Assembly (NCBI GenBank): GCA_964229765.1
Contig: CAXREJ010000053.1
Coordinates: 1,359 to 65,358, forward strand
Direction of reading: 5' to 3'
Source of the DNA: Bdellovibrionales bacterium
Lineage (GTDB): Bacteria > Bdellovibrionota > Bdellovibrionia > Bdellovibrionales > JAGQZY01
Length of the DNA stretch: 64,000 nucleotides
The translations under genes and the position numbers were made by a program. Shown piece after piece: positions 1-64,000 of the stretch. A model generated the notes under the pieces. The model was given only the letters and a program-made list of their open reading frames with translations, was not told the origin of the DNA and did not search any database. Each line of letters begins with the position of its first letter. The stretch's first letter is position 1.

Positions 1-3000
1 CTCGCCAAGATGTGATCTGATCGGTGCCAGCATGATAATGACGAAGCCTTGGATTTCCATCTTCAATGTAAGGATGGTGGTAGTTATCGACGTCACCACC
101 CATAAAGATAAAATCACCGTTAGGTAAAGCAAAGAAAGGGACGAAACCATGATACCCCTCCATATTATTAGTAAAATAGGCGAGTTGTGCCGTGAGTGCT
201 CCGTTGATGGTGTCGGCATTGGTTGCGCCACCACCGATGACCGTTTCAATCACTCCAGTGGTTAAATCAATACGTCGAATGCGATCGTAATCATAAATCC
301 ACATTCTTTGATTAGGAGTATTAAAATCTAAAGCAATTTTAACAATCTTTTGGGTCGTTGCGCTGGATACAGGTCCACCGTCTCCACTGGAAACTCCTGT
401 TTGTGGAAGAAAGACTTTTTGTAATCCGTCTGCTGGATCAATAACGAGAATGCCTCTGTCTTTATCTTTAAAAAAGAGGCGACCATCTCTTGCAACCACT
501 AAAGAATGGGGATCTGGCGAGTAAAAATGATCCAAACGGTAAGACATGAAAATGGCAGATTTTGCACTGAGGTTTAAGCCAGGGTCAGTATTACCTGCAA
601 TAAATCGGATGTTGCTTGCGACATTAAGACCCACGGATGAAAAACCGGAAGAAAGACCTATAGAATCTTCCACTACCACGCGAATGGCCATATAACCAGA
701 AGCGGGGACCGCTGACCAATAATAACAACCGGTCGCATTGTCATCAGCGGGAGTCGAAGCATGGTCAATCGTACAACTTCCATTTTGTCCATTGTTTAAG
801 CCAGAGGTGATGAGGGTGTAGTTTTCATCATCGGTTGTAAAATAAATTGAAACATTTCCTGCCGGAAAGGGATCGTCATCCGTGGCATTCCATTTGATAT
901 AAAGTGGTTGTCCAACACCCACAGTAAGGTCACTTTCAGAAGGAGGATTGGCTGGGTAGTCGTTGGATCCCACAATAACTTCATGGACAACTGGCGCAAA
1001 GACTTGTGTGTAAATGATGTCATCCGTATCTCTCCCAGCCGTACCTAAACCTCCACTGGTTAATGATGAAATATTAGAGGCTTGATCTTTTACCCAACCA
1101 TAAACGGAATAAGTTTCAGGGACAATGGGTAGGTTATAGGAGTGGTTATTGAGAGCCAATGTTGTAGATGGAGTGAGTCCCACAGCAGGTGAGTCTACGG
1201 CGACCCAACAAGCATCTCCATCAAGGGGATCTGTTTGATCATCTGTTTTTAAACAAAAGTGTGTGATATTTGTTAATGAATCTGTGGCCGTAAAATCAAT
1301 TTCCACTTGTGGTTTTATGGTATTGACATCATTATTATTGATCCTAAATGTAGTGGCTGTAAAGCTAGGGGCTTGGGTGTCTCTCTTCCACACTCCCACT
1401 TGATTGGTGGATAGCATGAGGGCATTGGTTTGTCTGAACTGATAAGATCTCAATCCGTCAGTGGTTTGAGTGTCTACAGTGTAGTTAAATGTACCAGCAG
1501 GACATCCTATGGTGTTTTCTAAAACTCCACTGAGTCTAATTTCAATATTGAGACCCGTTTCACAATTACCACTAAAACTAGCATCATTAGTAGAGTTGAT
1601 CACCTCCGCATCGGAAGTGATTAAAAGATTAGGAACTTGTGTGTTTCTCTCCCAGGTTGCCGAAACTTGGGTGCTATTTCCGGCTTGATCCGTCAGCGTG
1701 AAATCATAGTCTCTCGAAGCATCTGTTGTTTGTGTCGCTGTTGTATAGGACCAGTTTCCTGAGCTGCAAGTCGCAGTGCTGGTATCCGTATTTGATACTG
1801 CAATGGGTGAGGGAAGTCCCGCTTCGCAAGTACCAGTGAGAGTCACAGTATCTGAAGCTGTTGTTTGAGAAGCACTAGAAGTGAGAGTAAGGGATGGAGC
1901 CACAGTATCACGAATGTATCGTCCAGAAGTGGAAGAAGTATTTCCCGCAGCATCAGTTTGGGTGAAGCTGTAATTATAAGTAGAGTCACTGGATTTTGTT
2001 GGAGTGGCGTAAGACCAAGTGCCGGCAGTACAAGTTGTTGAGCTGTTATTAGCTCCTTCTACAATTTGAATGGGGAGTCCGGTTTCACAAGCTCCCCCAA
2101 AAGTGACCGTGTCGGTATTGGAGTAGTAGGGAAAACTTAAGTTTGTTTGTGTGATCACAGGGTTGGTGTTGTCACGAATAAAATCTCTATTACTTGATCC
2201 TGTGTTTCCAGCGGCATCGGTTTGAGAGACAACAATATTCTTTGTCCCTTCACCGGCTGAGAAAAAGACCTGTTGAGAGTAAGTTCCCGCAGGGCAGGTG
2301 ATAGAAAAGGGAGAAAGTAGACCTGTACCTGAAAAAGAAATATTAAGGCCTGTTTCGCAGGTCCCATCCATCGTGACACTGGATTGTGCTTGAGTGTTTA
2401 TCGCAGGATTATTGATCGTGGGAGCCGGTGGAGTGATGTCTTTAATAAAGGCTCGACTTTGAGTCGTGTTGTTACCGGCAGGATCAGTCTGACTAATCGT
2501 TATTGTTTTAGTTCCTTCACTAAGAGTAAAAACAATCGATTCACTAAATGTGGAGCCGATACAGCTAGTGGTAGCAGGGCTTGCAAGTCCAGAACCACTT
2601 AAGTTCACAGTGATACCATTTTCACAGGCCCCAGAGATAGTGGCTCCCGCTTGATGGTGGGAGTTTGCCGCAGGAGATGAAAAACTTAAAACAGGTGCAG
2701 TGTTGTCGCGAATAAAATCTCGATTGGCACTTCCTGAATTTCCAGCAGCATCGGTTTGAGAAATGACAATATTTTTAGTTCCTTCACCAGCTGTAAAAGT
2801 AATGGCTTGCGAAAATGTACTCGCGGTACAAGTGGTTGTCGCAGGGATTGTCAAATCTCCTGAAAGATTAATGGTGATTCCAGTTTCACAACTTCCAGCA
2901 ATGGTGACACCTGTTTGTGCTTCTGTGTTTGCCGCAGGAGAAGAAAAAGCCAAGGTAGGAGCTATAGTGTCTTTAATGAAGTCTCGATTGGCACTTCCTG

Positions 3001-5356
3001 AATTTCCAGCAGCATCCGTTTGTGTAATGACAATGTTTTTAGTACCTTCACCAGCTGTAAAAGTGATGGCTTGTGAAAAAGTGCCCGCCGTACAAGTGGT
3101 GGTAGTCGGTGCAGTCAAATCTCCAGAAAAATTAATGGTGATTCCGGTTTCACAACTTCCAGCAATAGTAACTCCCGTTTGTGCTTCTGTGTTTGCGGCA
3201 GGAGAAGAAAAAGCCAAAGTAGGAGCTATAGTGTCTTTAATGAAGTCTCGATTGGCACTTCCTGAATTTCCAGCAGCATCCGTTTGTGTAATGACAATGT
3301 TTTTAGTCCCTTCACCAGCTGTAAAAGTGATGGCTTGTGAAAAAGTGCCCGCGGTACAAGTGGTGGAAGCCGGCGTTGTCAAATCTCCTGAAAGATTAAT
3401 AGTGATTCCTGTTTCACAACTTCCAGCAATGGTGACTCCCGTTTGTGCTTCTGTATTTGCGGCAGGAGATGAGAAAGCAAGAACAGGAGCTATAGTGTCC
3501 TTGATAAAATCTCTGTTGCTGGATCCAGAGTTTCCAGCAGCATCTGTTTGAGAGACAACAATATTTTTAGTCCCTTCACCAGCCATGAAAGTAATGGCTT
3601 GTGAGAATGTTCCAGCGGTACAAGTGGTGGTAGTCGGTGCAGTCAAATCACCAGAGAGATTAATGGTGATTCCAGTTTCACAACTTCCAGCAATGGTAAC
3701 ACCTGTTTGTGCTTCTGTGTTTGCTGCAGGAAAAGAAAAAGCCAAGGTCGGTGCTATAGAGTCTTTTATGTAAGAGCGCATATTGCCACTGGTGTTACTG
3801 GCTAAATCAATTTGTTGCACGGAGACCCATTTAGCACCTTCGCCGGCCGTAAAAGTCACGGGATAAGAAAAAGTTCCACCCCCTGAACAGCTAATAGAGT
3901 TGGAGTTCGTAATATCTCCACCCACATTGATATTAAGTCCCACTTCACAATTACCACTGATGGTAATTCCATTGGGTGCAGCTGTTAAGGGAGCCGGAGA
4001 ACTGATCGCTAGCAAAGGAAAAGTGGTATCAAGAACAATGGATTGTTGTGCCCCAATAATGTTATCAATAGGATCTTTAATCCAAAGATAGACTGTTTTT
4101 AACCCATCTCCGGCACTGAGATTAAAAGAAGTGGGTCTAGCTCCAAGCCATCCGCTTCCGCTACAACTACTGGCAAGGGGCTGAGTGTTTTGTGTTTCAC
4201 TTAAACACCAGGCTGTGGCGGCTCCATCGTTCGTGATTGTAGTGCTAATGCTCTGAGTGCTTGCATAGCTGTTTTGGTTGGCAGGGATGGTGTTTGAAGA
4301 ATCAGTTAAAGTCAGAGTGGGAGCCGCAGAAGAGACACTAACAGCAGGGCTACAGGTTTGAGGTCTTAGATTTCCGGCTTCATCCTCAACAAAAACTCCA
4401 ATGGAATAAGTGTTGCCGTCGACAAGGCCTGTTGCAAGATAGTTTGTATTTGTTTGGTGAAGAGATAACTGTGCTGGAGAACTACAAGTTCCGTTATCAA
4501 AAAATGAAACTAAAAAAGTATCCGTACTCTTTAAACCAGAGTCTCCAATATCACTCGCTGACCATGTAAAGTTGAAGCTTGAAGAGGCTATGTTAATAGC
4601 TCCCACATGTGAAGTGAAAACAGGTACGCTTGGAGGAGTTCTATCCACTATGACATTCGTAATAGAGGCTGTTGCTAAGTTTCCTGCACGATCTTGAAAG
4701 CGAGCTGCAACATTAAAAGTTCCTTCGAGGACAGATAAGGTTTGATTGTAAGACCCATTGATGCAATTAATGCTTTGATCGAAATCGGATTCATTATTAC
4801 AGTTGTTTTTAATACAAACCTTGATGACTTCATCAAATTCTAGGTTATCAGAACAAGTTCCTGAGAGGGTTAATGTGTTCTTTTTGCTGGGAAGTGGATC
4901 TAAGATTTGTAAAGTAACCACAGGGTCAGATTGGTCAAAAGAAATGGACTCTGTACACACAAGGGGTCCTAAAGTTTTATCCGTTTTTTGCAGAGCCACA
5001 CCCACACTGTATGTCTTTCCGTCTTGCACTTTACCTTCTAAAGAATAAGTTGTTTCTTTTTGAAAGCGAGCATCAATAGGAGATCCTTTACAGTTTTCTT
5101 TTTCAAACAAGTAAACCACGTAAGATTCAAAGAAAGGGGTGCTTGTGGCATAAGGAGTTTCCGGCCAAGACACTTGAAAAGCTTCGTAGTTAATATAAGC
5201 TTTAGATCTTGGTTCCGAAAAGCTATCAATTTGAAAAGAGCTGAGACTGGAGTCAACAATATCAACTTCACTCGTACAACCAGCAAAGAAAGACAATGTC
5301 GCAGGCATCAAGATTAAGAGTTTAAAATATTTGTAGCTATTGCTGAAAATATTCAT
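1..5356 (-). CDS. Giant surface lipoprotein/adhesin, partial (C-terminus lies beyond the left edge): lipoprotein signal peptide, long array of bacterial Ig-like repeats, NHL-repeat-like beta-propeller region near the window edge
   Basis: Manual minus-strand translation from ATG at 5356. It gives MNIFSNSYKYFKLLILMPATLSFFAGCTSE (lipobox FAGC). I translated 5356 down to about 2940 and 301 down to 2 in one frame without a stop; the middle was not translated. The ORF track omits it, presumably because it is edge-truncated. All listed minus ORFs in this span are in another frame. Repeats carry the T-D-A-A-G-N strand motif typical of Big-type domains. The last 100 codons read IRRIDLTTGVIETVIGGG...FIFMGGDVDNYHHPYIEDGN, which is NHL-like. 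Confidence 0.85.
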   Translation of the reverse strand, partial: MNIFSNSYKYFKLLILMPATLSFFAGCTSEVDIVDSSLSSFQIDSFSEPRSKAYINYEAFQVSWPETPYATSTPFFESYVVYLFEKENCKGSPIDARFQKETTYSLEGKVQDGKTYSVGVALQKTDKTLGPLVCTESISFDQSDPVVTLQILDPLPSKKNTLTLSGTCSDNLEFDEVIKVCIKNNCNNESDFDQSINCINGSYNQTLSVLEGTFNVAARFQDRAGNLATASITNVIVDRTPPSVPVFTSHVGAINIASSSFNFTWSASDIGDSGLKSTDTFLVSFFDNGTCSSPAQLSLHQTNTNYLATGLVDGNTYSIGVFVEDEAGNLRPQTCSPAVSVSSAAPTLTLTDSSNTIPANQNSYASTQSISTTITNDGAATAWCLSETQNTQPLASSCSGSGWLGARPTSFNLSAGDGLKTVYLWIKDPIDNIIGAQQSIVLDTTFPLLAISSPAPLTAAPNGITISGNCEVGLNINVGGDITNSNSISCSGGGTFSYPVTFTAGEGAKWVSVQQIDLASNTSGNMRSYIKDSIAPTLAFSFPAANTEAQTGVTIAGSCETGITINLSGDLTAPTTTTCTAGTFSQAITFMAGEGTKNIVVSQTDAAGNSGSSNRDFIKDTIAPVLAFSSPAANTEAQTGVTIAGSCETGITINLSGDLTTPASTTCTAGTFSQAITFTAGEGTKNIVITQTDAAGNSGSANRDFIKDTIAPTLAFSSPAANTEAQTGVTIAGSCETGITINFSGDLTAPTTTTCTAGTFSQAITFTAGEGTKNIVITQTDAAGNSGSANRDFIKDTIAPTLAFSSPAANTEAQTGVTIAGSCETGITINLSGDLTIPATTTCTASTFSQAITFTAGEGTKNIVISQTDAAGNSGSANRDFIRDNTAPVLSFSSPAANSHHQAGATISGACENGITVNLSGSGLASPATTSCIGSTFSESIVFTLSEGTKTITISQTDPAGNNTTQSRAFIKDITPPAPTINNPAINTQAQSSVTMDGTCETGLNISFSGTGLLSPFSITCPAGTYSQQVFFSAGEGTKNIVVSQTDAAGNTGSSNRDFIRDNTNPVITQTNLSFPYYSNTDTVTFGGACETGLPIQIVEGANNSSTTCTAGTWSYATPTKSSDSTYNYSFTQTDAAGNTSSTSGRYIRDTVAPSLTLTSSASQTTASDTVTLTGTCEAGLPSPIAVSNTDTSTATCSSGNWSYTTATQTTDASRDYDFTLTDQAGNSTQVSATWERNTQVPNLLITSDAEVINSTNDASFSGNCETGLNIEIRLSGVLENTIGCPAGTFNYTVDTQTTDGLRSYQFRQTNALMLSTNQVGVWKRDTQAPSFTATTFRINNNDVNTIKPQVEIDFTATDSLTNITHFCLKTDDQTDPLDGDACWVAVDSPAVGLTPSTTLALNNHSYNLPIVPETYSVYGWVKDQASNISSLTSGGLGTAGRDTDDIIYTQVFAPVVHEVIVGSNDYPANPPSESDLTVGVGQPLYIKWNATDDDPFPAGNVSIYFTTDDENYTLITSGLNNGQNGSCTIDHASTPADDNATGCYYWSAVPASGYMAIRVVVEDSIGLSSGFSSVGLNVASNIRFIAGNTDPGLNLSAKSAIFMSYRLDHFYSPDPHSLVVARDGRLFFKDKDRGILVIDPADGLQKVFLPQTGVSSGDGGPVSSATTQKIVKIALDFNTPNQRMWIYDYDRIRRIDLTTGVIETVIGGGATNADTINGALTAQLAYFTNNMEGYHGFVPFFALPNGDFIFMGGDVDNYHHPYIEDGNPRLRHYHAGTDQITSWR
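2673..3729. repeat. Four near-identical in-frame tandem repeats of 264 bp (88 aa Ig-like unit) inside the adhesin gene; more diverged copies flank them (about 1400-2670 and 3730-4330)
   Basis: The landmark string ggag(a/t)(a/g)a recurs at 2673, 2937, 3201, 3465 and 3729, exactly 264 bp apart. The plus-strand antisense ORF 2763..3551 shows the same 88-aa periodicity. Confidence 0.9.
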
Positions 5357-5731
5357 AAGATAATATCGGTAAACAATTAAAATTCTTTATAGTTTGTCTT
5401 GATATTTGACACTTAATAATGACTGCAAAAGAAACAATGAAAAATGAGAGATAAAGGCTGCGAGTTAAAAAATAGGCGTACCATTATGAAACAAAATGAA
5501 GAGGTGTAAGTCGTACTGTATCCTATTGGGATATAGCTTATGTTTTTGAAAAAGAGACTTCTTCTTACTATTTGATTATTCCCAATGAGGGGTTATAGAA
5601 AGATTCTTTTTTCTATTATTAAACAGTTCCCTAGTGCTAAGCTGGTGCTTTCATCATTTTAAGAAAGGATTGGCTTATTTAAAATTTAAAGGGGTATTGC
5701 ACTAGGGAGTTTATAAGTGGTCACTTATAAG

Positions 5732-6037
5732 TTAGTCTGGAACGACATGCTTTTTCTTTAAAATAGTTCTTTTTGTACTCATATCAAGATTTAAGCGATA
5801 AAAATGTTCTCTGGAAACTAGCAAATTAAAAAGAAAATCCTCTTTTTGAATTTTTAAAATTTCACCAATGGTCTTTAGCTTATCATTGGGAGGACCGCAC
5901 TTTCCTTGTTCCCAGTTGGAAACCATTTGAGAGGTGATTTTTAATTGTTGCGCCAATTCTTTTTGGGTCAATTTTTGTTTTTCCCTTTTTTTGAGAAGGA
6001 ATTTTCCTATCGATTCAAATTGTTTTTGTGGCTTCAT
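5732..6037 (-). CDS. XRE-family helix-turn-helix transcriptional regulator
   Basis: 101 aa. HTH segment LTQKELAQQLKITSQMVSNWEQGK. AGGAG sits 8 nt upstream of the ATG. Confidence 0.75.
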   Translation of the reverse strand: MKPQKQFESIGKFLLKKREKQKLTQKELAQQLKITSQMVSNWEQGKCGPPNDKLKTIGEILKIQKEDFLFNLLVSREHFYRLNLDMSTKRTILKKKHVVPD

Positions 6038-6304
6038 GGTTGGAACTCCTAATGTTATACAACTTTTATCCTGTTCAAGTAATTTTTTTTAAAATCCAAT
6101 CATTAAAGTGGAAAGCAGAAGTTAAACTCAGCTTGTACACGCCTTTATTTTACCAAAATAGGTAGGGATGGGTGAACTTTTTTTTATGAAAAGGTTATGC
6201 AGACCTTGTATTTTTAAAGTTTATTTTCTTAAACATTTTTTGGATGTGATAGATTTCATTTAAAAATTACAAATAAATAATATTTTTTATCACACTTTTT
6301 CAGG

Positions 6305-6340
6305 CAATATTTTTACTTTCAAACTCAAGTAAAAATATTG
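6305..6340. promoter_or_regulatory. Perfect 13-bp inverted repeat (caatatttttact / agtaaaaatattg, 10-nt spacer) in the XRE-histone divergent intergenic region; candidate operator or hairpin
   Basis: Read directly: arms 6305-6317 and 6328-6340. A second 7-bp inverted repeat is ctcaagt 6324-6330 / acttgag 6351-6357. Confidence 0.3.
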
Positions 6341-7009
6341 TAATCAAGCAACTTGAGGTAAATGTTTTATCAAGAGGGGGGTGTTTGAAAATTAAAGTTG
6401 TAGGCCGTTACAGTTGACACAGCCTTTTGTATAGTTGTTTTTTTGATTACTTATCGTGCTAAATTTAAATTGCATTTTTAATATCTTCTTTTTTTTATAT
6501 TTTTTTTCTACTTTTAAAAAGATATAGAAATATTGCACAGAGAAATGAGTAATTTTATTCTCTTTCAAATGACAAGCTGCAAGATAAACGACTAGTATCA
6601 CTGAGTTAATTCCTCGTCATAGTGTGTTTTTCACAACTGTTTTGAATCGTTTCTTTCTTTAGTTAAGGTGAATTGATTTTGCACTTACAAAGTTCGGATT
6701 CTTTTTTTTTCATACTTGGAGTAACAATTTTTTTGCTTTAGATGGTTATCGGAGTTTGATCCAATTCAACGGTGTACATTTTAAAGCGAAGACAAGCACA
6801 GACAAAATTGAAAAGAGTCAGAAGATCTCAAAAACCAAATAAGATATTAGTAGCATGAACACTGTACATATCTTCAGAATTGATTCTTTTACAATATTGA
6901 ATAATGAATCATTCGACTCTGCGTTAGTTTTTTTTACAGTTGATAAGATGAGAAAATTCTCACAGTATTGCCCCTCGTCTAACAATCATGTTCAAATAAA
7001 GGAGTAGAA

Positions 7010-7243
7010 ATGGCGAAGAAAAAGAAAAAAGCAACGAAGAAGAAAGCAGCAGCCAAAAAAAAGAGCGAAATGATTGTCGTTCAAAGTAAGTTTAAAGAAG
7101 CTTTGAAAGCTCATGATGTGAATGTTGCTGCTGATGCACTAGAAGGAGCAAACGCTGTTCTTCACTGGTATATTGATCAGGCGGCTCAGAGAGCTAAAAG
7201 TAATGGACGCAAAACCGTTCGTGCTCATGATTTCATCTCTTAA
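7010..7243 (+). CDS. Histone-fold DNA-binding protein (bacterial singlet histone, HBb/Bd0055-like) with lysine-rich N-terminal tail
   Basis: 77 aa. AAGGAG sits 6 nt upstream. Tail is MAKKKKKATKKKAAAKKKSE. Core is IVVQSKFKEALKAHDVNVAADALEGANAVLHWYIDQAAQRAKSNGRKTVRAHDFIS, with the AKxxGRKTVxxxD signature of HMf-type histones. An alternative internal start at 7070 (M21) would remove the tail. Confidence 0.7.
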   Translation: MAKKKKKATKKKAAAKKKSEMIVVQSKFKEALKAHDVNVAADALEGANAVLHWYIDQAAQRAKSNGRKTVRAHDFIS

Positions 7244-7277
7244 AGATTAAAAGTCTTATTAATTTCTATGTGAATGG

Positions 7278-7375
7278 CCTGAGGGTAACAAAAAATGAGT
7301 TCTTTATTCAAAAGAACGAGAAGTTAAAATCCATAAAAGAAAAAATGACGGAGCTTATCTTTTGTTACCTTCAGG
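7278..7375 (+). repeat. Long imperfect hairpin (16-nt arms, 15/16 paired) enclosing an inner 7-bp hairpin, 35 nt downstream of the histone gene; possible terminator or processing structure
   Basis: Arms are cctgagggtaacaaaa (7278-7293) and ttttgttaccttcagg (7360-7375). The inner hairpin is gttcttt-attca-aaagaac (7299-7317). Confidence 0.4.
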
Positions 7376-7906
7376 TTAATAACGATTAAGGCGTTTTACG
7401 TCCCTTCCTTCTGTTGATAAAGCCTTATATTATAGCTTACCACTCTCACTCTTTTAAAAAAGATCCTTCGGCAAGCCTCAGGTAAAAAAACGGATGACAG
7501 ATTAAGAGTTTTATCTATTGGCGATGATCTTCTTTTCTATCCAAAGTTTAAAAAATGAAACAAAGATGTGAATTTACTAAATTCTTCGGCAAGCCTAGGG
7601 ATGGCTATGACGATTTTCTATGATCATTAAGGACTTTCAGTGGAGTCGAAAGACCTCGTAGACGTGTCCACTTGGGCGAATCGAAGACTCGATCAATTCG
7701 TTATCGGAACAAACTAAAAAAGGTTTTTTTTGTTTAAAAGGCTCTGTTTTGACTAAAAAGAAGCATTTGGTGCTTGCAAAGTGTGACTAATCAACAACAG
7801 AGCGTTGAACATCCCTGTTTTCCACTATTTGACGCGAAAGGAAATTCTGGATTAAACCGCCAGGGAAGGGTAAAAATTTCCATCAAATTCTAACGAAGAG
7901 AGAACT

Positions 7907-9253
7907 ATGTCACAAACCCAAGAGAAAAGCCTTTTTGGACATCCAATAGGACTTTACGTCCTCTTTTTTACAGAAATGTGGGAGCGATTTTCCTATTATG
8001 GAATGAGAGCTCTTTTAATTCTCTATATGACAAAAGAGTTAATTATCAATGCTCGTAACGGTGAGTACATTATGGGGTTTGAATATATAGAGGCTATGTA
8101 CAGTGGCCTTGGAGTTCAACCCTTAGCTTCCCAGATTTACGGACTCTATACTTTCTTGGTCTATTGTACGCCTTTACTGGGTGGACTCTTGGCGGATCGT
8201 TTTATCGGTGAAAAGTACTCCATCATTTTAGGGGGAGTTCTGATGACAATTGGTCACTTCCTAATGGCTTTTGAGTCTCTTTTCTTACTCGCATTGGTCT
8301 TTCTTATTTTTGGTAACGGAGCTTTTAAACCTAATATTTCAACCCAGGTGGGTGGTCTTTATCCAGAAGGTGATCCTCGTCGAGATGGTGCTTTTACTAT
8401 TTTTTATATGGGAATTAATCTTGGAGCCATATTCTCGCCCATTGTCTGCGGAACATTAGGTGAAATCTATGGTTGGCACTATGGTTTCACCGCTGCTGGT
8501 GTAGGCATGGTATTAGGGTTGATCGTCTATCTCTTTGGGCAAAAATACTTACCTAAAACCGCTTTTGAGAAAAATAAAGAAGCCAAAGTTAAGACAGCCG
8601 CTAAACCTTTGAGTAAAGGCCAATGGAATGCCATCTTAGGATTTTTTGTGCTCTCCTTAGCAAATATCGTTTTTTGGGGTGTTTTTGAACAGCAGGGAAA
8701 CACTTTACAGTTATTATCAACGGATCATACGGATTGGACAATTGGAAGTTGGACGGTTCCTTCCACATGGCTACAGTCACTGAATCCCCTTTTTATATTC
8801 ATTTTCGCACCTTTGTTAATGAGGCTGTGGGAAAAGCAAGGTGATAAGCAGTTATCAAGCATTGCTAAAATGTCTGTAGGCTGCATGCTAATGGGCTCAG
8901 GCTTTGTCTTTCTGATCTATATTACACAAGGATTTACTCCTCAAACCATGATTAGTTTCCTGTGGTTTGTTCCAATGATGTTTGTGGTAACAGTCGGTGA
9001 ATTGTTCTTTTCTCCTATAGGACTTTCTCTTGTCACAAAAATTGCGCCGCCAAGACTTGTGGGAATGATGATGGGGTGGTGGTTTTTTACGACAGGTCTT
9101 GGTAACTATTTCGGTGGTTATTTGGGCACATTCTACGCCACGATGACTAAATCAGAGTTTTTCACACTGTGCTTAGTTTTAGGTATAGCCGTTGGAATTG
9201 GAATTTTTATTTTACAAAAACCTTTGAAAAAAGCAGTAGGACACGGAGTTTAA
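7907..9253 (+). CDS. POT/PTR2-family proton-dependent di/tripeptide permease
   Basis: 448 aa polytopic protein. Motifs ERFSYYGMRALLILYM and GGLLADRFIGEKYSIILGG (PTR2 signature). Confidence 0.9.
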   Translation: MSQTQEKSLFGHPIGLYVLFFTEMWERFSYYGMRALLILYMTKELIINARNGEYIMGFEYIEAMYSGLGVQPLASQIYGLYTFLVYCTPLLGGLLADRFIGEKYSIILGGVLMTIGHFLMAFESLFLLALVFLIFGNGAFKPNISTQVGGLYPEGDPRRDGAFTIFYMGINLGAIFSPIVCGTLGEIYGWHYGFTAAGVGMVLGLIVYLFGQKYLPKTAFEKNKEAKVKTAAKPLSKGQWNAILGFFVLSLANIVFWGVFEQQGNTLQLLSTDHTDWTIGSWTVPSTWLQSLNPLFIFIFAPLLMRLWEKQGDKQLSSIAKMSVGCMLMGSGFVFLIYITQGFTPQTMISFLWFVPMMFVVTVGELFFSPIGLSLVTKIAPPRLVGMMMGWWFFTTGLGNYFGGYLGTFYATMTKSEFFTLCLVLGIAVGIGIFILQKPLKKAVGHGV

Positions 9254-9254
9254 T

Positions 9255-10637
9255 ATGGGAGAAAATACAGGAAAATTTCCACCTCAAATTAAATACCTTA
9301 TTGGGAATGAAGGTTGTGAGCGCTTTAGCTTTTATGGAATGCGAACGATTCTCACTGTTTTTATGGTGGAGTACCTTGCTTTAAAAGCCGGTTTTGCAAC
9401 CGAAGTTTATCATATGTTCGTAGCCGGTTGTTATCTTACTCCACTAGCTGGAGCTTACCTCGCCGATCGCTATTTTGGCCGCTTTAAAGTGATCCTCTGG
9501 CTCTCAATCGTTTACTGCCTTGGTCATGGGGTGATTGCTCTTTACGAAAATGAAATGGGACTTTATTGGGGCTTGGCTTTGATTGCTATAGGCTCAGGGG
9601 GAATTAAACCTTGTGTTTCAGCCTTTGGAGGGGACCAGTTTCATCCAGACAATAAATTGGGAATCTCTCGGTTCTACAATATGTTTTACTGGATTATCAA
9701 TTTTGGTTCTGCCACCTCTTCTGTGTTAACACCGTTTTTGTTGGCAAAACTCGGGCCGGCCATTGCCTTCGGTATACCTGGAGTGCTTATGCTGATAGCG
9801 ACCATCGTTTTTTGGATGGGGCGTAAGCAGTATGAAATAAAACCGCCTTCTGGGAAGAATCCTGACTCTGTGCCACGTGTTTTAATTTCTGCACTTAAGA
9901 ATCGCGTTCCCAATCAAAAATTTCTCGATGGGGCATTGAAAAATCACTCCCAAGAAGTGGTCGATGGAGTTCGCGCGGTTCTTTCCATTATGGTTCTATT
10001 CTTGGTCGCCGTTCCTGTTTTTTGGGCTCTGTTTGATCAACATGGTTCCACATGGGTATTGCAAGCTCTGCAAATGGATCCAATGGTTTTTGGGTTTAAA
10101 TTAGAACCCTCGGCTATGCAGGCGCTGAATCCATTTATGGTTATGGCCTTAATTCCGATTTTTGTTTTTGGAGTCTATCCCACTGTGCAGAAGTTTTTTA
10201 ACTTCACACCTTTGCGACGTATGACTGTTGGTATGGTCGTTGCCGGTTTTGCCTTTGCTCAAGTGGGTTTTATTCAATACTTTTTAGATGAGCAAATAGC
10301 CTCGGGTGTTCTTTTGGAAGATCGTATTAATATCTTCTGGCAATTCTTTCCCTATTTAACAATTACAATTGCGGAAGTTTTGATTTCTATTACTGGACTT
10401 GAGTTTGCCTATACCCAAGCGCCAAAGAGTATGAAATCCACAATCATGAGTTTTTGGATGCTAACAACTTTCCTAGGAAACGTTTATGTGGCAGTGGCCT
10501 CAAAATTTATGGGAAGTGGTCATCAAGATAGTGTGAATGGAAACTTCTTTATGTTTTTTGCTTTACTCATGCTAGGGGCCAGTGGTGTTTTTGCACTATT
10601 AGCTCGAAACTATAAGATGAGAGAAAAATACGAATAG
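9255..10637 (+). CDS. POT/PTR2-family peptide permease (second tandem paralogue)
   Basis: 460 aa. Motifs ERFSFYGMRTILTVFM and GAYLADRYFGRFKVILW. It starts 1 nt after the upstream stop. Confidence 0.9.
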   Translation: MGENTGKFPPQIKYLIGNEGCERFSFYGMRTILTVFMVEYLALKAGFATEVYHMFVAGCYLTPLAGAYLADRYFGRFKVILWLSIVYCLGHGVIALYENEMGLYWGLALIAIGSGGIKPCVSAFGGDQFHPDNKLGISRFYNMFYWIINFGSATSSVLTPFLLAKLGPAIAFGIPGVLMLIATIVFWMGRKQYEIKPPSGKNPDSVPRVLISALKNRVPNQKFLDGALKNHSQEVVDGVRAVLSIMVLFLVAVPVFWALFDQHGSTWVLQALQMDPMVFGFKLEPSAMQALNPFMVMALIPIFVFGVYPTVQKFFNFTPLRRMTVGMVVAGFAFAQVGFIQYFLDEQIASGVLLEDRINIFWQFFPYLTITIAEVLISITGLEFAYTQAPKSMKSTIMSFWMLTTFLGNVYVAVASKFMGSGHQDSVNGNFFMFFALLMLGASGVFALLARNYKMREKYE

Positions 10638-10672
10638 AAAATACCACTTTAGGAGTTTCTGACGAGGGATTT

Positions 10673-10703
10673 TTGGCTCTTTATTCATATGTTAAAGAGC
10701 CAA
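10673..10703 (+). terminator. Strong hairpin after the POT pair (11-bp perfect stem, 9-nt loop), no clear U-tract
   Basis: ttggctcttta (10673-10683) pairs with taaagagccaa (10693-10703). Confidence 0.45.
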
Positions 10704-10871
10704 TGCTTCATCAGTTATTGTTGAGTTAGTATCCGTTAAGATGAGATCAATTCCAGGCTCTGATGAGTTATATCAATGATTCAGTATAACGTATCCTTAT
10801 GGCACTACAAAAAAATATAAATTTGGCTTTGCTTTTGAACCTTGCTAAAAGCTCTTTCACAGGGGACAGCA

Positions 10872-11297
10872 ATGGGACAAATAACATTATCAATTTTAGT
10901 ACTTATAATTTCTCAAGGGGCCTTGGCAGTTAAGGGGAGCTGCCAAGAGTCCTATGTACCAGAATACACAATAGATCTTTTGCAGGAAATTGATCACTGG
11001 TCAATGGGTGGAGCCTTTTCTTCCCATGCGCGCAATGCGGGGGTGCGTTTTGATTCTGAAGCTTTTATAGCTGACTGCCCGGATCGAGCGGTTTTCAATT
11101 TTGGTCGAGCCACTGCAACAAACTGTTTAGAGGTTGATGTCTTAAGGGGTTTTGCTTCCGCTATTTGGGTGCTCGATAATTATTACCGTCAGTCTTTGGA
11201 TGAAAATTCTGATAATCCTGTTAACTTCCAAGAAGTCTATTTGGAAAAAGCAGAAGAATGGGGCTTCTTACAGTACGTTGAAGTTATCAATTCCTAG
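10872..11297 (+). CDS. Hypothetical secreted protein
   Basis: The ORF-track start at 10842 is TTG. ATG at 10872 follows AGGGGA and gives MGQITLSILVLIISQGALAVKG (signal peptide). No family recognised. Confidence 0.5.
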   Translation: MGQITLSILVLIISQGALAVKGSCQESYVPEYTIDLLQEIDHWSMGGAFSSHARNAGVRFDSEAFIADCPDRAVFNFGRATATNCLEVDVLRGFASAIWVLDNYYRQSLDENSDNPVNFQEVYLEKAEEWGFLQYVEVINS

Positions 11298-11346
11298 GAT
11301 CTGTGTTTAGAATAACCTAGAAATAAATAACAAAGTCTTTCTAGAG

Positions 11347-11518
11347 GCTGTTGACAATTTATCTGCGTAACAAGGTTCAAAACCTCACAATAATATTGAG
11401 TTGAGTGCAGTCTGAACTTTATGAGGTGTGGCCACAGTCATATCGAATTAGGTGAAAGTGAGTACGCTCAAAATTGCGAGGGATCGAAACCACAGTAGCA
11501 AGATGAATTGTCAACAGC
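11347..11518. repeat. 13-bp perfect inverted repeat (gctgttgacaatt / aattgtcaacagc) bracketing 146 bp of non-coding sequence; MITE-like or structured-RNA candidate
   Basis: Arms read directly at 11347-11359 and 11506-11518. No ORF lies inside. Confidence 0.4.
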
Positions 11519-11842
11519 TCCTAAGGAGATTGAACAGTCTCTCCTGCTCCAAAGATTTTAATTAAATGGGTACTTTCTTTTTAAGACTTTTATTCAAGAA
11601 TAAGTTTATCGAAAGCTAACAAATAGAATGCTTAATTAGGTAACAAAACATCGTTTTTAGAATAATAAAACCATTAAATGGTATTCAATAGATCTTTAAT
11701 TTAACGTTATTGAAGACCAACTATTCAATTGCTATTCATTTTGTTTTTGTTTCATTAGCATCAAAAAATGAGATTCGTCCATTTCTTGACCTCTCCCTAT
11801 TTGATGAATAAGGATCTTAGGAAACATAAACAGGGAGATTGA

Positions 11843-12352
11843 ATGTTGAATATTAAATTTTTATTGGTTGTTTTATTAGGTGGACTTTCATTTTTTAACG
11901 CTCATGCAGAAGAAGCAGGGTTAGAACTTGAAGGGGAAAGATGGGTTGGAAAGTGGACCTCTTATGTTTGCGATGATGGTAATACCTTAGCCGTTGTTGC
12001 TCCAGCTGAACTTATGGAGCATCAGGTTCAATTTACTCATATCGGTGCTGATTACAGTCTCGACAACATCACTATTCGAGCTGAATTTGTGGAAAATGGT
12101 CAAGCTTGCCAATACTCTTCACTTCTTACAGCAGACAATGATGCTTGGACCATTGAGTTGAATGAGTCGAGAGCCATCCCATCTTCGGATTGTCAGGCTG
12201 GTAAAGAAGTTATTGATACAACACTAGCGGCTAACAATTACAAATATCTTCATGGTAGAGCCGCTGTTTACGTTCCATTTTCTAATTCACAGGAAGCCTG
12301 TGGTGAAGATAACATTGGTATCCATTTTCAAGTAACAGGAAAAAAAGAGTAA
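11843..12352 (+). CDS. Hypothetical secreted protein
   Basis: 169 aa. Signal peptide MLNIKFLLVVLLGGLSFFNAHA. GGGAGA lies upstream. Confidence 0.55.
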   Translation: MLNIKFLLVVLLGGLSFFNAHAEEAGLELEGERWVGKWTSYVCDDGNTLAVVAPAELMEHQVQFTHIGADYSLDNITIRAEFVENGQACQYSSLLTADNDAWTIELNESRAIPSSDCQAGKEVIDTTLAANNYKYLHGRAAVYVPFSNSQEACGEDNIGIHFQVTGKKE

Positions 12353-12483
12353 TCCTATTTTAAGGGGCTATTGATCTTTCACTGCCACCACGGTGATTGT
12401 ATTGATAGGCCCTTTTTTTATAAAGTATTTAATGGGTTTATAAATAAATTAAGAGAATGATTCCCGTTACTAAAAAGGGCTCT

Positions 12484-13329
12484 CTAAAAGGGTCTAGGGA
12501 AAATCGAAACTCTTTCTCTTAAGCTCTGGGGGAGTTTGTCTTTTAATATCTGTTCAGCTTCAGAAGTCGAGTACCTGGCCGATAAGTGAATGAGGCTTAT
12601 GTGTTTGTTTTTGAAATCATCAAAGTGATCAATAATTTCATTAAGATGAATGTGGCCCCATTTTCTTGTTTTTTCACGTGATTTTTTTTCATCTAAATAA
12701 GTGCACTCTGTAAAAAGCAAAGGAGTTCTCATAATATCTTTGTGTGAACTTATAAACTCTATTTGAGTGTCTCCGGTGAAACAAAAGAGTGGATCGAGGA
12801 TCTCTTCTTCAATCTTAAAGCCTCGTTGTTTTATCTCTTGGATTTGTTTTTGATCTAATCCATGAAATTCTAACTTGAGCTTTTTCTTCTTTAAATAAAC
12901 GAGATAGCCAAAAGAGTCCACGCGATGCTGGGTGGGAAAAACACGAATTTGATAATTTCCCGCTAGATCAAAAGTAAAGTCTTCTGTAACGGGTATAAGT
13001 TGATATTTAAAATTAAAACCTTCCAATTGCTCCCAGAGTTGAATGATTCTTTGAACTTTATCAACTGTGGAAGCTGGTAAGAGTATGGGGACTTCAGGGA
13101 GTCGATAAAGGGAGCGTTGAGATAAAACATAGTTAATACCAGCTCCATGGTCGGCGTGAAGATGGGTTAAACAATAAAGTTTTGCATTGAATGTGAATGG
13201 GAGCCCTTGACCAAGATCAAAAGCAATTTTAGCATTATTAAAAAAAAGCGAGGTCGTTTGCCCCGCTACACTGTATCCATTAAAGCTGAGGCTTTCCCAT
13301 TTCCAGGGAAATCCCTTTGTTAAACTCAT
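12484..13329 (-). CDS. MBL-fold metallo-hydrolase, RNase Z-like
   Basis: 281 aa. HxHxDH motif (THLHADHG), then GDT, ECT, GH and HLSARY blocks in the RNase Z order. It overlaps the upstream gene by 4 nt. Confidence 0.7.
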   Translation of the reverse strand: MSLTKGFPWKWESLSFNGYSVAGQTTSLFFNNAKIAFDLGQGLPFTFNAKLYCLTHLHADHGAGINYVLSQRSLYRLPEVPILLPASTVDKVQRIIQLWEQLEGFNFKYQLIPVTEDFTFDLAGNYQIRVFPTQHRVDSFGYLVYLKKKKLKLEFHGLDQKQIQEIKQRGFKIEEEILDPLFCFTGDTQIEFISSHKDIMRTPLLFTECTYLDEKKSREKTRKWGHIHLNEIIDHFDDFKNKHISLIHLSARYSTSEAEQILKDKLPQSLRERVSIFPRPF

Positions 13330-14621
13330 CCGTTTGTAGCCAAAGTTTTAGCAACCACATCATGATTGAGCCATTGAACCGGTTTTTCACAGGTCCAAGA
13401 GTCATGAAATATTAATTCTCCAGTGGCCTTGAAGACTTCTTCTGAAAGAGGAAAAGTTATAAGCTCCTTAGGATCTTTATGCATAGAAATAAGTTGATCT
13501 GAAGAGTCGAGCATATACTGAATTTGATCTTGAGAGTTGTGTTGTGGCCACTTTTCAAAATGACTGTGAGAAGTTATGAGATCGTTTTTACAGTATTCAC
13601 TGGTGAACTTCATAATTTCATCGAAACTGTGATCCTCTTTGAGAAGGTTTTTACAGGTCTTTAAAATATTCTGGCAATAATCAGAGTTCACACCTTCTTT
13701 TGAGAGGGCTCCTACAAGAGGGTAGAGTGAAACTTCAACTCCTTGAAAAATACTAGAAGAGTTGGTGAGGATTTCAGGGCAGTTATAAACTGTGCATTGA
13801 ATGCCTTGCTTGTGAAAATCTTTACAATGATTTTCAAGCTCCATTTTAGCCCAGCCTTGAAAGTAAGGGGTGTAAGTCTGCCATTGGTACTCATCATCAA
13901 TAAGAATCTCAGTTCCATGATATCCGTAGGCTGTGTAAGAAACCTGACCGCCTTGGGATTCAATGGAGTGGCGAAGGTCAGCGCTAAGCTCAACTAAGTG
14001 TTTGAAGGTGTGAGCTGTTACATCACTAAAGTTGAGTTGACTCATTTTTCCAAGTTGAGAATCAAAAAGCTCTTTTGAAGGAATAAAGCGATCGCCACGG
14101 CCTTTAAAAACTTTGTTCATTACAGGCATAAGAATTTTTGCTCTAGGAACACCACCAGCCATAATATGAGCAAATAAAACATTGGCTCCCTCAGGGATAT
14201 GTTTTTGAAGCTCTTTCATATAAAGGGATACATTATTACGAAAACGTTCAGTGCCCCTTTCCTGGGAATCAAGAATAGAATTCCAATCTAAATGATCTTT
14301 ACTCCATTCATTCATCTTAATTCCTTTGAGCTGATCACAGGGGGTTTGGCCCTTAGAATCTTCTTGCATATCAAAGCCAGCTTCCAACGGAATGTTAATA
14401 AGGGGAGTCGGTTGTTTTTCCAATTCTTCACTGTTAAGAGCGCGCAGTTGACCATCATTATCTCGCCGTCCGACAGTTGAATAAATAATTGTCATACCTT
14501 GCTTTTTAGCCTCATCAACTAAACCATTTGCGTAGCCTTTTGAAAAAAGCTCTCCAAAAAGGACCATAACGTCCCCTTTTTTGTATCCGCTTTCAGTGGG
14601 TGGTTTTCTCAATGCATCCAT
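13326..14621 (-). CDS. Divergent FabV / trans-2-enoyl-CoA reductase-like protein (tentative)
   Basis: 431 aa from ATG 14621 (AAGGAG 7 nt upstream); the ORF-track start 14690 has no RBS. By-eye similarity to FabV blocks: TAYGYHGTE (FabV AYSYIGTE), YTPYFQGWAKMELE (Y-X8-K, FabV YWDGALGRAKMDLD), TNSSSIFQGVEVSLYP (FabV TQASSAIPVMPLY). Confidence 0.45.
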   Translation of the reverse strand: MDALRKPPTESGYKKGDVMVLFGELFSKGYANGLVDEAKKQGMTIIYSTVGRRDNDGQLRALNSEELEKQPTPLINIPLEAGFDMQEDSKGQTPCDQLKGIKMNEWSKDHLDWNSILDSQERGTERFRNNVSLYMKELQKHIPEGANVLFAHIMAGGVPRAKILMPVMNKVFKGRGDRFIPSKELFDSQLGKMSQLNFSDVTAHTFKHLVELSADLRHSIESQGGQVSYTAYGYHGTEILIDDEYQWQTYTPYFQGWAKMELENHCKDFHKQGIQCTVYNCPEILTNSSSIFQGVEVSLYPLVGALSKEGVNSDYCQNILKTCKNLLKEDHSFDEIMKFTSEYCKNDLITSHSHFEKWPQHNSQDQIQYMLDSSDQLISMHKDPKELITFPLSEEVFKATGELIFHDSWTCEKPVQWLNHDVVAKTLATNG

Positions 14622-14775
14622 TGAAATTCTCCTTATTAAAATTAAAGAGAGGATACTACGTTCAAGCTTGTTTTGAGTCAACAGAGCCAATGAGTCATAG
14701 TGTGCTGTAAGTTACTAATAATACATAATAAAATAACTTTACGTCTGTAAGTTTGGAAGTCTTGCGGGCTATTAC

Positions 14776-15525
14776 TTAAAGGCTTTCAAGGAAACGTAGG
14801 CTTCTGATGCCAAACCAGCTGTAGGACTCACCATTAACGATGGCTGCTGGTCGATTGAGGGATTGAATCCAATCTTCTTCTTTAAGAAAGTCATAGGGTT
14901 CAGAAGAAAAGAGTAATAAAACATCTTCGGGGATGTCTTGCAGATTTATTTTTGGATACTTTTCTTTACAAACTGAGGGATAAATATCAATTCCAAGGTG
15001 TTTGAGTGTGTGTCCAATATAAGTATTAGCTGTGATAACCATAAAAGGATTTTTCCAGATTATATAGGCCACTTTGTCTATTGGTCGATCAATGGGGTGA
15101 ATCCATTTTAGAATCTGAGGAAGACTCTCTATTTTGAGATTGAGTTTCCTTTTGATCACTTTGTCCCAGCGTTTTTTAAGGAGTTCTATATTGAGGCTTT
15201 GTTCATCGGTAAGAGAGATACGTGAATCATGGGTGAGGTTGTCCAATGATTCGTATATGGACTTTATGTCACTAATGTGAGTCGTAAAGAAATGGAAGTC
15301 CTTTAATTCTAAGATGGTTTTTGGATTTTCTTCTTTGTCGATAAGAATGATGTCTGGATTTAAAGATCTAATTTTAGAAAAAGGAATATCTTTTGTGCCA
15401 CCAATAATGGGTATATTTTGAACTTTATTTTTAGGGTGAATACAATAGCGTGTCCGTCCAATAACATTAAACCCTAACTCTATCCAAGTTTCAGTCCAAG
15501 AAGGGACTAGACTAATCCATTTCAT
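14776..15525 (-). CDS. BtuF/TroA-fold (periplasmic-binding-protein type 2) helical-backbone metal or cobalamin binding-like protein, no signal peptide
   Basis: 249 aa. ISLVPSWTETWIELGFNVIGRTRYCIHP...GGTKDIPFSKIRSLNPDIILIDKEEN matches the family N-terminal pattern. Confidence 0.6.
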   Translation of the reverse strand: MKWISLVPSWTETWIELGFNVIGRTRYCIHPKNKVQNIPIIGGTKDIPFSKIRSLNPDIILIDKEENPKTILELKDFHFFTTHISDIKSIYESLDNLTHDSRISLTDEQSLNIELLKKRWDKVIKRKLNLKIESLPQILKWIHPIDRPIDKVAYIIWKNPFMVITANTYIGHTLKHLGIDIYPSVCKEKYPKINLQDIPEDVLLLFSSEPYDFLKEEDWIQSLNRPAAIVNGESYSWFGIRSLRFLESL

Positions 15526-16148
15526 TGTTTCTTTATATCATACTTTAGTTGCTAGGACTGGTTTTATTCTTTTCATATTCAATAGGAGTTGCATCAGTTT
15601 TATTGCTGGAAGGTTGGTTTTTTCTATCTAAGTATTAGAAGCATAATATTAGTAGTAGGTCTGGGAAGTACTTAATTTAATAATAAATTGTGTTAGCTAT
15701 TAATAACTAGATTATTGATGAATGCTAGTTCATATCGTGAAGTGAATAACAAAAAGATTCAGTGAGAAAATATAAATATACAATATATGTTTATGTTGAA
15801 TTCTAAAGCTGCCCATTAGAAAAATGTGTAAAATAATAAATATTTTAGCGACACTATTTTATGATCAGACATACTATAAATCATACATGAGTCTCATAAG
15901 CCTGCGCTTTTTTAAGGCTTTTCGCAATTTCTCTCAAATTTAGAACATATATTTATTTCAATAAAATTGAAAAAAGTTCAGGAAAAAATGCAATAAAAGT
16001 GACCAAAAAAGTCCGGTGTCAAATTATTAGACAGTGTGGAACAAGTGTTCTCAATAGGTTACAAGAAAATTGTTAAGGTACGGTTATTGTAATGTATACA
16101 AGTGAAAAATTAAATCGGTTAACTTACTATGTTTTTGTCAGGGGAAAC

Positions 16149-17471
16149 ATGAAGAATAACAGCGAGATATATTCCTTTAAAGGGAATGTATTTAAAATTT
16201 ATTTTTGGTGCCTTTTTGCAACCACACTTTTGGTTGCAACAAAGGGGTATGCGCAAACAGCGGAAAAAGAAGCTGGTGCTCGCTTTGATTCTTTAAAAGA
16301 ACTTCCCGTTGTTGAGGAAGAAGAGAAAAGTGAGAAGTACGATTCCTCAATTCAAAGATCCAATTTCTTAAGTCAAAAACCTCAGTATGAAAAAGAAATT
16401 GAAGAAGCTGTTAAAAACAGAAGATCTCAGTTCTTTTGGAAATTGCGAATGGATGGACAGTCTTTACAGACAGATTCTAATATACAGTCACAAATTGCTG
16501 GTGGAGCTTTTGGATTAAAATTTAACTATGAATTAGTTGAAGGTCTTCAATTCAAATCACGTGGAAATGTAAACTTTCAAACGGGAAGAACACAAGACGT
16601 ATTTGGCGATCAAGAACCAAGTTCTGGTCTTTATCCTAGAGACTTTAAAATTCACTATAGACCTTTTGAAGATTATTTAGATCTTGAAGCAGGAGTTATT
16701 AGTCAGGGTAAATTTAACGAGCCACTATTTGTATCCAGTCTACCCTTTATTGGATTTAGCGAAAATTTTAATTATGAGGTCGGTGCGGTAACTCTTCGTT
16801 TAGGGGCTCAACAGATGGTGCCAACCTCTTATACGCAATCCACTCGTGTTTCTGAAAGGGAGCAAGTTCCTCAATTTGGGACTCAAACAGTAGCGGCTAA
16901 ATGGATGATAAGTCGTAACAATTTTCTAGATGCCTCTGTGACACACTTTTCCTATAAAAACCTACCTTCTGTTGTGGCTTTTAACAGTTTTATTTATGGA
17001 AACACCGTTACTAATACAGACATTAATAATGCTGAGTTCATTTACGGATTTGATGGCTTTCTCAATCAAGTGACTTTTGAGCAAAAAATAACAAACAGTT
17101 TAAGTGCTCAGTTGCAATGGAATACGATTCAAAATAATAAAGCGCCGAGTGATTCTGGCGAGGCTCAAAGTATCAACTTGTGGTTAGCTAATGATTTTGG
17201 TCGTTGGATAGTGGCCACTCACTATAAAGATTATTTTATTGAGTCGGATGCTGTCCCCTCTTTTTATAACTCTCATTATTTGGGGCATAATAATCGCATC
17301 GGTCATTCCTATCGTATTGATGTGGAATCAAAAAAATGGGGTGTTATTTTTAGCGCTTCATACACTAAAGCGAATTTATTACAAACTGCGAATCGTCGAA
17401 TTGATGGATTACAACAAGATAATCAGCAAATTTTCTATCTAAGCGTGGAGACCCTTTATGACTTTATTTAA
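16149..17471 (+). CDS. Outer-membrane beta-barrel protein (unknown family)
   Basis: 440 aa from ATG 16149 (GGGGA upstream). Signal peptide ...LLVATKGYAQT, then a charged linker, then alternating beta-strand pattern to the C-terminal ETLYDFI. Its end overlaps the next gene by 14 nt. Confidence 0.65.
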   Translation: MKNNSEIYSFKGNVFKIYFWCLFATTLLVATKGYAQTAEKEAGARFDSLKELPVVEEEEKSEKYDSSIQRSNFLSQKPQYEKEIEEAVKNRRSQFFWKLRMDGQSLQTDSNIQSQIAGGAFGLKFNYELVEGLQFKSRGNVNFQTGRTQDVFGDQEPSSGLYPRDFKIHYRPFEDYLDLEAGVISQGKFNEPLFVSSLPFIGFSENFNYEVGAVTLRLGAQQMVPTSYTQSTRVSEREQVPQFGTQTVAAKWMISRNNFLDASVTHFSYKNLPSVVAFNSFIYGNTVTNTDINNAEFIYGFDGFLNQVTFEQKITNSLSAQLQWNTIQNNKAPSDSGEAQSINLWLANDFGRWIVATHYKDYFIESDAVPSFYNSHYLGHNNRIGHSYRIDVESKKWGVIFSASYTKANLLQTANRRIDGLQQDNQQIFYLSVETLYDFI

Positions 17472-20400
17472 GTCGTTGGTATCAATATTAACTCTGATTT
17501 CTTTGGTTGGCTGTGTTAATGCCGATCGAGAGAGTAAGCTGCAAGATCAACAGCTATCAGAATATAGTATTGAACAAAGCCTAATCGCCTTTAATAATCG
17601 CGCTATGTTTGAGGTAGGGGAGATACAACTCGAAGACGTTAAGTTTTCAGATAATAATCAAGGTGTTTTACGTCAATCCAATGAGATTCAACTTTTCTTT
17701 AAACTATGTAGTATTAGAGATCGGGCCTCTCAAGGTACGATTAGAAATGAAAGATTTCATATTAAATCAGAGTTGGGTGAAAATATCCTTTGGAAAAGAT
17801 CAGACAATAGTTCCGAGATCTCCAATCCTATTACTGTGAATAGTGGTAACTGTTTGAGATGGAGCCAAAAAGTTCCTGAGTTTGATTTTTACGCACCTTC
17901 TGTCAATATTGCACTTCACTTTGAGATTGAATCCCTTTCTGGCCAATTAGGTAAGATTGTTAAGAGAATTGGTTTTAACCCTTGGGATATGCACCGTCGA
18001 CAGAGTTTATCCAGCGGATTTTTTGATTTAACGGATTACAACCGAGCGGATTGGCATTCGGGTCAATGGGTTGTTGGCGATCAGATTGTTGATGCATTAA
18101 AAGGTGATTTGTTTGATCGGACGGCAGAACTTCGTTTTGATTCTATTTCGATTGAGCCTGTTGAGAGAACAAGTGTGAATGTCGCCAACTTTAATCGTCA
18201 AGCGGATGAGCTTTTAGATTCTGAAGAAATGGCACGTCGACGTGAAATTGAAAGATCTTTGTTAGAAGATCGCGCGGGTCTTCATATCAACGTTAATATG
18301 AATGCTCAGCCAGTGGTTTGGAATTACGATTCAGGTGGAAATAGAGATCGTACACCTATTACAAGTGGACGTTTTAAAGTTTATATGAACTTAATTGCTC
18401 GTGGAGCGGCTGATAATAACGAGAGACACTTATTAAGCTCTAATGTCACCGATATTACTGGTCGAAGTGCTTCCTTTATCTGGAGGATGAATCAGGACGG
18501 ACGCTTAATTACCAGCGTTCCTTTGATCTTAAGAAATCGAACAGAGTTTGGTCGAGTGGAGTTGCTGTTAAAAGTTGTTCCTGTGGACTCGGGACTTAGA
18601 AATGTAAAACCTTATACAGCGGTTTTTGATCTTGGTCAGTATGATCAGTGGGTGAGAAGACAAAATACCAGTTTTTCTTTTGATGAAAACTACAATCCTC
18701 TAGATCAAGTTTCTTATGATCAGTATGTGAATTCTGTTGACGGAATAGTTGATGATTTAAGAACAGTAAGAGAAATCGACCGATTTTATTTTGGTCCATT
18801 AAGAATGCGTTTCATACGCATTATGCCTGGTGAAACGGCCACAGATAGAACTTTACAGTATAGTGTTTCCACTTGTGTTGAGCATGGTCTTTATGGAAGT
18901 CGAGTTGGGCCTGGTTTACAGTTTGATATTGAAACAGAAGATAAGGGGCGAACCCACAAAATGAGAAGACAAACCAATGAAGAAGGTTGTCTTGTTTGGT
19001 TTGGATTCTTATCTCATAAGTTCTACCGCAAAGAAGTCTTACAGAAAAAGACAGCAATGGTTCGCTTTGCTGGAACAAAGAACAATGGTTCATCAAGTCC
19101 TGACAACAACATTAATCAGTGGGAAGAGACCATTAACCGGTACGAGCAAGAGTTTACTTATTACATGAACCCATGGGATGAAAAGTTCACCTTTGGTTGG
19201 GATGAGAACGAGATGCCTGATGGTTATGCTGATGAGATTGCTGAGCAAAGAAAGACAGCCCCGGTTTCTCAGTTGTTTATCGCTGACTTCAGATATGAAA
19301 CTATGGGCTTTCGCTATGCAATTGATAAATATCTCAACCTTAAAGTTAAAAAAGCGGTTCTTTTTAAAGCATTCCCTTATGTGTTGAAATACAATTCCAT
19401 TGTTTATGGTCGAATGGGAACCCAAAAGCTTCGTGATGGCGTTTATTTAATGAAAGTGGCCTTACAGAAAGATTACCTAGACCCTGCGGCGAAAGGTGTC
19501 AGAATTTACGATAGACATCTCCGTCGTCCCTATCAATTGGCAGAGTCCAATCGTCAGGAAAGTTTAACGGCCGAAGACTTAGAAGCTGCTTACGGAGCCG
19601 AGTATGTTTATGAGAGGTATGACCGTGAGTATGGTACGGTTGATGAGTTATTGCCTGAAGGTGTGGAGTCACATCCAGGGATGGGTTATTCGGATTCCGA
19701 CGATGATGTTGTTGGTGATTCCGTTGATCATCGTTTACTCACTGAAAGTGAATTAAGAGATACAAAAAAAGAATTTATATCCGTTCAAACAAAATTGGTT
19801 CGAGTTCTTGGTGGAATGATTATTACCCCCATCGAGTTTGAAATTGATGACTTGCGTTTAATGAGAATTAGGAATCAGTTTTATATTCAATTGGAAACAA
19901 TTGATGAACATAAACTCAGAATGGCTACCGTATTGGATCATGTCCTTGAAGATGTGGCTCGTGAAGGTAATCTTGAGACTGAATTTGAGCGTATATTTAC
20001 TGAGCTTGAAAGTCTTGAGTCCTTAGAAGTTGAGAGCGCTCAATTACAAGAGAGAATGAATCAGTACGACGAAACAGTGGATATGTCTGAAGCTCGTTCT
20101 GAGGTTGAAAGACTGGCTGGTTCTATTGAAGAAGGGCGTAATCGAATCCTTGGGATGTTAGGGCTTGATTCTGTTGATCGTGAAGATCAAGAGCTTTTCG
20201 AGAGAAGACGCCGTGAAATTGTAGAGAGATTTAATCGCCTTAGGCAGTACCGTCAACGTTTACAGGCTGTTGATGGGGATGATTATTTAGCGGCCTTTAG
20301 GAACTCTAAAAGAGAGCAAATTAATAGTGTTCTTAGAGCTCTTCAATATGAAGACTCTGTAAGTATGATTGATACAAATCAGATTGACGAAGAGTACAAT

Positions 20401-22725
20401 CAAGAAGATGGGGAAGGTCAAAGAGAGCAAGGTTTTGTCGATGATCCTATTCAAAGATTATTCTTTTCAAGACAAGGAACTTCTTCTGATCGAATTATGG
20501 CTGAACTGGATTATCGTATCGAGGTGGCAAGGCAGAGACTCGCTCAAGCGGAAGAAAATGGCCGATCCGATGATGTGGGTCTTTATCGTCAACTTATTGA
20601 GAACTTAGAAACTTTAAAGGTGGCCGACTTTACTGTTAGCCCTTTAACGCCAAGCTTTGATTTTGAACTAGTGGTGAATGAAGGGGAACATAATCCCGAT
20701 CTGCCCGAGGATGATGGTTTGTCTGGTTTGCCAGCAAGAACTTTTGTAGGTCCTTTGACTTTTGTTTTTAATACCAATGGTTCTTCATTGAGACCCACAG
20801 ACCGTTTGAATGAAGCTTATTGTCGTACCTCATTTTGTGAGGCGCCTGAGGAAATGATTAGAAGAGGTATTCCACCAACAGATGTTGAAACGGCTACACA
20901 AGTTCATACCGATGGAGAATTGCCGCTTACTTCGCAGCCTATTTATGCGAGTGGCGATTCTATCAATGCCAACTATGAGAACAATAAATACTACGGTTAT
21001 TTAAAAGATTATCATAATAAAACCGTTGATATGCTGATTGAAGAGAAAAAAGATATTGAAGAGAGAGAGTACCGTAAGATGGAAGAAGCCTCTCAAATCA
21101 TTAATTATACAAAAACCATGAAGCTCCGTTACGTTCTATTGAATGATAATGAGCGCTCACGTCTTAAGGGTATAGATCATAATTGTGCTCAAACGACTGA
21201 TATTGATCGAATCACTGAGTGTTTTACTGATATTCTTTCTGGAAGTGATATTTTAAATAAAGGAAGAATGTTTGAGCAATTGAATCACAGACAGACTTAT
21301 TATCCTGAGTTTGGTGATGCTCAAGAAAATAATTTCTCCAATAGAGCTTACTATAATTTAGCCGGTGATCAGGAAATCACGGAACAGAATATTTTAGATA
21401 TTATGGAAAAGGGATGGCGTAGTCCTGATATCGACCCCATTATGGTTCGTCGTTTTATGCATAGAATGTGCTTTGTGCTTGCTGAAAACTTTTTCACACC
21501 GGAGTATTTTGAAAAATCAGCGCCAACAATATGGGATACGTTTTCTCAAAGAGAAACGACCATGAATATGAGAGGTTTGATTCACCTTGAAAAAATATGT
21601 CATCGCTATGTTGGTAATATGTATGGCTACTTCAGGCAAAGAGACCGCTACGAGAGAGGTCAGCCATTTATCAACCTGGATCGTTTTTCATTTGATCATG
21701 ATGATGCTGTAAGACCACAGAATATGAGATTTTCTCCCATAGTTATTGAAAGAAAAGTGAGAGCTTATTCGACCACGGATCGTTATGTTTACCGTGGTGG
21801 TAAATCACTTAATATTAATTTATCGGCTAGCTTTAACTTATCGAGTAGTAACGGGATTAAGGTTGTCACTTCAGCAAACTTTAAACCTTGGGACTGGGTC
21901 TCTGATGTGACTGGAGCTCTTTTAGGTCGAGTGGCTAGAAATATCATTGGTGGTGTTGGAATCAGCCAGTCCAACTCGATGGATGAGTCAGCGGGACGCT
22001 CACAAGGTGTTACGGTGAGTTCTGGTACGTTTTTAGTCAGCCAACAGGCAACACTTGATATTGAGCTTGGTGAGTATGAAAGATGTTTAGTTGTAAGACT
22101 TCATCCTAAAATCATTAAAGATTTTATGGACTCTGATTTTATTAAAGAGAGTTTTTTAGATGAAAATATTGATCGCAACAATGATGGTGAGCCTGAGGAG
22201 TTAAGTGATATCTTATCTCAAGGTATGTTAATTTGTTCTGGGCAAATCCGTAGTAACCGTTTGCCGATCAAAGAAAAGTATTATTACTTCACTCAGCATT
22301 TTACTGAAGGTGATATGCTCGATACTGCGGATCTTCATAACCACCCTTGGCTGTTACAGTTAAGAGGTTATAGGGATTTTCAAGTTTTCACTTCAATGAT
22401 TGGAGCTCGTGAAGTTCAATATATTGATACTAATAACTGGGCCGGAGAAGTTATGGGGCGAACTATGACAGATGCTGCGGCTTTAGCGAATGGTAACCTT
22501 TCTGAAATGGGAGGAAGTGATACTGACAATTACAATGCGCAATTTCAAATTGTGCATCAGTCAGAAGATATAAACTGGCCACTGGAAGAGCTAGGAAGAA
22601 CTTATTTTGAAGTTCTGCCCACTTTCCCGGGACTCTATACTTACATGAATGAAGATGGAGAAGATGTAAGTAATTGGCCTTATGATAGTACAGATCCAGG
22701 GCGATCTTTTGCACCTAATGAGTGA
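17458..22725 (+). CDS. Giant lipoprotein (1755 aa) of unknown function with an acidic coiled-coil central region
   Basis: MTLFKSLVSILTLISLVGC (lipobox LVGC). The reading frame is uninterrupted for 5.3 kb. The central Glu/Arg-rich segment is predicted coiled coil (about 19850-20600). No family recognised. Confidence 0.85.
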   Translation: MTLFKSLVSILTLISLVGCVNADRESKLQDQQLSEYSIEQSLIAFNNRAMFEVGEIQLEDVKFSDNNQGVLRQSNEIQLFFKLCSIRDRASQGTIRNERFHIKSELGENILWKRSDNSSEISNPITVNSGNCLRWSQKVPEFDFYAPSVNIALHFEIESLSGQLGKIVKRIGFNPWDMHRRQSLSSGFFDLTDYNRADWHSGQWVVGDQIVDALKGDLFDRTAELRFDSISIEPVERTSVNVANFNRQADELLDSEEMARRREIERSLLEDRAGLHINVNMNAQPVVWNYDSGGNRDRTPITSGRFKVYMNLIARGAADNNERHLLSSNVTDITGRSASFIWRMNQDGRLITSVPLILRNRTEFGRVELLLKVVPVDSGLRNVKPYTAVFDLGQYDQWVRRQNTSFSFDENYNPLDQVSYDQYVNSVDGIVDDLRTVREIDRFYFGPLRMRFIRIMPGETATDRTLQYSVSTCVEHGLYGSRVGPGLQFDIETEDKGRTHKMRRQTNEEGCLVWFGFLSHKFYRKEVLQKKTAMVRFAGTKNNGSSSPDNNINQWEETINRYEQEFTYYMNPWDEKFTFGWDENEMPDGYADEIAEQRKTAPVSQLFIADFRYETMGFRYAIDKYLNLKVKKAVLFKAFPYVLKYNSIVYGRMGTQKLRDGVYLMKVALQKDYLDPAAKGVRIYDRHLRRPYQLAESNRQESLTAEDLEAAYGAEYVYERYDREYGTVDELLPEGVESHPGMGYSDSDDDVVGDSVDHRLLTESELRDTKKEFISVQTKLVRVLGGMIITPIEFEIDDLRLMRIRNQFYIQLETIDEHKLRMATVLDHVLEDVAREGNLETEFERIFTELESLESLEVESAQLQERMNQYDETVDMSEARSEVERLAGSIEEGRNRILGMLGLDSVDREDQELFERRRREIVERFNRLRQYRQRLQAVDGDDYLAAFRNSKREQINSVLRALQYEDSVSMIDTNQIDEEYNQEDGEGQREQGFVDDPIQRLFFSRQGTSSDRIMAELDYRIEVARQRLAQAEENGRSDDVGLYRQLIENLETLKVADFTVSPLTPSFDFELVVNEGEHNPDLPEDDGLSGLPARTFVGPLTFVFNTNGSSLRPTDRLNEAYCRTSFCEAPEEMIRRGIPPTDVETATQVHTDGELPLTSQPIYASGDSINANYENNKYYGYLKDYHNKTVDMLIEEKKDIEEREYRKMEEASQIINYTKTMKLRYVLLNDNERSRLKGIDHNCAQTTDIDRITECFTDILSGSDILNKGRMFEQLNHRQTYYPEFGDAQENNFSNRAYYNLAGDQEITEQNILDIMEKGWRSPDIDPIMVRRFMHRMCFVLAENFFTPEYFEKSAPTIWDTFSQRETTMNMRGLIHLEKICHRYVGNMYGYFRQRDRYERGQPFINLDRFSFDHDDAVRPQNMRFSPIVIERKVRAYSTTDRYVYRGGKSLNINLSASFNLSSSNGIKVVTSANFKPWDWVSDVTGALLGRVARNIIGGVGISQSNSMDESAGRSQGVTVSSGTFLVSQQATLDIELGEYERCLVVRLHPKIIKDFMDSDFIKESFLDENIDRNNDGEPEELSDILSQGMLICSGQIRSNRLPIKEKYYYFTQHFTEGDMLDTADLHNHPWLLQLRGYRDFQVFTSMIGAREVQYIDTNNWAGEVMGRTMTDAAALANGNLSEMGGSDTDNYNAQFQIVHQSEDINWPLEELGRTYFEVLPTFPGLYTYMNEDGEDVSNWPYDSTDPGRSFAPNE

Positions 22726-23830
22726 TCAAAAGATCTTCTACCTAACGACTAACCCTGGCCTGGAGTCTGTGGCCCACTTGGAGCTTTGTAAAAAGTGGGT
22801 CCAGGCTGCAGATTTTTTTAATCTTCCATCTTATCCAGATGTAAAATTACTTAAAGGTGGACTTGAGTTTACAGCCAGTCTCCCAATGGTTTTATTTCTT
22901 AATCGCAACTTAAAAACAAGCACTCGCATACTTCTTAGACTTAAAACATTCTCGGCCAAAAATGAAAATGAGTTCACTAAAGAAATGGAATCCGTGCCGT
23001 GGAAAAGTTTTTTTAATGCCAATGAAAGTGTCAACTTTAAGTTCCAGTCTAAATCTTCTAAGTTGTCCCATAGTAAGCAAATCACAAGGGTTTTAGAGAA
23101 GGTTTTGAAAAAACATAAAGTCAAAGTTCAAAAAGGACAACCTCAACTCTATATCAGGATTTTCCGTGATCAGTGCACATTGAGTATTGATACAACGGGT
23201 GAAGCCAGTTTCTTTAGAAAAGAAGCTGGTTCAATAGCATCTTTGCGTTCAAGTTTAGCTTCAGGACTCTTGCAGATTTTATTTCAAGGAATAGAGTCTG
23301 ATATAGAACTGATTGATCCTATGTGCGGGGCCGGTACATTTTTATCTGAGTCTTTATCTATGGATCATTCTCTTGCTCGTTCCTTTTTTCTCGAATCCTT
23401 TCCATTAATGAAAGATTCTTTAACAGAAATGCCGGTGCTTGAAGAAAAGAATTTAGTGAAAAAAACTATTGGTTTTGATTTTCATGAGAAAGCATTACAT
23501 GTTGCTGCCGAAAATTTGAAAAACTTTAAAAGTGATTATTTAGAAATTAGTAAGGCCGATCTGTTTTCTAAAAGCGATGGGCTGGTTTCTCCTTCTGGAA
23601 TGAAAAGAGTGGTGGTGGTCAATCCTCCTTGGGGTAAACGCTTACACCTCCAGGGGCAGGGTGATGTCTTGGAGACTTTGTATCATAAATATAAACCGGA
23701 CCGCATTGGTCTTTTGATGCCAGCTCGTTGGAAGACAGTTTCAATTCCCTTGGAGAAAGTCAGGGATATTCCTATCAATAATTCTGGCGTTGAAAATCGT
23801 TTTCTTGTTTTTGCAAAATCCGGAGTTTAA
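22718..23830 (+). CDS. THUMP-domain class I SAM-dependent (RNA) methyltransferase, COG0116/RlmL-N-like
   Basis: MSDQKIFYLTTNPGLESVAHLEL N-terminus. Motif I is DPMCGAGTF and motif IV is VVVNPPWG. ATG 22718 overlaps the upstream stop (ATGAGTGA). Confidence 0.75.
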   Translation: MSDQKIFYLTTNPGLESVAHLELCKKWVQAADFFNLPSYPDVKLLKGGLEFTASLPMVLFLNRNLKTSTRILLRLKTFSAKNENEFTKEMESVPWKSFFNANESVNFKFQSKSSKLSHSKQITRVLEKVLKKHKVKVQKGQPQLYIRIFRDQCTLSIDTTGEASFFRKEAGSIASLRSSLASGLLQILFQGIESDIELIDPMCGAGTFLSESLSMDHSLARSFFLESFPLMKDSLTEMPVLEEKNLVKKTIGFDFHEKALHVAAENLKNFKSDYLEISKADLFSKSDGLVSPSGMKRVVVVNPPWGKRLHLQGQGDVLETLYHKYKPDRIGLLMPARWKTVSIPLEKVRDIPINNSGVENRFLVFAKSGV

Positions 23831-23939
23831 CTCATTTCATAATAAGGGTTTAGTAGTCATTGATGTTGGAAGTGTTAACAGATTTTCAATTGTAAAATAC
23901 ATATTTACCTCTTGAACGATATCTATTAAGAAAGTCTTC

Positions 23940-24830
23940 ATGAAAAAAATCATATTGTTTTTTGCTGTCCTAATTATGTTGTCTTTTAATGCTTTTTCAG
24001 AAGATGGAATCAGTCCTCTGAAGACTCAAGAATACTTTCAGAGAAGAATTAAAGAAGAAAGAACTGTTAAAGACATGCCTTTTTCTGTTTCAGCTCATAA
24101 ACCTTTTTATATCTTACCGGCCTCGTATAATTCTAATCCTTCAAAAGGAAGTCTCAGTAATTTAACTCAAGTCGACCATTTAGAGGCTAAATTTCAGTTT
24201 AGTTTTAAGTTGAATGTGATTGACTCATTTTGGGATAACCATATGACTCTCATGTTTGCTTATACAAACCTTTCCTTTTGGCAACTGTATAACAAAAAGA
24301 ACTCGGCTCCATTCAGGGAAACCAATCATGAGCCTGAATTATTTCTTGAATATCATCCTGAGAGTTTAGACAGTACGGATGAGTGGGTCTATTATCGTTT
24401 GGGATTTGTGCATCAGTCCAATGGTCAAGATGTGCCAGAGTCACGCAGTTGGAATAGAATCTATTTGCAAGGACTCTTCAATTTTAAATACCTTTCTGTA
24501 CAATTAAAAGCTTGGAAAAGAATTCCTGAAAGTGAAAAAAGCACACCACTGGCTGTCGGTGGAGACGATAACCCTGATATTCATTTGTATTTAGGTAATT
24601 TTGAACTTCTACTTATTCAAAAGTGGGGATCGAGTACAATGACTGCCCTTTGGCGTAACAATCTTCGGTCCCAAAATAGGGGGTCTATTGAGTTAGGTTG
24701 GAGTTTCCCTCTCAATGAGAACTACAAAGGGTATGTGCAGTTTTATAATGGATATGGAGAGAGCCTTATTGATTATAATTATCCCGTGGCTAGGATTGGT
24801 GCTGGCTTTTTGATGGCTGATTGGTTGTAA
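23940..24830 (+). CDS. pldA: Outer-membrane phospholipase A (OMPLA)
   Basis: 296 aa with signal peptide. Catalytic block GFVHQSNGQ...SRSWNRIY and C-terminal aromatic residue. Confidence 0.85.
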   Translation: MKKIILFFAVLIMLSFNAFSEDGISPLKTQEYFQRRIKEERTVKDMPFSVSAHKPFYILPASYNSNPSKGSLSNLTQVDHLEAKFQFSFKLNVIDSFWDNHMTLMFAYTNLSFWQLYNKKNSAPFRETNHEPELFLEYHPESLDSTDEWVYYRLGFVHQSNGQDVPESRSWNRIYLQGLFNFKYLSVQLKAWKRIPESEKSTPLAVGGDDNPDIHLYLGNFELLLIQKWGSSTMTALWRNNLRSQNRGSIELGWSFPLNENYKGYVQFYNGYGESLIDYNYPVARIGAGFLMADWL

Positions 24831-25025
24831 TCAATTTCTTTTAAGAAGAAGTTATTTATCTTTGCTTGCGACACTTACCTTAGTCGAGCCCTCTCTGTTT
24901 CTAAAGAGTATGGACACTTGCAATGTTAATAAATATTATTTTAAGTGAGTTTATCCCTTAATCCACTGTGTAGTAGTGAGAATTTACATTTTTGATACAA
25001 AGAGGCTTTATTGTCGGTTCTCAAA

Positions 25026-25039
25026 TTGAGACGTCTCAA
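25026..25039. promoter_or_regulatory. Perfect 14-bp palindrome ttgagacgtctcaa about 175 bp upstream of the coiled-coil protein gene; candidate operator
   Basis: Read directly in the 384-bp intergenic region. Confidence 0.25.
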
Positions 25040-25214
25040 AATTCGATTTACGTCTGTCTATTATTTTTAAATATGAAATATTTAATATTCAGCTGTTATT
25101 TTCCGAACAGTTGTTTATAGATGTGACACTTCAAAAAATTAGAAATAAATTTCAAGCATGTTCTTAAAATATTTGTAATAATGAATGTCAAGAAAGGGAT
25201 CTTAGGGGGAAATT

Positions 25215-28115
25215 ATGCTCAAAGGCAAAATTATTTTTCGCTTTGTCGTAGTCAGTTTTTTACTTGTATTTGCATTTAATAACTGTACGAAGGATGCGGA
25301 TTTTGACAATTCTGATAGTTCAAGCGCAAGTTCATTTGCGGCGGACTATTTATTAGGACTCATTGATGATGCGGTGGAAACGGAAGCTCAGTTACGTGAG
25401 CAGGGGACTCCAGAAGCTATTGCACAGGCCAATGAAATTCGTTTGTATATTGATATGATTGAACAGCTTATTGCTGTTGATGGACGCGGTCTATCTATTG
25501 GCTCGGCTCAAGTTCTTGATGCTCGAGACTATTTATTAAATGCTCATTTAATGGGGCGCGATATGCTTATTGAGTATAACTTCAATGCAGCCATTGCCGC
25601 GCTTCAAGCTGAAGATGAAAGACTCTCAAATTTAATTGCTGAGTTAGAAATTAAGTTTGATGCTTCACTGGCAGACTTAGAGACTCGCTTGAGAACTGAG
25701 ATGCAGGCTTCTGATGCTGAGATCCTGGCTCAATTGAACGCATTAAGAGATCGTTTTAATGCTTTTGAAACTCAGGTTAATAATAAGTTTATTGAAGTCG
25801 ATGGAAGACTTGTTAATCTTGAAACCATCACCACAAATCTTCAAACTCGTATTGATGAGATTGATGCGAATATTGTAATTATTCAAAATAATATTACTAA
25901 TATTCAAGATAGCAGTGAGTCCGCGATGAAAGCTCTTTGGGAAGCTCTTGAGGGAGTGAAAAAAGATCTTATGAATGAAATCGTTGCTGTTAAAGAAGCA
26001 CAAAATGAAATGAAAGAAAAGTTAGCTGAACAACAAAAAGCTTTTGAAAGCTATGTGGCGGATCAGTCAAAATTGGCTGAAGTTCAAGGGCGCATGTGTA
26101 AGCTTGATGCCAGTGGAGAATTGTCTGTTGGTCAAACGGCTTGTGATGGTTCATCGACTGAAGATGATGTTCTTGACGGTTCTTGTTGTATGACTGCTGA
26201 TAACTTAGATTGCGATATGATGTTTCCTGATGAAACTGATTCAGCGAAGTTAGCTAAAACTCAGTGTAACTCGTTTATCGTGACTTTAAGAAATCGCGAT
26301 GCTCAGATTAAAGAATTGGCGGAAGCTGATGCTGAGCAGAAGAAAGATATTGAACTGTTAATGGCAAGAGTGGATGACCTTGAGGAGGTTGTGAAAAACC
26401 TTTCTGAGGAAGTTAAAGGTCTTGTTGCCGATATGGAAAGTTTAAAATCTAAACTGGCTGATATTGATGATAGACTTCTTATTGTTGAGTTTAAAGCTTC
26501 AAGAGCAGAGGCTGGTGCAACTTTAAATGAAATGTCTGATCTTTATTTAGCTTGGATCACTCGTCGTAAAGCGGATGTGAGAAATCGTTTTTGTCACCAT
26601 AATGCAAAAGTCGCTTACAATAGAAGTGACTATGAAGTGGCGAAACAAAATCATGTTTACTGTCATGAGAGATTGGCTTGGTTGAATCAAGCACAAGAAC
26701 TTGTTCAATTAGCTAAAGCTTATACTAATGGTGTTTTATCAACAAATGTTGATCAGAATTGTAGTGCTAATATCTCAGGTCGTAATGCTGAATCTTTATC
26801 AGTAAATGATCTTTCTGACATGAATGTGGCTCAAGAGGTCATTAAGAAATGTACCAGTGGGCAAGCTTTAACTAAAGCTTATCTATTAAGTATTATTAAG
26901 CTTCATAATAAAATTGGTCCTGATTTCAGAACGGCTGAGTACATGGCTAAAAAAGCTAAAATTGCTCAACTCCTTTATTTTGGTAGCGAAGTGCATTTAG
27001 CTTCATCTGCTGCTATTCAAGCTTTTGAAAATGTGGATCCTACTGCGGATCATTTAAAAGACACTCCTTATGGAAAAATTGAGCGTGTTTTTAAGCGCAG
27101 ATATGTAGAGACTCGTTTAAGAGTTTCTGGAAAGTATCCAGAAGATCCTTCACAGTTTAAGGCTAATATCTCTGGATTCAATGTTGTTTACACTCATGCT
27201 GAAATCAATGGGGCTGCTGATGCTTACTTAAAAAGAGTTAAGGCTTTAGAGATTGAAGGTACTTGTGGTGGTCAATGTGGATTTAAAGTTGTTGGAAGAA
27301 ACAAGGTTGCTCGTATTGGATCTCGTTACAGTTATCCTCAAGATTCAAAAACCAAGTGTCCTATCTTTAACGACATCGTTATGATTCCAAGTCAAGATGG
27401 AAAGCACTACGCTTACCGTTTAAACTACTCTCGTTATCAAGGTGCTACTGAGCAAATCTTACCTTACTGGACATGGAACTCGAATCATCATCCAATTGCT
27501 GAAAGTGCTGCGGATGTTGCTGCCGGTAAATTCAGACAGTGTGGTTATAGAGTTCGTAACACAGTACACAGATTTGGTATTCCTGATACAAAATTGCGTG
27601 GACGCTTAGCACTTCGCTATGGGAAGCCTTATGCGAAAACACATGGTCTTCCACAGTGTATGAGATTCCACTTCACTTGTCGTCTTTGGGATGGTCCAGA
27701 TGGCAATGGTGAGTGGGTCAGTCCTAATCCGAATGCCAACATCATGCATTATTTGAGTGGTTACAGTAACGCCAAGGTTGATTCTTTCTGTAAGACTTCT
27801 GGAGCTTCTTATGTACCAAAAACTCGTCAGCTTTCTCAAGATGAAAAAGCAACAATGCATTACTACAAAGGTGTTCAAGATGCTGGATCAATAGCCATGG
27901 CTAACGCTGTAAACTCTAATACGACTCAGTTAACAGAGGACTATTGGATGACTCGTGATGTGGCTGTTGCTTATGGAAGTGGAAATAAAACGACTTCAGT
28001 GGCCACTCCTTTTTATGGTAAATCATCTTCTCATGGACAGGCCTTCTTTAGAAAACTGTTCAAGATGACTGATTTTGCCAATATTGATGTGCAACAATGT
28101 TATGATCCTCAATAA
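25215..28115 (+). CDS. Large exported coiled-coil protein (966 aa) with Cys-rich globular C-terminal half; possible non-canonical lipoprotein
   Basis: Signal peptide FRFVVVSFLLVFAFNNC (lipobox-like, non-canonical). N-terminal 450 aa are heptad-rich (LETRLRTEMQ..., IDEIDANIVIIQNNITNIQ). The C-terminal half has many Cys. GGGGGA RBS. Confidence 0.8.
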   Translation: MLKGKIIFRFVVVSFLLVFAFNNCTKDADFDNSDSSSASSFAADYLLGLIDDAVETEAQLREQGTPEAIAQANEIRLYIDMIEQLIAVDGRGLSIGSAQVLDARDYLLNAHLMGRDMLIEYNFNAAIAALQAEDERLSNLIAELEIKFDASLADLETRLRTEMQASDAEILAQLNALRDRFNAFETQVNNKFIEVDGRLVNLETITTNLQTRIDEIDANIVIIQNNITNIQDSSESAMKALWEALEGVKKDLMNEIVAVKEAQNEMKEKLAEQQKAFESYVADQSKLAEVQGRMCKLDASGELSVGQTACDGSSTEDDVLDGSCCMTADNLDCDMMFPDETDSAKLAKTQCNSFIVTLRNRDAQIKELAEADAEQKKDIELLMARVDDLEEVVKNLSEEVKGLVADMESLKSKLADIDDRLLIVEFKASRAEAGATLNEMSDLYLAWITRRKADVRNRFCHHNAKVAYNRSDYEVAKQNHVYCHERLAWLNQAQELVQLAKAYTNGVLSTNVDQNCSANISGRNAESLSVNDLSDMNVAQEVIKKCTSGQALTKAYLLSIIKLHNKIGPDFRTAEYMAKKAKIAQLLYFGSEVHLASSAAIQAFENVDPTADHLKDTPYGKIERVFKRRYVETRLRVSGKYPEDPSQFKANISGFNVVYTHAEINGAADAYLKRVKALEIEGTCGGQCGFKVVGRNKVARIGSRYSYPQDSKTKCPIFNDIVMIPSQDGKHYAYRLNYSRYQGATEQILPYWTWNSNHHPIAESAADVAAGKFRQCGYRVRNTVHRFGIPDTKLRGRLALRYGKPYAKTHGLPQCMRFHFTCRLWDGPDGNGEWVSPNPNANIMHYLSGYSNAKVDSFCKTSGASYVPKTRQLSQDEKATMHYYKGVQDAGSIAMANAVNSNTTQLTEDYWMTRDVAVAYGSGNKTTSVATPFYGKSSSHGQAFFRKLFKMTDFANIDVQQCYDPQ

Positions 28116-28121
28116 AAACAA

Positions 28122-29216
28122 ATGTCTTTGTTGATTAATCGAAATCCCCATGTAAGCATTTTATACATGGGGATTTTTTTATTTATTTTAATGATCGCAA
28201 TACCTAGTCAAACTTTTGCTGCTGAAAAATGTGCAGTGATGAAGAAAAACTCTGTCGCATTGAAAGCTAAAACAAAAGTAAAGAAAAGAGTGCTTCGCAA
28301 TGAGGTGTTTCCTTTTTTGGGTTTAAGTAAAAATGGTGTGGCTGTAAAAACCAAAATTAATGGACAGGCTTATTGGCTTCTTTCTAAGCTCGTTAGAGTG
28401 GAAGAAGGAGAACTTTGTGCACTCAATAAACTTGAAAGCAATAATAAAAGTGTCGATCCACTGGATTCGCTTCTTGATTCATCGACTGATCAATATGATT
28501 CTCTTCCTGAGGATTCAAGTTTAGATAAAATGACAAAGTCATCAGAGAGCAAAGAGTTCAAAGCTGTCTCTGAAGTAAAAAGCGGATGGACTTATGGTGT
28601 TGAAGCTGGATACTTAATTTCTAATTCAAAAAAACCCTTTGAGAATTTGATCACTCCAACTCCTCCAAGTAATGTGGATGTGAATGAAGATACTTATGAT
28701 AGTCCTTTTGTTGATTCCGTTTCTGGTGGCTCGGGCTTTGACTTTTCAGGTTTTGTGCAGATGCCACTTTCTCCGTTATTTTCTTTGAAGATGCAGCTAG
28801 GTTATATGCAAAGGGAATTAAGTTACGTCTATAGAACCAATCCTAATAATACCGATCAATCCTTTGTGACCTATAATCAACTGCCGCAGTCTGAGAACAC
28901 AGTCTCATTTCAATCGGTTTATTTAACTCTTATGCCAAAATTTTCTTTCTCACTTTTTAGTGTTCCTATGGATTTTGGTCTAGGAATTAGAGGGCATTAT
29001 TATTTGCAACAATTTAGGCAAGAGCGCAGAACGGCCCCGCAGAAGTTGACTCCTTATTTTGTGGATTCGGGATACAGTGCTTTTGAAATTGAAATTCTAC
29101 CCCGTTTAGAGGTCAAGTTTCAGCCCATCTACGTTTATTTACAATTGACCAATCAGCTGACCGGAGCCTCGCATTTTAATATGGATCCTCACCTTGGGGT
29201 CGGGATCGAGTTCTAA
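28122..29216 (+). CDS. Outer-membrane beta-barrel protein with N-terminal SH3b-like segment (tentative)
   Basis: 364 aa. Signal peptide ...IPSQTFAAEK. The C-terminal 200 aa have an alternating pattern ending GVGIEF (terminal Phe). It starts 6 nt after the upstream stop. Confidence 0.6.
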   Translation: MSLLINRNPHVSILYMGIFLFILMIAIPSQTFAAEKCAVMKKNSVALKAKTKVKKRVLRNEVFPFLGLSKNGVAVKTKINGQAYWLLSKLVRVEEGELCALNKLESNNKSVDPLDSLLDSSTDQYDSLPEDSSLDKMTKSSESKEFKAVSEVKSGWTYGVEAGYLISNSKKPFENLITPTPPSNVDVNEDTYDSPFVDSVSGGSGFDFSGFVQMPLSPLFSLKMQLGYMQRELSYVYRTNPNNTDQSFVTYNQLPQSENTVSFQSVYLTLMPKFSFSLFSVPMDFGLGIRGHYYLQQFRQERRTAPQKLTPYFVDSGYSAFEIEILPRLEVKFQPIYVYLQLTNQLTGASHFNMDPHLGVGIEF

Positions 29217-29449
29217 TTGTTGTCCCTTAGGAAATTAATTGATCCATTGGGTTGCAGGCATCTCATTTGTAAAAATTTTAGATGATGTAGACATGTCGTA
29301 TCATTAAGGATAGCTTTCGGCAAAGCTCAATCTGACTCTATTAAATAGAGACAAGAACTTCTACCTAAAGTCTTTGTCGAAGATGAAATAGAACCTTTGG
29401 TTGCAGAGAGGAACTTTTAGAATCTTGTTTAATTTCTTAGGAAACAATT

Positions 29450-30403
29450 GTGAAATATAAAGACCTATTCATTTTTTCAATTTATGTATCAACTACTTTT
29501 ATTTCCAGTCCTGTTTGGTCAGCCATGCATTGTAGTGATTTGCTCACTCGTGCCCAAGAAAATGAGAGTATTCATTCGGAAATAGACAACCTAAATCAGG
29601 CGATACTTGAAATCCGTCCTCTCCTGGAAAGACACCAACTCACTATAGTGCCGATGACCTCTTTGCGTTCTCAAGTGGGTGAGAGATCATCTCGACCCTA
29701 TTTACATAAGCTTCTCAGTTGGGCTGATCGATTGAGAACAAGAATGGGAGGCCGCCCCTTGAATATGGAGGGGCACAATCAGGAGCCCGTCTCTGATCAA
29801 GTTTTAATGGCTCCTCTATTGAATGACTCCCCATTAATGCAAGAAAGAACAGATCAAGATGCCGTTGTGCCGGCGCGAGCCCATCGCGAGCCACTCACTT
29901 ATGAACAATTGAAGCGTCGCCAGGTCACAGAGGTCGAAGATCGTTGTTTTGCTGGAAGTTGCTCGGTTTTGACTCCCAATGGAGAGAGACCTATTTCCGA
30001 GCTGAGAGTCGGTGATTCTGTATTTTCTGTGGATGTTAACACTGGGCAAGTGGTCACTAATCGTATTGCAAAAGTTCACTATACTGAAAATGGACAGGCT
30101 GTCCATGCGCGAATAGAGGGCGATAGAGCGATGTGGGTAAATCCTCTTCATCGTTTCTATACCCCTGACAGCAAAGGGTGGTTACCCTTGTTACAAGTTA
30201 ATATCTATAGCCAATCTGTAATGGCTGTGGAAATAGGGCGCGATAGTGCTCATTCTGGCTTTAACAATCAAAGCTTGGAGGTTGAATCTCAAAGTGTGCT
30301 TGAGTGGATGCCTGTTTACAGTTTAGAGATGGCCGAGCCACCTTATAACTTTATTGTTGAAGGGATTTTGGTTCACAATGGTCCCTTGCCCAAAATCATA
30401 TAG
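29450..30403 (+). CDS. Secreted protein with C-terminal Hint / bacterial intein-like (BIL) autoprocessing domain
   Basis: GTG start, signal peptide ...SSPVWSA. Hint blocks are CFAGSCSVLTPNGERPISELRVGDSVFS (aa 166 on), NPLHRFYT and VYSLEMAEPPYNFIVEGILVHN. Only GPLPKII follows. Confidence 0.75.
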   Translation: MKYKDLFIFSIYVSTTFISSPVWSAMHCSDLLTRAQENESIHSEIDNLNQAILEIRPLLERHQLTIVPMTSLRSQVGERSSRPYLHKLLSWADRLRTRMGGRPLNMEGHNQEPVSDQVLMAPLLNDSPLMQERTDQDAVVPARAHREPLTYEQLKRRQVTEVEDRCFAGSCSVLTPNGERPISELRVGDSVFSVDVNTGQVVTNRIAKVHYTENGQAVHARIEGDRAMWVNPLHRFYTPDSKGWLPLLQVNIYSQSVMAVEIGRDSAHSGFNNQSLEVESQSVLEWMPVYSLEMAEPPYNFIVEGILVHNGPLPKII

Positions 30404-30513
30404 AAATGTTTTTTAAATGGGTGTTCGTAAATTGACTGTAAAAGAATAGACAGTACTATAAATATTACCAGGCCTATGGCAATTTTGGTTAAAATCACGA
30501 AAATAAGTGATCT

Positions 30514-31176
30514 ATGTTGAGATCTTTATTTGTTTTGTGTGTTTTAATTCCCTCTGTCGTGCAGGGCAATTTTTGTCGGGACCTTTTTTCTCAACAAAAT
30601 TATCGCAGAAGAAATTTAACTCAAGTTTATATTCATCGAAATAGCCAATTTCCACTCCATCCTGATTTAATCGAATTTTCCATGGCTTCTGATATCGTCC
30701 TCAATAAGATATCCGTCGTTAGTACGATAGACTACGATCGAATTGCTTTGTCTTTAAATAACCTACATAGCCGCTATGGTGTTCCTGTGCGAGTGGCTTT
30801 ACCTGATTATAGGATACCAGAAAACGTCCGAGTGATACCGATGAGGCTTGTTGAAGATATTGTGCAAGATATCTTACATACTGTTTATAGTGACCTTCAG
30901 GGTTGGGGAGTTGATATATACCAATTGTCTGATAGGGAAGAACTATTCTGGAAGAGTGTTCATGACTTCTTTGATCAGCAGCAAGTTATTAACCTGGCGC
31001 GAGATTATCGTAATGGGCTTGTGGCTAATCAATCCGATCCAAGGGTTATTTTTGACCTAAAGAATAATTTGCTAGAAGGACTGCGCTCTTCATTCGTAAG
31101 TTATATGGATGAGGTTATGCCAGGAGGACTCAACTCTGATGAATATACATTTTTAAGTCAAAGTCATATATTTTAG
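30514..31176 (+). CDS. Hypothetical secreted protein
   Basis: 220 aa. Signal peptide MLRSLFVLCVLIPSVVQG, then NFCRDLF. No family recognised. Confidence 0.55.
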   Translation: MLRSLFVLCVLIPSVVQGNFCRDLFSQQNYRRRNLTQVYIHRNSQFPLHPDLIEFSMASDIVLNKISVVSTIDYDRIALSLNNLHSRYGVPVRVALPDYRIPENVRVIPMRLVEDIVQDILHTVYSDLQGWGVDIYQLSDREELFWKSVHDFFDQQQVINLARDYRNGLVANQSDPRVIFDLKNNLLEGLRSSFVSYMDEVMPGGLNSDEYTFLSQSHIF

Positions 31177-31279
31177 AGCTTAAGACGATATTATTTTTTA
31201 TGAGGACTAAGAGTCATCCTGTGGCGACACAGAAAATGAATCTGGGGTTGAGAAGTAAACCGCGATTAAGCGAACTGTT

Positions 31280-31951
31280 CTAAAGAAGTGGTTCTTTTTT
31301 CTTCTCAAATTTCCATTTGTATATAAGGTAGCCAAGAAAGAACAATAGGGCGCCAATAATGATCACCATTTTAATTTGGCTAAGTAGGTTAAGAATAACT
31401 TCCCCGTAAATACTGATCAATATAACCTGAGTGGGGACAGTAAATAGGGCAGCCAGTCCCACCACAAGAATAAACTTCCAGCGAGGAAGACCAATAGCTC
31501 CACACATCATGTGTCCAGGAAACCTTAACCCAGGGGTAAAGCGGAATATAAAGGGAGCTAAAGTTCCGTATTCGTGAATCCACTTGCGTACTCTTTTAAA
31601 TGAGCTGCTCTGAAAACGCTCTCTCCAGCGGGGATGATTGATAAGTTTGTCACCAAAATAAGAGCCAATCCAATAGATAACAAAATCACTAATGAAAACA
31701 GCAAACAAACAAATACAGGCAAGAGTGTAGGGGTTAACTCCTGTGGCGCCTTCCATGGGAGGAGGGTAGCGGTCAGGATGCGTTGCCATAAATGCAGTGA
31801 GACTCGCACTAATAATAGTAACTTCTTCGGGTAAGGGGAGTCCGAAACTGGAGGCAAACATAAGGCCTATAACCAAAGCGTAAACAAGGCCTGGTTGATA
31901 AGCGATATGAAGGAACCACTCTGCAATTTGATCTTCAAAGCCAAAGTTCAT
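31280..31951 (-). CDS. DedA/VTT-domain family membrane protein
   Basis: 223 aa, multi-TM. GLPLPEEVTIISA motif typical of DedA. Confidence 0.7.
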   Translation of the reverse strand: MNFGFEDQIAEWFLHIAYQPGLVYALVIGLMFASSFGLPLPEEVTIISASLTAFMATHPDRYPPPMEGATGVNPYTLACICLFAVFISDFVIYWIGSYFGDKLINHPRWRERFQSSSFKRVRKWIHEYGTLAPFIFRFTPGLRFPGHMMCGAIGLPRWKFILVVGLAALFTVPTQVILISIYGEVILNLLSQIKMVIIIGALLFFLGYLIYKWKFEKKKEPLL

Positions 31952-31962
31952 TAATTAAGGCC

Positions 31963-32592
31963 TTAGTGAGTGGAGTTTTCCACTTGAGTGATACTTTCGA
32001 TGATGACCGGTTCGGAAGGAACATCACGCATTTGTCCGGAGGCTGTTGTTTGAACTTTGCCGATTTTTTCGACAACCTCCATGCCCTTGGTGACTTTACC
32101 AAAAACAGCATAGCCTATTTGACTAGGGAGAGGGCCTTTGTAGTTGAGGAAGTCGTTGTCCTTGAGATTGATAAAAAATTGGGAAGAGGCGCTGTCAGGA
32201 TCAGGAGTGCGAGCCATAGCAATAGTCCCTTTATCATTTTTTAGGCCGTTAGCAGCTTCGTTTTTTATGGGAGCATCTGTCGGGCGAAGTTTAAGATCTT
32301 TATCAAAACCACCACCTTGGATCATAAAGTCGTCAATGACTCGGTGGAAGACGAGATTGTCGTAAAACTTTCGATCGACGTAGTTGAGGAAGTTTTTTAC
32401 TGTAACGGGTGCCTTCTCTTTATCGAGTTCCACCGTAATAGGGCCATGGTTTGTTTTAATAGTCACTTGCACGGAAGGCTCCTTCGTCATTTTTTTTGTA
32501 TTTTGTTGAGGTGTTGTCTTATCCGCACCCATAGAAGGTGAGGATAGGAGTGAAAAGGAAAAGCTCAGAAGTAATAGGATTGAAAATTTCAT
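31963..32592 (-). CDS. ppiA: Periplasmic cyclophilin-type peptidyl-prolyl cis-trans isomerase
   Basis: Signal peptide plus GPITVELDKEKAPVTVKNFLNYV...FHRVIDDFMIQGGGF. Confidence 0.9.
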   Translation of the reverse strand: MKFSILLLLSFSFSLLSSPSMGADKTTPQQNTKKMTKEPSVQVTIKTNHGPITVELDKEKAPVTVKNFLNYVDRKFYDNLVFHRVIDDFMIQGGGFDKDLKLRPTDAPIKNEAANGLKNDKGTIAMARTPDPDSASSQFFINLKDNDFLNYKGPLPSQIGYAVFGKVTKGMEVVEKIGKVQTTASGQMRDVPSEPVIIESITQVENSTH

Positions 32593-32687
32593 GAAGGAGA
32601 TTTTAAAGACTCAAGCTGTCTCTGGCAAGGGATTCTCCCCAGAAAGACTCTGGGGAGGACTGTTAAAACTCTTGACCTGGACTTTTT

Positions 32688-32891
32688 TTAATGACGGGAG
32701 TGATCTTTGCGGCGAGTTTCCATGTCGCACTGGTCACAATGGGCTGTTTCCTTAATGGTCTCTTTCTCTTCATCAATTTCGTGGATAAGAGTTAGAGGGT
32801 TGGAGCACAAAGGGCAGCAGTTAATTGAGCGCATAAAGTTTTGGTAGCGACGGTGACGTTGAATTATCTTTTCTCTTGTAATCTCATCCAT
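32688..32891 (-). CDS. Small zinc-ribbon protein (CxxC ... CxxC)
   Basis: 67 aa from ATG 32891, with AGGAGG upstream. CCPLC and CDQC pairs. The ORF-track N-terminal extension lacks an RBS. Confidence 0.55.
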   Translation of the reverse strand: MDEITREKIIQRHRRYQNFMRSINCCPLCSNPLTLIHEIDEEKETIKETAHCDQCDMETRRKDHSRH

Positions 32892-33222
32892 GAGACGACC
32901 TCCTCTTAATAAGACTATGACAATGCAAGAATCGCCCCTTGACCTAAGGCTTTGGTTCAAAGGTTAAAACACGGAGTGTTGCTTGTTGGTGAGAGCCCAA
33001 ATAATGGCTCGGAGGCTTACTGCGAGGGGCTCTTAGCTAAAGGGCTGGTCAAAAATATGGCGAGAATTTAGCCAAGATTCCGACAGTTTAACGGGCTTTT
33101 TATTTTAAAGGTAAGAGAGCAATTAAGAGTTAATTTTAAAAAAGAAAGGTATTTTGTAATAGGTTATGTTTAATGGGGGGGGAGAAAGGGGACTGTACCT
33201 GTGGGGGACACCACCGAGAGAA

Positions 33223-33267
33223 CCAACAATTGAGATCTATTGGGGGGATCTCGTTGGGGTCATTTTT
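33223..33267 (+). terminator. Orphan terminator-like hairpin (ccaac-aatt-gagatc / gatctc-gttgg) followed by T5, with no plus-strand gene upstream
   Basis: Read directly. It follows a G-tract cluster at 33175-33207. Confidence 0.35.
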
Positions 33268-33399
33268 CAAAACTCTCTAGAGTCGAAAGTTTCTTCAAAT
33301 GTGTTTACAAGATTCTTATAACCATTTATTTGTTTTAATAAAAATTATTCTTATAGATAATAGATCATTAGTTTAGCTTAATGGTGCCAAATTGGACCG

Positions 33400-33804
33400 T
33401 TAAGTTTTATTAAGTGATTTGCCAAGGTGCTCAAAAATTTGATGGCCCCATTTTTCACAAGCTTTCCTGTCTAAATCGCAGAGATCCTGCTTTTTGATGT
33501 CTTTAAGTTGAAACCATCCCAGTGCCATATGTTCCCTGGGGTTGAGGACTGCAGGGCGGCTGTAGAGGTAGAAGTGAAGAGTGATTTTTTCATTAACTAA
33601 GTGACCCAAGTACTCCAAGCTTTCTCTGTGGATCTTAATTTGTAATTCTTCCCAAAGTTCTCTCGAAAGTGCTTGTGTGTCTTTTTCATTTTTTTCAATC
33701 TTGCCACCAGGGAACTCCCATTTTCCTCCATGGTTTTTGCTCAGAGGTCGCTTTGCTAATAGAAAGCGACCCTTTTGAATAATAATGGCGCAGACAACCC
33801 TCAT
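33400..33804 (-). CDS. Nudix hydrolase, MutT-like
   Basis: Nudix box GKIEKNEKDTQALSRELWEELQI. The start is taken at M78 of the track ORF (MRVVCAIIIQKG...), because the longer form overlaps the divergent fadE start. Confidence 0.75.
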   Translation of the reverse strand: MRVVCAIIIQKGRFLLAKRPLSKNHGGKWEFPGGKIEKNEKDTQALSRELWEELQIKIHRESLEYLGHLVNEKITLHFYLYSRPAVLNPREHMALGWFQLKDIKKQDLCDLDRKACEKWGHQIFEHLGKSLNKT

Positions 33805-34033
33805 AGAACTCTTGTACTCGTCAAATTGAATGCCGTCATCTGTGACTTTTATTGCACGAAGAAATGGCGATCCGACGATGAAATAGAAAGTGTTTAAAAA
33901 ACGAGCGAGTTCTGGCGTCGTTTTAGTTCGGCTCTTTGGGTTTCCTGTGTGATGTGCAAGTCGTTTCCTAATGCGGGCCGCTATTGCTAAAGGACTGACA
34001 ACTTTAGGATTTGTTGTACAATTAATCCATAGC

Positions 34034-36499
34034 ATGGAGGAGCATCATTTGGAAAATTTAATGTACTATGGTTTTTTTGCCAGTGAATATTGTGGTTTGT
34101 TTATTGGATTAACAGTTCTTGTTTTACTCCTATTGGGATATTTTTCCTCTCCACTTATACTGTGGACATTGGTTGGAGCGGCATTTCTTTATTTATGGGG
34201 AGTGCCTGAGGGTTTACTTATAGGATTTGCTGTTGTCGCCCTTATCTTTAATACTCCGATAAGGCGTTTTCTGGTTTCAAGTTTAGTTCTTAACTTGTTT
34301 AAAAAAATGGGCCTTATTCCGAAAATTTCAGAAACGGAAAGAACAGCTCTAGAGGCGGGGGTTGTTTGGATTGAAAGTGATTTGTTTTCTGGAAAGCCCA
34401 ATTTTAAAAAAATATTAAAAGAGCCTTTTCCGAGTTTAACTGAGAAAGAACAAAAAGTGGTGGACGAAAAGGTCAACACTCTTTGTGAGATGGTGAATGA
34501 CTGGGAACTTTGGGAGACAAGAGAATTCACTCCAGAAGCCTTAGACTATATTAAGAAAGAAAAGTTTTTTGGAATGATTATTCCTGAAAATGAAGGTGGT
34601 TTGGGTTTTTCAGCTCTGGCTCACTCTGAAGTTATCTGTAAAATATCAACTCGCTCCATTGGTTTGGGTGTTTTTATAATGGTTCCCAATTCATTAGGAC
34701 CTGCTGAGTTACTCCATAACTATGGAACGGAAGAACAAAAGAAAAAGTATCTTCCTAAGTTGGCAATTGGTGATGAGATTCCTTGTTTTGCATTAACAGA
34801 GCCCCATGCTGGTAGTGACGCTGGATCGATTCAATCCGACGCGGTCGTTTTTAAAGGGGAAGATGGTAAACTTTATCTTCGCATGAATTGGAATAAAAGA
34901 TGGATTACTTTGGCGGCGATATCCACATTGTTAGGTGTGGCTTTCCGCTTAAGAGATCCTGAGAATCTTTTAGGAAAAGGAGAAGATGTTGGTATCACTT
35001 GTGCCCTTATTCCAACGGATACGAAAGGGGTTGTTGTCGGTGAGCGCCATGATCCGTTAATGGTTCCTTTTTATAACTGTCCGACTCAAGGGCATAACGT
35101 TGAAGTACCATTAGAAGAGGTAGTTGTTGGTGGACTTGATGGTTGCGGAAAAGGTTGGGGTATGTTGATGGATTGCCTCACTGCTGGTAGAGGAATTTCT
35201 CTTCCTTCACAATCGGCGGGTGCTGGTAAATATGCGACTCGGGCCGTTTCGGCCCATGCCACCAATAGAAAACAATTCGGATTGCCTGTTGGAAAATTTG
35301 AAGGTGTTGAGGAAGCGATAGCTCGTATCGTTGGGTTGAACTACATCATGGAGTCTTGTCGAATTTTTACAGCGGGTTCCATTGATAGTGGAGTAAAGTC
35401 TCCAGTCGTGACGGCCATAGCGAAGTATTACAGCACAGAAATGATGAGAAAGGTTGTTAATGATGCTATGGATGTTTTTGGTGGGGCGGGTATTTCTCGT
35501 GGACCACGAAATCTTATGGCTCACCCTTATATTGCAGCTCCAATCGGTATCACGGTTGAGGGGGCTAATATTATGACTCGAACTCTTATTATATTTGGTC
35601 AAGGAGCACTTAGAGCCCACCCTTACGCCTATAAAGAAGTGGCTGCTGTAGAGAATAATGACTTAGGAGCTTTTGATAAAGCTTTCTGGGGGCATGTTGG
35701 CCACGTCATCGACAATTTATGTCGTAGTTTGATTTTATCTGTCACTCGTGGACTCTTTGTTTCAACTCCTGGTGGACCAGCACGACGTATCTACCAAAAA
35801 CTATCATGGACTTCTGCCGTATTCGGTTTGATGTCTGATGTTGCCATGGGGTCTCTGGGTGGAGCCTTGAAAACAAAAGGGAAATTGACGGGACGTTTCG
35901 CAGATATTTTAGGTTGGATGTATTTGATTACATGTGTTCTGCGTCGCTTTGAAGAAGAAGGACGTCGTAAAGAAGATCTACCTATCGTAGAATTTGCAGC
36001 TAACTATGGTTTTCAGCAAATCCAAAAATCTTTTGAGGGTATTTTTCAAAACTTAAAGGTTCCAGGGCTTTCTTGGTTTTTCCGTGGCCCCGTTTCTTGG
36101 TGGACACGTTTTAACTCATTGGATGGTGAAACGTCTGATTATTTAAGTCATCAAGTTTCAAAACTCATCCAACAAGATACGGAACAAAGGGACCGTTTGA
36201 CTCAAGGTATCTTTATCTCCAAAGATCCTAAAGATGCTCTGACTCGAATCGATAACACTTTTAAGATGGTTAAGCAGGCCGAATCAATCGAGAAAAAGAT
36301 TCGAAATGCTGTGAAAGCTAAAACTCTTCCTAAGAAGAGGGTGGCTCAGCTGATTGATCTTGCACTAGAGAAATCAGTGATTACAAAAGAAGAGTTTGAG
36401 ACTTTAAAGAAAGCTCAAGAAATGCGGGATGATTCCATACAGGTCGATTCTTTCACCCAAGAGCAGTACTTGGCGCGTAAAGGCGAAGTGGCTCATTAA
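34034..36499 (+). CDS. fadE: Large membrane-anchored acyl-CoA dehydrogenase (FadE type)
   Basis: About 820 aa with N-terminal TM helices, then the acyl-CoA dehydrogenase core (CFALTEPHAGSDAGS, TVEGANIMTR). The start could be 33971 or 34034. Confidence 0.85.
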   Translation: MEEHHLENLMYYGFFASEYCGLFIGLTVLVLLLLGYFSSPLILWTLVGAAFLYLWGVPEGLLIGFAVVALIFNTPIRRFLVSSLVLNLFKKMGLIPKISETERTALEAGVVWIESDLFSGKPNFKKILKEPFPSLTEKEQKVVDEKVNTLCEMVNDWELWETREFTPEALDYIKKEKFFGMIIPENEGGLGFSALAHSEVICKISTRSIGLGVFIMVPNSLGPAELLHNYGTEEQKKKYLPKLAIGDEIPCFALTEPHAGSDAGSIQSDAVVFKGEDGKLYLRMNWNKRWITLAAISTLLGVAFRLRDPENLLGKGEDVGITCALIPTDTKGVVVGERHDPLMVPFYNCPTQGHNVEVPLEEVVVGGLDGCGKGWGMLMDCLTAGRGISLPSQSAGAGKYATRAVSAHATNRKQFGLPVGKFEGVEEAIARIVGLNYIMESCRIFTAGSIDSGVKSPVVTAIAKYYSTEMMRKVVNDAMDVFGGAGISRGPRNLMAHPYIAAPIGITVEGANIMTRTLIIFGQGALRAHPYAYKEVAAVENNDLGAFDKAFWGHVGHVIDNLCRSLILSVTRGLFVSTPGGPARRIYQKLSWTSAVFGLMSDVAMGSLGGALKTKGKLTGRFADILGWMYLITCVLRRFEEEGRRKEDLPIVEFAANYGFQQIQKSFEGIFQNLKVPGLSWFFRGPVSWWTRFNSLDGETSDYLSHQVSKLIQQDTEQRDRLTQGIFISKDPKDALTRIDNTFKMVKQAESIEKKIRNAVKAKTLPKKRVAQLIDLALEKSVITKEEFETLKKAQEMRDDSIQVDSFTQEQYLARKGEVAH

Positions 36500-36531
36500 T
36501 CACTCGTAGACTCTAGATTTATGATTGCCAA

Positions 36532-36557
36532 AGGTCTCCACTGGAGACCTTTTTTTA
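36532..36557 (+). terminator. Rho-independent terminator of fadE
   Basis: aggtctcc-act-ggagacct followed by T7. Confidence 0.85.
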
Positions 36558-36721
36558 TTGGGGGCTGTTGTTAATTCATCAAGCTACTACTGCTTCAACC
36601 CCTTGCAATTTAGAATTTTTCTCACCTTCACCTTATTCAATGTGACTTTCATAGTTCATAAAGTCCAGTGCGCTTAACTCAAAGCGCTGAGGTTTTGAAC
36701 TCTCATTAGGTTGATGAATTG

Positions 36722-37267
36722 TTATATATTTTTTCCACGGCTACTAAAGACAAAAGACTCTTTATTTTCTGACGTGGCAGCCATGATGGTTTCAAAAATG
36801 GGACGAGAAGAGAGAGGGGCCTGCTGGTATTCAACAATAAAATTAGCGCCGGATCCGCCTTCAACATCATTCCATTTAATAAAAATTTCTTTTGTTTCTA
36901 GAGGTTTAAGTGTCAAACCTTCGTTTAAGTACTTGCGAATGAGTTTTCCTTGAGTGTTGTAGTAGAAAATTTTATCAATTTTTAAATTATTTTTAGCATC
37001 GGTATTGCGTAAGCTTAGAGTAATAGCCATTTCTATGGGCTTGCCATGAGAAATATAAATGTGTGAGTAAGCTGGGATGTAACTTTTTTTAGTTACTTTA
37101 TTAGTTTCAATTTGCTCGACCAAATCCCCATTCTCTTTTGATTTTACAATATCATAAGCCATATCGAATGACATATCGGGGCGGCTGGATTGCCCCGCTG
37201 TATAGGCAATAAGAAGGAATATGACAATGAGAGCGCCAGATAAAAAGAATTTGATTTTTAGAAACAT
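36722..37267 (-). CDS. DUF3124-like exported or membrane-anchored protein
   Basis: YIPAYSHIY...TLSLRNTD...GGSGANFIVE pattern, recalled from the DUF3124 family. GGAGG precedes ATG 37267. Confidence 0.55.
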   Translation of the reverse strand: MFLKIKFFLSGALIVIFLLIAYTAGQSSRPDMSFDMAYDIVKSKENGDLVEQIETNKVTKKSYIPAYSHIYISHGKPIEMAITLSLRNTDAKNNLKIDKIFYYNTQGKLIRKYLNEGLTLKPLETKEIFIKWNDVEGGSGANFIVEYQQAPLSSRPIFETIMAATSENKESFVFSSRGKNI

Positions 37268-37288
37268 ATTTCCTCCCATTATAAAATT

Positions 37289-39307
37289 CTATTTTAAAAT
37301 TTCTTTGCAAAGCTGTTTCGATTGGGGCGTTCCCCAGATGTGAATAATATCACCTTTGCGTATGATAATTGAATTTGAGGGGAACATGATTTGATTGGTT
37401 CCTCTTGAGATTGAAACTATAGTGGCGCCTGTTCGGTTTCTAATATCAAGATCAGAAACAGTTTTACCAGGAATGTCCTCACCCTCGATTAATATAGATT
37501 CTAAATCTTCAAGTCCTGGTATTCTTGGAGGCGATTTTAGTTCAGGTATTGCGCTGAACGTTTGGCTTTTTATAACTGCCACAAGTTTTTCGCTGCCAGC
37601 GGCTTCGTATTCAAGAGTGACCTTGCCAGCACTTCGCCATAAACGGTAAATAATCGTAAAGAAAATCAGTAGAGTTATAATGTTAAATAAAAAGTTATCC
37701 ACAAAGGGTCTTAACGAAGCTAGTAAAGGAAAACTAACGACAAGACTAAGCAGTGACCACAGGGTAAGTTTAAAAAGCTTTTCGGCAGGATTTTGTTCCT
37801 TTGTACTTGTGAGGTTTACGGGGAAGACAGAGTGGGACAATCGAATAATAAGAGAGGAGGACATTTTCACAAAGCCAAAAAGAATAGGTATTAATATGAT
37901 TGCTAGAAAGGACAGAATGAGTAGCTTGCCAAATAAGGTGCTTTCATCAACACCGACTTTTTCAAGAACGCCTGGTAAAAAAGTGAGAAAAAGGGGAGGA
38001 AGGGCTATAAGGAGAAGAGAATCTAAGATTAGACCCACTATAACTTTTTTGGGAATACCTAAAATTCCCTCTTCCGAAGAGCTTTCTCTGATTCGGTTAA
38101 ACCAAGCTTCGTAAAGGCCAATAGTGATTCTCATTTTCTCAGGAGTGATTCTGGAGATAAACAAAATAATCTGCTTTGAATTTTTCCAAAGTAATGGAGT
38201 GGAAAGTGAAGTTAAAACAGCAACGGATACGATAATAGCTTGAAACTCTTTGGATACCATTCCGGCACTGGCGCCAATGGCTGCAATAATGAAGGAGAAT
38301 TCACCAATTTGTCCAAGGGCTAAAGATGAGAAGAGGGCGCGATTCATCCCTGCCCCAGAAAGAATGCTGCCAGCAAAAACCACAAAAAATTGAGCTAGAA
38401 TGACGAGGGCTGAAACGATCAGAGACTGTGGGAGCACCTTAACGGCTAGAAAAGGATCAACTGTCATACCTATAGAAACGAAAAATATCGCTACAAAAAT
38501 ATCTTTTGTGGGCTTGGAGAGTCTTTCAATTCTATGACCCTTACCGCTTTCGGCTACTAAAATTCCAGCCAGAAAGGCGCCAAGGGCCACGGAATAACCG
38601 AGTGTTTCCACAACTGATGCTAATACAAAGCACAGGCCCACGGAGACAATAATCAAAGTTTCTGAGTTATTTTGCTTGCTAATATAGCGAATAAATTTAG
38701 GAACAATAAAAAGTCCGGTGCCTGTAAGTAGTAGTAGAATAAAAATAAGTTTAACAACCGTTGGTACAATACTTTCGAGGCTAAGATGGTTACTTGCAGC
38801 AAAAGCCCCAAGGACTGTCAGTAAAATAATGGCGACAACATCTTGCACAACTAAAATTCCTAGAACATGTTCTCTTGTCGCTTGGGTAGGGTGTCGTTCT
38901 TCAAAAATTTTACTGACAATCATTGTGGAAGAGATAGCAAGTGCACCTCCCATAAAAATGGATTGCTCGGTGGTCCAATTGAAAAGGTAGCCAATACTCA
39001 TTCCAACAAGAAACATAGCCCCAATTTCTAAGGCAGCGGTCACACCGGAAGTGGGGATAACACGAAAAAACTTAGCGAGACTAAATTCTAGTCCAATGGA
39101 AAACATAACCAATATAACACCAAACTCAGATAGACTTTCCACACGATTTAGATCAGCAAATAAGGGGAAGGGGAGATAGGGGCCTATCATCAGGCCGGCA
39201 ATAAGATATCCGAGGACCGAGGGAAGTCGGAAGCGATGGGATAATGTGCTAGTTAAAGCGGCGACTCCTAAGACCACGGCAATATCTTTTAGAAAACTCT
39301 CGTGCAA
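37289..39307 (-). CDS. CPA2-family cation:proton antiporter (Kef-like) with C-terminal TrkA-C/RCK_C domain
   Basis: 672 aa. TTG start with AGGAG 6 nt upstream. N-terminus is LPSVLGYLIAGLMIGPY. The C-terminal part is GKTVSDLDIRNRTGATIVSISRG...GDIIHIWG. Confidence 0.85.
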   Translation of the reverse strand: MHESFLKDIAVVLGVAALTSTLSHRFRLPSVLGYLIAGLMIGPYLPFPLFADLNRVESLSEFGVILVMFSIGLEFSLAKFFRVIPTSGVTAALEIGAMFLVGMSIGYLFNWTTEQSIFMGGALAISSTMIVSKIFEERHPTQATREHVLGILVVQDVVAIILLTVLGAFAASNHLSLESIVPTVVKLIFILLLLTGTGLFIVPKFIRYISKQNNSETLIIVSVGLCFVLASVVETLGYSVALGAFLAGILVAESGKGHRIERLSKPTKDIFVAIFFVSIGMTVDPFLAVKVLPQSLIVSALVILAQFFVVFAGSILSGAGMNRALFSSLALGQIGEFSFIIAAIGASAGMVSKEFQAIIVSVAVLTSLSTPLLWKNSKQIILFISRITPEKMRITIGLYEAWFNRIRESSSEEGILGIPKKVIVGLILDSLLLIALPPLFLTFLPGVLEKVGVDESTLFGKLLILSFLAIILIPILFGFVKMSSSLIIRLSHSVFPVNLTSTKEQNPAEKLFKLTLWSLLSLVVSFPLLASLRPFVDNFLFNIITLLIFFTIIYRLWRSAGKVTLEYEAAGSEKLVAVIKSQTFSAIPELKSPPRIPGLEDLESILIEGEDIPGKTVSDLDIRNRTGATIVSISRGTNQIMFPSNSIIIRKGDIIHIWGTPQSKQLCKEILK

Positions 39308-39328
39308 ACTTATCTCCTATAGATAAAG

Positions 39329-39360
39329 GCCTTGTTTTCAGGTCTAATAGAAAACAAGGC
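39329..39360 (-). promoter_or_regulatory. 11-bp perfect hairpin immediately upstream of the kef RBS (terminator/attenuator or 5-prime UTR structure)
   Basis: gccttgttttc (39329-39339) pairs with gaaaacaaggc (39350-39360). Confidence 0.35.
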
Positions 39361-39426
39361 TCGGACTGTTGATAAATCAACAGCTTGAAGTTTAACGATT
39401 TAATGATCTTTTATCAATCTTAATAC

Positions 39427-39585
39427 TTAATTTGGCGGGGATGTTTTATTGTCCTCGTCCTCGGTCTCATCTTTTGCATCAGTGTTACTTAAATGGTTAT
39501 TGTCTGAATCAAAGAATTTTTTAAGGGCAATGGTAATAGGTACCAATATTATAAAAATGATCAGTGCTTTAAACTCTGTTGACAT
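39427..39585 (-). CDS. Possible small membrane protein (52 aa), below the ORF-track cutoff
   Basis: Manual translation gives MSTEFKALIIFIILVPITIALKKFFDSDNNHLSNTDAKDETEDEDNKTSPPN: one hydrophobic helix plus an acidic tail. No clear RBS. Confidence 0.3.
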   Translation of the reverse strand: MSTEFKALIIFIILVPITIALKKFFDSDNNHLSNTDAKDETEDEDNKTSPPN

Positions 39586-39848
39586 AAAAATCCTTTTGTA
39601 AATTATGATTACATTTATTTTGGCAAAATTAAAAAATGCTATTTGAGTTCATAGAGTGACTTAATAAAAGATGTTCTCTTTTGTTAAGAAGACACAATCT
39701 TTAATAGTTTTAAGATAACCGCAGTCATAAGTTTTAAGTAAAGATCATGGAAATGCTTAACGAATAATCTTTAATAAAATACCTATTTACTAAAAAGTTA
39801 AATTAAGGCTATTTAAGTAACGATTAGTAAACTCAAGGTGGAATAGGC

Positions 39849-40169
39849 TCAAATAAGAAAGCTGCAGATCAGAATATAAATTTTGAAAATGCAATAAGTG
39901 CCATTTTTCTTAAACGACAGACGTGGAACTATATTTTTTAAAATGCTAAAGTGGAGATTGTAAAGTGTTGACTTGAGGGCGCTTCCAAAAAGGGGGTAGT
40001 CTTTTTCAGGTTTTTCGGATTGGTTTGTGAAGCGAAAAGACAGTGATTTTTTTGATAGAACCGATTGATAAGTGTGTTTTGAATCTGAGGGAAAGAGGCT
40101 GCTTTGAGGCTCTTGAAAAGTCATGGAAAATAAAAAAAGAAGAACCAAACTTAAAATTTTCATTGCCAA
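39849..40169 (-). CDS. Hypothetical small exported protein (weak)
   Basis: 106 aa with signal-like N-terminus MAMKILSLVLLFLFSMTF. AT-rich context, no family. Confidence 0.3.
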   Translation of the reverse strand: MAMKILSLVLLFLFSMTFQEPQSSLFPSDSKHTYQSVLSKKSLSFRFTNQSEKPEKDYPLFGSALKSTLYNLHFSILKNIVPRLSFKKNGTYCIFKIYILICSFLI

Positions 40170-40607
40170 CCTTAATAAGAACTATACGCCTCTAAAGTCA
40201 GGTAGGCAATTTTATTATTTGCATAAATTCACCATTGTTTGAGAGGGGGATCAATTGGTTCAATTTAAAAGTCATTTGACTTTTAGAGGAGCTGAAAAAG
40301 GTCGATTGCAGGCTTAATTTTAGGCTTTTTTATGGTTATATTATCGAATGTTGTGTTGGATGGTTTGAGTGACTTTAGGAAAAATCTTGTCAAAACTTTA
40401 GACAGGTCTACGTTGGGAATTTAAGTCTGTATTTAAGGGAAATCAAAATAACCAGAACATTAAGGGCATAGGAGCAAATATATCCGTTACAGTAGCATCG
40501 TTATTACCCTGTGTTTAAAATAAATATAAGTGTGAAAAAAATCCAGTGATTCCTCACCTGTAATGGCTTTTATTTATTTTTATATAAATTTAGGGCATTG
40601 TGGGGTT

Positions 40608-41930
40608 ATGAGTTCTCTAGCCCAAATCCATAAATCCTTATTGGTCGTATTTAGAAAAGTTCTCATTGTTGTTATTTTACTTCTTTTACAATCAGCCATC
40701 GCTCTTGGGTCCACACAATACTGTGTCAGTCTTTTCAATGCCTATTCGATCAGCGCGCGCAGTCGTATTGATGCTGAAAACATTATCAATAGTTTTGTCA
40801 GAGCCGGTCACGGTCATGATTTGCTTTTATCAAGTTTTGCGAGGCATCGTTATGGAGTTCAAATCTCAGACTCTAATCGCAATGAACTCAATGAACGTTT
40901 TATTTTATCTTTAGGTGCATTTTTGGACCAGTCGCGTGACAGTGATTTAGAGAGGCAACAAAGACAAAGTCTTTCAGAGGAGCTAAGTTATCGTAGTCGG
41001 GGAGAAAACTCTTTTGAAGCGGTGAGTGAAAGGAATTTGTTGCATTGGTTGGATCGATTTTCTCTTGATGACTTTAATGAGCTTCCGATCACAGTTCAAA
41101 CTGAAATCCTTAACTCAAAAGATCAGTTTAAGTTTTATTTTGAGCATAATACTGTCAATCAAAATCGTTCGGCGATATTGTCAACATCCTTATTGAGTGC
41201 TCGAGTATTGAGTGAGTTTGGATTGAATTTAGGTCTTAATACAGGGCATTTCAATCAACAGACTTTGAGGACAGATAATAATGTTTATTTTTTCATTCGA
41301 GCTATGGATGCTAGATTAGCGACACCAAGACCTGAACATAGTCAGTATGGCGATGTCAGTCTATTTTTGAATAATAATTATGCACAAAGTGCTGGTTGGA
41401 TTTCCGCTTTTGTTATGTATCCTAGCCAGCTCCTTCAGTTGGTGGAAAGGACAGACCCGCAAACATGGAGAAACTTTTATAGTCAATTACCGGATGATTT
41501 CAAGTTTCAGTATGAAATGGGTGGAGTCATAAGTGAAGCTGTTTGGAGAAGTCTTTTTACCCCTGAGAATGAAAGTCATTGGAGACCTTTGCTTGAGTCT
41601 TATGCCAGAACGGATATGACACTGGCTCATTTTGAGATTTTTATAGGCCAACTGACTCTGTCTTTTTTAACAGAGTTGTATTTAAAAGAAGATAAAAGCG
41701 ATTACGAAAGGTTTCGTACACTTGCGACCCATTCTCCCAATCTCTTTTTAAGTCAAGTTTTGATGAGAGCTGGCTGGATAAATGGAGCAGAATTAAAAGT
41801 TCCTGTCGCTGTTCCATCCAATCAAATTAATGTTTACCAAAATCGAAATGAGCATGAGGAATTTGGTTTTGGACGCCAAAGAGGTGTATTTTCTAATAGG
41901 CCTTCTTTCTTAAATACTCCTCCTTTTTAA
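40608..41930 (+). CDS. Hypothetical secreted protein (effector-like orphan)
   Basis: 440 aa from ATG 40608. Signal peptide ...LLLLQSAIALG, then STQYCVSLF. No family recognised. Confidence 0.6.
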   Translation: MSSLAQIHKSLLVVFRKVLIVVILLLLQSAIALGSTQYCVSLFNAYSISARSRIDAENIINSFVRAGHGHDLLLSSFARHRYGVQISDSNRNELNERFILSLGAFLDQSRDSDLERQQRQSLSEELSYRSRGENSFEAVSERNLLHWLDRFSLDDFNELPITVQTEILNSKDQFKFYFEHNTVNQNRSAILSTSLLSARVLSEFGLNLGLNTGHFNQQTLRTDNNVYFFIRAMDARLATPRPEHSQYGDVSLFLNNNYAQSAGWISAFVMYPSQLLQLVERTDPQTWRNFYSQLPDDFKFQYEMGGVISEAVWRSLFTPENESHWRPLLESYARTDMTLAHFEIFIGQLTLSFLTELYLKEDKSDYERFRTLATHSPNLFLSQVLMRAGWINGAELKVPVAVPSNQINVYQNRNEHEEFGFGRQRGVFSNRPSFLNTPPF

Positions 41931-42104
41931 ACTTAAATTGATTGTTCCAATCAGATGAGAGGGCGCCCCCTCGTTTATAAATAATACAAAGCGGTGACGA
42001 TAATTGTCTCAAGGAGAGAATTTTAAGGAATTCCGTCCGTCATATCGAACATACAAGGAGAAGAGCGGTCCTCTTTTTGCTCTTCATAGGGTTGGAGAAT
42101 CATT

Positions 42105-42893
42105 ATGAAGATATTAAAAGTATTTTTAACTATGACTGTATTTTTTGTTGTTTGTGGTGCTCAGGCGGGAACCAAGACTTTTTCAGCCTTTGAATTTTTA
42201 TCTCGCTTTAACCCTCAGGCCGCCAAAAAAATGACTTCTCAAAATAAAAAAATATCTGTCAGCCGTGTCTTTGCAAAAGGCTCTATACTTTCTTTTAATT
42301 ACGGATCAATCCATTTGCGTTTTGAATACAATGGAAAAGAGAATCATTTTTTAAGTCTTAATGGTGTGGCATTTTCTAAAGAAGAGCTTAAGAATCAAAA
42401 TAAACTTAAAAAACTGATTGTGACTCGCTTTGGATTAAAACTAAAAAAAGTGAGCAACCATAGACGTTTCGCTTCAGAAACCACGGTCTCCCCTTTGGGA
42501 GAAGAATCTACAGTTTCAGTGGAAGACACTGGTAGTATCGAAGAAAGAGATGCTCAATTTTGGAGTCAAATCAGTGCAGAAACAGACCCGTCGCCGAATG
42601 AAGAAAGTTCTTTTGGTGCAGTCAATTTTGGTGATGCCTTTGAATCAAGAGAAGTTTGTCTTTTTTGTGATGCGCAAGAGCCAACAAACAATACCATTCG
42701 TACCCATCGTCAACGTATGGAGTTGGCATTTGGAATGATCACCGGTGAGGAACAGCAAGGTATGCTTAACTTTATGGGTGGATGGATGAGTGGACTGAAT
42801 TCCATGTTATCTACAAATACTCCGTTAGACGCATTTATGAATTCAGGCATGAATAGTCCTAATTCTATTGAAATGCCAAGGTATTATAATTAA
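42105..42893 (+). CDS. Hypothetical exported protein with Met/Asn/Gly-rich C-terminus
   Basis: 262 aa. Signal peptide MKILKVFLTMTVFFVVCGAQAG. GGAGAA RBS. Confidence 0.55.
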   Translation: MKILKVFLTMTVFFVVCGAQAGTKTFSAFEFLSRFNPQAAKKMTSQNKKISVSRVFAKGSILSFNYGSIHLRFEYNGKENHFLSLNGVAFSKEELKNQNKLKKLIVTRFGLKLKKVSNHRRFASETTVSPLGEESTVSVEDTGSIEERDAQFWSQISAETDPSPNEESSFGAVNFGDAFESREVCLFCDAQEPTNNTIRTHRQRMELAFGMITGEEQQGMLNFMGGWMSGLNSMLSTNTPLDAFMNSGMNSPNSIEMPRYYN

Positions 42894-43045
42894 ATCAGTC
42901 TAAAGAGGAAGTTTATAAAGAACTTCTCGTTGAATTCAAGCAAGCACTATTCTTACTAAGTTGCAAAAACTGATTTCTATATACTTAAAGTTATTGAAGT
43001 TTAAAATATAGAATGTAACATAAGTGTTGTTAGGGAGGGGATGGC

Positions 43046-43321
43046 ATGGTTGAACATAATCAAAATGAAAAAATGTTTTTTGTAAAGATAGATAAGGACC
43101 TGGCATTTATTAAATATGATCTATCAGATCCTGAGACTATGGATATTTATAAAACCTATGTGCCCGAGAGTTTAAGGGGTAAGGGTCTTGCCGGACAGTT
43201 GGCTCAAGCGGCCTTGGATTTTGCATTAAGAGAAAATAAAAAAGTGATCCCGAGCTGTTCCTATGTGGATAGTTTCATGACGAAAAACACAGCCTATCAA
43301 AATCTGCGTAAGTCAGTTTAA
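43046..43321 (+). CDS. Small GNAT-like acetyltransferase (YjdJ / Acetyltransf_CG type)
   Basis: 91 aa. YVPESLRGKGLAGQLAQAALDFALRENKKVIPSCSYV. GGGAGGGG RBS. Confidence 0.65.
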   Translation: MVEHNQNEKMFFVKIDKDLAFIKYDLSDPETMDIYKTYVPESLRGKGLAGQLAQAALDFALRENKKVIPSCSYVDSFMTKNTAYQNLRKSV

Positions 43322-43386
43322 TTTTCAAATACAAAGATACTTAAATGACACCATTTTTTTATTCTTAGGTCTTGAGACCGTACACT

Positions 43387-44118
43387 CTAATCGGATTCTG
43401 GCTGAGAGGGGACTGAGCTGGAACTGTCTATGGTTCTACGGGCGACTTGATTCAAACAGGAAATATCACCTGAACTAAGAATAGGGTTGGTTGTAGGGTT
43501 TTGTTGATTGGTTTGAGCCGCAATTCCCATAGGGGAGAATAAATGCATGACAGAGAGAGGGTCGAAGTCTCCAACGATTAGGGTATGAGGGGGGAAGCGA
43601 TTAGTGTCTTTGATGGGGTCTCTTGGAGAATCATGAGAAAAGCCTAATAAATGAAGAGTTTCATGGATCATAATATATTTAATTGCAAAGTCTGTTTGCA
43701 CCCCTTGAGGATTATCATCTTTTCCTGATCTATCTAGATAAGGCATTACAATATTAATGGGCTCGGTGGAGGCCCCTGGCCCTTTAGAGACAGCATGTCC
43801 TAAAGTAACTTCAGTGGAAAAATCGACGCGTATCATAGGGGTAAGTTCAGAATCCTCATTAAAAACGCAGGTCTGAAAGCCGAAGAAGTGAAAATCAGTT
43901 TGTTGACTCATTTCAACGTAGGCTTGAGTAGCTAGTTCGATAGCTGCGGAAAAAGCTTGTTCGTGTTCTAGGTCATTGGGATTCGCTTCTAGGAAACAGA
44001 CCTCAATTCGATTTGAAGGCCAATAAGCATTTTCACCCCCTTGCCATATGCAAGCCCAAAGAGGTGTTGTTATTAAACAAGAAAGAACTATTAAAAGGAT
44101 ATTCAATGCGGAGTTCAT
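43387..44118 (-). CDS. Secreted metzincin-type zinc metalloprotease
   Basis: Signal peptide plus extended zinc motif HETLHLLGFSHD (HExxHxxGxxH). Confidence 0.75.
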   Translation of the reverse strand: MNSALNILLIVLSCLITTPLWACIWQGGENAYWPSNRIEVCFLEANPNDLEHEQAFSAAIELATQAYVEMSQQTDFHFFGFQTCVFNEDSELTPMIRVDFSTEVTLGHAVSKGPGASTEPINIVMPYLDRSGKDDNPQGVQTDFAIKYIMIHETLHLLGFSHDSPRDPIKDTNRFPPHTLIVGDFDPLSVMHLFSPMGIAAQTNQQNPTTNPILSSGDISCLNQVARRTIDSSSSVPSQPESD

Positions 44119-44405
44119 AGGGACAAAGTATTTCTAAAGGCGTTCTTTTCCAACCTTTTAAGTGAATGTGAGTAAAGATGTCAGGATTGATAAATAATAA
44201 GACGACTAATTATTAAACAACTTGGATTCGCGACAGAATGTCTCATATTGAGACATGAGAATGGGCTAAGCATTACGGTGCCATTTTTTGGCATCTCCTG
44301 AGAATTTCTCGTTTTTTTTAGGCTTAAACCTAATCCATTCGATTCTAAATGGCTTAACACTTGCAACATAGTTAGATGAATCAATTTATTTAATTAGAGG
44401 AAGCT

Positions 44406-46640
44406 ATGCTTAAAATATCACGACTCGAAACGCGTTTGCAGGAAATCATTTTCCTTTTAACGATCACATTTTCACTTTCCATAGCGGTGGGAGGTCTTTT
44501 TTATTTAACTTTGAGTCCTCAAAACTTTTTAAACGCCGCCGGTATGACGGGATCTTATATGATCTCATCAGGTTTTAGTGGGTTTGGTTTGACCTATTTT
44601 TTCTTTGTGGTTTTCACACTACACATGGGGCACCTCACTTTGGGGACCGCTCTTTATGTGAGAGATATTGTGCGTGGCTATAGAATGTATTTCAAGAATT
44701 TTGCCATTTATTTTACAGTGATGCTTTTGATCTCCAGTTTTTTGACGGTGCTTGAAGCTTACAATCACTGGGAAAGCACTCAACTTTTTGCCAATGGTTT
44801 TGGTGGGTGGTTTGGTTCACTCATTGGTGGAATGCTCTTTAAAAGCTTTGGGCTTTACGGGGCTCTTGTTATTCTTTTTTGTTTCACATCGATTCTTGGT
44901 ATTTCTGCTGGCTTCATGGAAATTGTTCATTCCTTTTATGTTATGAAGGATATTTTTAAAGAATTATTTAAAAATATTAGAACTCATGGGCCGAGAAAAC
45001 TTAAAATGTGGGCCGAGTCGGTTATTGATTTTATAGATCAAAAGCCACAATATGCTTCTGGGCAAAACTCCACTCAATCAACATTTAAAAGAGATATGGA
45101 TGTTCAATCTTATCACCGTAATAACTGGGTCAGTAGCCCTTATCAAGGGGGAAGGTTAGCGACAGATCACTTTCATACTCCAGATGAGGGTTTAATTGCT
45201 AATGAGCAAGAGGATACAAAACAGGAAGTTGTGTCAAGAGAGGTTGAAGAAAGATTACCTCTTCAAAATAGACAAGAGGAAATTGTACATAGAGAAGAAG
45301 TAATCGACTCACCAGATATTAAAAAGAAGAAAGTAAAAAGAACACCTAAGAGTGACTCCGTTACCGTGGAAGAGGTTTCAGTCGAAGCGGTACAGAAAGA
45401 GGAAGTGAAAGTAGAAAAAGAAGACGTTGAGATTTCAGCATGGACGAAGCGATATAAAAAGGTAGATCCATGTCTGTTGGAAAAGCCTGAAAAGAAAGTT
45501 GTGAAGTCTGATAAAGAGATCAATGAACTTTGCAATGTCTTAAGCGAAAGATTAGAAAGTTTTGGAATAAAAGGCAAGATTCTTGCCGCTCACCAAGGTG
45601 TCACATTGACCATGTTTGAGTTTCAGCCAGCAGCGGGTATGAAGCTTTCTAAAATCCAAAGCCTGAGTGATGATCTCGCTTTGGTTCTAGGGGCAAAAGC
45701 AATACGTATTTTGACTCCAATCCCTGGTAAAACGACCGTTGGTATTGAGGTCCCGAATAAGGAAGTCGCGACATTACGCTTTTCTGAAATGGTTGCTACT
45801 TGTATGAAAAAGAAGAGTTTGGAATTACCCGTTCCATTGGGAGTGGATGTTTATAATAATCCCCATGTTAACGACCTTACCAAAATGCCCCATTTATTGG
45901 TTTCGGGAACAACCGGTTCTGGTAAATCTGTTTTTATGAATTCCCTTATCTCTGGTTTGATTTTTCATAAATCTCCTAAAGAGTTACGTTTTTTGATGAT
46001 TGATCCTAAAATGATCGAGTTGAGTCCTTATAATGGTATTCCCCATTTGCTAAAACCAGTGATAACGGATGTTGAAGAGGCAAAAAACTTGCTTTTATGG
46101 GCTGAGAAAGAAATGGATCGACGTTATCAAATATTTGCGGACATGCAGTCTAAGAATATAGTGAGTTTTAATCAGGCTGTAAAAAAAGGTTCTAAGCGGG
46201 CGATTGAAGGACGATTAAATAAGAAAATTGATTGGAACTTTGAGGAAATGCCCTATATCGTTATAGTGATTGATGAACTAGCAGATCTTATGTTGACCCA
46301 AAGACAAGAGGTTGAAAGGCCTATTACTCGTATTGCACAAAAAGCAAGAGCCGCTGGTATTCATATGGTCATGGCGACACAGAGGCCATCAAGTGATATT
46401 GTTACAGGATTAATTAAGACCAATTTCCCTACACGGGTGTCTTTTAAAGTTTCATCCAATATTGATTCTCGTACAATATTGGATCAACCTGGTGCAGAGA
46501 AACTTTTAGGAAATGGCGACATGCTTTATATGGCTCAAGGTAAAGCCATTGAGAGATTGCAGGGTAGTTTTATGACTGAAGACGAAGTGAAGAAAGTTGT
46601 GCGTGCAGTGAGCTCTCAAGCGACTAAATCAAAAAAATAA
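44406..46640 (+). CDS. ftsK: FtsK/SpoIIIE-family DNA translocase, apparently lacking the C-terminal gamma (KOPS-reading) domain
   Basis: N-terminal TM helices, charged linker, and motor domain with Walker A GTTGSGKSV and VIVIDELADL. The protein ends 17 aa after the EDEVKKVV block. Confidence 0.85.
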   Translation: MLKISRLETRLQEIIFLLTITFSLSIAVGGLFYLTLSPQNFLNAAGMTGSYMISSGFSGFGLTYFFFVVFTLHMGHLTLGTALYVRDIVRGYRMYFKNFAIYFTVMLLISSFLTVLEAYNHWESTQLFANGFGGWFGSLIGGMLFKSFGLYGALVILFCFTSILGISAGFMEIVHSFYVMKDIFKELFKNIRTHGPRKLKMWAESVIDFIDQKPQYASGQNSTQSTFKRDMDVQSYHRNNWVSSPYQGGRLATDHFHTPDEGLIANEQEDTKQEVVSREVEERLPLQNRQEEIVHREEVIDSPDIKKKKVKRTPKSDSVTVEEVSVEAVQKEEVKVEKEDVEISAWTKRYKKVDPCLLEKPEKKVVKSDKEINELCNVLSERLESFGIKGKILAAHQGVTLTMFEFQPAAGMKLSKIQSLSDDLALVLGAKAIRILTPIPGKTTVGIEVPNKEVATLRFSEMVATCMKKKSLELPVPLGVDVYNNPHVNDLTKMPHLLVSGTTGSGKSVFMNSLISGLIFHKSPKELRFLMIDPKMIELSPYNGIPHLLKPVITDVEEAKNLLLWAEKEMDRRYQIFADMQSKNIVSFNQAVKKGSKRAIEGRLNKKIDWNFEEMPYIVIVIDELADLMLTQRQEVERPITRIAQKARAAGIHMVMATQRPSSDIVTGLIKTNFPTRVSFKVSSNIDSRTILDQPGAEKLLGNGDMLYMAQGKAIERLQGSFMTEDEVKKVVRAVSSQATKSKK

Positions 46641-46650
46641 AAATCCAAAA

Positions 46651-46686
46651 TAAGGATTCTCAATTTAAAAATGAATTGAGAATCCT
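46651..46686. terminator. Bidirectional terminator hairpin between convergent ftsK and PAS genes
   Basis: 14-bp perfect stem aaggattctcaatt / aattgagaatcctt, 8-nt loop, with A/T runs on the flanks. Confidence 0.7.
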
Positions 46687-46702
46687 TCAATTAAATCTAA
46701 TT

Positions 46703-47653
46703 TTAATCAAAGGTTTTTACTGAGGCTTCAATATTTTCTTTGATTTCAGATAAGCTTTTTAGTTGCATTGGATCAATGTGCAATTTCTCCAATGAAAAAA
46801 AGCTTAAGTTAATCGTTTTAGCATTTTTATTCAAAATGGGTATATTAAACCAGCCCTTGAATCCAAAGTTACGAGAAAAGTTAAAAAAGGGATAACTGCG
46901 GTCGATAGTGGTGTTTTCTGACCATTGAATTTGGTGATTGTCGAAAGTATCTAACTTATTGGAAAACAATTTAATATCCTCAGTGAGAGGTTTGGTGAAG
47001 TCAGTATTGTCTATTCCTGTTTGATTGTGCATATCAGGACATAGATTGATGTAGTCCTTGCCCGACTCAAAGACAATTGCTAATTGTGATTGATATTGTT
47101 GAGCGAGTTCTCCAACATAGCTTTTGAGACTGGTTTCAATGTCCTTATTTTCGATTTTGGATTTCAATATTAATTGTAGAATTTTATTGTTTAAGCTCAG
47201 TCCTTCCAGTTGTGTTTGTAAGTTTCTTTTTTGAGAACTTTCTCTAATAAAAGAGTAAAAGTAAGGTTCTTTTTTATTGAATGTTTGTCGGATGACCATT
47301 TCAATTGGAATTTTTTTACCTTCTTTATGAAGTGCTGTTAAATCTAGAAATTTATTAATAACTCTTGATTCGTTGGTTTCTACCATTCTCTTCATACCAT
47401 TGATATGAAGGGCTCTGTATTCTAATGGAATGATGGTTTCGGCAATGGATTGCCCAATCACTTCAGAAGCTTTCCAGCCAAAGATCTTTTCCGATTGTTC
47501 GTCCCAATGAATGATGGTTCCGTTTTTACAACAACCAATAACGGCATCGGGAACTAAGTTAAGAATTTTGCGATCGTCTGGTTTTGATCCAAAAAGAGTT
47601 TTTTTAGATGAGTAAAAGGAGTCTTTCAGACGTAGTATTGAGTCTAAATTCAT
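46703..47653 (-). CDS. PAS-domain protein without recognisable output domain
   Basis: 316 aa. The PAS core is DAVIGCCKNGTIIHWDEQSEKIFGWKASEVIGQSI...HKEGKKIPIEMVI. Confidence 0.65.
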   Translation of the reverse strand: MNLDSILRLKDSFYSSKKTLFGSKPDDRKILNLVPDAVIGCCKNGTIIHWDEQSEKIFGWKASEVIGQSIAETIIPLEYRALHINGMKRMVETNESRVINKFLDLTALHKEGKKIPIEMVIRQTFNKKEPYFYSFIRESSQKRNLQTQLEGLSLNNKILQLILKSKIENKDIETSLKSYVGELAQQYQSQLAIVFESGKDYINLCPDMHNQTGIDNTDFTKPLTEDIKLFSNKLDTFDNHQIQWSENTTIDRSYPFFNFSRNFGFKGWFNIPILNKNAKTINLSFFSLEKLHIDPMQLKSLSEIKENIEASVKTFD

Positions 47654-47945
47654 GTGTTCACTCCTTAATTTATATTTTTTAGATTATGCCTTAATTTTAG
47701 TGAGTTTTTAAAATAAAACAAGGGAGTAAAACTCTTATTTTTTTATAATATTTTAAAGTATGTGACTTAAAAAAACTCAATGACCATTTAGAGTGGAGAT
47801 GAGAAGTTTTACTAAAAAAACATCGATTTTTTTAATTTATGGTGGACTATTCTTTTACTAGAAGTTTCGATTAGCGAAAGAATAGTTTTTAACACGTTGC
47901 TTTTTACCTACCTCGATGGCTTTAAAAGCGTCATGATAGGCGCCA

Positions 47946-49232
47946 ATGGATGATTTACTAGCGGCTCGTCTTTCCATGGGCTTTTCCTTAGGATTTCACA
48001 TTATTTTTGCTGCCATTGGTATGACAATGCCATTTTTAATGTCAGTAGCTCATTACAAGTATTTAAAGACAAAAGACGAAGCCTATTTAAAACTGACCAA
48101 AATGTGGATGAAAGGTGTTGCCATTCTTTTCGCTGTTGGTGCGGTATCTGGAACTGTATTAAGTTTTGAACTGGGTCTTTTGTGGCCTGAGTTTATGAAG
48201 TGGGCAGGGCCCATCATTGGTATGCCTTTTTCATGGGAAGGGACGGCTTTTTTTATTGAGGCTGTTGCCCTGGGTCTTTTTCTTTATGGTTGGAATAGAA
48301 TGAATCCCTGGATTCATTGGATGACAGGTTTGATTGTTGGGATTTCTGGTTTTGCCTCTGGAATATTTGTGGTGGCAGCTAATGCATGGATGAATGCTCC
48401 TCAAGGTTTTAAAGTGGAGCAGGGACAAGTCGTTGGAATTGAGCCATTAACAGCGATGTTTAATCCGGCTTGGTTTCATCAGAGTTTGCACATGCAAGTG
48501 GCTGCATTGCAAGCCGTTGGTTTGGCTGTTGCTGGGGTCCACGCCTATCTCCTTCTTAAAAAAAGAAATAAGAGCATTCATCAGAAAGCCTTCCTCATTG
48601 CAATGACCATGGCAGCGAGTTGCTCATTGATTCAACCTCTTGTCGGTCATTTTAGTGCGCAGAGAGTGGCCGTCTTACAGCCTGTTAAGCTAGCCGCTAT
48701 GGAAGGTCATTTTGAAACATCCTCACAGGCGCCACTTTATATTGGTGGTTTCCCCGATGAAGAAAAAGGGGAGATGGTAGGGGCCATCCCTATTCCTGGA
48801 TTGCTCAGCTTTTTAGCTTTCAATGACTTTGAAGCAGAAGTTAAAGGTCTTAATGATTTTCCAAAAGAAAATTGGCCACCTGTGATGGTTGTTCATATCT
48901 CTTTTCAGATTATGGTGGCTATCGGTACTTTGTTATCATTATGGGCTCTTATTTATTTTTTTCTTTTAATTTTTAGAAAAAAATATCCCCCCTGGTTTTT
49001 GAAGATAACAGTTATATTTTCTCCTTTAGGGTTTATTGCCATTGAATCGGGTTGGATTACCACCGAAGTGGGAAGGCAGCCCTGGATTATTTATGAATGG
49101 ATGAAGGCAGAGGAAGCGCTGACATCAGTTCCTGGTATGACATATCACTTTTATATCTTTTTAGTCTTGTATCTATTTTTAGCTTTTATGACGGCTTGGC
49201 TTTTAAAGAGATTGGTGACTTATTATGGTTGA
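47946..49232 (+). CDS. cydA: Cytochrome bd-type quinol oxidase subunit I (short-Q-loop type)
   Basis: 428 aa. N-terminus LSMGFSLGFHIIFAAIGMTMPF and C-terminal GWITTEVGRQPW motif. Confidence 0.9.
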   Translation: MDDLLAARLSMGFSLGFHIIFAAIGMTMPFLMSVAHYKYLKTKDEAYLKLTKMWMKGVAILFAVGAVSGTVLSFELGLLWPEFMKWAGPIIGMPFSWEGTAFFIEAVALGLFLYGWNRMNPWIHWMTGLIVGISGFASGIFVVAANAWMNAPQGFKVEQGQVVGIEPLTAMFNPAWFHQSLHMQVAALQAVGLAVAGVHAYLLLKKRNKSIHQKAFLIAMTMAASCSLIQPLVGHFSAQRVAVLQPVKLAAMEGHFETSSQAPLYIGGFPDEEKGEMVGAIPIPGLLSFLAFNDFEAEVKGLNDFPKENWPPVMVVHISFQIMVAIGTLLSLWALIYFFLLIFRKKYPPWFLKITVIFSPLGFIAIESGWITTEVGRQPWIIYEWMKAEEALTSVPGMTYHFYIFLVLYLFLAFMTAWLLKRLVTYYG

Positions 49233-50241
49233 TCTCTATGTTAATATTCTGATCTTCTTTATTTCCGCTTCAGCTATTCTTTATGTTGCTTTAGGTGGTG
49301 CTGATTTTGGAGCGGGTATTTTAGAGTGGATAGTTCCAAAAGAGTTAAAAGAGGCACAACAAAATGTAATCAATAAAGCCATGGGGCCCGTTTGGGAAGC
49401 TAATCATATGTGGCTTATTATTCTTGTTGTTATTTTATTTATGGGTTTTCCTAAAGCCTTTCATGTGATTGTTGTATCATTACACTTTCCTCTTGTCGCA
49501 CTGTTGGTTGGAATTGTTTTGAGAGGATGTGCTTTTACATTTCGTCACTATGATGCTGTGAAAGATGAAACGAGTCAAAAGGCCTATAGTTTTTTCTTTT
49601 CCCTCTCTAGTGTTTGGTCCTCGATTTGGTTAGGAGTGATTGCGGCCAGTTTAACCAGAGGACTTTTGCATGCTAAGGGCCAAGATCCCTACGAGATCTA
49701 TTTGGAGCCTTGGTTTGGCCTGTTTCCTTTTTTAATGGGATTATTCACGCTAACAATTTTTACATTTTTAGCTTGCTCCTACCTCATAGGGGAGACAAGG
49801 GATGAAAGGTTAAAAAGTTATTATCAAAAATTGGTTCCAATATTGAATATTGGTGTGGTGCTTTTAGGTGGTTTGGTTTTTCTTAGCTCCTATTTAGAGC
49901 CCACACAGTTTATGAACTCTTTTTTTACATCTCCTTTTTCTTTAGCTTGCTTATTTTTGGCTTCTGTTTTGTTTTATTTTATCTGGTTTTATTTCAAATA
50001 CTTTTCATTTTGGATGGTGAGAGTTGTTGCCGCTGCGCAAGTGTCCCTCATCCTTATGGGGTGGTTTTTTGTCCATTGGCCAAACCTCATTGAGACGAAA
50101 GAGGGTGGCTTGAGCTTTTATGAAGCGGCCGCTCCAGAACCGACATTGAAGCAATTGGTGTTGGCATTAGTGATAGGAAGTTTTTTTATATTCCCTAGTT
50201 TGTTTTATTTGCTGAATATTTTTAAATCGAAACAAGCTTGA
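49225..50241 (+). CDS. cydB: Cytochrome bd-type quinol oxidase subunit II
   Basis: 338 aa polytopic protein. 8-nt overlap with cydA. GADFGAGILE and WEANHMWL motifs. Confidence 0.9.
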   Translation: MVDLYVNILIFFISASAILYVALGGADFGAGILEWIVPKELKEAQQNVINKAMGPVWEANHMWLIILVVILFMGFPKAFHVIVVSLHFPLVALLVGIVLRGCAFTFRHYDAVKDETSQKAYSFFFSLSSVWSSIWLGVIAASLTRGLLHAKGQDPYEIYLEPWFGLFPFLMGLFTLTIFTFLACSYLIGETRDERLKSYYQKLVPILNIGVVLLGGLVFLSSYLEPTQFMNSFFTSPFSLACLFLASVLFYFIWFYFKYFSFWMVRVVAAAQVSLILMGWFFVHWPNLIETKEGGLSFYEAAAPEPTLKQLVLALVIGSFFIFPSLFYLLNIFKSKQA

Positions 50242-50273
50242 CCTGCACTTTTGACTTGCTTAAGTAAGCCATA

Positions 50274-50308
50274 AAGTCATCCTATTGAAATCAAAAAGGA
50301 TGACTTTG
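50274..50308 (+). terminator. Hairpin after cydB (11-bp perfect stem), weak U-tract
   Basis: aaagtcatcct (50274-50284) pairs with aggatgacttt (50298-50308). Confidence 0.45.
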
Positions 50309-50467
50309 AATTTCAACAAAAGGTGTTCATTTTTTGCGCAATTCCTTTGAAAATAATAACTGGCCTTGGAAATCATGGGTGTATTCAAATATTTGCGTCG
50401 CGTCAGTGAGTGAAATTCCAAAAAAACAAGGCCATCATCTTTTTATTGATAATAAGGAGAACAACCT

Positions 50468-51187
50468 ATGAAATACATGATCGTATTGATTGCAGCACTA
50501 GGACTCTTAAGCCTTTCCGCGTGTGACAAAATGAAATCGGGTGCCAACCCCAGTCTTAAAACAGACGATGATAAAACGGTTTATGCCATCGGTATGGATG
50601 TTGGATCAAAAATGAAGACTCTCAATCTTTCAGATAATGAGTTAGCCATTTTAAAAATGGGAATCACTGACGGTGCTAAGGGTAATGAAGGAAAAGTTGA
50701 CCCGCGTGAGTATATTCCAAAAGTGGGCGAGCTTATTAAAAATCGCCAAAAGGTTGTCGCTGATAAAGAGAAAAAAGAAGCCATCGCGTTTTTAGAAAAA
50801 GCAGGTAAAACGGAGGGTGCAGAGAAAACAGAATCGGGACTCATCATAGTTATGAAAGAAGACGGTGAAGGTAAGAATCCAGAACCTAGCGATCGCGTTA
50901 AAGTGAACTACCATGGAACCTTAAGAGATGGATCGGTATTTGATTCGACTAAAGAAAGAGGTCAACCGGCCACTTTTCGTTTAGATAGAGTGATTAAGTG
51001 TTGGCAAGAAGGGGTTCAGAAAATGAAGCCTGGTTCTAAAGCTGACTTTTATTGCCCATCTGAGATTGCCTACGGAGACCGTGGTGCACCACCTAAAATT
51101 CCAGGAGGAGCGGCTCTTAAATTTGAAGTTGAACTTCTTGAGATTGTAAAAGATGAGCCAGCTAAAAAAGGCGCAAAGAAGAAATAG
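50468..51187 (+). CDS. FKBP-type peptidyl-prolyl isomerase lipoprotein (FkpA/Mip-like)
   Basis: Lipobox LSLSAC. FKBP core is VKVNYHGTLRDGSVFDST...YGDRGAPPKIPGGAALKFEVELLEI. Confidence 0.85.
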   Translation: MKYMIVLIAALGLLSLSACDKMKSGANPSLKTDDDKTVYAIGMDVGSKMKTLNLSDNELAILKMGITDGAKGNEGKVDPREYIPKVGELIKNRQKVVADKEKKEAIAFLEKAGKTEGAEKTESGLIIVMKEDGEGKNPEPSDRVKVNYHGTLRDGSVFDSTKERGQPATFRLDRVIKCWQEGVQKMKPGSKADFYCPSEIAYGDRGAPPKIPGGAALKFEVELLEIVKDEPAKKGAKKK

Positions 51188-51213
51188 TATTTCATTCCAT
51201 TCTTACTAAACTC

Positions 51214-51243
51214 AAAAGCCCGTTTCTCACGGGCTTTTTTTTT
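51214..51243. terminator. Bidirectional rho-independent terminator (aaaagcccg...cgggcttttttttt)
   Basis: GC stem gcccg/cgggc, flanked by A4 and T9, between convergent genes. Confidence 0.8.
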
Positions 51244-51266
51244 AGGTACTGAAATTTAATAAAGTT

Positions 51267-51557
51267 CTAATCAGGGTATCTTACCTTGATTTTTTCAGTG
51301 GTGGGGCGAGCACAACAAGTGAGAATTTCTCCTGATTCGATCTCATCATCAGTGAGTGCTTCCGCATCTTCCATTTCAACGTTTCCTTCAACAACAGTGG
51401 CTTGGCATGAGTTACAAGTGCCGGACATGCAGGCATAAGGAGCGTCAATGTCATTGCGTAAGGCAGCATCTAAGATGGATTCATCATCTTCGATCTCAAA
51501 TTCAAATACATCTCCATAAAGCTCAATGGTGACTTCTTTTCCCACTTCTTCCTCCAT
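51267..51557 (-). CDS. Plant-type [2Fe-2S] ferredoxin
   Basis: CMSGTCNSC (C-x4-C-x2-C) plus the distal Cys in ILTCCARP. The ATG at 51557 gives 96 aa. The track start 51632 is TTG with no RBS. Confidence 0.75.
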   Translation of the reverse strand: MEEEVGKEVTIELYGDVFEFEIEDDESILDAALRNDIDAPYACMSGTCNSCQATVVEGNVEMEDAEALTDDEIESGEILTCCARPTTEKIKVRYPD

Positions 51558-51651
51558 AAAGAGTTTATTCTTAATAGAATCCGAAAGTAAATGCACCTTG
51601 TTAGAGCGATAACAAGGTGCATTTATAGCCAAGCTTTGCTTTTATTCCAAT

Positions 51652-52506
51652 ATGCAAAAAGCAGTTTGGCTCCTCATTGTTGCAACCAGTTTGTACTCAT
51701 TAATTAATGTGGGGGTGAAATTATTAGATTCTCTACCGGCTTCTCAGATTGTGGTTTTTCGAGCGTTTATTTCAGCTCTCATTTGTTCATTTTATATCTG
51801 GAAAAAAAAGATTTCTTTTTTGGGAAACAATAAAAGAGTTCTTTTCCTGCGGGGATTGTTTGGAACCATTGCCTTACTTTCCCTTTTTACCTGTTTGCAG
51901 AAAATTCCACTCGCTGTGGCGATGACATTGATTAATTTATCGCCGATCTTAACAGTGGTTATTGCTCATTTTTATTTGAAAGAAAAAGCGAATCTTTCCC
52001 AATGGGTGTTTCTTCTGGTCTCATTTGTGGGTGTTTTTATGGTTAGGGGAGAGGTGGCCCCTGTGCCCTGGGTGTGGATGTTGCTAGGATTATTAGCCGC
52101 TTTTTTTGCAGCTCTTGCCTATACATGTGTGAGAAAGTTGCGTACGACAGAAGATCCTTTGGTGGTTATTCTTTATTTCCCTCTGGTAACAGTGCCGATG
52201 ATAGGTCCCATCATGGTTTATGAGTGGCAAACTCCTATCGGAATACAGTGGATTATTTTACTGGGAATAGGTTGTCTGACACAGTTGGCTCAGTACTGTA
52301 TGACACTGGCTTATCAGTTAGAGTCCGCGGCTAAAGTGATGGTCTTTAACTATACTGGCCTTTTTTGGGGTGTTTTACTCGGTTGGGTTATTTTCAACGA
52401 AAAGTTAAGCTATTTGCAAATATGTGGAGTTCTGCTGGTGTTCTTCTGCTTGTGTGGAAATTATTTAGTATCAAGGCGCCCAATCCTTTTGAGGAGAGTG
52501 AAATGA
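51652..52506 (+). CDS. EamA/DMT-family transporter
   Basis: 284 aa, about 10 TM helices, two EamA-like halves. Confidence 0.75.
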   Translation: MQKAVWLLIVATSLYSLINVGVKLLDSLPASQIVVFRAFISALICSFYIWKKKISFLGNNKRVLFLRGLFGTIALLSLFTCLQKIPLAVAMTLINLSPILTVVIAHFYLKEKANLSQWVFLLVSFVGVFMVRGEVAPVPWVWMLLGLLAAFFAALAYTCVRKLRTTEDPLVVILYFPLVTVPMIGPIMVYEWQTPIGIQWIILLGIGCLTQLAQYCMTLAYQLESAAKVMVFNYTGLFWGVLLGWVIFNEKLSYLQICGVLLVFFCLCGNYLVSRRPILLRRVK

Positions 52507-52937
52507 GTCAGTACCAATTGAGTGAGGATCAGATTCTCAGGCTTCAAAAAGAGTGTCGCTATCAATATTCGAGAAGCTCTGGGCCAGGAGGACAAAAGGT
52601 AAATAAAACAGAAACTCGTGTCGAGTTGATGTGGTCCTATAATAATTCATCCCTCTTTAATGAGGAAGAGAAGCGTCGGATTTATCAAAATTTATCAAAT
52701 AGAATTTCAAAAGACTTTCTCTTAACTTTTAGTAGCGATCGTTATCGAACAAGGCCACAGAATCAAGATCATTGCCTTAGAAAATTGATTTCTTCTATTG
52801 AGAAGTCTCTTTCTGTAGCTAAAAAACGAAAAAAGACAAAACCCACTTTTTCTTCCATAAAAAAGAGAATTGAAAATAAGAAACAGCAAGGAGAGAAGAA
52901 GAAAAGTCGTCAGAAAAATTGGAAAAAAGACTTCTAA
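52503..52937 (+). CDS. arfB: Alternative ribosome-rescue factor ArfB (GGQ peptidyl-tRNA hydrolase)
   Basis: 144 aa from ATG 52503 (ATGA overlap with the EamA stop). SSGPGGQKVNKTETRVEL plus a basic C-terminal tail. Confidence 0.8.
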   Translation: MSQYQLSEDQILRLQKECRYQYSRSSGPGGQKVNKTETRVELMWSYNNSSLFNEEEKRRIYQNLSNRISKDFLLTFSSDRYRTRPQNQDHCLRKLISSIEKSLSVAKKRKKTKPTFSSIKKRIENKKQQGEKKKSRQKNWKKDF

Positions 52938-53019
52938 TGACTTTAATCTATTGGAAGAAAGTATTCTGACACGACACTTCTCTACTGGCCTCTGGCTCAA
53001 TTAGAGTTAATATAAGTTT

Positions 53020-53250
53020 ATGAGTAAATTATTTTTAATTGCAGTTTTCTTTCTTGTTGGTTGTTCGAGCCATCCTGAGCCAAGAACACAAAGACAGGTG
53101 GACTGTAAATATTGGTTACAACAGTGCCATATGAAAGCTCGCAACTATTGTCGAAGTGGATACACCGTGGTGAGAAGTGTAAGGATGGACCGTGTAGGTG
53201 GACCACAGGGAACCTACAAAGAGTTTAAAATGCTCTTTACCTGTAATTAA
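53020..53250 (+). CDS. Small lipoprotein
   Basis: 76 aa. Lipobox FFLVGCSS. Four further Cys. Confidence 0.55.
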   Translation: MSKLFLIAVFFLVGCSSHPEPRTQRQVDCKYWLQQCHMKARNYCRSGYTVVRSVRMDRVGGPQGTYKEFKMLFTCN

Positions 53251-53321
53251 TTACTAAAATGACTTTAATGAATTGAGTTCTTAACAATCTTTGTTCTGTG
53301 GCCATAGTTCTTGAATTCTAC

Positions 53322-53969
53322 TTATCGAATTTCAATTTCTGTGATTTCAAGGGTAAATTGACTGTTGAGTTGATCCCCGTCGCTGCCGACCCAAATCCCA
53401 ATAACATTTAAGGGACTGGAGAGTTGTTTTTCTATTGTAAACTCGCCCTCGGACTGCAAGTGGGTGATGCAAGTTTGCTGGAGAATTTCATTCATGTAGT
53501 GTGAACTTCTTTGATCTACATCTTCTCTGCTGAGACAGGTGGTAAAGAACTCCACATTTTTGACTCCATAGGGGTCAGGAATTTGATTTTCCATTTTGAT
53601 AAGCCACTGGGGTGCGAGCTGCCTTTGGAACCAGTTGAGTTTCTGATCCCCTTTTGTAATCAGTCCCACTCTGAGTACATAGTCATCGGTGTCTTTTCTT
53701 CCTTGTTTCTTATTTTTTGGTAGTTGCGGGAGCGAGCCTATGAGTTTCGCTTTAATTTTTAAGTGGTTTACTTTTTTGGGGGCTTTAAAGGCATGGATAA
53801 TAGGGGAGGCTGATTTTTCAACAACAATGGATAGACGTTTTCTATCATAAGTGATTTTGTTTTGTGGGACGCCATTGAAAATGTACTGTTTCCATTGGGA
53901 CTCAGGGGCCAGTGGAATTAATACTCCCACTCCGAAATTAATCAGAGACTTTCGATTAAAGCTTATCAA
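53322..53969 (-). CDS. Hypothetical protein
   Basis: 215 aa ORF. 14-nt overlap with the upstream small ORF. No family recognised. Confidence 0.5.
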   Translation of the reverse strand: MISFNRKSLINFGVGVLIPLAPESQWKQYIFNGVPQNKITYDRKRLSIVVEKSASPIIHAFKAPKKVNHLKIKAKLIGSLPQLPKNKKQGRKDTDDYVLRVGLITKGDQKLNWFQRQLAPQWLIKMENQIPDPYGVKNVEFFTTCLSREDVDQRSSHYMNEILQQTCITHLQSEGEFTIEKQLSSPLNVIGIWVGSDGDQLNSQFTLEITEIEIR

Positions 53970-54195
53970 TTTGATTAAGAGTCCACAGTTTGGTTTCTTC
54001 GAGCTGATGATTGGGGTGGTACTGGATATACCATTTCATAAAAAAAAGTTGTTTTTCTTGTTCTTCTGATAGGGAATTATTTTCTGAGTACCGATTTAAA
54101 TATGTGATCGTTTTTCTTTTAAAATCCCCATAATCCTTGACGACAATTGATTGAACAGAGTTTTTTAAATCGGTATGGGTTTTGATTTCTGTCAT
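53956..54195 (-). CDS. Hypothetical small protein
   Basis: 79 aa, co-oriented with and overlapping the downstream gene. Confidence 0.4.
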   Translation of the reverse strand: MTEIKTHTDLKNSVQSIVVKDYGDFKRKTITYLNRYSENNSLSEEQEKQLFFMKWYIQYHPNHQLEETKLWTLNQIDKL

Positions 54196-54324
54196 TTTTA
54201 CCTCAATTGAAAATCAACACTGCCAGAATAGCTTTAGAGTGGCAAGAATCACCTCATTTTGACGAGTTGAGCAATGCCTCAAGTTCGTCATTCAAGCAAT
54301 ATGGGACTTGTTCAAGGAGACCTC

Positions 54325-56142
54325 ATGACTCGATTCAATATTATTCTTTTTTCGGTGCTGACATTTTTATTGGCTTGTTCTCCGACACGTCCACAGCTTA
54401 AAGGAAAGACGGAGCTTGAAAAGCTTAATCACTTTTATGAGTGGAGCTACAATCAATGGTTGGATCGTAGTCCAGAAGATTTAACTTATTACGGAATTGA
54501 TAGAAAGCAAAATCAACTCAATGATCGCACTGAACAGTATCGTGATGAGAGCCTTGCGATGCTTGAAGAACACTATAAAATATTAAAGACCTTTGATCGT
54601 GATGAGCTAAGTAAGTCTGATAAGCTCAATTACGATGTATTTAAAGCTCATTTAGTAAAAAATATCTCTGATCTGAAATGGGATGATAACATTTACGTTG
54701 TGAATCAGATGTTTGGAGATCAAACAGAGATTGCCGATTTAATGATGAATTTGCATAAGGTCAAAACGACAAAGGATTTAGAAAATTATATTGCTAGACT
54801 CAATCAATTTAAATCGACATTGGGAGAGGTTGTAACGCAATCGATGCGATCAGAATCCAAAGGGATTGTGCCGCCAAAGTTTGTATTTCCGATGGTGATT
54901 TCAGATTCACGCAATATTATTACGGGACAGCCATTTGATAAATCTAAAAAAGACTCGCCTCTTTATGATGATTTTAAGAAAAAAATAAATTCTCTTAAGT
55001 TAAATAAGGATTTGAAAGAAAAATATATAGAAAGAGCCAAAGAGGCTTTGGTGAATTCGGTCAAGCCAGGTTACGAGCAATTGATTGCTTTTTTAGTAGA
55101 ACAAGAAAAAAGGGCGACCAAGGACGATGGAGTTTGGAAGTTTCCAAATGGTAAAGAATTTTATAAAGCACGACTTAAAAGAATGACGACCACCAACTTA
55201 ACGCCCGAAGAGATACATAAGACAGGGCTTGAAAACGTCAAACGCATTCATCAGGAAATGAATGAGATTCGGAAGAAAGTAGGTTTTAAAGGGGATCTAC
55301 AAGCTTTTTTTCAGCATATGAAAACCAATCAGCGGTTTTTTTATCCCAATACTCAAGCTGGTAAGAAAAAATATTTAAACAAAGCTAAAAATTTGATTGC
55401 AACCATGCGCTCAAGTCTTGATCGCTTCTTTATAACAAAACCAAAAGCACCCATTGAAGTGAGAGCAGTTGAGGCCTATAGGGAAAAGAGTGCCGGACTG
55501 GCTTTCTATCAATCTCCGTCAATGGATGGTTCGAGACCTGGAGCCTATTATGTGAATCTTGTGAACATGAAGGCTGTACCGACATGGGAGGCAGAGGCGC
55601 TAGCATACCATGAAGGAATTCCAGGACATCATATGCAATTATCTATTGCTTTAGAAATGACTGATCAGCCAATTTTTAGAAGAACATCTCACTATACAGC
55701 CTATATTGAGGGTTGGGGACTGTATTCTGAAAAATTTCCTAAAGAGTATGGCTTTTATAAAGATCCTTATGCTGATTTTGGTCGCTTATCAATGGAGTTA
55801 ACAAGGGCTTGTCGCCTTGTTGTGGATACGGGGATTCATTGGAAAAAATGGACTCGCGAACAAGCCATAGCTTATCTTGATAAAAACTTACCCAGTGATC
55901 ATGGCGATAATGTCAGGCAAATCAATCGCTACATCGTGATGCCAGCTCAAGCGACAGCCTATATGACGGGGATGTTAAAGATTTTAGATTTAAGAGGTCG
56001 AGCTATCAAAGCGCTTGGACAAAAGTTTGATATTCGTAAATTCCACGAGGTGATTCTCAAAAGTGGATCGATACCTTTAGACCTCCTTGAGAACCAAGTG
56101 GATGATTACATCCGTGAAGAGCAAGGTGATATTTCTCATTGA
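54325..56142 (+). CDS. DUF885-family lipoprotein (putative metallopeptidase-like)
   Basis: ATG 54325 with AAGGAG 5 nt upstream. Lipobox TFLLACS. HEGIPGHHMQ motif characteristic of DUF885. Confidence 0.8.
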   Translation: MTRFNIILFSVLTFLLACSPTRPQLKGKTELEKLNHFYEWSYNQWLDRSPEDLTYYGIDRKQNQLNDRTEQYRDESLAMLEEHYKILKTFDRDELSKSDKLNYDVFKAHLVKNISDLKWDDNIYVVNQMFGDQTEIADLMMNLHKVKTTKDLENYIARLNQFKSTLGEVVTQSMRSESKGIVPPKFVFPMVISDSRNIITGQPFDKSKKDSPLYDDFKKKINSLKLNKDLKEKYIERAKEALVNSVKPGYEQLIAFLVEQEKRATKDDGVWKFPNGKEFYKARLKRMTTTNLTPEEIHKTGLENVKRIHQEMNEIRKKVGFKGDLQAFFQHMKTNQRFFYPNTQAGKKKYLNKAKNLIATMRSSLDRFFITKPKAPIEVRAVEAYREKSAGLAFYQSPSMDGSRPGAYYVNLVNMKAVPTWEAEALAYHEGIPGHHMQLSIALEMTDQPIFRRTSHYTAYIEGWGLYSEKFPKEYGFYKDPYADFGRLSMELTRACRLVVDTGIHWKKWTREQAIAYLDKNLPSDHGDNVRQINRYIVMPAQATAYMTGMLKILDLRGRAIKALGQKFDIRKFHEVILKSGSIPLDLLENQVDDYIREEQGDISH

Positions 56143-56356
56143 TTGAGAGTATCAGTCCTAACTGAATGTATTATTTTGAAACGTACTCCCTATAAAAAAT
56201 AGCAGCTTTTATAGATTCTTAAAATTATATTGATTTGAGCTTTAATAGGTTAAAAAAAATAAGAAATTTCCCGATAAATAATAGTGTGTGCTTGAACACC
56301 ATCTACATCGACAGAATTGTGGTAGCGTCATTTTAATGTTTTAGGGAGATGGCTAG

Positions 56357-58087
56357 ATGATTGGGAAAAATTTTAGACTGAGTATTGATCTGTTAGCCGA
56401 GATCAATCGTATCAATAGTTTAGAGTTTGAATCTGTTGAAGAGGTTTTAAAAGAATTCCTCTTGGTAGGTAAAAAATATTTTCAATTGGAATATGGAATT
56501 GTTTCCCGAGTGATTGATGATAAATATGTTGTGTTATCTGCTGTTTCCCCTAAAGATGAAATAAAAAGTGGTGATACCTATGAATTGCAAAACACCTATT
56601 GTCATAGAGTTGTCGCAGAAAAAAAGACCTATTTTATTCACTGTGTAAGCTCTGATGCGACCATGAGTCATCATCCTGTTTATCTTGCAATGGGTTTAGA
56701 GAGTTTTGTGGGAAGTCCTATTTTTATTAACGGAGAAGTTTTTGGCACCTTAAATTTTTCTTCGACTCGGAAAATAGCAGAGAGCAGTAGAGATAATTTA
56801 GTGCTTTTCAATGAGTTCTTATCACAAATTTTAGCTAAAAATATTAAAGCTGATTTAGTTCACAAAGAGATTTTAATTAAAAAAGAACTTTTGAAAAAAG
56901 AAAATAAAAAACTAAAAAATCAATTAAGAATTAATAAAACTCTTGAGAAAGAGAATAGGGCTCACAAAGGGTTGGCCGAAAAGTTACAGGTTATCGCCCA
57001 AATAGGGCAATGGGAATACGATGTGGCCACTCAAGGTTTGGAGTGGGGAGACGTTGTTTATCAAATCCATGGTCTCGACCCTAAAGATGGTCCTCCTCCA
57101 GTTGATAAAGCTATTAATTTTTACGCTCCTCATGAACGACAAAGAATCACTGATTATTTAACAAAATGTGTTGAAGGTGGTGAGAGTTACCATGATGATT
57201 TTGAATTTATTGATGCTCAAAATAATAAAAAATGGGTTAACGCTTTTGGTGAAGCAATTAAAGATGATGAGGGGTTGATCGTAACCATTCGAGGTTATTT
57301 CCAAGATATAACTGACACAAAGTTACGAGAAAAAGAAATTGAACATCTCAAGAATGTCGCGGAAAAAGGAAGTAAAACCAAATCGAAATTCATAGCGAGC
57401 ATGAGTCATGAGTTAAGGACGCCATTAAATGCTATTATTGGTTACAGCGAGCTTATTGAAGATGAAATTGAGTTTTCTACTACGGAACAATTATTAGATG
57501 ATGTAAAAAAAATTAAGCATAGTGGTCTTTATTTACTGACGCTCATTAATCAAATTCTTGACATAGCTAAGATTGAGGCTGGAAAGGTGAGTGTCAATAC
57601 GTCAAAATTTAATTTGAAAGATCTACAGAATCAGATTGAACCTATTTGTACACCTGTTGTTTTAAAGAAGAAAAATCAACTGATTTTTACAGGTATGAGT
57701 GAGGCTGTTGAAGTTGAGAGCGATAGAGAGAAGATGGCACAAGTCTTAATTAATCTGATTTCTAATGCAGCTAAGTTTACAGAGAATGGTAAAATAACCG
57801 TAACAAGTCGAGTTGTTGGTGAAAATCTTGAGGTTTCAGTGGAGGATAATGGCATAGGAATGCCCAAAGAAAAATTAGATAAAATATTCAATCGTTTTCA
57901 ACAACTGGACTCTAAGTTTAGTGGAGAAACTGAGGGCACGGGCCTTGGCTTAACAATTTGTAAGGAGTTTTTAAAGCTGATGCATGGAGATATTTCAGTG
58001 AAGAGTCAAGAAGGTGAGGGTAGTGTTTTTGAACTTCATCTGCCATTAAGAATTTCTCGAAAACAAAAAGATATCAAGGTTGCTTAG
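56357..58087 (+). CDS. Cytoplasmic sensor histidine kinase (GAF - coiled coil - PAS - HisKA - HATPase_c)
   Basis: H-box FIASMSHELRTPLNAI. N/G boxes are LISNAAKFT, DNGIGMP and GTGLGLTICK. No TM segments. Confidence 0.85.
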   Translation: MIGKNFRLSIDLLAEINRINSLEFESVEEVLKEFLLVGKKYFQLEYGIVSRVIDDKYVVLSAVSPKDEIKSGDTYELQNTYCHRVVAEKKTYFIHCVSSDATMSHHPVYLAMGLESFVGSPIFINGEVFGTLNFSSTRKIAESSRDNLVLFNEFLSQILAKNIKADLVHKEILIKKELLKKENKKLKNQLRINKTLEKENRAHKGLAEKLQVIAQIGQWEYDVATQGLEWGDVVYQIHGLDPKDGPPPVDKAINFYAPHERQRITDYLTKCVEGGESYHDDFEFIDAQNNKKWVNAFGEAIKDDEGLIVTIRGYFQDITDTKLREKEIEHLKNVAEKGSKTKSKFIASMSHELRTPLNAIIGYSELIEDEIEFSTTEQLLDDVKKIKHSGLYLLTLINQILDIAKIEAGKVSVNTSKFNLKDLQNQIEPICTPVVLKKKNQLIFTGMSEAVEVESDREKMAQVLINLISNAAKFTENGKITVTSRVVGENLEVSVEDNGIGMPKEKLDKIFNRFQQLDSKFSGETEGTGLGLTICKEFLKLMHGDISVKSQEGEGSVFELHLPLRISRKQKDIKVA

Positions 58088-58088
58088 T

Positions 58089-58460
58089 ATGAGTAAGATT
58101 TTATTAGTTGAAGACAACGAAATCAATCAAGAGTTAATGACCCGTCGATTGAAGAATCGAGGTTACGAAGTTCGTCTTGCAGAAGACGGTGAAAAAGCCT
58201 TAGCTCTACTTAAAAATGAAAAATTTGATCTTGTGTTAATTGATATAAGTCTACCTAAAATGTCAGGGCTTCAAGTCGTAGAAATTTGTAAATCGGATCA
58301 TAAATTGAGTCATATCATTTTTGTAGCACTGACCGCACATGCTATGGAGAGTACAAAAGAAGAAGCCTTAGGAATTGGTTGTCAGGCTTTTGTCACCAAG
58401 CCTGTGGATTACAAGTTGTTAATGGAGACCATTGAACCTCTGCTTATCAAAAAAACATAA
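58089..58460 (+). CDS. Single-domain response regulator (CheY-like receiver)
   Basis: ILLVEDNEINQ...DLVLIDISLPKMSG...LTAHA. It starts 2 nt after the kinase stop. Confidence 0.85.
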   Translation: MSKILLVEDNEINQELMTRRLKNRGYEVRLAEDGEKALALLKNEKFDLVLIDISLPKMSGLQVVEICKSDHKLSHIIFVALTAHAMESTKEEALGIGCQAFVTKPVDYKLLMETIEPLLIKKT

Positions 58461-58476
58461 TGCATAATTTATGAAT

Positions 58477-59697
58477 TTATTCTGTGGTTTTCCATTGTAA
58501 ACCAATAAAACTGCATGCCATCGCTACTAGGCTGATTAGGAAAAGTAGTAAAAAGATAAAATTAGAGCTATTGGAATAATCAATCAAGAGACCAAAGAGC
58601 GCAGGACTTGCTGCTGTTGAAAAAATCATGAAAGTTGCAAATAAGCTTTTTATAGCACCGAGGTGTTTAACTCCATAAAGCTCAGCCCATATAGCCGATT
58701 TAATGGGGCCACCGCTTCCAACGGTCAGACCAAAAAGAAAAAAGGTTAATCCTGGAACCCAGGTCGATTCGCTCAAGTATAGAATTAAAAAAGCAAAAGA
58801 GAGTGGTATTTGATAAAGTGGAAAAAGTTTTTTAGCCGATAGTTTGTCCACAAGAGGACCTGTTAAAAAGGTGTTAGCAATTCTCCCCGTTGCAAAAAAG
58901 AAAAGTCCAGAAGCCATTAGGCTTAAGCTCCAACCTTTGTGTTCGGCAAGAATGGCTTGATGGAAAAACACACCGGTTAAAGCAAATGGAGGCAGTAGGA
59001 CCTGAGGCGTTATGAAATACACAGTGGGGTGTTTAAAGACCTTTTTTCTATCCCAACCATGAAGTTCAATCGATGGCCTGTTGTTTTCTTTGTTGACTAA
59101 AAGTGGTTGATTAAAGGCATCCAGCTTTTTTGTAGTAAGCCAATTGAAGGGAAAGTGAAAACAAATGAGTAGGGTGGCTAAACTAATACCAAATAAGTGA
59201 ATTCCCATAATAGGAAGTAAAAAAGCCCCCAAAGGTGTCATTAAGCCCTCAAAGACGGGAAAGCCCAGCTGGCTTAAGGCAAGTGCCTTTCCTCTCTGGG
59301 CGGTAAAATAACGAGCAATCGTAATTGAGGAGAGGCTGGAGCTGAGTCCTTGTCCAAAGAGCCTGAGACCAAGCAGGCCTAATACAACGAATAGGATGTT
59401 TTGTAAGCTTACTAAGGCCAATTGACTGAAAAAGAGACCCACTCCAATAAATAAACCCATTTTTCGAGCGTCAAAACGGTCGATGAGGGGCCCAATGAAG
59501 CTAATAAGAATGCCACTAGCTAATGTCACTAACGAGTAGAGAGAGCCGTATTGGCTACTAGAGAGAGCAAAAGTGGACATTATTAATGGGCTATAGAGGG
59601 AGATGAAATGAGTTTGTCCATAGCCTGAGAAAAAGGTGTGTAAAAAGCCAAAACCAATAGAGCGAGGATTTTTCCGTAGAAGTTGCTGATAATTCAT
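58477..59697 (-). CDS. MFS transporter
   Basis: 406 aa from ATG 59697 (MNYQQLLRKNPRSIGFGF...), about 12 TM helices. The track N-terminal extension is non-hydrophobic and reaches the hmgA promoter region. Confidence 0.7.
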   Translation of the reverse strand: MNYQQLLRKNPRSIGFGFLHTFFSGYGQTHFISLYSPLIMSTFALSSSQYGSLYSLVTLASGILISFIGPLIDRFDARKMGLFIGVGLFFSQLALVSLQNILFVVLGLLGLRLFGQGLSSSLSSITIARYFTAQRGKALALSQLGFPVFEGLMTPLGAFLLPIMGIHLFGISLATLLICFHFPFNWLTTKKLDAFNQPLLVNKENNRPSIELHGWDRKKVFKHPTVYFITPQVLLPPFALTGVFFHQAILAEHKGWSLSLMASGLFFFATGRIANTFLTGPLVDKLSAKKLFPLYQIPLSFAFLILYLSESTWVPGLTFFLFGLTVGSGGPIKSAIWAELYGVKHLGAIKSLFATFMIFSTAASPALFGLLIDYSNSSNFIFLLLFLISLVAMACSFIGLQWKTTE

Positions 59698-59875
59698 GAC
59701 TTTTTGTATGCCGAATTGCTTTATATTGCAATGGAGCCTTTGACCCTTTAGGGCATTTCTCTTAAACTTTCCCCGATATGAAATGGAGTGGCCGTCATTC
59801 AGTTTATAAAGAAAAAAGATGGTTTGCCAGCATAAAAGTTGAGAGTCTATTTCAAGCAATGGGAGGATGGGCTTA

Positions 59876-61150
59876 ATGGAATATCTAACAGGTTTTGGAA
59901 ATTTTTTTGAGTCGGAAGCTGAAAAAGGTTGCTTGCCGGAGGGGAGAAACTCACCTCGTCAGCCGTTAAAGGGCCTCATTCCTGAACAACTTTCTGGAAG
60001 TGCTTTTACAATGCCAAGGCATGAAAATTTACGCAGTTGGCTTTATCGTATTTTTCCATCCACGTTTCATGGTCCCTACGAAAATTATGAGCATAAAACT
60101 TGGGGTACCCAATATGATGTAAAATGCCCAACCTCTCCAGAAAGATTACGTTGGAAACCTTTTGTCGATGATAATAAAGAAAAAGATTTTATTGATGGTG
60201 TTTATTCCATGGTTGTTGCAAAGGGTGAAGCTTTTGCTGCTCACAATTACTCATTTAATAAATCCATGGGGGATCGTTATTTCTATAATGCTGATGGTGA
60301 ACTCCTCTTTTTACCCTATCAAGGAAAGTTAGAGTTTATTACCGAGATGGGTCGACTGTTGGCTGAACCCTTCGAGTTGGTGGTGATTCCCAGAGGAATT
60401 AAATTTCAAGTGAATCCTTTGGAATCTCAACAATGCATGGGCTACTTAGGGGAAAATCTAGGGCACCCCATGACTCTTCCTCAATTAGGCCCAATCGGTT
60501 CAAATGGTCTTGCGAACCCTCGGGATTTTCAATACCCACAAGCTTTTTATGAGGATAAAAGATGTTCGTGCCAAGTTGTTTCAAAATTTGATCATCATTT
60601 CTGGCAGTATGAAACCAATCATAGTCCGATCAATGTGGTCGCATGGCATGGGAACTACGCTCCCTACAAATACGATTTACGCAAATTCAATACAATGGGA
60701 ACCGTGTCTTATGATCATCCCGATCCATCCATTTATACGGTGTTAACATCACCCACAGCCACTGCGGGTCTTGCTAATGTGGACTTTGTTATTTTTCCTC
60801 CACGATGGCTCGTTGGGGAAAACACTTTTCGTCCCCCCTATTATCATCGCAATTTTATGAATGAATATATGGGGCTCATTCATGGTGCTTACGATGCTAA
60901 AAAAGAAGGTTTTTTAGTGGGTGGTGCGAGTTTGCATAATTGTATGTCTTCCCATGGTCCCGATACGGACACTTTTGAGAAAGCGATAAAGGCTAAAGAA
61001 GTTCCAGAGAAAATTGATAATACAATGGCCTTTATGTTTGAAAGTAGCCAAATATTTCAACCGACTTCACAAGCTTTGAAGGCTCATTTTATTGATAGTG
61101 ATTATTATAAGTGTTGGCAGAAATTTGAACCTTATTTTGGGAGGTCCTAG
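59876..61150 (+). CDS. hmgA: Homogentisate 1,2-dioxygenase
   Basis: YLTGFGNFFESEA...EQLSGSAFTMPRHENLRSWLYRIFPS, conserved through the C-terminus. GGGAGG lies 9 nt upstream of ATG 59876 (alternative start 59867). Confidence 0.9.
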   Translation: MEYLTGFGNFFESEAEKGCLPEGRNSPRQPLKGLIPEQLSGSAFTMPRHENLRSWLYRIFPSTFHGPYENYEHKTWGTQYDVKCPTSPERLRWKPFVDDNKEKDFIDGVYSMVVAKGEAFAAHNYSFNKSMGDRYFYNADGELLFLPYQGKLEFITEMGRLLAEPFELVVIPRGIKFQVNPLESQQCMGYLGENLGHPMTLPQLGPIGSNGLANPRDFQYPQAFYEDKRCSCQVVSKFDHHFWQYETNHSPINVVAWHGNYAPYKYDLRKFNTMGTVSYDHPDPSIYTVLTSPTATAGLANVDFVIFPPRWLVGENTFRPPYYHRNFMNEYMGLIHGAYDAKKEGFLVGGASLHNCMSSHGPDTDTFEKAIKAKEVPEKIDNTMAFMFESSQIFQPTSQALKAHFIDSDYYKCWQKFEPYFGRS

Positions 61151-61530
61151 TGGGTCGCATATGGTTATTAAGTGGAGCGGTTTTAGGATTTTTATTTGTT
61201 ACTTTAGGGGCCTTCGGTGCTCATGCTCTAGAAAAGTGGCTGAGTCTCCATCAGATGGAAATCATCTCTACGGCCAATCAATATTTAGGGTACCATGCTT
61301 TGGCGCTTTTGATTTTAGGTTTATGGTCAGAAAAGCATGGAAAAAAATCTCAATTGACAGGTTTAGCCTTTCTTGCAGGCATAATTCTTTTCAGTGGCAG
61401 TCTTTATGTTTATATCCTCGCCGATTTAAGATGGGCTGCTATGATTACTCCTCTTGGAGGGTTATCATTTTTAATTGGCTGGGGCTCTTTTGCTTATGGT
61501 GTCTGGGGTAATAAAGGAAAAACGATATGA
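61150..61530 (+). CDS. DUF423 (YgdD-like) small membrane protein
   Basis: 126 aa. GTG start overlaps the hmgA stop by 1 nt. LGAFGAHAL motif, 4 TM helices. Confidence 0.7.
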   Translation: MGRIWLLSGAVLGFLFVTLGAFGAHALEKWLSLHQMEIISTANQYLGYHALALLILGLWSEKHGKKSQLTGLAFLAGIILFSGSLYVYILADLRWAAMITPLGGLSFLIGWGSFAYGVWGNKGKTI

Positions 61531-61703
61531 CCAATCTTGAATTGGGGCTTATTGAGTTTTAATAATAAGTTGTTTGAAGTGTAGTCTAAACTTTAGACAT
61601 AAATTCAATAGTTAACTATAAATCCTTGTTTTAATTTCACTATTTTAGTTTTTTCTTTTAATTTTATGTCTAGTGATCCAAATTATCTAATAAAGGGGTC
61701 ATT

Positions 61704-62249
61704 ATGAAAAATATTTTATTTATTTTAGCTACCATTCTTTATACTAGCGTCGCTTTTTCCCAGTTCGATTCAGTTTATACCAGTGTATCCTCAGAGGATT
61801 GTTTAACTATTTCTGTCAGTAATGCCACAGATGAAATTGATTTCTACTCAGGTGAGTGTCCCTCATTAGGAGGGTATCAGGTGTTAGTTGTGGGTGGTGA
61901 TATCCGATATAATTTGGATTTAAAATACAATGGTGTTCGCATTCCAACTTATAAGCCAGGAGCTTTTCATGATATGGGAAGCACTGTGATTGAATGGAGA
62001 TATTCAAAAATGGGTGATGGTTATCAGTCTCAGGTCAATTATACCGCTTTGATCTATCGTCTATCTTTAGACACTTATACTGAAGAGCAGGGGCAGGTGG
62101 AAAAGGACACATTGGTTGTTGTGCGATTGGCGCAAGAGAACTCCTGTGTGATCGGGTTAGTTGAACAGCAAGCTAATATGAATGAGAAAGCTCAAGCCAT
62201 CGCTGATGATATGAGCAGAACTTGTCTGTTATCACCAAGCATCTATTAA
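61704..62249 (+). CDS. Hypothetical secreted protein
   Basis: 181 aa. Signal peptide MKNILFILATILYTSVAFS. AAAGGGG RBS. Confidence 0.55.
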   Translation: MKNILFILATILYTSVAFSQFDSVYTSVSSEDCLTISVSNATDEIDFYSGECPSLGGYQVLVVGGDIRYNLDLKYNGVRIPTYKPGAFHDMGSTVIEWRYSKMGDGYQSQVNYTALIYRLSLDTYTEEQGQVEKDTLVVVRLAQENSCVIGLVEQQANMNEKAQAIADDMSRTCLLSPSIY

Positions 62250-62286
62250 GCAAAACTGTTTTATCTTCGTTGTATTAAGAGTTTTT

Positions 62287-62316
62287 AAAGGACACTTTAA
62301 TGAGTGTCCTTTTTTT
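62287..62316 (+). terminator. Rho-independent terminator
   Basis: aaaggacac-tttaatga-gtgtccttt followed by a T-run. Confidence 0.85.
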
Positions 62317-62527
62317 ATGTTTAAAATGAGAACATCAATATTAAAAGGTTGTTGGGAACTTTTTCGTTCTAGTGTTTTACACGTCACTAAAGGCAGGACC
62401 AAGGACTGGTATTTTTATTGAATAGTTAGAACTTCTAAGTGATTTCAGTAGAATATATAACTGTCATTTGGTCCTGAAGATTATTGTTTTTTATTAAAAA
62501 GGGCTGGGTCATTAGAGGGGAAAAGTT

Positions 62528-64000
62528 ATGAAGCCCATTGTTTTATTAGGTGGAGGTCTTTACCACTATCAGGTTATTCAAAGCTTAAACGAGGAAATAA
62601 CCAAGAATCAATCCGTCTTGATGGTATCTGAAAATCCCAAAGTCTCACCCTTAGAGTACGTCCCTTATCAGTTAGCTAAAACTACGAATGTTGATGTCCA
62701 TTTGGATTTATGGACAGTTTGCCAAAAAAAATCAGTGGAATATTTAAATGATCGCTGTCTACAGATCAATAGAGAAGAAGGGGTTGTACAGTTAGAAAAT
62801 TTTGGTTCTCTCCCATTTCATCATTTAAGTTTAGAAACGGTGTGTGAACCTAGTTTTGATTTGTCCGCCTATGAAGATCCATCAAAAATTATATTGGATC
62901 ATCCTGTCAGTTTTGTTTCTAAAATGCGACAGTTTTTTAGAGAGGTGCATCGTCACTGTCCACGAGAAGTGAGAGTTATTATTACAGGGCTCAGTGTATT
63001 GAGTGTGGAGTTGTCTTTGGTTTTACAAGGGCAGTTAGAAAAAGATTGTGAGAACTGTGACATTGTTATTTTAGAGTCAAAATCTAATGAGGAATTAAGT
63101 TCTAATCAGAAAAAACAAATAAAGAAACTCAAGAAACAAGGCATTCGCGTCTTATCTGGCGCTCGAATTTTATCAGACAAACCACATTGTTTGGATTTAG
63201 AAGGGGGGCAAGCTCTTAGTTATGATATCTTAATTCCATTAAATTATTGGGTGCCTAAAGATTTTTTAGGGAAACTTTTGCAAAATGAGAGTCCCTTTAT
63301 CGAGGTTGAAGAGGATTTGACCCATAGTTCGTTAGCTAATCTTTCTGTGGTAGGAAGAAACGTTTTTGTGAGAACAAAAAAGAAGTGGTTACATGAGTTT
63401 AATAATTCGGAAGTAAGTCAGTTACTGTTACATAATATTTTTAAAATGAATACCAAACCAGCTGCGAAGTTAAAAGACTCTAGGCAGTACTTGGATACCT
63501 TATTACTTTCTGATGGTTGGAAAAAATTTGTTTCTGCCAAAGACAGTGGTGTTCTAAAGCGCTGGGTAGGAGAAAAAGAGAAATCAATTCTAGACTTAAA
63601 GAATGTCGCAACCTTTGAAAAGGCCAAGGTTGATGTTCAAAATAAGTTACAACAACAAGCTGATCAGATGAGTCGCCCATGGAGAGGGCGAACACTCAGT
63701 CATATAACTGAAAATCGGAAATATTTCTTAACAACTTTTCATGGTTTTAATTCATGGGGAAATTACTCACAATCCACTGCTAAAATTTGTGAAATGGCCT
63801 TGTTAAAAAGTTTGGCTAAAGGAATGAAAGCTCAGCACTTGCGTTTTCATTTAACTTTACCAAGTGAACACAATCATTTATCGCGCCATATTTTTGAATC
63901 AACTCTTCATACTATTGAAAACTTTTGTAGTAGTCATCAGTTGGAAATGGATGGTGGAGACACCTTTGATGGACAGTCCTGGAAGTTATGCATAACTATT
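62528..64000 (+). CDS. Pyridine-nucleotide-disulfide-oxidoreductase-like / SelD(PurM-fold)-like fusion protein, partial (runs off the right edge)
   Basis: Manual translation from ATG 62528 (GAGGGG upstream) is open for 491 codons to the window end. N-terminus is MKPIVLLGGGLYHYQVIQ (Rossmann-like). From about aa 395, YFLTTFHGF...LLKSLAKGMKAQHL...GGDTFDG aligns by eye with the SelD blocks TTDFF / SDIFAMGG / GGHSID. Confidence 0.6.
   Translation, partial: MKPIVLLGGGLYHYQVIQSLNEEITKNQSVLMVSENPKVSPLEYVPYQLAKTTNVDVHLDLWTVCQKKSVEYLNDRCLQINREEGVVQLENFGSLPFHHLSLETVCEPSFDLSAYEDPSKIILDHPVSFVSKMRQFFREVHRHCPREVRVIITGLSVLSVELSLVLQGQLEKDCENCDIVILESKSNEELSSNQKKQIKKLKKQGIRVLSGARILSDKPHCLDLEGGQALSYDILIPLNYWVPKDFLGKLLQNESPFIEVEEDLTHSSLANLSVVGRNVFVRTKKKWLHEFNNSEVSQLLLHNIFKMNTKPAAKLKDSRQYLDTLLLSDGWKKFVSAKDSGVLKRWVGEKEKSILDLKNVATFEKAKVDVQNKLQQQADQMSRPWRGRTLSHITENRKYFLTTFHGFNSWGNYSQSTAKICEMALLKSLAKGMKAQHLRFHLTLPSEHNHLSRHIFESTLHTIENFCSSHQLEMDGGDTFDGQSWKLCITI

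What the first reader, a model, noticed from the sequence alone, without database searches (positions are those of the whole stretch)
7010..7243. Bacterial histone-fold protein carrying a poly-lysine N-terminal tail
Residues 21-77 look like a singlet histone fold. There are three predicted helices and the QRAKSNGRKTVRAHDF signature, which matches the AxxAGRKT(I/V)xxxD loop-2/alpha-3 region of archaeal HMf histones and the Bdellovibrio histone HBb (Bd0055). In front of it is MAKKKKKATKKKAAAKKKSE, with 11 Lys in 20 residues, resembling H1/HU-type AKKA tails. The ATG at 7010 has the strong RBS (AAGGAG, 6-nt spacing). A tail fused to a bacterial histone fold is, as far as I know, not a described architecture, and it could change DNA-binding mode or affinity. 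The gene is monocistronic and isolated by about 970 bp and 660 bp of non-coding DNA, consistent with a highly expressed nucleoid protein.
Basis: partly seen in the sequence, partly recalled or inferred. Interest (0 to 1): 0.7.

Follow-up and report, generated by a model that had tools for sequence, protein, structure and literature searches.

The report
Lysine-tailed bacterial face-to-face histone gene
This small gene encodes a genuine bacterial histone with a lysine-rich N-terminal tail, but it belongs to the "face-to-face" histone class, in which such tails were reported in 2024, so it is a new example of a known kind and not a new architecture.

Summary
Window 7010-7243(+) is a real 77-aa gene with a strong Shine-Dalgarno sequence, a 20-residue tail containing 11 Lys, and a 57-residue histone fold. 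It is not most similar to Bdellovibrio HBb. Sequence, family profile and predicted structure all place it closest to HLp of Leptospira perolatii (PDB 9QT0), a bacterial face-to-face (FtF) alpha3-truncated histone that forms tetramers and wraps about 60 bp of DNA. The FtF signature residues (R61, N65, R67, T69, D74) and the main HLp DNA-contact residues (S26, K27, K29, K33, R71) are all present. The tail is translated and under selection. All 120 closest homologues carry a basic tail of 6-40 aa, 100 of them start MAKK, the internal Met21 is not conserved, and Lys-rich tails persist in loci with 67-74% GC. The novelty claim fails. Schwab et al. 2024 reported positively charged N-terminal tails on most bacterial FtF histones and showed examples from Halobacteriovorax and Haliangium. 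What the tails do has not been tested experimentally, because the HLp that was characterised is a short-tailed form. Verdict: new member of a known kind, with modest interest.

The parts
6920..6968 (+). Putative promoter: conserved TGCGTTAG box (6920-6927), -35-like TTGATA (6940-6945), 17-nt spacer, -10-like CAGTAT (6963-6968)
   Evidence: These blocks are conserved with the same spacing upstream of the orthologues in L005 and L006 (alignment A3). The consensus scanner did not call this site because the -10 is weak. Inferred, not shown.
6999..7004 (+). Shine-Dalgarno sequence AAGGAG, 5 nt before the ATG
   Evidence: Read from the sequence. The same AAGGAG lies 5-6 nt before the tail ATG in relatives L005, L006 and L010.
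7010..7069 (+). Codons 1-20: disordered Lys-rich N-terminal tail MAKKKKKATKKKAAAKKKSE (net charge about +9.5)
   Evidence: AF2 pLDDT is 57-61 with no secondary structure. A basic tail of 6-40 aa is present in 120 of 120 close homologues, and 100 of 120 start MAKK. Tails persist in GC-rich loci using AAG codons.
7070..7240 (+). Codons 21-77: alpha3-truncated histone fold of the FtF type (alpha1 25-33, alpha2 41-64, alpha3 72-76). Tetramer and RD-clamp residues are R61, S64, N65, R67, T69, D74 and F75. DNA-contact residues are S26, K27, K29, K33, K68, T69 and R71.
   Evidence: PDB phmmer and profile search match HLp 9qt0 at E = 4.9e-7 and 6.7e-15. Foldseek matches HLp with TM 0.95-0.96 and rmsd 0.7-0.8 A. 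Residue mapping uses Hu et al. 2025. Invariant columns are listed.
7241..7243 (+). Stop codon TAA
7275..7378 (+). Long imperfect hairpin of about 100 nt in the 3' flank. It may act as a terminator or transcript-stabilising structure, but has no T-tract.
   Evidence: RNA fold gives -43.2 kcal/mol, z = -4.3, with 0 of 200 shuffles as stable. The element is unique in the window. Relatives L005, L006 and L010 have a canonical intrinsic terminator at the equivalent position.

Best explanation
The gene encodes a nucleoid-associated histone of the bacterial face-to-face (FtF) alpha3-truncated class, orthologous in kind to HLp of Leptospira. Translation starts at ATG 7010 and gives an 8.5-kDa protein with pI 10.3. 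Residues 21-77 form a histone fold with a very short alpha3 helix and dimerise by the usual handshake. Two dimers then probably join through both ends, using R61/S64/N65 against R67/H73/F75 of the opposite dimer, to form a closed ring-shaped tetramer. About 60 bp of DNA wraps around its rim without sequence specificity, contacting S26, K27, K29 and K33 on alpha1 and K68, T69 and R71 in loop 2. The four 20-residue Lys tails leave the core at the N-termini of alpha1, next to the 'paired ends of helices' DNA-contact sites. They supply about +38 of the roughly +47 net charges of the tetramer. They most likely raise DNA affinity, neutralise the phosphates of wrapped or flanking DNA, and promote compaction or bridging. 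Shown here: the fold, class-signature residues, translated and conserved tail, and compact own promoter/terminator context. Inferred from HLp/HTkC: tetramer formation and about 60-bp wrapping. Inferred from charge and geometry only: the role of the tail.
For: Sequence: PDB phmmer gives HLp 4.9e-7, HBb about 7e-4 and HTkC 0.013. The family profile gives HLp 6.7e-15, HBb 1.5e-8 and HTkC 2e-7. Structure: the AF2 model has pLDDT above 90 over the fold. The Foldseek top hits are HLp (TM 0.95-0.96, rmsd 0.7-0.8 A), then HBb and HTkC, and every high-ranking match is a histone. Class signature: R61, N65, R67 and D74 are invariant in 120 of 120 homologues. They match HLp R49, N53, R55 and D62 and Schwab's HMM positions R48, N52, R54, T56 and D61. 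The HTkC R45A mutation, at the position equivalent to R61, converts that tetramer to HBb-like behaviour. DNA contacts: the five residues that give 52% of HLp binding energy (S14, K15, K17, K21, R59) correspond to S26, K27, K29, K33 and R71. Tail: the SD is in place and is conserved in relatives. Tails occur in 120 of 120 close homologues and in 39 of 112 diverse FtF singlets found with a tail-free query. Met21 is not conserved: M 69, V 28, T 8 and others. Lys is retained with AAG codons in loci of 67-74% GC. The tail carries +9.5 of the +11.8 net charge. Taxonomy and synteny: the closest relatives are Pseudobdellovibrionaceae and Bdellovibrionales MAGs, and L005 shares the two downstream POT-family transporter genes.
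Against: Oligomeric state and DNA wrapping were not tested, because no multimer prediction was available. HLp T61 is H73 here, and HLp K54, a persistent DNA contact, is G66. Two extra C-terminal residues follow F75, and in FtF histones the C-terminal carboxylate takes part in the interface. Pfam and NCBIfam give no significant hit. There are no expression data for this organism. The tails vary in length and are of low complexity, so a precise structural role is unlikely.
Confidence: 0.8

Rival explanations
1. It is an HBb/Bd0055-type 'bacterial dimer' histone. It would act as a dimer that bends DNA or coats straight DNA end-on, with no tetramer and no wrapping.
For: The lineage is Bdellovibrionota. 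HBb is a significant sequence and structure match (E about 7e-4, TM 0.85-0.88). It shares the RKTV...D motif and the short alpha3 helix. The tetramer was not tested directly.
Against: HBb-type histones are defined by lacking the R48/N52 dimer-dimer residues. This protein and all 120 homologues have them. The profile match to HLp is about 20 bits better than to HBb. The structural match to HLp is also tighter.
Confidence: 0.1
2. The tail is a selectively neutral by-product: the reading frame extended into A-rich upstream DNA ('easy come, easy go'). It would have no specific function beyond a slight unspecific gain in charge.
For: Tail length is highly variable (6-40 aa, up to 74) and the sequence is of low complexity. 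About a third of diverse FtF singlets and the archaeal relatives have no tail. This origin is proposed in the literature (PMC10919886).
Against: The tail is retained in 120 of 120 close homologues across several phyla, and 100 of 120 start MAKK. Lys-rich tails are kept in loci of 67-74% GC with AAG codons, and Lys is kept where bias would favour Arg. The tail carries about 80% of the protein's net positive charge.
Confidence: 0.12
3. Translation starts at the internal ATG 7070 (Met21), giving a tail-less 57-aa histone. The Lys-rich codons would then be an A-rich 5' leader.
For: An in-frame ATG exists at 7070, preceded by a weak purine-rich AAAGAG. For HLp, Hu et al. chose the shorter of two annotated forms on Shine-Dalgarno grounds.
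Against: A canonical AAGGAG lies 5 nt before ATG 7010, and no canonical SD precedes 7070. Position 21 is Met in only 69 of 120 homologues. The extension stays in frame, free of stops and Lys-rich in every bacterial locus examined, including GC-rich ones.
Confidence: 0.04

Closest known systems
HLp, the FtF histone of Leptospira perolatii (PDB 9QT0/9QT1/9QT2; Hu et al., Nat Commun 2025, PMC12701072)
   Same: Best sequence, profile and structure match. Same alpha3-truncated fold. Tetramer-interface residues R49, S52, N53, R55 and F63 and the RD clamp correspond to R61, S64, N65, R67, F75 and D74. The main DNA-contact residues are conserved.
   Different: Only about 38% identical. The characterised HLp form is 63 aa with roughly 7-10 disordered, non-poly-Lys N-terminal residues, whereas this protein has a 20-aa tail with 11 Lys. 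T61 is H73 and K54 is G66. There are two extra C-terminal residues. The genomic context differs: there is no SMC/MAP neighbourhood.
Tailed bacterial FtF histones described by Schwab et al. 2024 (PMC11390915), e.g. Halobacteriovorax marinus E1WYC3 and Haliangium ochraceum D0LYZ1
   Same: Same class and same architecture: a positively charged, disordered N-terminal tail followed by an FtF fold. One of their examples comes from the same phylum. The length of 77 aa lies within their bacterial FtF range of 51-127 aa.
   Different: [quoted passage not shown]
HBb / Bd0055 of Bdellovibrio bacteriovorus (PDB 8CMP, 8FVX, 9EZZ), a 'bacterial dimer' histone
   Same: Alpha3-truncated histone fold, RKTV...D motif, alpha1 lysines and the Bdellovibrionota lineage.
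   Different: HBb lacks the R/N dimer-dimer residues (it has S and D at those positions), is a dimer, and has only a 4-residue N-terminal stub. It matches more weakly.
HTkC of Thermococcus kodakarensis (PDB 9F2C), an archaeal FtF histone
   Same: Torus-forming tetramer class. The key arginine is conserved (HTkC R45 corresponds to R61).
   Different: It is archaeal and tail-less (about 55-59 aa) and has lower similarity (E = 2e-7 with the profile).
Lys/Ala-rich tails of other nucleoid proteins (chlamydial Hc1/Hc2, mycobacterial HupB C-terminus, eukaryotic H1 and Asgard histone tails)
   Same: Disordered AKK-rich composition. A relative's 74-aa tail (P0264) passes the Pfam HC2 threshold.
   Different: The resemblance is compositional only. 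This protein's own 20-aa tail gives no HC2 hit, and the tail is attached to a different fold.

Membership tests
alpha3-truncated histones (Schwab 2024) | Histone fold (helix-loop-helix-loop-helix) with alpha3 shortened to a single turn and a shortened alpha2 | tested here: met
   The AF2 helices are 25-33, 41-64 and 72-76. The model superposes on HLp at 0.7-0.8 A over 56-57 residues, and on HBb and HTkC.
Face-to-face (FtF) histones | Conserved dimer-dimer residues R48 and N52 of the FtF HMM (HLp R49/N53, D4GZE0 R41/N45) | tested here: met
   R61 and N65 have the right spacing to R67-x-T69-x4-D74. They are invariant in 120 of 120 homologues.
Face-to-face (FtF) histones | RxTxxxxD motif / RD clamp that structures loop 2 | tested here: met
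   R67, T69 and D74 are invariant columns in alignment A1.
Face-to-face (FtF) histones | Closed torus-shaped homotetramer (the feature that defines the class) | not testable with these tools
   Only monomer prediction was available. The tetramer is inferred from conserved interface residues and closest similarity to HLp.
Face-to-face (FtF) histones | Wraps about 50-60 bp of DNA non-specifically | not testable with these tools
   This needs MNase, TPM or EMSA. Only the conservation of HLp's DNA-contact residues (S26, K27, K29, K33, R71) was shown.
Bacterial FtF histones with basic N-terminal tail | Disordered, positively charged N-terminal extension in front of the fold | tested here: met
   The tail has 11 K in 20 residues, net charge +9.5 and pLDDT 57-61. 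The SD-supported start is conserved in relatives.
Bacterial dimer histones (HBb type) | Absence of the FtF R48/N52 residues, no oligomer larger than a dimer, and clustering by sequence with Bd0055 | tested here: not met
   R61 and N65 are present. The profile scores HLp 58 bits against HBb 38 bits.
Archaeal/eukaryotic nucleosomal histones (Pfam PF00808 / PF00125) | Profile match and a full-length alpha3 helix of about 10 residues | tested here: not met
   Pfam gives no hit at E up to 10. NCBIfam archaea_histone scores 13.5 bits against a cut-off of 50. Alpha3 is 5 residues long.
DUF1931 pseudodimeric (doublet) histones | Two histone folds in one chain and a PF09123 match | tested here: not met
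   The protein has a single fold and no PF09123 hit. The 'DUF1931' label on 9qt0 and on P0082 is the depositors' annotation.

The most novel reading that the evidence does not exclude
The lysine-specific tail, with its MAKKK start, is kept as Lys even in loci of 67-74% GC. It may be a regulated functional module and not just added charge. It could switch FtF tetramers from isolated 60-bp wrapping units to bridged or condensed chromatin, or serve as a substrate for reversible lysine acetylation. That would be a bacterial counterpart of tail-regulated eukaryotic chromatin.
Probability: 0.15. Interest if true: 0.65.

Novelty: new member of a known kind. Interest (0 to 1): 0.3.

Why it matters
Bacterial histones were recognised only in 2023-2025, and only two have been characterised biochemically: HBb, and HLp in a short-tailed form. 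This locus adds a clean, well-supported example of the tailed FtF subclass from a Bdellovibrionales-like MAG. The survey made here sharpens a testable question that the literature raises but has not answered: what do the basic tails do? The relevant findings are the universal MAKKK-type tails in the clade, lysine kept against GC bias, and the tail supplying about 80% of the net charge. The locus does not reveal a new architecture.

Tried and rejected
Rfam found nothing at gathering thresholds in the whole window. In the flanks it found only chance-level hits: plant miRNA models on the hairpin and an algC-like hit at E = 0.1. I looked for a structured RNA or tandem repeat in the downstream gap. 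TRF found none, the fold of 7420-7740 is not significant (z = +0.56), and the 16-nt direct repeat at 7463/7581 has only two copies. The 100-nt tandem repeat unit of L005 is also not significantly structured. No second histone-fold ORF exists in the 64-kb window. I considered a Hc2/H1-type protein and rejected it, because only the composition is similar. I considered an internal start at Met21 and rejected it on SD and conservation grounds.

Full report
**Observation.** Window 7010-7243(+) is an ATG-initiated ORF of 77 codons. It encodes MAKKKKKATKKKAAAKKKSE followed by MIVVQSKFKEALKAHDVNVAADALEGANAVLHWYIDQAAQRAKSNGRKTVRAHDFIS.
- The first 20 residues contain 11 Lys.
- AAGGAG lies at 6999-7004, 5 nt before the ATG.
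- The neighbouring genes are an XRE-type HTH gene on the minus strand (5732-6037) and two POT/PTR2 peptide-transporter genes (7907-9253 and 9255-10637).
- This leaves gaps of 972 and 663 bp. Neither the ORF list nor the public gene calls for the identical contig (GCA_041252175.1, JBESVP010000029.1) support a gene in them.
- The gene is real: a database search found 526 homologues, with the identical protein at E = 5e-39.

**Is it a histone fold?** Yes, although the curated profile libraries miss it.
- Pfam gives nothing relevant. NCBIfam's archaea_histone model scores far below its cut-off.
- Against PDB sequences, the single protein matches HLp of Leptospira perolatii (9qt0, E = 4.9e-7), HBb/Bd0055 (8cmp/8fvx, about 7e-4), HTkC (9f2c, 0.013) and HmvA.
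- A profile of 56 family members gives HLp 6.7e-15, HBb 1.5e-8 and HTkC 2e-7.
- The AlphaFold2 model built on that alignment has pLDDT above 90 over residues 21-77. Its helices are at 25-33, 41-64 and 72-76, and the tail is unstructured with low confidence (pLDDT 57-61).
- Foldseek against the PDB returns HLp first (TM 0.95-0.96, rmsd 0.7-0.8 A over 56-57 residues), then HBb (0.85-0.88) and HTkC (0.88), then viral, Asgard and eukaryotic histones.

**Which kind of histone?** The literature splits alpha3-truncated prokaryotic histones into two relevant classes. [quoted passage not shown] 'Bacterial dimer' histones of the HBb type lack the conserved dimer-dimer residues R48 and N52 of the FtF profile (PMC11390915).
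- In the HLp crystal structure the tetramer interface uses R49, S52, N53 and R55 against T61 and F63, with an R55-D62 clamp (PMC12701072).
- HLp numbering maps onto this protein as x+12 (alignment). This gives R61, S64, N65, R67, H73, F75 and D74, so everything except T61 is conserved.
- R61, N65, R67 and D74 are invariant in all 120 retrieved homologues. HBb has Ser and Asp at the R and N positions.
- In archaeal HTkC, mutating the equivalent arginine (R45A) gives HBb-like dimer behaviour (preprint 10.64898/2025.12.06.692711).
- The five residues that provide 52% of HLp's DNA-binding energy (S14, K15, K17, K21, R59) correspond to S26, K27, K29, K33 and R71, and all are present.

The protein is therefore an FtF-type histone and not an HBb-type one. 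Tetramer formation and wrapping of about 60 bp are inferred from HLp and were not tested here.

**Is the tail real?** Yes.
- All 120 closest homologues carry an N-terminal extension of 6-40 aa (median 20), composed of about 46% K+R and 7% D+E. Of these, 100 start MAKK and 115 start MA.
- The residue at position 21 is Met in only 69 of 120, so an internal start is not conserved.
- I made an independent DNA-level check on loci found through the fold. In every bacterial locus the frame stays open upstream and begins with ATG preceded by an SD. In L005, L006 and L010 the SD is AAGGAG at 5-6 nt. Most of the archaeal loci (four of five) start directly at the fold.
- A search with the tail-free fold against 1.84 billion 50%-identity representatives found 149 relatives. 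Among them were 112 singlets with the R-x3-N-x-R signature: 39 have clearly basic tails of 8 aa or more (up to 74 aa of AKKAP-type repeats), 35 have no tail, and the rest have short or non-basic extensions, some of which look like mis-called starts. A further 25 relatives are doublets.
- Lys-rich tails persist in loci with 67% and 74% GC, encoded almost entirely by AAG and keeping Lys where bias would favour Arg. This argues for selection and against A-rich drift.
- The tail carries +9.5 of the protein's +11.8 net charge. The fold alone is about +1.8.

**Context.**
- The closest genomic relatives are MAGs labelled Pseudobdellovibrionaceae (76% identity), Bdellovibrionales and Oligoflexia. More distant relatives come from Planctomycetia, Myxococcales, Acidobacteria, Leptospiraceae and Elusimicrobia, and from DPANN and Hadesarchaea archaea.
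- L005 shares the two downstream POT transporter genes (67% protein identity for the first one compared), so the locus is syntenic.
- A compact conserved upstream element is shared with L005 and L006: TGCGTTAG, then TTGATA, 17 nt, then nAGTAT, ending about 40 nt before the ATG.
- L005, L006 and L010 each have a canonical intrinsic terminator 20-30 nt after the stop codon. This window instead has a long hairpin of about 100 nt at 7275-7378 (z = -4.3, unique in the window).
- A monocistronic unit is therefore likely. The 972-bp upstream gap is not conserved (about 160 bp in L005) and is not evidence of high expression.
- No second histone-fold ORF lies in the window.

**Mechanism (best explanation).** A tailed FtF histone forms a handshake dimer, then a closed tetramer through R61/N65 against R67/F75. 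About 60 bp of DNA wraps around the basic rim. Four Lys tails emerge at the alpha1 N-termini, beside the 'paired ends of helices' contact sites. They add about +38 charges to a nearly neutral core and so strengthen binding, neutralise phosphates and probably favour compaction or bridging. The first steps follow from homology to structures solved and assayed by others. The tail's role is inference only.

**Comparison with what is known, and novelty.**
- Schwab et al. [quoted passage not shown]
- Their source data list bacterial FtF lengths from 51 to 127 aa, against an archaeal mode of 55.
- Their Supplementary Figs 19-20 show the tails of Halobacteriovorax marinus E1WYC3, which belongs to Bdellovibrionota, and of Haliangium D0LYZ1, together with a tetramer model.
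- A 2024 review also discusses Lys-rich tails on bacterial histones.
- Some homologues are already annotated 'histone H3/H4' by JGI or 'DUF1931' by NCBI.
- What has not been done, in the library I could search, is any functional test of these tails. The HLp that was studied is the 63-aa form, whose first 6-7 residues are disordered.

**Verdict.** This is a new member of a known kind.

Noticed in passing
Relatives P0121-P0134 and others: 25 of 149 representative relatives of the fold are doublets of about 118-132 aa with two FtF-like halves, most carrying R-x3-N-x-R-K-T in both. They are the top-scoring hits (E down to 2.5e-26). They match Pfam CBFD_NFYB_HMF and DUF1931 only weakly, so they may be FtF-derived pseudodimers distinct from the Aq_328-type DUF1931 group.
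   Followed up: partly
Relatives P0138, P0140, P0148, P0160, P0218: Some FtF singlets have no N-terminal tail but carry long acidic, Ala/Glu/Pro-rich C-terminal tails. P0218 has an N-terminal extension that is basic and then strongly acidic. These are opposite-charge variants of the tail theme.
   Followed up: no
Relative P0264 (129 aa) and L022 4833-5003: Some tails are very long (57-74 aa) and made of AKKAP/AAKK repeats. The P0264 tail passes Pfam's threshold for the chlamydial H1-like HC2 family (46.1 bits against a cut-off of 40).
   Followed up: partly
window 7275-7378 (+): A long imperfect hairpin of about 100 nt lies 32 nt after the histone stop codon (-43 kcal/mol, z = -4.3). It is unique in the window and has no T-tract. 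Relatives have an ordinary intrinsic terminator at this position. It overlaps a 39-codon GTG ORF (7270-7389) that has no support.
   Followed up: partly
L005 5276-5566: In the closest relative, the gap between the histone and the POT transporter genes holds a 100-nt tandem repeat (2.9 copies, 90% matches). Each unit ends in a terminator-like hairpin, CCAGCCGGCTGnnGG followed by T6. The fold energy of one unit is not significant. Its function is unknown.
   Followed up: partly
window 7463-7478 and 7581-7596: A two-copy 16-nt direct repeat, ATYCTTCGGCAAGCCT, lies 118 nt apart in the downstream gap. No tandem array or significant structure was detected around it.
   Followed up: partly
window 6305-6340: A perfect 14-nt inverted repeat, CAATATTTTTACTT-N8-AAGTAAAAATATTG, lies in the AT-rich (29% GC) upstream gap. 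Rfam gives only a weak algC-like hit on the minus strand (E = 0.1). It could be an operator or terminator for the divergent HTH gene.
   Followed up: no
window 7820-7906 versus L005 5660-5743: Conserved blocks lie just upstream of the first POT transporter gene (TTTGACGCG ... CTGGATT ... GAAGGGTA.AAA.TTCC ... AAGAGAGAA). They are probably its promoter and 5'UTR.
   Followed up: no
window 1-5356 (-): A very large gene of 2320 aa in the public gene call runs off the left end of the window. It has only faint Big_13 and Glucodextran_B hits and is probably a giant surface or adhesin-like protein.
   Followed up: no

What the first reader, a model, noticed from the sequence alone, without database searches (positions are those of the whole stretch)
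16149..22725. Translationally coupled outer-membrane barrel plus 1755-aa lipoprotein of unknown family
A 440-aa predicted beta-barrel has a signal peptide, a charged roughly 100-aa periplasmic segment and an alternating-strand C-terminal part ending YDFI. It overlaps by 14 nt the start of a 1755-aa protein with a canonical lipobox (LVGC). The giant protein has a beta-rich N-terminal third, a highly acidic/Arg-rich coiled-coil centre and a large C-terminal region. I recognise no known domain by eye. Dedicated barrel-next-to-lipoprotein arrangements are known for Slam-type translocons, whose substrates are encoded adjacently. By analogy, this could be a translocon-cargo pair that displays a very large lipoprotein on the cell surface. 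In a predator-like genome, that would be a candidate prey-contact or invasion factor.
Basis: inference. Interest (0 to 1): 0.65.

Follow-up and report, generated by a model that had tools for sequence, protein, structure and literature searches.

The report
Coupled outer-membrane barrel and giant lipoprotein
Predatory Bdellovibrio-like bacteria carry a pair of overlapping genes, one for a porin-shaped outer-membrane barrel and one for a 1755-residue lipoprotein with no known relatives elsewhere; the pair has stayed fused in this way across the whole group, so the two proteins almost certainly work together, but nobody yet knows at what.

Summary
Window 16149-17471 encodes a 440-aa secreted protein. 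AlphaFold models it confidently as a 16-strand porin-fold barrel. Window 17458-22725 encodes a 1755-aa lipoprotein (lipobox LVGC) that starts 14 nt before the barrel's stop codon.

Neither protein matches any Pfam, NCBIfam or PDB family. The pair is not Slam: it has no TPR domain, no DUF560 and 16 strands rather than 14.

The linkage is very strong. Of 39 related loci that could be evaluated, 38 have the lipoprotein's start codon inside the last barrel codons. The overlap is exactly 14 nt in 31 of them, with a GGAG Shine-Dalgarno sequence inside the barrel's conserved C-terminal strand. Barrel and lipoprotein identities fall together, from 69% to 24% (r = 0.93).

An exhaustive profile search finds 446 cluster representatives. 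Every one that carries an organism name is from Bdellovibrionales.

Other features:
- The barrel's long loops are more conserved than its strands.
- The lipoprotein has six conserved cysteine pairs.
- Its acidic coiled coil is dispensable.
- It has a roughly 30-residue amphipathic beta hairpin tipped by a Gly/Ala-rich hydrophobic loop.

My best reading is an obligate 1:1 outer-membrane complex specific to this lineage, with the barrel acting as a dedicated anchor or portal. Surface display is plausible but untested, and the function is unknown.

The parts
16017..16033 (+). Imperfect palindrome TGTCAAA-TTA-TTAGACA about 115 nt upstream of the barrel start codon; candidate operator.
   Evidence: Kept as TGTCwAA..TTAGACA in 10 loci whose proteins are only 49-69% identical. 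A function has not been shown.
16070..16148 (+). Highly conserved 5' leader. It holds a -35/-10-like pair (TTGTTA at 16070, TATACA at 16095), the Shine-Dalgarno sequence AGGGGA, and a 7-codon upstream ORF (16129-16152) whose TGA overlaps the barrel ATG.
   Evidence: The last 20 nt are identical in 10 of 10 loci of the subclade, so they are more conserved than the coding sequence. There is no Rfam match. The predicted hairpin is not better than shuffled sequence.
16149..17471 (+). Gene for the 440-aa outer-membrane barrel. Signal peptide aa 1-35; variable acidic linker aa 36-61; conserved N-terminal segment aa 62-92 (nt 16332-16424); 16-strand barrel aa 93-435 (nt 16425-17453); C-terminus ETLYDFI.
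   Evidence: AF2 pLDDT 82, pTM 0.77, 16 strands. Foldseek matches 16-18-strand porins: OmpM1 E 3e-13, PorB, OprD/Occ, AlgE. 35 close homologues. The loops are more conserved than the strands.
17447..17450 (+). Shine-Dalgarno GGAG for the lipoprotein gene, lying inside the barrel codons for the conserved ...V-E-T... of the last strand.
   Evidence: GGAGAC (or a one-base variant) followed by 5-7 nt and then ATG, seen at the junction in every overlapped locus read.
17458..17471 (+). The 14-nt overlap: lipoprotein codons 1-5 (ATG ACT TTA TTT AA.) read in another frame over the barrel's last codons and stop (..T GAC TTT ATT TAA).
   Evidence: Exactly 14 nt in 31 of 39 evaluable loci. The rest: 17 nt in 4, 11 nt in 1, 4 nt (ATGA) in 2, and unlinked in 1. 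Residue 5 of the lipoprotein is K/N/R/S in 93 of 115 family members, as a TAA/TAG stop at that position requires.
17458..22725 (+). Gene for the 1755-aa lipoprotein (the whole gene).
17458..17514 (+). Lipoprotein signal peptide with lipobox L-V-G-C (Cys19). Val at +2, so no Asp.
   Evidence: A lipobox-type N-terminus is found in about 115 family members, and none has Asp at +2.
17515..19527 (+). Conserved N-terminal region (aa 20-690). It probably consists of two related modules, each with a Cys pair and an NPWD motif: C84/C132...NPWD174-177 and C473/C511...NPWD571-574.
   Evidence: Conservation profile; weak self-similarity in hhalign, E 0.03-0.09; BLAST cross-match in L016. The fold is unknown and was not modelled.
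19753..19962 (+). Small, very conserved domain (aa 766-835: ...LVRVLGGMIITPIEFE.DDLRLMRIRNQF...). In the short relatives it directly abuts the C-terminal region.
   Evidence: Mean column identity 0.89 for aa 781-810. In L015, aa 772-820 are followed immediately by the match to aa 1083 onward.
19963..20607 (+). Variable acidic helical (coiled-coil-like) centre, aa 836-1050.
   Evidence: 51 D/E against 29 K/R. Long helices in AF2 at pLDDT about 50-70. Poorly conserved. Missing in L015 and L016.
20608..22722 (+). Conserved C-terminal region (aa 1051-1755), the hallmark of the family.
   Evidence: Its profile finds 446 cluster representatives, and the match always lies at their C-terminal end. A helical subdomain, aa 1187-1387, is modelled at pLDDT 70-93. 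No structural neighbour was found in the PDB or BFVD.
21739..22101 (+). Long beta hairpin (strands aa 1428-1458 and 1521-1548) with a hydrophobic Gly/Ala-rich tip (aa 1478-1509, nt 21889-21984).
   Evidence: AF2 strands of about 30 residues; pLDDT 70-90 at the base and below 40 at the tip. Strand 1 alternates hydrophobic residues with S/T/N/Q/G, carries no charge, and does so across the wide family. The tip is 11-64 aa long, usually 50-77% G/A/V/I/L/F/M/W, and often glycine-zipper-like.
22273..22389 (+). Most conserved motif of the family: EKYYYFTQHFTEGDMLDTADLHNHPWLLQLRGYRDFQVF (aa 1606-1644).
   Evidence: E1606, Q1613, N1628, R1636, G1637 and F1644 are invariant in the 32-sequence wide alignment at 22-31% identity.
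22682..23830 (+). Downstream THUMP + UPF0020 RNA methyltransferase gene. It overlaps the end of the lipoprotein gene (likely real start ATG 22718, giving an 8-nt overlap). It is probably co-transcribed, but it encodes a cytoplasmic enzyme and I do not consider it part of the envelope system.
   Evidence: Pfam and NCBIfam. The same neighbour is found in L002-L006, L008, L013 and L014. It is absent from distant loci, where a convergent Kdo transferase gene follows instead.

Best explanation
The two genes encode the subunits of one obligate outer-membrane complex that is specific to Bdellovibrionales-type predators.

The first gene gives a 16-strand, porin-fold beta-barrel. The second gives a giant, disulfide-bonded lipoprotein.

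The lipoprotein's ribosome-binding site and start codon lie inside the last codons of the barrel gene. Ribosomes that finish the barrel would therefore re-initiate on the lipoprotein, and the two proteins would be made in a fixed ratio (inferred).

Both proteins are exported through Sec. The barrel would be inserted by BAM. The lipoprotein would be acylated and, having no Asp at +2, sent to the outer membrane (inferred from general rules).

The barrel then acts as the lipoprotein's dedicated membrane partner. Its unusually conserved long loops form the docking or threading site. The lipoprotein's long amphipathic hairpin, with its hydrophobic glycine-rich tip, is the element that enters the barrel or the bilayer (inferred).

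The complex would work like the plug-and-barrel or threaded pairs LptD-LptE and RcsF-OmpA/C/F. It is related to neither of them, nor to Slam.

Its cellular role is not known. It is a vertically inherited core envelope component of this lineage, and whether it serves prey contact or envelope maintenance is open.
For: **Shown.**
- The ORFs, signal peptide, lipobox and 14-nt overlap with an internal GGAG.
- A 16-strand barrel model, pLDDT 82, similar to porins.
- The lipoprotein start codon lies inside the barrel's last codons in 38 of 39 evaluable loci. This holds in relatives with 24-69% barrel identity.
- Residue 5 of the lipoprotein is K/N/R/S in 93 of 115 family members, a footprint of the embedded TAA/TAG stop.
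- Barrel and lipoprotein identities to the window pair correlate, r = 0.93 over 15 loci.
- There is a single copy in the window.
- On the side predicted to be extracellular or lumenal, barrel loops have mean column identity 0.73, against 0.63 for strands and 0.57 for periplasmic turns. Of the 96 positions that are at least 90% conserved, 42 lie in those loops.
- The mature lipoprotein has 12 Cys in six mostly invariant pairs, which fits an oxidising, extracytoplasmic location.
- An amphipathic, charge-free strand and a hydrophobic Gly/Ala-rich tip are kept across the wide family.
- The family has 446 cluster representatives, and every one that carries an organism name is Bdellovibrionales or Bdellovibrionaceae.
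Against: - There is no direct evidence that the two proteins touch. No complex could be modelled.
- The model of lipoprotein aa 578-1755 is poor (mean pLDDT 52), and the N-terminal 577 residues were not modelled at all. The hairpin picture therefore rests on a partly confident model plus sequence patterns.
- Conserved barrel loops could equally be loops that fold into the lumen for a transport function.
- One divergent locus (L044) has the barrel gene on the other strand, 3.3 kb away. The overlap is therefore not indispensable.
- Coupling and synteny prove co-expression, not a physical complex.
Confidence: 0.5

Rival explanations
1. Translocon and cargo, by analogy with Slam. The barrel is a dedicated exporter that flips or threads the giant lipoprotein to the cell surface. 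There the lipoprotein acts as an adhesin or prey-contact factor, and the barrel is needed only for delivery.
For: - A barrel gene lies next to a lipobox gene, as at about half of Slam loci (PMC5449769).
- Co-conservation is strict.
- The conserved barrel loops are on the side predicted to face outward.
- Cys pairs and an acidic, variable central region are compatible with an exposed protein.
- The host lineage is predatory.
Against: - No defining Slam feature is present: no TPR domain, no DUF560, 16 strands rather than 14, and no TbpB-like eight-strand domain in the lipoprotein.
- A 16-strand porin-size lumen is an unlikely conduit for a 190-kDa, six-disulfide protein unless it passes unfolded.
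- A start codon kept inside the partner gene across the whole family points to fixed stoichiometry rather than a catalytic exporter.
- The locus is embedded in housekeeping synteny.
Confidence: 0.2
2. Membrane-attacking device. The giant lipoprotein is a pore-forming or fusogenic weapon. Its long amphipathic S/T-rich hairpin and hydrophobic tip insert into the prey outer membrane on contact. The barrel holds, exports or neutralises it in the predator.
For: - A roughly 30-residue amphipathic hairpin with small polar residues on one face, flanking a hydrophobic Gly/Ala-rich loop. The pattern resembles the stems of beta-pore-forming toxins and fusion loops.
- The family is restricted to predators.
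Against: - There is no sequence or fold match to aerolysin/ETX-MTX2, MACPF/CDC, leukocidin or gasdermin families. The pleurotolysin and gasdermin pore hits in Foldseek have E>5 and probability about 0.
- The tip of the hairpin is modelled with pLDDT below 40.
- The tip is short or not hydrophobic in some members, for example P0171 and P0202.
- A lipid anchor and a permanent genomic partner are unusual for a released toxin.
Confidence: 0.12
3. Envelope maintenance machine. The complex handles lipids or LPS, or tethers the outer membrane (bridge, spacer or lipid-handling). The lipoprotein would span the periplasm from the barrel.
For: - Neighbours are conserved and envelope-related. FabMG lies upstream in the window, L017 and L033. 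A Kdo transferase (WaaA-type) gene lies immediately downstream and convergent in 10 of 10 distant loci checked. LptD is 4 kb away in L018. In the window, OMPLA and a DedA/VTT protein are nearby.
- The best structural match of the barrel is OmpM1, an outer-membrane attachment porin.
- A long helical stalk is present in many members.
Against: - The neighbours are convergent or divergent, so they are not co-transcribed. Gene order may simply be frozen.
- There is no match to AsmA/TamB, LptD/E, Mla, Lpp/Pal or SLH families.
- The coiled coil is dispensable in distant members.
- The OmpM1 match is no better than matches to many generic porins.
Confidence: 0.1
4. Two unrelated neighbours. An ordinary nutrient porin and an unrelated large lipoprotein merely share an operon.
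For: - The barrel's fold matches general and specific porins.
- One distant barrel gives a sub-threshold Porin_4 hit: E 9e-4, 19.6 bits against a cut-off of 27.
Against: - The overlapping start is kept in 38 of 39 loci across deep divergence.
- The two proteins diverge in parallel, r = 0.93.
- The barrel's loops are conserved, whereas porin loops are usually the most variable part.
- No barrel of this family was seen without the lipoprotein nearby.
Confidence: 0.05

Closest known systems
Slam (surface lipoprotein assembly modulator, DUF560; type XI secretion) with adjacent TbpB-like surface lipoproteins
   Same: An outer-membrane barrel gene lies next to a gene with a lipobox. The idea is the same: a barrel dedicated to one lipoprotein.
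   Different: Slam has a periplasmic TPR domain plus a 14-strand DUF560 barrel, and its substrates carry an eight-strand TbpB-like barrel domain (PMC5449769). Here there is no TPR, no DUF560, 16 strands, and a 1755-aa lipoprotein with no TbpB-like domain. The gene overlap is invariant.
General and specific porins of 16-18 strands (OmpM1, PorB, OmpF/C, OprD/Occ, AlgE, chitoporin)
   Same: The barrel fold, the strand number, and the pattern of short periplasmic turns with long loops.
   Different: There is no sequence-level membership: no Pfam hit at threshold and nothing in the PDB by profile. The loops are more conserved than the strands. It has an obligate lipoprotein partner. It has a conserved 31-aa N-terminal segment.
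LptD-LptE and RcsF-OmpA/C/F (a lipoprotein lodged in or threaded through a barrel)
   Same: A stable barrel-lipoprotein complex is the working model that best fits fixed-ratio co-expression. RcsF uses 16-strand porins. This comparison rests on my own knowledge of those systems.
   Different: There is no homology. LptD is a 26-strand barrel with a jellyroll domain, and LptE and RcsF are small proteins. Their genes are not overlapping partners. Threading or plugging has not been shown here.
PopA (Bd0427), the 16-strand plugged, pentameric porin-like protein of Bdellovibrio
   Same: A 16-strand barrel from the same kind of predator (PMC12228718).
   Different: PopA did not appear among the 50 best PDB matches listed for the barrel model. 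In the passages of the paper I read, no lipoprotein partner is described. PopA is plugged by a helical domain, and I could not assess a plug here.
TraA-TraB of Myxococcus (a cell-surface receptor plus an outer-membrane barrel that mediate outer-membrane exchange)
   Same: A large surface-associated lipid-anchored protein and an outer-membrane barrel encoded together and acting on outer membranes. Named from memory as a lead only.
   Different: No sequence relationship was detected. TraB carries an OmpA domain, and TraA carries PA14 and Cys-rich repeats with a MYXO-CTERM tag. None of these was found here.

Membership tests
Slam / DUF560 translocon | N-terminal periplasmic domain with tetratricopeptide repeats (PMC5449769) | tested here: not met
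   No TPR family at E<=1 in the window barrel or in any of 28 members. Only about 58 aa lie between the signal peptide and strand 1.
Slam / DUF560 translocon | C-terminal 14-strand barrel annotated DUF560 | tested here: not met
   No DUF560 hit at E<=1. AF2 gives 16 strands. The profile finds nothing in the PDB.
Slam / DUF560 translocon | Substrate lipoprotein contains an eight-strand TbpB-like barrel domain | tested here: not met
   No TbpB or related Pfam family in 25 giants at E<=1. No such domain in the modelled part. The N-terminal 577 aa were not modelled, so this rests on sequence only.
Slam / DUF560 translocon | A lipobox gene adjacent to the barrel gene | tested here: met
Slam / DUF560 translocon | Barrel-dependent surface exposure of the lipoprotein | not testable with these tools
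   Needs protease shaving or immunofluorescence in wild type and in a barrel mutant.
Porin superfamily (16-18-strand outer-membrane barrels) | Closed antiparallel barrel of 16-18 strands with short periplasmic turns and long external loops | tested here: met
   AF2 pLDDT 82, 16 strands. Foldseek gives 343 PDB matches with E<=1e-3, all porin-type among the 50 listed, best OmpM1 at E 3e-13.
Porin superfamily (16-18-strand outer-membrane barrels) | Sequence match to a curated porin family | tested here: not met
   No hit for the window barrel or the 28 members. Only the L017 barrel gives Porin_4, at 19.6 bits, below the cut-off of 27.
Bacterial lipoprotein (Lgt/LspA substrate) | Signal peptide ending in a lipobox [LVI][ASTVI][GAS]C | tested here: met
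   LISLVGC, Cys19. A comparable N-terminus in about 115 family members.
Bacterial lipoprotein (Lgt/LspA substrate) | Acylation of the Cys and sorting to the outer membrane | not testable with these tools
   No Asp at +2 in any member. This suggests Lol export only if the E. coli rules apply.
LptD-LptE | LptD barrel with N-terminal jellyroll (PF04453/PF03968), and LptE | tested here: not met
   No hits. A genuine LptD gene is found separately in L018.
AsmA-like / TamB and bacterial alpha-2-macroglobulin (other giant envelope proteins) | AsmA/DUF490 or MG/A2M domains | tested here: not met
   No such Pfam or NCBIfam family at E<=1 in the window protein or in 25 members. Nothing in the PDB by profile.
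Beta-pore-forming toxins (aerolysin/ETX-MTX2, MACPF/CDC, leukocidin, gasdermin) | Homology of sequence or fold to one of these families | tested here: not met
   No Pfam hit. The best Foldseek PDB match has E 1.5, and the pleurotolysin and gasdermin pores score E>5 with probability about 0. The model is of low confidence.
Beta-pore-forming toxins (aerolysin/ETX-MTX2, MACPF/CDC, leukocidin, gasdermin) | Amphipathic S/T-rich hairpin able to span a membrane | tested here: inconclusive
   The alternating pattern and the hydrophobic tip are present. Membrane insertion has not been shown.

The most novel reading that the evidence does not exclude
The pair is a previously unrecognised outer-membrane machine of predatory Bdellovibrionota. 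A dedicated 16-strand barrel would deploy a giant lipoprotein through or beside itself. The lipoprotein's long amphipathic hairpin, with its glycine-zipper tip, would then insert into a second membrane, the prey's outer membrane. That would make it a new route of lipoprotein surface export combined with a contact-dependent device for membrane penetration or fusion, and a candidate for the unknown machinery that opens the entry port in prey.
Probability: 0.12. Interest if true: 0.85.

Novelty: new variant of a known kind. Interest (0 to 1): 0.6.

Why it matters
How Bdellovibrio-like predators recognise, breach and reseal the prey outer membrane is still largely unexplained, and few conserved outer-membrane components of the predator have a known role.

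This locus offers a core pair found across the lineage: a barrel plus a 190-kDa lipoprotein. The family has 446 cluster representatives and no annotated function or described domain. Its genes are wired together so tightly that the two proteins must act together.

If the complex is surface-exposed, it is a prime candidate for prey contact or invasion. If it is periplasmic, it is a new kind of envelope scaffold.

Either way it would add a barrel-lipoprotein architecture unrelated to Slam, LptDE, SusCD or BAM. The invariant 14-nt overlap, with the Shine-Dalgarno sequence inside a structurally conserved beta-strand, is also a clean natural example of dual-coding constraint and translational coupling.

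Tried and rejected
- **Family scans.** Pfam and NCBIfam scans of both proteins, of all 28 barrels and 25 giants, and of distant members gave nothing above threshold. DUF6861 appeared in 4 of 25 giants at E 0.012, Porin_4 at 19.6 bits, and SabA, Tim17 and DUF456 at noise level.
- **PDB by sequence profile.** Nothing for the barrel. For the giant, only a designed helical protein at E 0.066, matching the coiled coil.
- **AF2 of giant aa 578-1755.** Poor, mean pLDDT 52.
- **Third word-indexed homologue search.** Run with a wide alignment, it returned only the close family and added no names.
- **Search for a cultured-strain orthologue or locus tag.** Three cluster look-ups gave only MAG names. I therefore could not consult expression or mutant data for B. 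bacteriovorus, and literature searches found no description of this pair.
- **Riboswitch or RNA family in the 620-nt upstream region.** None. The leader hairpin is not more stable than shuffled sequence.
- **Internal repeats in the N-terminal region.** Only weak support, hhalign E 0.03-0.09.
- **PopA relationship.** Considered and dropped, because PopA is not among the 50 best fold matches listed.

Full report
**1. What is there**

On the + strand, an ORF runs from 16092 (better start 16149) to 17471, and a second from 17458 to 22725. The 16149 start is preceded by AGGGGA and is where homologues begin.

The 440-aa product has a signal peptide (cleavage around KGYA|QT, aa 35). A charged segment of about 58 aa follows, of which only the last 31 aa are conserved. 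It ends ...VETLYDFI. AlphaFold2 with 28 homologues gives a confident model (mean pLDDT 82, pTM 0.77). The model has 16 antiparallel strands, aa 93-435, with short turns on one side and long loops on the other.

The 1755-aa product starts MTLFKSLVSILTLISLVGC, a lipoprotein signal peptide with Cys19. The genes overlap by 14 nt (17458-17471). GGAG sits at 17447-17450, seven bases before the ATG.
- The 'periplasmic segment' is nearer 60 aa than 100 aa.
- The acidic helical centre (aa 836-1050) is real but variable.
- The beta-rich character of the N-terminal third remains unverified.

**2. No known family**

Pfam and NCBIfam give nothing at threshold for either protein. This holds for the window copies, for every member of the close family, and for distant members. 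Profiles of both families find no solved structure by sequence.

The barrel model matches 16-18-strand porins in general: OmpM1 at E 3e-13, then PorB, OprD/Occ, AlgE, chitoporin and OmpF-type porins. None stands out. The only sequence echo is a sub-threshold Porin_4 hit in one distant barrel.

**3. The linkage is the main finding**

Close homologues of the two proteins come from the same contigs. I read 18 distinct loci from genome and assembly collections (the window plus L001-L018, of which L010 duplicates L001). They include relatives with barrel identity down to 24-34% and giant identity down to 25-31%. In all 18, the giant's ATG lies 13 nt before the barrel's stop, giving ...GGAGAC-N5-6-T ATG Annnnnn TAA/TAG.

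A metagenome scan added 31 loci, of which 21 have enough upstream sequence. Twenty of these carry a barrel-family ORF (hmmsearch E 1e-38 to 1e-93) that overlaps the giant's start:
- 14 nt in 13 loci
- 17 nt in 4 loci
- 11 nt in 1 locus
- 4 nt (ATGA) in 2 loci

One divergent locus (L044) has the barrel gene on the other strand, 3.3 kb away.

In total, 38 of 39 evaluable loci overlap, and 31 overlap by exactly 14 nt.

There is independent support from residue 5 of the lipoprotein. It is K/N/R/S in 93 of 115 full-length family members, as expected if a TAA/TAG of the upstream gene occupies nt 12-14. Barrel and giant identities to the window pair fall together, r = 0.93 over 15 loci. The Shine-Dalgarno sequence lies in the codons for the conserved V-E-T of the last strand, and the ATG lies in Y-D, so this stretch is dual-coding.

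That ribosomes actually couple is inferred from this geometry. It has not been measured.

**4. Distribution**

An exhaustive profile search with the C-terminal 705 aa finds 446 cluster representatives (190 at E<=1e-30). Almost all are 1200-2100 aa long, with the match at their C-terminal end.

Every member or contig that carries an organism name is a Bdellovibrionales, Bdellovibrionaceae, Pseudobdellovibrionaceae or Bdellovibrio MAG. That covers 13 of 13 genome loci and all named clusters among the 30 looked up. No cultured-strain orthologue could be identified with the tools, so no expression or mutant data could be consulted.

The locus sits in a conserved backbone. FabMG and a TroA-like protein lie upstream in the window, L017 and L033. 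A THUMP RNA methyltransferase overlaps the 3' end in the window's subclade. A convergent Kdo transferase gene lies immediately downstream in 10 of 10 distant loci tested.

This indicates old, vertical inheritance in a housekeeping and envelope neighbourhood. It is not a mobile or accessory island.

**5. Anatomy of the lipoprotein**

The conservation profile gives this layout:
- **aa 20-690, conserved N-terminal region.** It probably holds two related modules, each with a Cys pair and an NPWD motif. Self-similarity is weak.
- **aa 691-765.** A variable acidic linker.
- **aa 766-835.** A very conserved small domain.
- **aa 836-1050.** A variable acidic helical region that short distant relatives lack.
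- **aa 1051-1755.** The conserved C-terminal region.

The mature protein has 12 Cys in six largely invariant pairs, as expected for an extracytoplasmic protein.

AlphaFold2 on aa 578-1755 was poor overall (mean pLDDT 52). It was confident for a helical subdomain, aa 1187-1387. It was also confident at the base of a striking hairpin with two strands of about 30 residues, aa 1428-1458 and 1521-1548. Across the wide family, the first of these strands alternates hydrophobic residues with small polar ones and carries no charge. The loop at the hairpin tip is 11-64 aa long. It is usually 50-77% Gly/Ala/aliphatic and often looks like a glycine zipper, for example AGGAIVGAAAGAGVGAVPGYVAGAGFGILAG.

The most conserved motif is EKYYYFTQHFTEGDMLDTADLHNHPWLLQLRG.RDF (aa 1606-1644), with several residues invariant at 22-31% overall identity. 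No fold neighbour was found in the PDB or BFVD.

**6. The barrel's conservation pattern**

The topology is taken from the model. Loops on the side opposite the termini are more conserved (mean column identity 0.73) than the strands (0.63) and the periplasmic turns (0.57). These loops hold 42 of the 96 near-invariant positions.

This is the reverse of what is usual for porins, whose external loops vary most (from my own knowledge). It suggests that the loops bind a conserved partner or fold into the lumen. I could not inspect coordinates, so I cannot tell these two apart.

**7. Interpretation**

The evidence best fits an obligate, fixed-ratio, two-subunit outer-membrane complex specific to this predatory lineage. 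The barrel would be the dedicated anchor or portal of the giant lipoprotein. The amphipathic hairpin is the best candidate for the element that enters the barrel or the bilayer (confidence about 0.5). It would work like LptD-LptE or RcsF-porin complexes but is related to neither.

Every feature that defines Slam (PMC5449769) was tested and not met. A transient exporter-cargo relationship remains possible (about 0.2).

Other readings:
- a membrane-attacking device (about 0.12)
- an envelope or lipid maintenance machine, suggested by the neighbours (about 0.1)
- two unrelated neighbours (about 0.05), now disfavoured

Surface exposure, the key point of the original idea, cannot be decided by computation.

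**8. Novelty and value**

A barrel paired with a lipoprotein is a known theme. This barrel family, this lipoprotein family and their invariant overlapping-gene wiring appear undescribed. No curated family, solved structure or paper was found. I rate it a new variant of a known kind, with interest 0.6. It is a concrete, testable candidate for a core outer-membrane machine of bacterial predators, but its function is still entirely inferred.

Noticed in passing
window 16017-16148 (upstream of the barrel gene): The roughly 95 nt before the barrel ATG are nearly invariant in 10 loci whose proteins are only 49-69% identical, and the last 20 nt (TTTTTGTCAGGGGAAACATG) are identical in 10 of 10. The stretch holds a -35/-10-like pair and a 7-codon upstream ORF (16129-16152, MFLSGET*). 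The uORF's TGA overlaps the barrel ATG as ATGA; its start is GTG in L011, and its frame is broken by an extra T in L008 and L009. A palindrome TGTCAAA-TTA-TTAGACA lies at 16017-16033. This is probably a conserved promoter, operator and translational leader. There is no Rfam match, the hairpin is not significant, and the stretch is not conserved in distant loci.
   Followed up: partly
window 22682-23830: A THUMP + UPF0020 (RlmL/Trm14-like) RNA methyltransferase gene overlaps the 3' end of the lipoprotein gene. The overlap is 44 nt from the first ATG, or 8 nt if the real start is ATG 22718. The same neighbour is present in L002-L006, L008, L013 and L014. It is odd for a cytoplasmic RNA enzyme to be coupled to an envelope operon.
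   Followed up: partly
L015, L017, L018, L021, L023, L024, L026, L033, L035, L043 (downstream of the giant gene): In 10 of 10 distant loci checked, a Kdo transferase (WaaA/KdtA, PF04413) gene lies immediately downstream and convergent, often followed by a cation-efflux gene. FabMG and a TroA-like gene lie upstream. L018 has LptD 4 kb upstream. This could be frozen gene order or a hint of an LPS or envelope link.
   Followed up: partly
window 25215-29216: A second 'big protein plus barrel' pair. A 966-aa coiled-coil-rich protein (25215-28115; only weak coiled-coil Pfam hits) is followed 6 nt later by a 364-aa OMP_b-brl_2-like barrel (28122-29216, E 6.5e-6). It lies in a segment that is absent from the syntenic loci L002 and L003.
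   Followed up: no
window 23940-24830: Outer-membrane phospholipase A (PLA1/OMPLA, Pfam E 6.6e-90), encoded just after the methyltransferase. It is another outer-membrane lipid-related gene in the neighbourhood.
   Followed up: no
window 29450-30403: A 317-aa protein with a weak Hint (intein/hedgehog-type) domain match (E 8e-6, below the Pfam cut-off) in the same inserted segment.
   Followed up: no
L044 (TARA_B100000749 scaffold), 1504-2478 minus strand and 5805-9002 plus strand: This is the only evaluable locus where the pair is uncoupled. A shortened lipoprotein homologue of about 1055 aa has the barrel homologue on the opposite strand about 3.3 kb upstream.
   Followed up: partly
L018 6001-12414: The largest family member seen (2137 aa). 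It keeps the 14-nt overlap with a 437-aa barrel gene, so family size ranges from about 1170 to 2137 aa, mostly through the variable central region.
   Followed up: no

Follow-up and report, generated by a model that had tools for sequence, protein, structure and literature searches.

Two adjacent genes, referred to here as A and B, are confined to a subset of Bdellovibrionales and probably form a self-contained two-gene module. Our tentative explanation, which we place a little short of even probability, is that they encode a lineage-specific outer-membrane appendage, with A a surface-displayed, stalked lipoprotein and B a dedicated docking barrel bearing periplasmic SH3-like modules.

The gene pair and its distribution

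The two genes are found on the forward strand of the window, which is the whole 64-kb stretch of DNA that was analysed.

25215..28115, +, gene A, 966 aa, ATG start (ORF coordinates, homologues at E = 0, AlphaFold model)
28122..29216, +, gene B, 364 aa, ATG start, outer-membrane partner protein (ORF coordinates)

Both ORFs are real genes. They are separated by a 6 nt spacer, their coordinates match those of the initial annotation exactly, and a strong Shine-Dalgarno-like GGGGGA is placed just 5′ of gene A. Homologues of both proteins give E values of 0 to 1e-100 and one of these, P0008, is identical to B. A HMMER profile search located the A family in about 30 clusters among 1.84 billion (1.84e9) representative proteins, and all identifiable members are from Bdellovibrionales MAGs. 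The initial annotation recognised no known family for either protein, and curated families indeed do not fit.

In each of the 10 assessable genomes A lies next to B; a lack of such co-conservation is what the initial annotation had named as a refuting result. The order is B-to-A in L012 alone, and the flanking genes differ and are unrelated. No B homologue away from A is present in approximately 250 kb of fetched DNA, the pairwise identities of A and of B correlate with r = 0.95, and one A copy was found per locus, a count that applies to the locus rather than the whole genome. The proposed A-B interaction is deduced from gene co-conservation. This pair had been described as the mirror image of another coupled pair in the window; the two are not homologous. 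At L015 the gene directly upstream of the A homologue codes for a lipoprotein with a weak VWA match and a signal peptide ending in GFNNC.

Architecture of protein A

The segments of protein A, from N- to C-terminus, are as follows.

25215..25286, +, signal peptide, aa 1-24, with the lipobox variant FNNC at its end; Cys24 is the presumed lipidated residue
25287..25319, +, tether, aa 25-35, variable, Ser/Asp-rich (low pLDDT, low identity)
25320..25604, +, base domain, aa 36-130, a small helical bundle (AlphaFold) with the conserved motif VLDxRDYLLNAHLMGRD
25605..25790, +, proximal stalk helix H1, aa 131-192, part of the modelled helix 98-192; lengths vary in orthologues
25821..26090, +, distal stalk helix H2, aa 203-292, of quantised length across the family
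26091..26267, +, six-Cys knob, aa 293-351 (Cys 295, 310, 324, 325, 333 and 351), the presumed hairpin tip
26268..26498, +, return helix H3, aa 352-428, of 77 residues (11 heptads)
26499..28112, +, globular head, aa 429-966, 538 aa with 12 conserved Cys (AlphaFold)

The N-terminus, MLKGKIIFRFVVVSFLLVFAFNNC, begins with positive charge, after which come a hydrophobic core and the cysteine. The sequence FNNC deviates from a canonical lipobox, as the initial annotation pointed out, and 27 of the 34 tabulated family members end their signal peptide with [FY][NQT]NC. At the same position, however, three orthologues carry canonical lipoboxes (P0022 LVGGC, P0024 FSLGC and P0027 IGIGC), and on this basis A is most likely a lipoprotein, lipidated on Cys24. 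The [FY][NQT]NC motif also occurs on unrelated exported ORFs of L015, and the sequences strongly indicate that it is a clade-specific lipobox variant. With FNNC at the lipobox site, A is probably anchored by its own lipid and the suggestion that the barrel of B serves as the anchor is not needed. Alternatively, signal peptidase I may cut shortly before FNNC, following VFA or LG. Of the 19 conserved cysteines the head holds 12, the knob six and the lipobox one; the total is odd, and setting aside the lipobox residue leaves 18 for disulfides. In the tether the mean pairwise identity falls to 0.18, although Phe30 is invariant in alignment A1 of the eight closest family members, and pLDDT is below 50 at residues 22-38.

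An AlphaFold2 model, calculated with a 24-sequence alignment, places long helices at 98-192, 203-292 and 342-428. The base domain, whose helices cover 36-63 and 66-86 and resume at 98, has 10-residue block mean pLDDT values of 76 to 94; the stalk helices have low pLDDT. Approximately 330 residues form heptad helices, interrupted by the knob, and their family-averaged hydrophobic periodicity of 3.45-3.55 is heptad-like. Searches with the N-terminal half against Pfam, NCBIfam and PDB sequences returned only coiled-coil noise. Together the modelled helices, the periodicity and the cysteines support the earlier reading in so far as A has a helical stalk and a Cys-rich globular half. Weak PDB sequence matches link residues 378-423 with Lpp (9rld_L and 1eq7_A, E 0.006-0.009), and A with EmrA (4tko, E 0.01).

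A conserved motif, F..F..QV..[KR]F (aa 181-192), closes helix H1. Between the lipobox and this F-motif family members have anything from 118 to 359 residues, and P0031 has about 470 residues ahead of the knob. From the F-motif to the first knob cysteine there are 103 residues in nine sequences and 89 in 13, and from the last knob cysteine to the head 77 residues in 23 of 31 members. The knob cysteine positions are conserved in 91-100% of members; 29 of the 31 knob-bearing proteins have six and the other two have four. DSSP applied to the model assigns segment 293-341 as non-helical. H2 has a periodicity of 3.55 and an Ala-rich patch some 52-59 residues from the knob end, while the indel hot-spot and Gly/Ala patch of H3 are at the same height as their H2 counterparts, and low-pLDDT segments likewise correspond in height between H2 and H3. 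Two lineages have insertions that coincide in the two helices (+6/+7 in P0003, +3/+4 in P0023), and P0039 lacks H2, knob and H3 entirely.

The fixed length of H3, the quantised length of H2 and the indel sites and Ala/Gly patches at matching heights suggest an antiparallel H2-H3 hairpin, capped by the knob, for the distal stalk, an arrangement derived from lengths and indels and not from coordinates. Counting against this, P0030 and P0031 have a +7 insertion in H3 that H2 does not mirror. The description of A as a fibre or stalk survives with respect to the stalk, but a simple parallel fibre gives way to a probable hairpin.

The head is an alpha/beta structure with 10-residue block mean pLDDT values of 75-97 and is the best-conserved part of A, with mean pairwise identity of 0.36-0.53. 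It has no relative in Pfam, in PDB sequences, or in Foldseek searches of the PDB and BFVD.

Architecture of protein B

Four segments are distinguished in protein B.

28122..28223, +, signal peptide, aa 1-34 (...PSQTFA/AE), from the sequence, with the N-terminal extension kept in P0009 and L001
28224..28424, +, SH3-like module, aa 35-101, bracketed by Cys37 and Cys99 (profile search)
28425..28580, +, linker, aa 102-153, acidic (Ser/Asp/Glu-rich), of variable length and sequence
28581..29213, +, barrel at the C-terminus, aa 154-364, some 8 strands and a terminal Phe (PF13568, DSSP on a low-confidence model, Foldseek)

The presence of signal peptides on both A and B agrees with the earlier proposal that the two proteins are exported. 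A profile of 13 B-family N-terminal modules gave 38 PDB matches, of which 37 are SH3 domains (best E 0.002). The Pfam GW and SH3_3 matches are slightly under their thresholds, with GW reaching 20.5 of the required 21 bits in a B orthologue. Orthologues have one or two copies of the module and, since it is closed by a disulfide, these are probably periplasmic. The linker has a mean pairwise identity of 0.16 and pLDDT below 50.

PF13568 (OMP_b-brl_2) aligns with residues 154-333 at 26.8 bits, where the cutoff is 27, and with the L003 orthologue at 30.0 bits; four of seven B-family members match. The C-terminus, ...HLGVGIEF, combines alternating hydrophobic residues with a terminal Phe in the manner of an outer-membrane beta-signal. 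The AlphaFold model is poor, with a mean pLDDT of 41, and because of this low confidence its eight or so long strands and the loop assignment are tentative. Foldseek retrieved almost only outer-membrane barrels, led by NspA, OmpW, OprH and OmpX, at non-significant E values of 0.03-0.5. The putative long loops L1-L3 (171-202, 232-259 and 296-320) are conserved at least as well as the strands. The barrel looks to be of the OmpA/OmpX class with approximately eight strands. The order of SH3-like module, acidic linker and small barrel ending in Phe that was first read from this gene is supported.

Related systems and the role of the module

Complexes of a lipoprotein with an outer-membrane barrel include RcsF with OmpA/C/F and LptE with LptD. 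The RcsF linker resembles the disordered tether that follows the lipid cysteine of A. Porins and LptD have 16-26 strands compared to about eight in B. PapS of Rhodospirillum rubrum, with Por39/Por41, is likewise a lipoprotein paired with an outer-membrane barrel, and the complex is able to connect outer membrane and wall (PMC11369160). PapS carries an OmpA-like peptidoglycan-binding domain that A does not have; here the candidate wall-binding element is the SH3-like module on B. None of these complexes has a sequence or domain relation to A or B, and A is far larger than PapS, RcsF or LptE, and Cys-rich.

Lpp is, like A, a lipid-anchored helical coiled coil, but of 58 aa, trimeric and linked to peptidoglycan through a C-terminal Lys. 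OmpA shares with B an 8-stranded barrel and a tethered periplasmic module; its order is barrel then OmpA_C, the reverse of that in B with its SH3-like module. In the receptor-binding hairpins of colicins Ia and E3, periplasmic adaptors such as EmrA, the seryl-tRNA synthetase arm and class I fusion six-helix bundles a long antiparallel hairpin of fixed length sets a small tip far from a larger globular domain, as we infer for A. The sequence similarity is confined to the coiled coil, and a disulfide knob, lipid anchor and A-type head are absent from these proteins. Myxococcus xanthus CglB is a Cys-rich outer-membrane lipoprotein adhesin, the retention and exposure of which require partner barrels (the GltA/B/H/K platform), and is a VWA protein with no stalk. 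B has no homology to the Glt barrels, and gliding-motility genes are absent beside the A-B pair.

Mosaic adhesive trimer (MAT) fibres are, like A, large exported stalk-plus-tip proteins of predatory Bdellovibrionota, approximately 900-1000 aa in length, with a conserved N-terminal domain, beta-rich and some 130 aa long, meandering beta-rich trimeric stalks, variable tips and an optional S74 domain (PMC10769870). Protein A differs in having a lipobox, an all-helical stalk and a conserved head, with S74 absent. The lipobox MIDAS adhesins Bd0875 and Bd1483 of B. bacteriovorus are a precedent in this group for lipid-anchored, surface-exposed proteins, Bd0875 in particular for the surface orientation that we favour (PMC11003981). 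Protein A has no VWA/MIDAS domain, and Bd0875 has no described barrel partner.

Which face of the outer membrane does A occupy, and what is the barrel for? The roughly three-fold variation in stalk length, P0031 being an example, is a poor fit to a strut in a periplasm of fixed width and favours the surface. Against surface display, lipoproteins of proteobacteria-like diderms mostly face the periplasm, and we know of no route to carry a 940-aa lipoprotein with nine disulfides across the outer membrane. A possible though less probable arrangement has A suspended in the periplasm from the outer membrane's inner leaflet, with the SH3-like modules of B binding A or peptidoglycan, to create an envelope linker or scaffold like Lpp/OmpA/Pal or PapS-porin. 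That is the default orientation of outer-membrane lipoproteins, the head is the best-conserved part of A, as would be the case for a partner in the same cell (peptidoglycan or an inner-membrane protein), the disulfide-closed SH3-like modules are probably periplasmic, and bacterial SH3 domains are frequent cell-wall binders. The weak Lpp match points the same way, as does the precedent of a lipoprotein-OMP complex that bridges outer membrane and peptidoglycan (PapS-porin, PMC11369160). Such a linker would, however, accommodate the stalk variation only if the stalk were to lie flat, and it leaves the conserved, putatively extracellular loops of B unexplained. In addition, Pfam identifies no OmpA-like, LysM or SPOR peptidoglycan-binding domain in A, and there is no C-terminal Lys for cross-linking of the Lpp type.

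The proposal that A is a prey-recognition fibre akin to the MAT proteins, with trimeric stalk and adhesive tip, and B its surface receptor or anchor, is improbable. The host lineage is predatory, trimeric fibre coiled coils make up most of the PDB matches to residues 125-290 (reovirus sigma-1, gp26, fibritin, trimeric autotransporter adhesins, HA2 and spike HR1), Ile occupies both heptad core positions, a and d, in residues 213-230, and MAT fibres are proposed to attach to an element of the predator surface through their N-terminal domain (PMC10769870). But that defining beta-rich domain is absent, residues 36-130 of A being helical, Pfam does not match S74, Foldseek gives no significant fold match, beta-helical fibres included, the head is conserved and not variable, the stalk is probably a hairpin, and one A copy was found per locus. 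Even less probable is that B is a dedicated exporter of A, akin to autotransporters, two-partner secretion or Slam. Slam-SLP and TpsB-TpsA gene pairs are also adjacent, and A and B are tightly adjacent and strictly co-conserved; however, the barrel, of about 210 residues and eight strands, has PF13568 and OmpX/NspA/OmpW-class proteins as top matches and none to the Pfam autotransporter-barrel, POTRA/ShlB or DUF560 Slam families. Barrels of the OmpX/NspA/OmpW class are not known to have a polypeptide-conducting lumen, and A has nine probable disulfides to pass. For export of A the barrel seems too small and, in place of the export role that the initial annotation offered as one option, its OmpA/OmpX class is suited to docking or coupling rather than to translocation of 940 residues. 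Scarcely credible is the idea that A and B are unrelated neighbours, or A a cytoplasmic SMC-like protein. A profile hit to a chromosome-segregation-like protein had been given as an example of a refuting result; the sole SMC match, NCBIfam SMC_prok_A (E 9e-4), reaches 17 bits where the cutoff is 729, and is limited to coiled coil. ATPase and P-loop families are absent from the Pfam and NCBIfam results, A bears a signal peptide as well as 18 conserved cysteines beyond that of the lipobox, and the pair is kept in all ten genomes despite differing flanks and one order swap. These observations effectively refute it.

In the surface-displayed appendage that we prefer, A would comprise, from the membrane outward, the lipid on Cys24, a flexible tether, a helical base, a stalk helix of variable length, the fixed unit H2-knob-H3 and a disulfide-stabilised head. 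With H2 and H3 packed antiparallel, the knob would be the distal tip and the head would sit some 11-13 nm beneath it, at the conserved F-motif junction. B would be a small outer-membrane barrel with a long acidic linker, on which one or two SH3-like modules, each closed by a disulfide, extend into the periplasm. It would not be the translocation pore for A, and would instead act as a dedicated docking and organising partner, gripping A via its unusually conserved loops while the SH3-like modules connect the complex with the cell wall or a partner in the periplasm. The high conservation of the head suggests a conserved ligand or an enzymatic function for A in preference to variable prey recognition.

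The gene pair and its distribution

Two adjacent genes on the forward strand encode an exported stalk-and-head protein, here termed A, and its outer-membrane partner, B.

25215-28115, + strand, gene A, 966 aa
28122-29216, + strand, gene B, 364 aa

Re-derivation of the coordinates, lengths and spacing places both open reading frames exactly where the initial annotation had described them, with 6 nt between A and B, and a Shine-Dalgarno-like element, GGGGGA, lies upstream of A. Promoter and terminator scans gave nothing above the shuffled expectation. A and B are real genes. The former has full-length homologues at E = 0, and an exact-sequence look-up of A returned no record. The latter is 100% identical to P0008 (P numbers denote homologous proteins, L numbers the loci or contigs with A-family homologues), which occurs on an NCBI contig of 258 kb and also on one from Logan; other relatives of B match at 1e-124 to 1e-132. 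Those proteins of the two families that are named carry the annotation 'hypothetical'. The titled records are all metagenome-assembled genomes (MAGs) of Bdellovibrionales, Bdellovibrionaceae or Pseudobdellovibrionaceae, and every A-family member comes from an uncultured MAG.

The initial annotation had proposed co-conservation as a test of the pair, and all genomes in which enough DNA flanks A have a B homologue directly beside it: the window, L001 (the same organism as L002 and L008), L009, L003, L006 (equivalent to L007 and L010) and L011-L015; L004 was left out of the count as its contig stops just after A. L012 is the most divergent of the genomes that were checked from the GTDB scan, and there the order of the window is swapped: the B homologue, carrying two SH3-like modules, is at L012:4515-5777 and the A homologue at L012:5938-9159. 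Two open reading frames of 279 and 813 aa follow that pair, with hydrophobic N-termini and no Pfam match. In L014, B is divided into L014:3001-3747 (248 aa) and L014:3778-4197 (139 aa), the result of either a frameshift, a pseudogene or an assembly error. The genes flanking the pair vary between loci, and no B-like open reading frame was found away from A in the approximately 250 kb examined. Pairwise identities of A and of B are correlated (r = 0.95), with B evolving faster. The data show or strongly indicate that A and B constitute a lineage-restricted, strictly paired module, in which A, probably an outer-membrane lipoprotein, contributes the stalk and the head rich in Cys and B, a small barrel, contributes the SH3-like modules.

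Other features of the window include a further exported gene pair, called the first pair, and the neighbours of A and B.

16092-17471, + strand, first pair, 459-aa exported protein
17458-22725, + strand, first pair, 1755-aa protein with an LVGC lipobox
23940-24830, + strand, outer-membrane phospholipase A (PF02253, E 7e-90)
29450-30403, + strand, 317-aa protein whose N-terminus has a hydrophobic, signal-like segment

The two frames of the first pair overlap by 14 nt and neither product has a significant Pfam or NCBIfam match; homology of this pair to A and B can be dismissed (BLASTP E > 0.4). The phospholipase A gene, some 380 nt upstream of A, is not conserved beside the pair in other loci. 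The 317-aa protein, which displays sub-threshold Hint/intein-like matches in its C-terminal half (Hint_2 E 8e-6; weak intein N- and C-terminal motifs), is confined to the locus as it stands in this organism, L005 included. GC skew is positive over all 64 kb of the window. No Rfam family reached its gathering score, so the window is without rRNA or other Rfam-detectable RNA genes.

Signal peptide, stalk and head of protein A

An AlphaFold2 model of A, based on a 24-sequence family alignment, has a mean pLDDT of 76.9. The layout of the protein is as follows.

aa 1-24, signal peptide ending in FNNC
aa 25-35, disordered Ser/Asp-rich tether (pLDDT <50 for 22-38)
aa 36-130, small helical base domain (10-residue block mean pLDDT 76-94)
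aa 98-192 and 203-292, long helices H1 (proximal) and H2 (distal) in the model
aa 293-341, non-helical knob with six conserved Cys
aa 342-428, return helix H3 in the model
aa 429-966, alpha/beta head (block mean pLDDT 75-97; 12 conserved Cys)

A canonical lipobox signal has a positively charged start and a hydrophobic core, then [LVI][ASTVI][GAS]C. The charged start and hydrophobic core are present in A and the box itself is FNNC (window 25275-25286). The pattern [FY][NQT]NC ends the signal peptide in 27 of the 34 tabulated family members, three orthologues have a canonical lipobox at the same cysteine (P0022 LVGGC, P0024 FSLGC and P0027 IGIGC), and none of the 22 full-length sequences in alignment A3 lacks this residue. 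Most orthologues contain 19 Cys, leaving an even 18 when that of the signal peptide is discounted. An F[NQ]NC ending also occurs on two unrelated exported open reading frames of L015 (L015:2653 and L015:4869). On the basis of the orthologue lipoboxes, the recurrence in L015 and the cysteine parity, Cys24 of A is most likely lipidated, and there is evidence for [FY][NQT]NC as a clade-specific lipobox variant. The other putative lipoproteins in the window have canonical boxes, and the literature, when searched, yielded nothing relevant on lipoboxes of the form FNNC or FQNC. Standard lipoprotein predictors would probably miss this class. One of the two L015 proteins (L015:4869-5978), a putative lipoprotein of 369 aa, is encoded directly upstream of the A homologue at 6001, at this one locus only. 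Its signal ends in GFNNC, it contains a MIDAS-like motif, DNSGS, and VWA is matched weakly (E 6e-4); the protein resembles lipobox adhesins of the Bd0875/Bd1483 type.

The head is the best-conserved part of A, with a mean pairwise identity in the family of 0.53 over aa 429-620, compared to about 0.33 in the stalk and 0.18 in the tether. The helices display a heptad periodicity of 3.45-3.55 and the distances between landmarks are tightly constrained in places. In 23 of 31 members the head starts exactly 77 residues (11 heptads) after the last Cys of the knob, although identity is only 30-40%. Between the conserved F..F..QV..[KR]F motif at the end of H1 (aa 181-192, the F-motif) and the first Cys of the knob the distance is quantised (103 residues in nine sequences, 89 in 13), whilst the span from lipobox to F-motif varies from 118 to 359 residues. 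In two lineages H2 and H3 carry coincident insertions at one site each (+6/+7 in P0003, +3/+4 in P0023). These sites are at similar distances from the knob and coincide with an Ala-rich patch in H2, a Gly/Ala patch in H3 and low-pLDDT stretches of the model. Stalk architecture varies widely among P0031, P0032, P0037 and P0039: there are about 470 residues before the knob in P0031, both arms are longer (249 and 170 residues) around a 4-Cys knob in P0037, and H2, knob and H3 are missing together in P0039.

The stalk is thus probably not a simple parallel fibre. The helix lengths, coincident insertions, matched patches and joint loss in P0039 point to an antiparallel hairpin, in which H2 and H3 would pack against each other with the disulfide knob as the distal tip and the head docked near the F-motif junction. 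H2 and H3 covary strictly in length in P0003 and P0023 but not in P0030 and P0031 (+7 in H3 only); for this reason we infer the hairpin with moderate strength rather than consider it demonstrated. Regarding oligomeric state, PDB sequence matches of aa 125-290 are mostly trimeric fibre coiled coils, and aa 213-230 place Ile at heptad positions a and d, a trimer-like pattern. Residues 377-428, with beta-branched side chains at a and Leu at d, are dimer-like or generic.

Does the head have relatives of known structure or function? A head profile searched with HMMER against 1.84 billion representative proteins retrieved only 30 clusters. In every full-length match the head is C-terminal, behind a long N-terminal region, and in the matches examined further that region is helical or coiled-coil. 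The divergent members P0031, P0032, P0034, P0037, P0038, P0039, P0044 and P0048 present no informative domain fusions. Searches of A against Pfam, NCBIfam and PHROGs gave sub-threshold coiled-coil noise only (DUF1664, Baculo_PEP_C, SMC at 17 bits and a phage GDPD family at 22.8 bits over the coiled coil), and a permissive Pfam scan of the head in seven members gave nothing consistent. Profiles of full-length A, the head and full-length B against PDB sequences produced coiled-coil matches or none, that of the head finding nothing. Foldseek with the full A model against PDB and BFVD identified no match at E <= 0.001, the best (E 0.02 or worse) being microtubule inner proteins of cilia and tape-measure or minor tail proteins of phages, all of them long and helical. 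The head, a 540-aa disulfide-rich domain, therefore combines a confident AlphaFold model with no detectable relative in Pfam, PDB or BFVD. It is a candidate new fold, not a proven one, the comparison being that of the full-length model with PDB and BFVD.

Protein B, a probable small barrel with SH3-like modules

In the family alignment of B a signal peptide is followed by one or two Cys-bracketed modules, each about 65 aa long, then by an acidic linker that varies in length and finally by some 210 aa of C-terminal region with Phe as the last residue. In the curated libraries B matches only PF13568 (OMP_b-brl_2), and its score of 26.8 bits is just under the cutoff of 27; the L003 orthologue scores above threshold at 30.0 bits. 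Across the family four of seven proteins match PF13568 and three of seven match PF13505 (OMP_b-brl). The C-terminus of B, L-G-V-G-I-E-F, has the aromatic last residue and alternating hydrophobic residues of a beta-signal, and the last residue is Phe in seven of eight orthologues and Leu in one. An AlphaFold model derived from three sequences is of low confidence (mean pLDDT 41). DSSP assigns to it about eight long strands with short turns and three long loops, and Foldseek returns almost exclusively outer-membrane barrels, at non-significant E values of 0.03-0.5, with the small barrels NspA, OmpW, OprH, OmpX and the OprF N-domain among the top matches.

The N-terminal modules had been described in the initial annotation as SH3-like, and this assignment is reasonably supported. 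A profile of 13 modules finds SH3 domains in 37 of 38 PDB matches, in register, with a best E of 0.002, and Pfam GW scores 20.5 bits in one orthologue, close to the cutoff of 21. Pfam SH3_3 is matched at E 0.54, in orthologues only, and AlphaFold gave no confident model of the module. B is probably a small barrel of the OmpA/OmpX class, and its arrangement, in which SH3-like modules precede the barrel, is new. The termini of such barrels lie in the periplasm. The modules most likely remain there, each closed by a disulfide between its ends. Conservation of the putative loops (residues 171-202, 232-259 and 296-320) equals or exceeds that of the strands. Surface loops are not usually so conserved, and a specific partner is suggested.

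The pair had been interpreted as a fibre or stalk protein anchored or exported by its own barrel; the observation is confirmed and the interpretation is supported in part. No Pfam match in B or its orthologues corresponds to a type Va autotransporter, to two-partner secretion or to Slam (12 strands; 16-strand Omp85 with POTRA; DUF560 with TPR), and the barrel segment has only about 210 residues and about eight strands. Given the barrel class, and the lack of POTRA, autotransporter or Slam signatures, we infer for B a role in docking or coupling and not in translocation. Conservation of the pair suggests a physical complex of A and B.

Known systems, orientation and implications

Several known systems were considered for A and rejected. 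Braun's lipoprotein (Lpp) is a short trimeric coiled coil with a C-terminal Lys cross-linked to peptidoglycan; A has 966 aa, ends in YDPQ and its match is weak heptad similarity only. An SMC/Rad50 ATPase would have head halves at both termini, with Walker A and B motifs; A has a signal peptide and 19 Cys, SMC_prok_A reaches 17 bits (cutoff 729) over the coiled coil only, and no ATPase family was identified by Pfam or NCBIfam. A trimeric autotransporter (type Vc) would end in a YadA-like membrane anchor within the same chain, whereas the C-terminus of A is Cys-rich and globular, ends in QQCYDPQ and has no Pfam match. MAT fibres carry a beta-rich domain, conserved and about 130 aa long, right after the signal peptide (PMC10769870). 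That defining domain is absent from A, where residues 36-130 are helical (pLDDT 76-94). The fibres are beta-rich trimers in which an S74 chaperone-protease domain may or may not occur; in A, Pfam matches no S74 or other fibre domain, Foldseek gives nothing at E <= 0.001 and the stalk is all-helical. The pair resembles PapS-porin, RcsF-OMP, LptDE and CglB-Glt in concept only, as a lipoprotein-barrel partnership. A-B is probably a lipoprotein-barrel envelope module built on an orphan head domain, with an unusual lipobox.

On which side of the outer membrane would this module sit? We tentatively favour display on the surface, a preference just short of even odds that draws on the freedom of the stalk to vary about three-fold in length (as in P0031), on the conserved, putatively external loops of B and on the surface lipobox adhesins documented in B. 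bacteriovorus (PMC11003981). A periplasmic orientation is somewhat less likely; in its favour are the default topology of lipoproteins, the high conservation of the head and a precedent in PapS-porin (PMC11369160). A more elaborate version of surface display is a long shot. Here A would be a homo-oligomeric, possibly trimeric, lipid-anchored stalk. In its distal part H3 would lie antiparallel against a core of H2, in the manner of class I fusion proteins, creating a six-helix-bundle-like spike of fixed length. Disulfide knobs would cap the spike, head domains with a new fold would form a collar below it, and the dedicated SH3-barrel protein would hold the whole in the outer membrane and couple it to the cell wall, giving an undescribed predator surface organelle that contacts or breaches the prey envelope.

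The lipobox observation bears on the annotation of these genomes whether the module is on the surface or in the periplasm. Predatory Bdellovibrionota possess many uncharacterised envelope proteins, and prey attachment and the anchoring of surface structures are questions in this group, one example being the surface element that holds MAT fibres. The A-B pair represents a cleanly delimited, strictly co-inherited module with a precisely conserved stalk geometry and an unusual barrel architecture. If exposed at the cell surface, it would stand as a new type of appendage in predators and provide a tractable case of a barrel-docked lipoprotein; if periplasmic, it would be a new kind of envelope-organising element.
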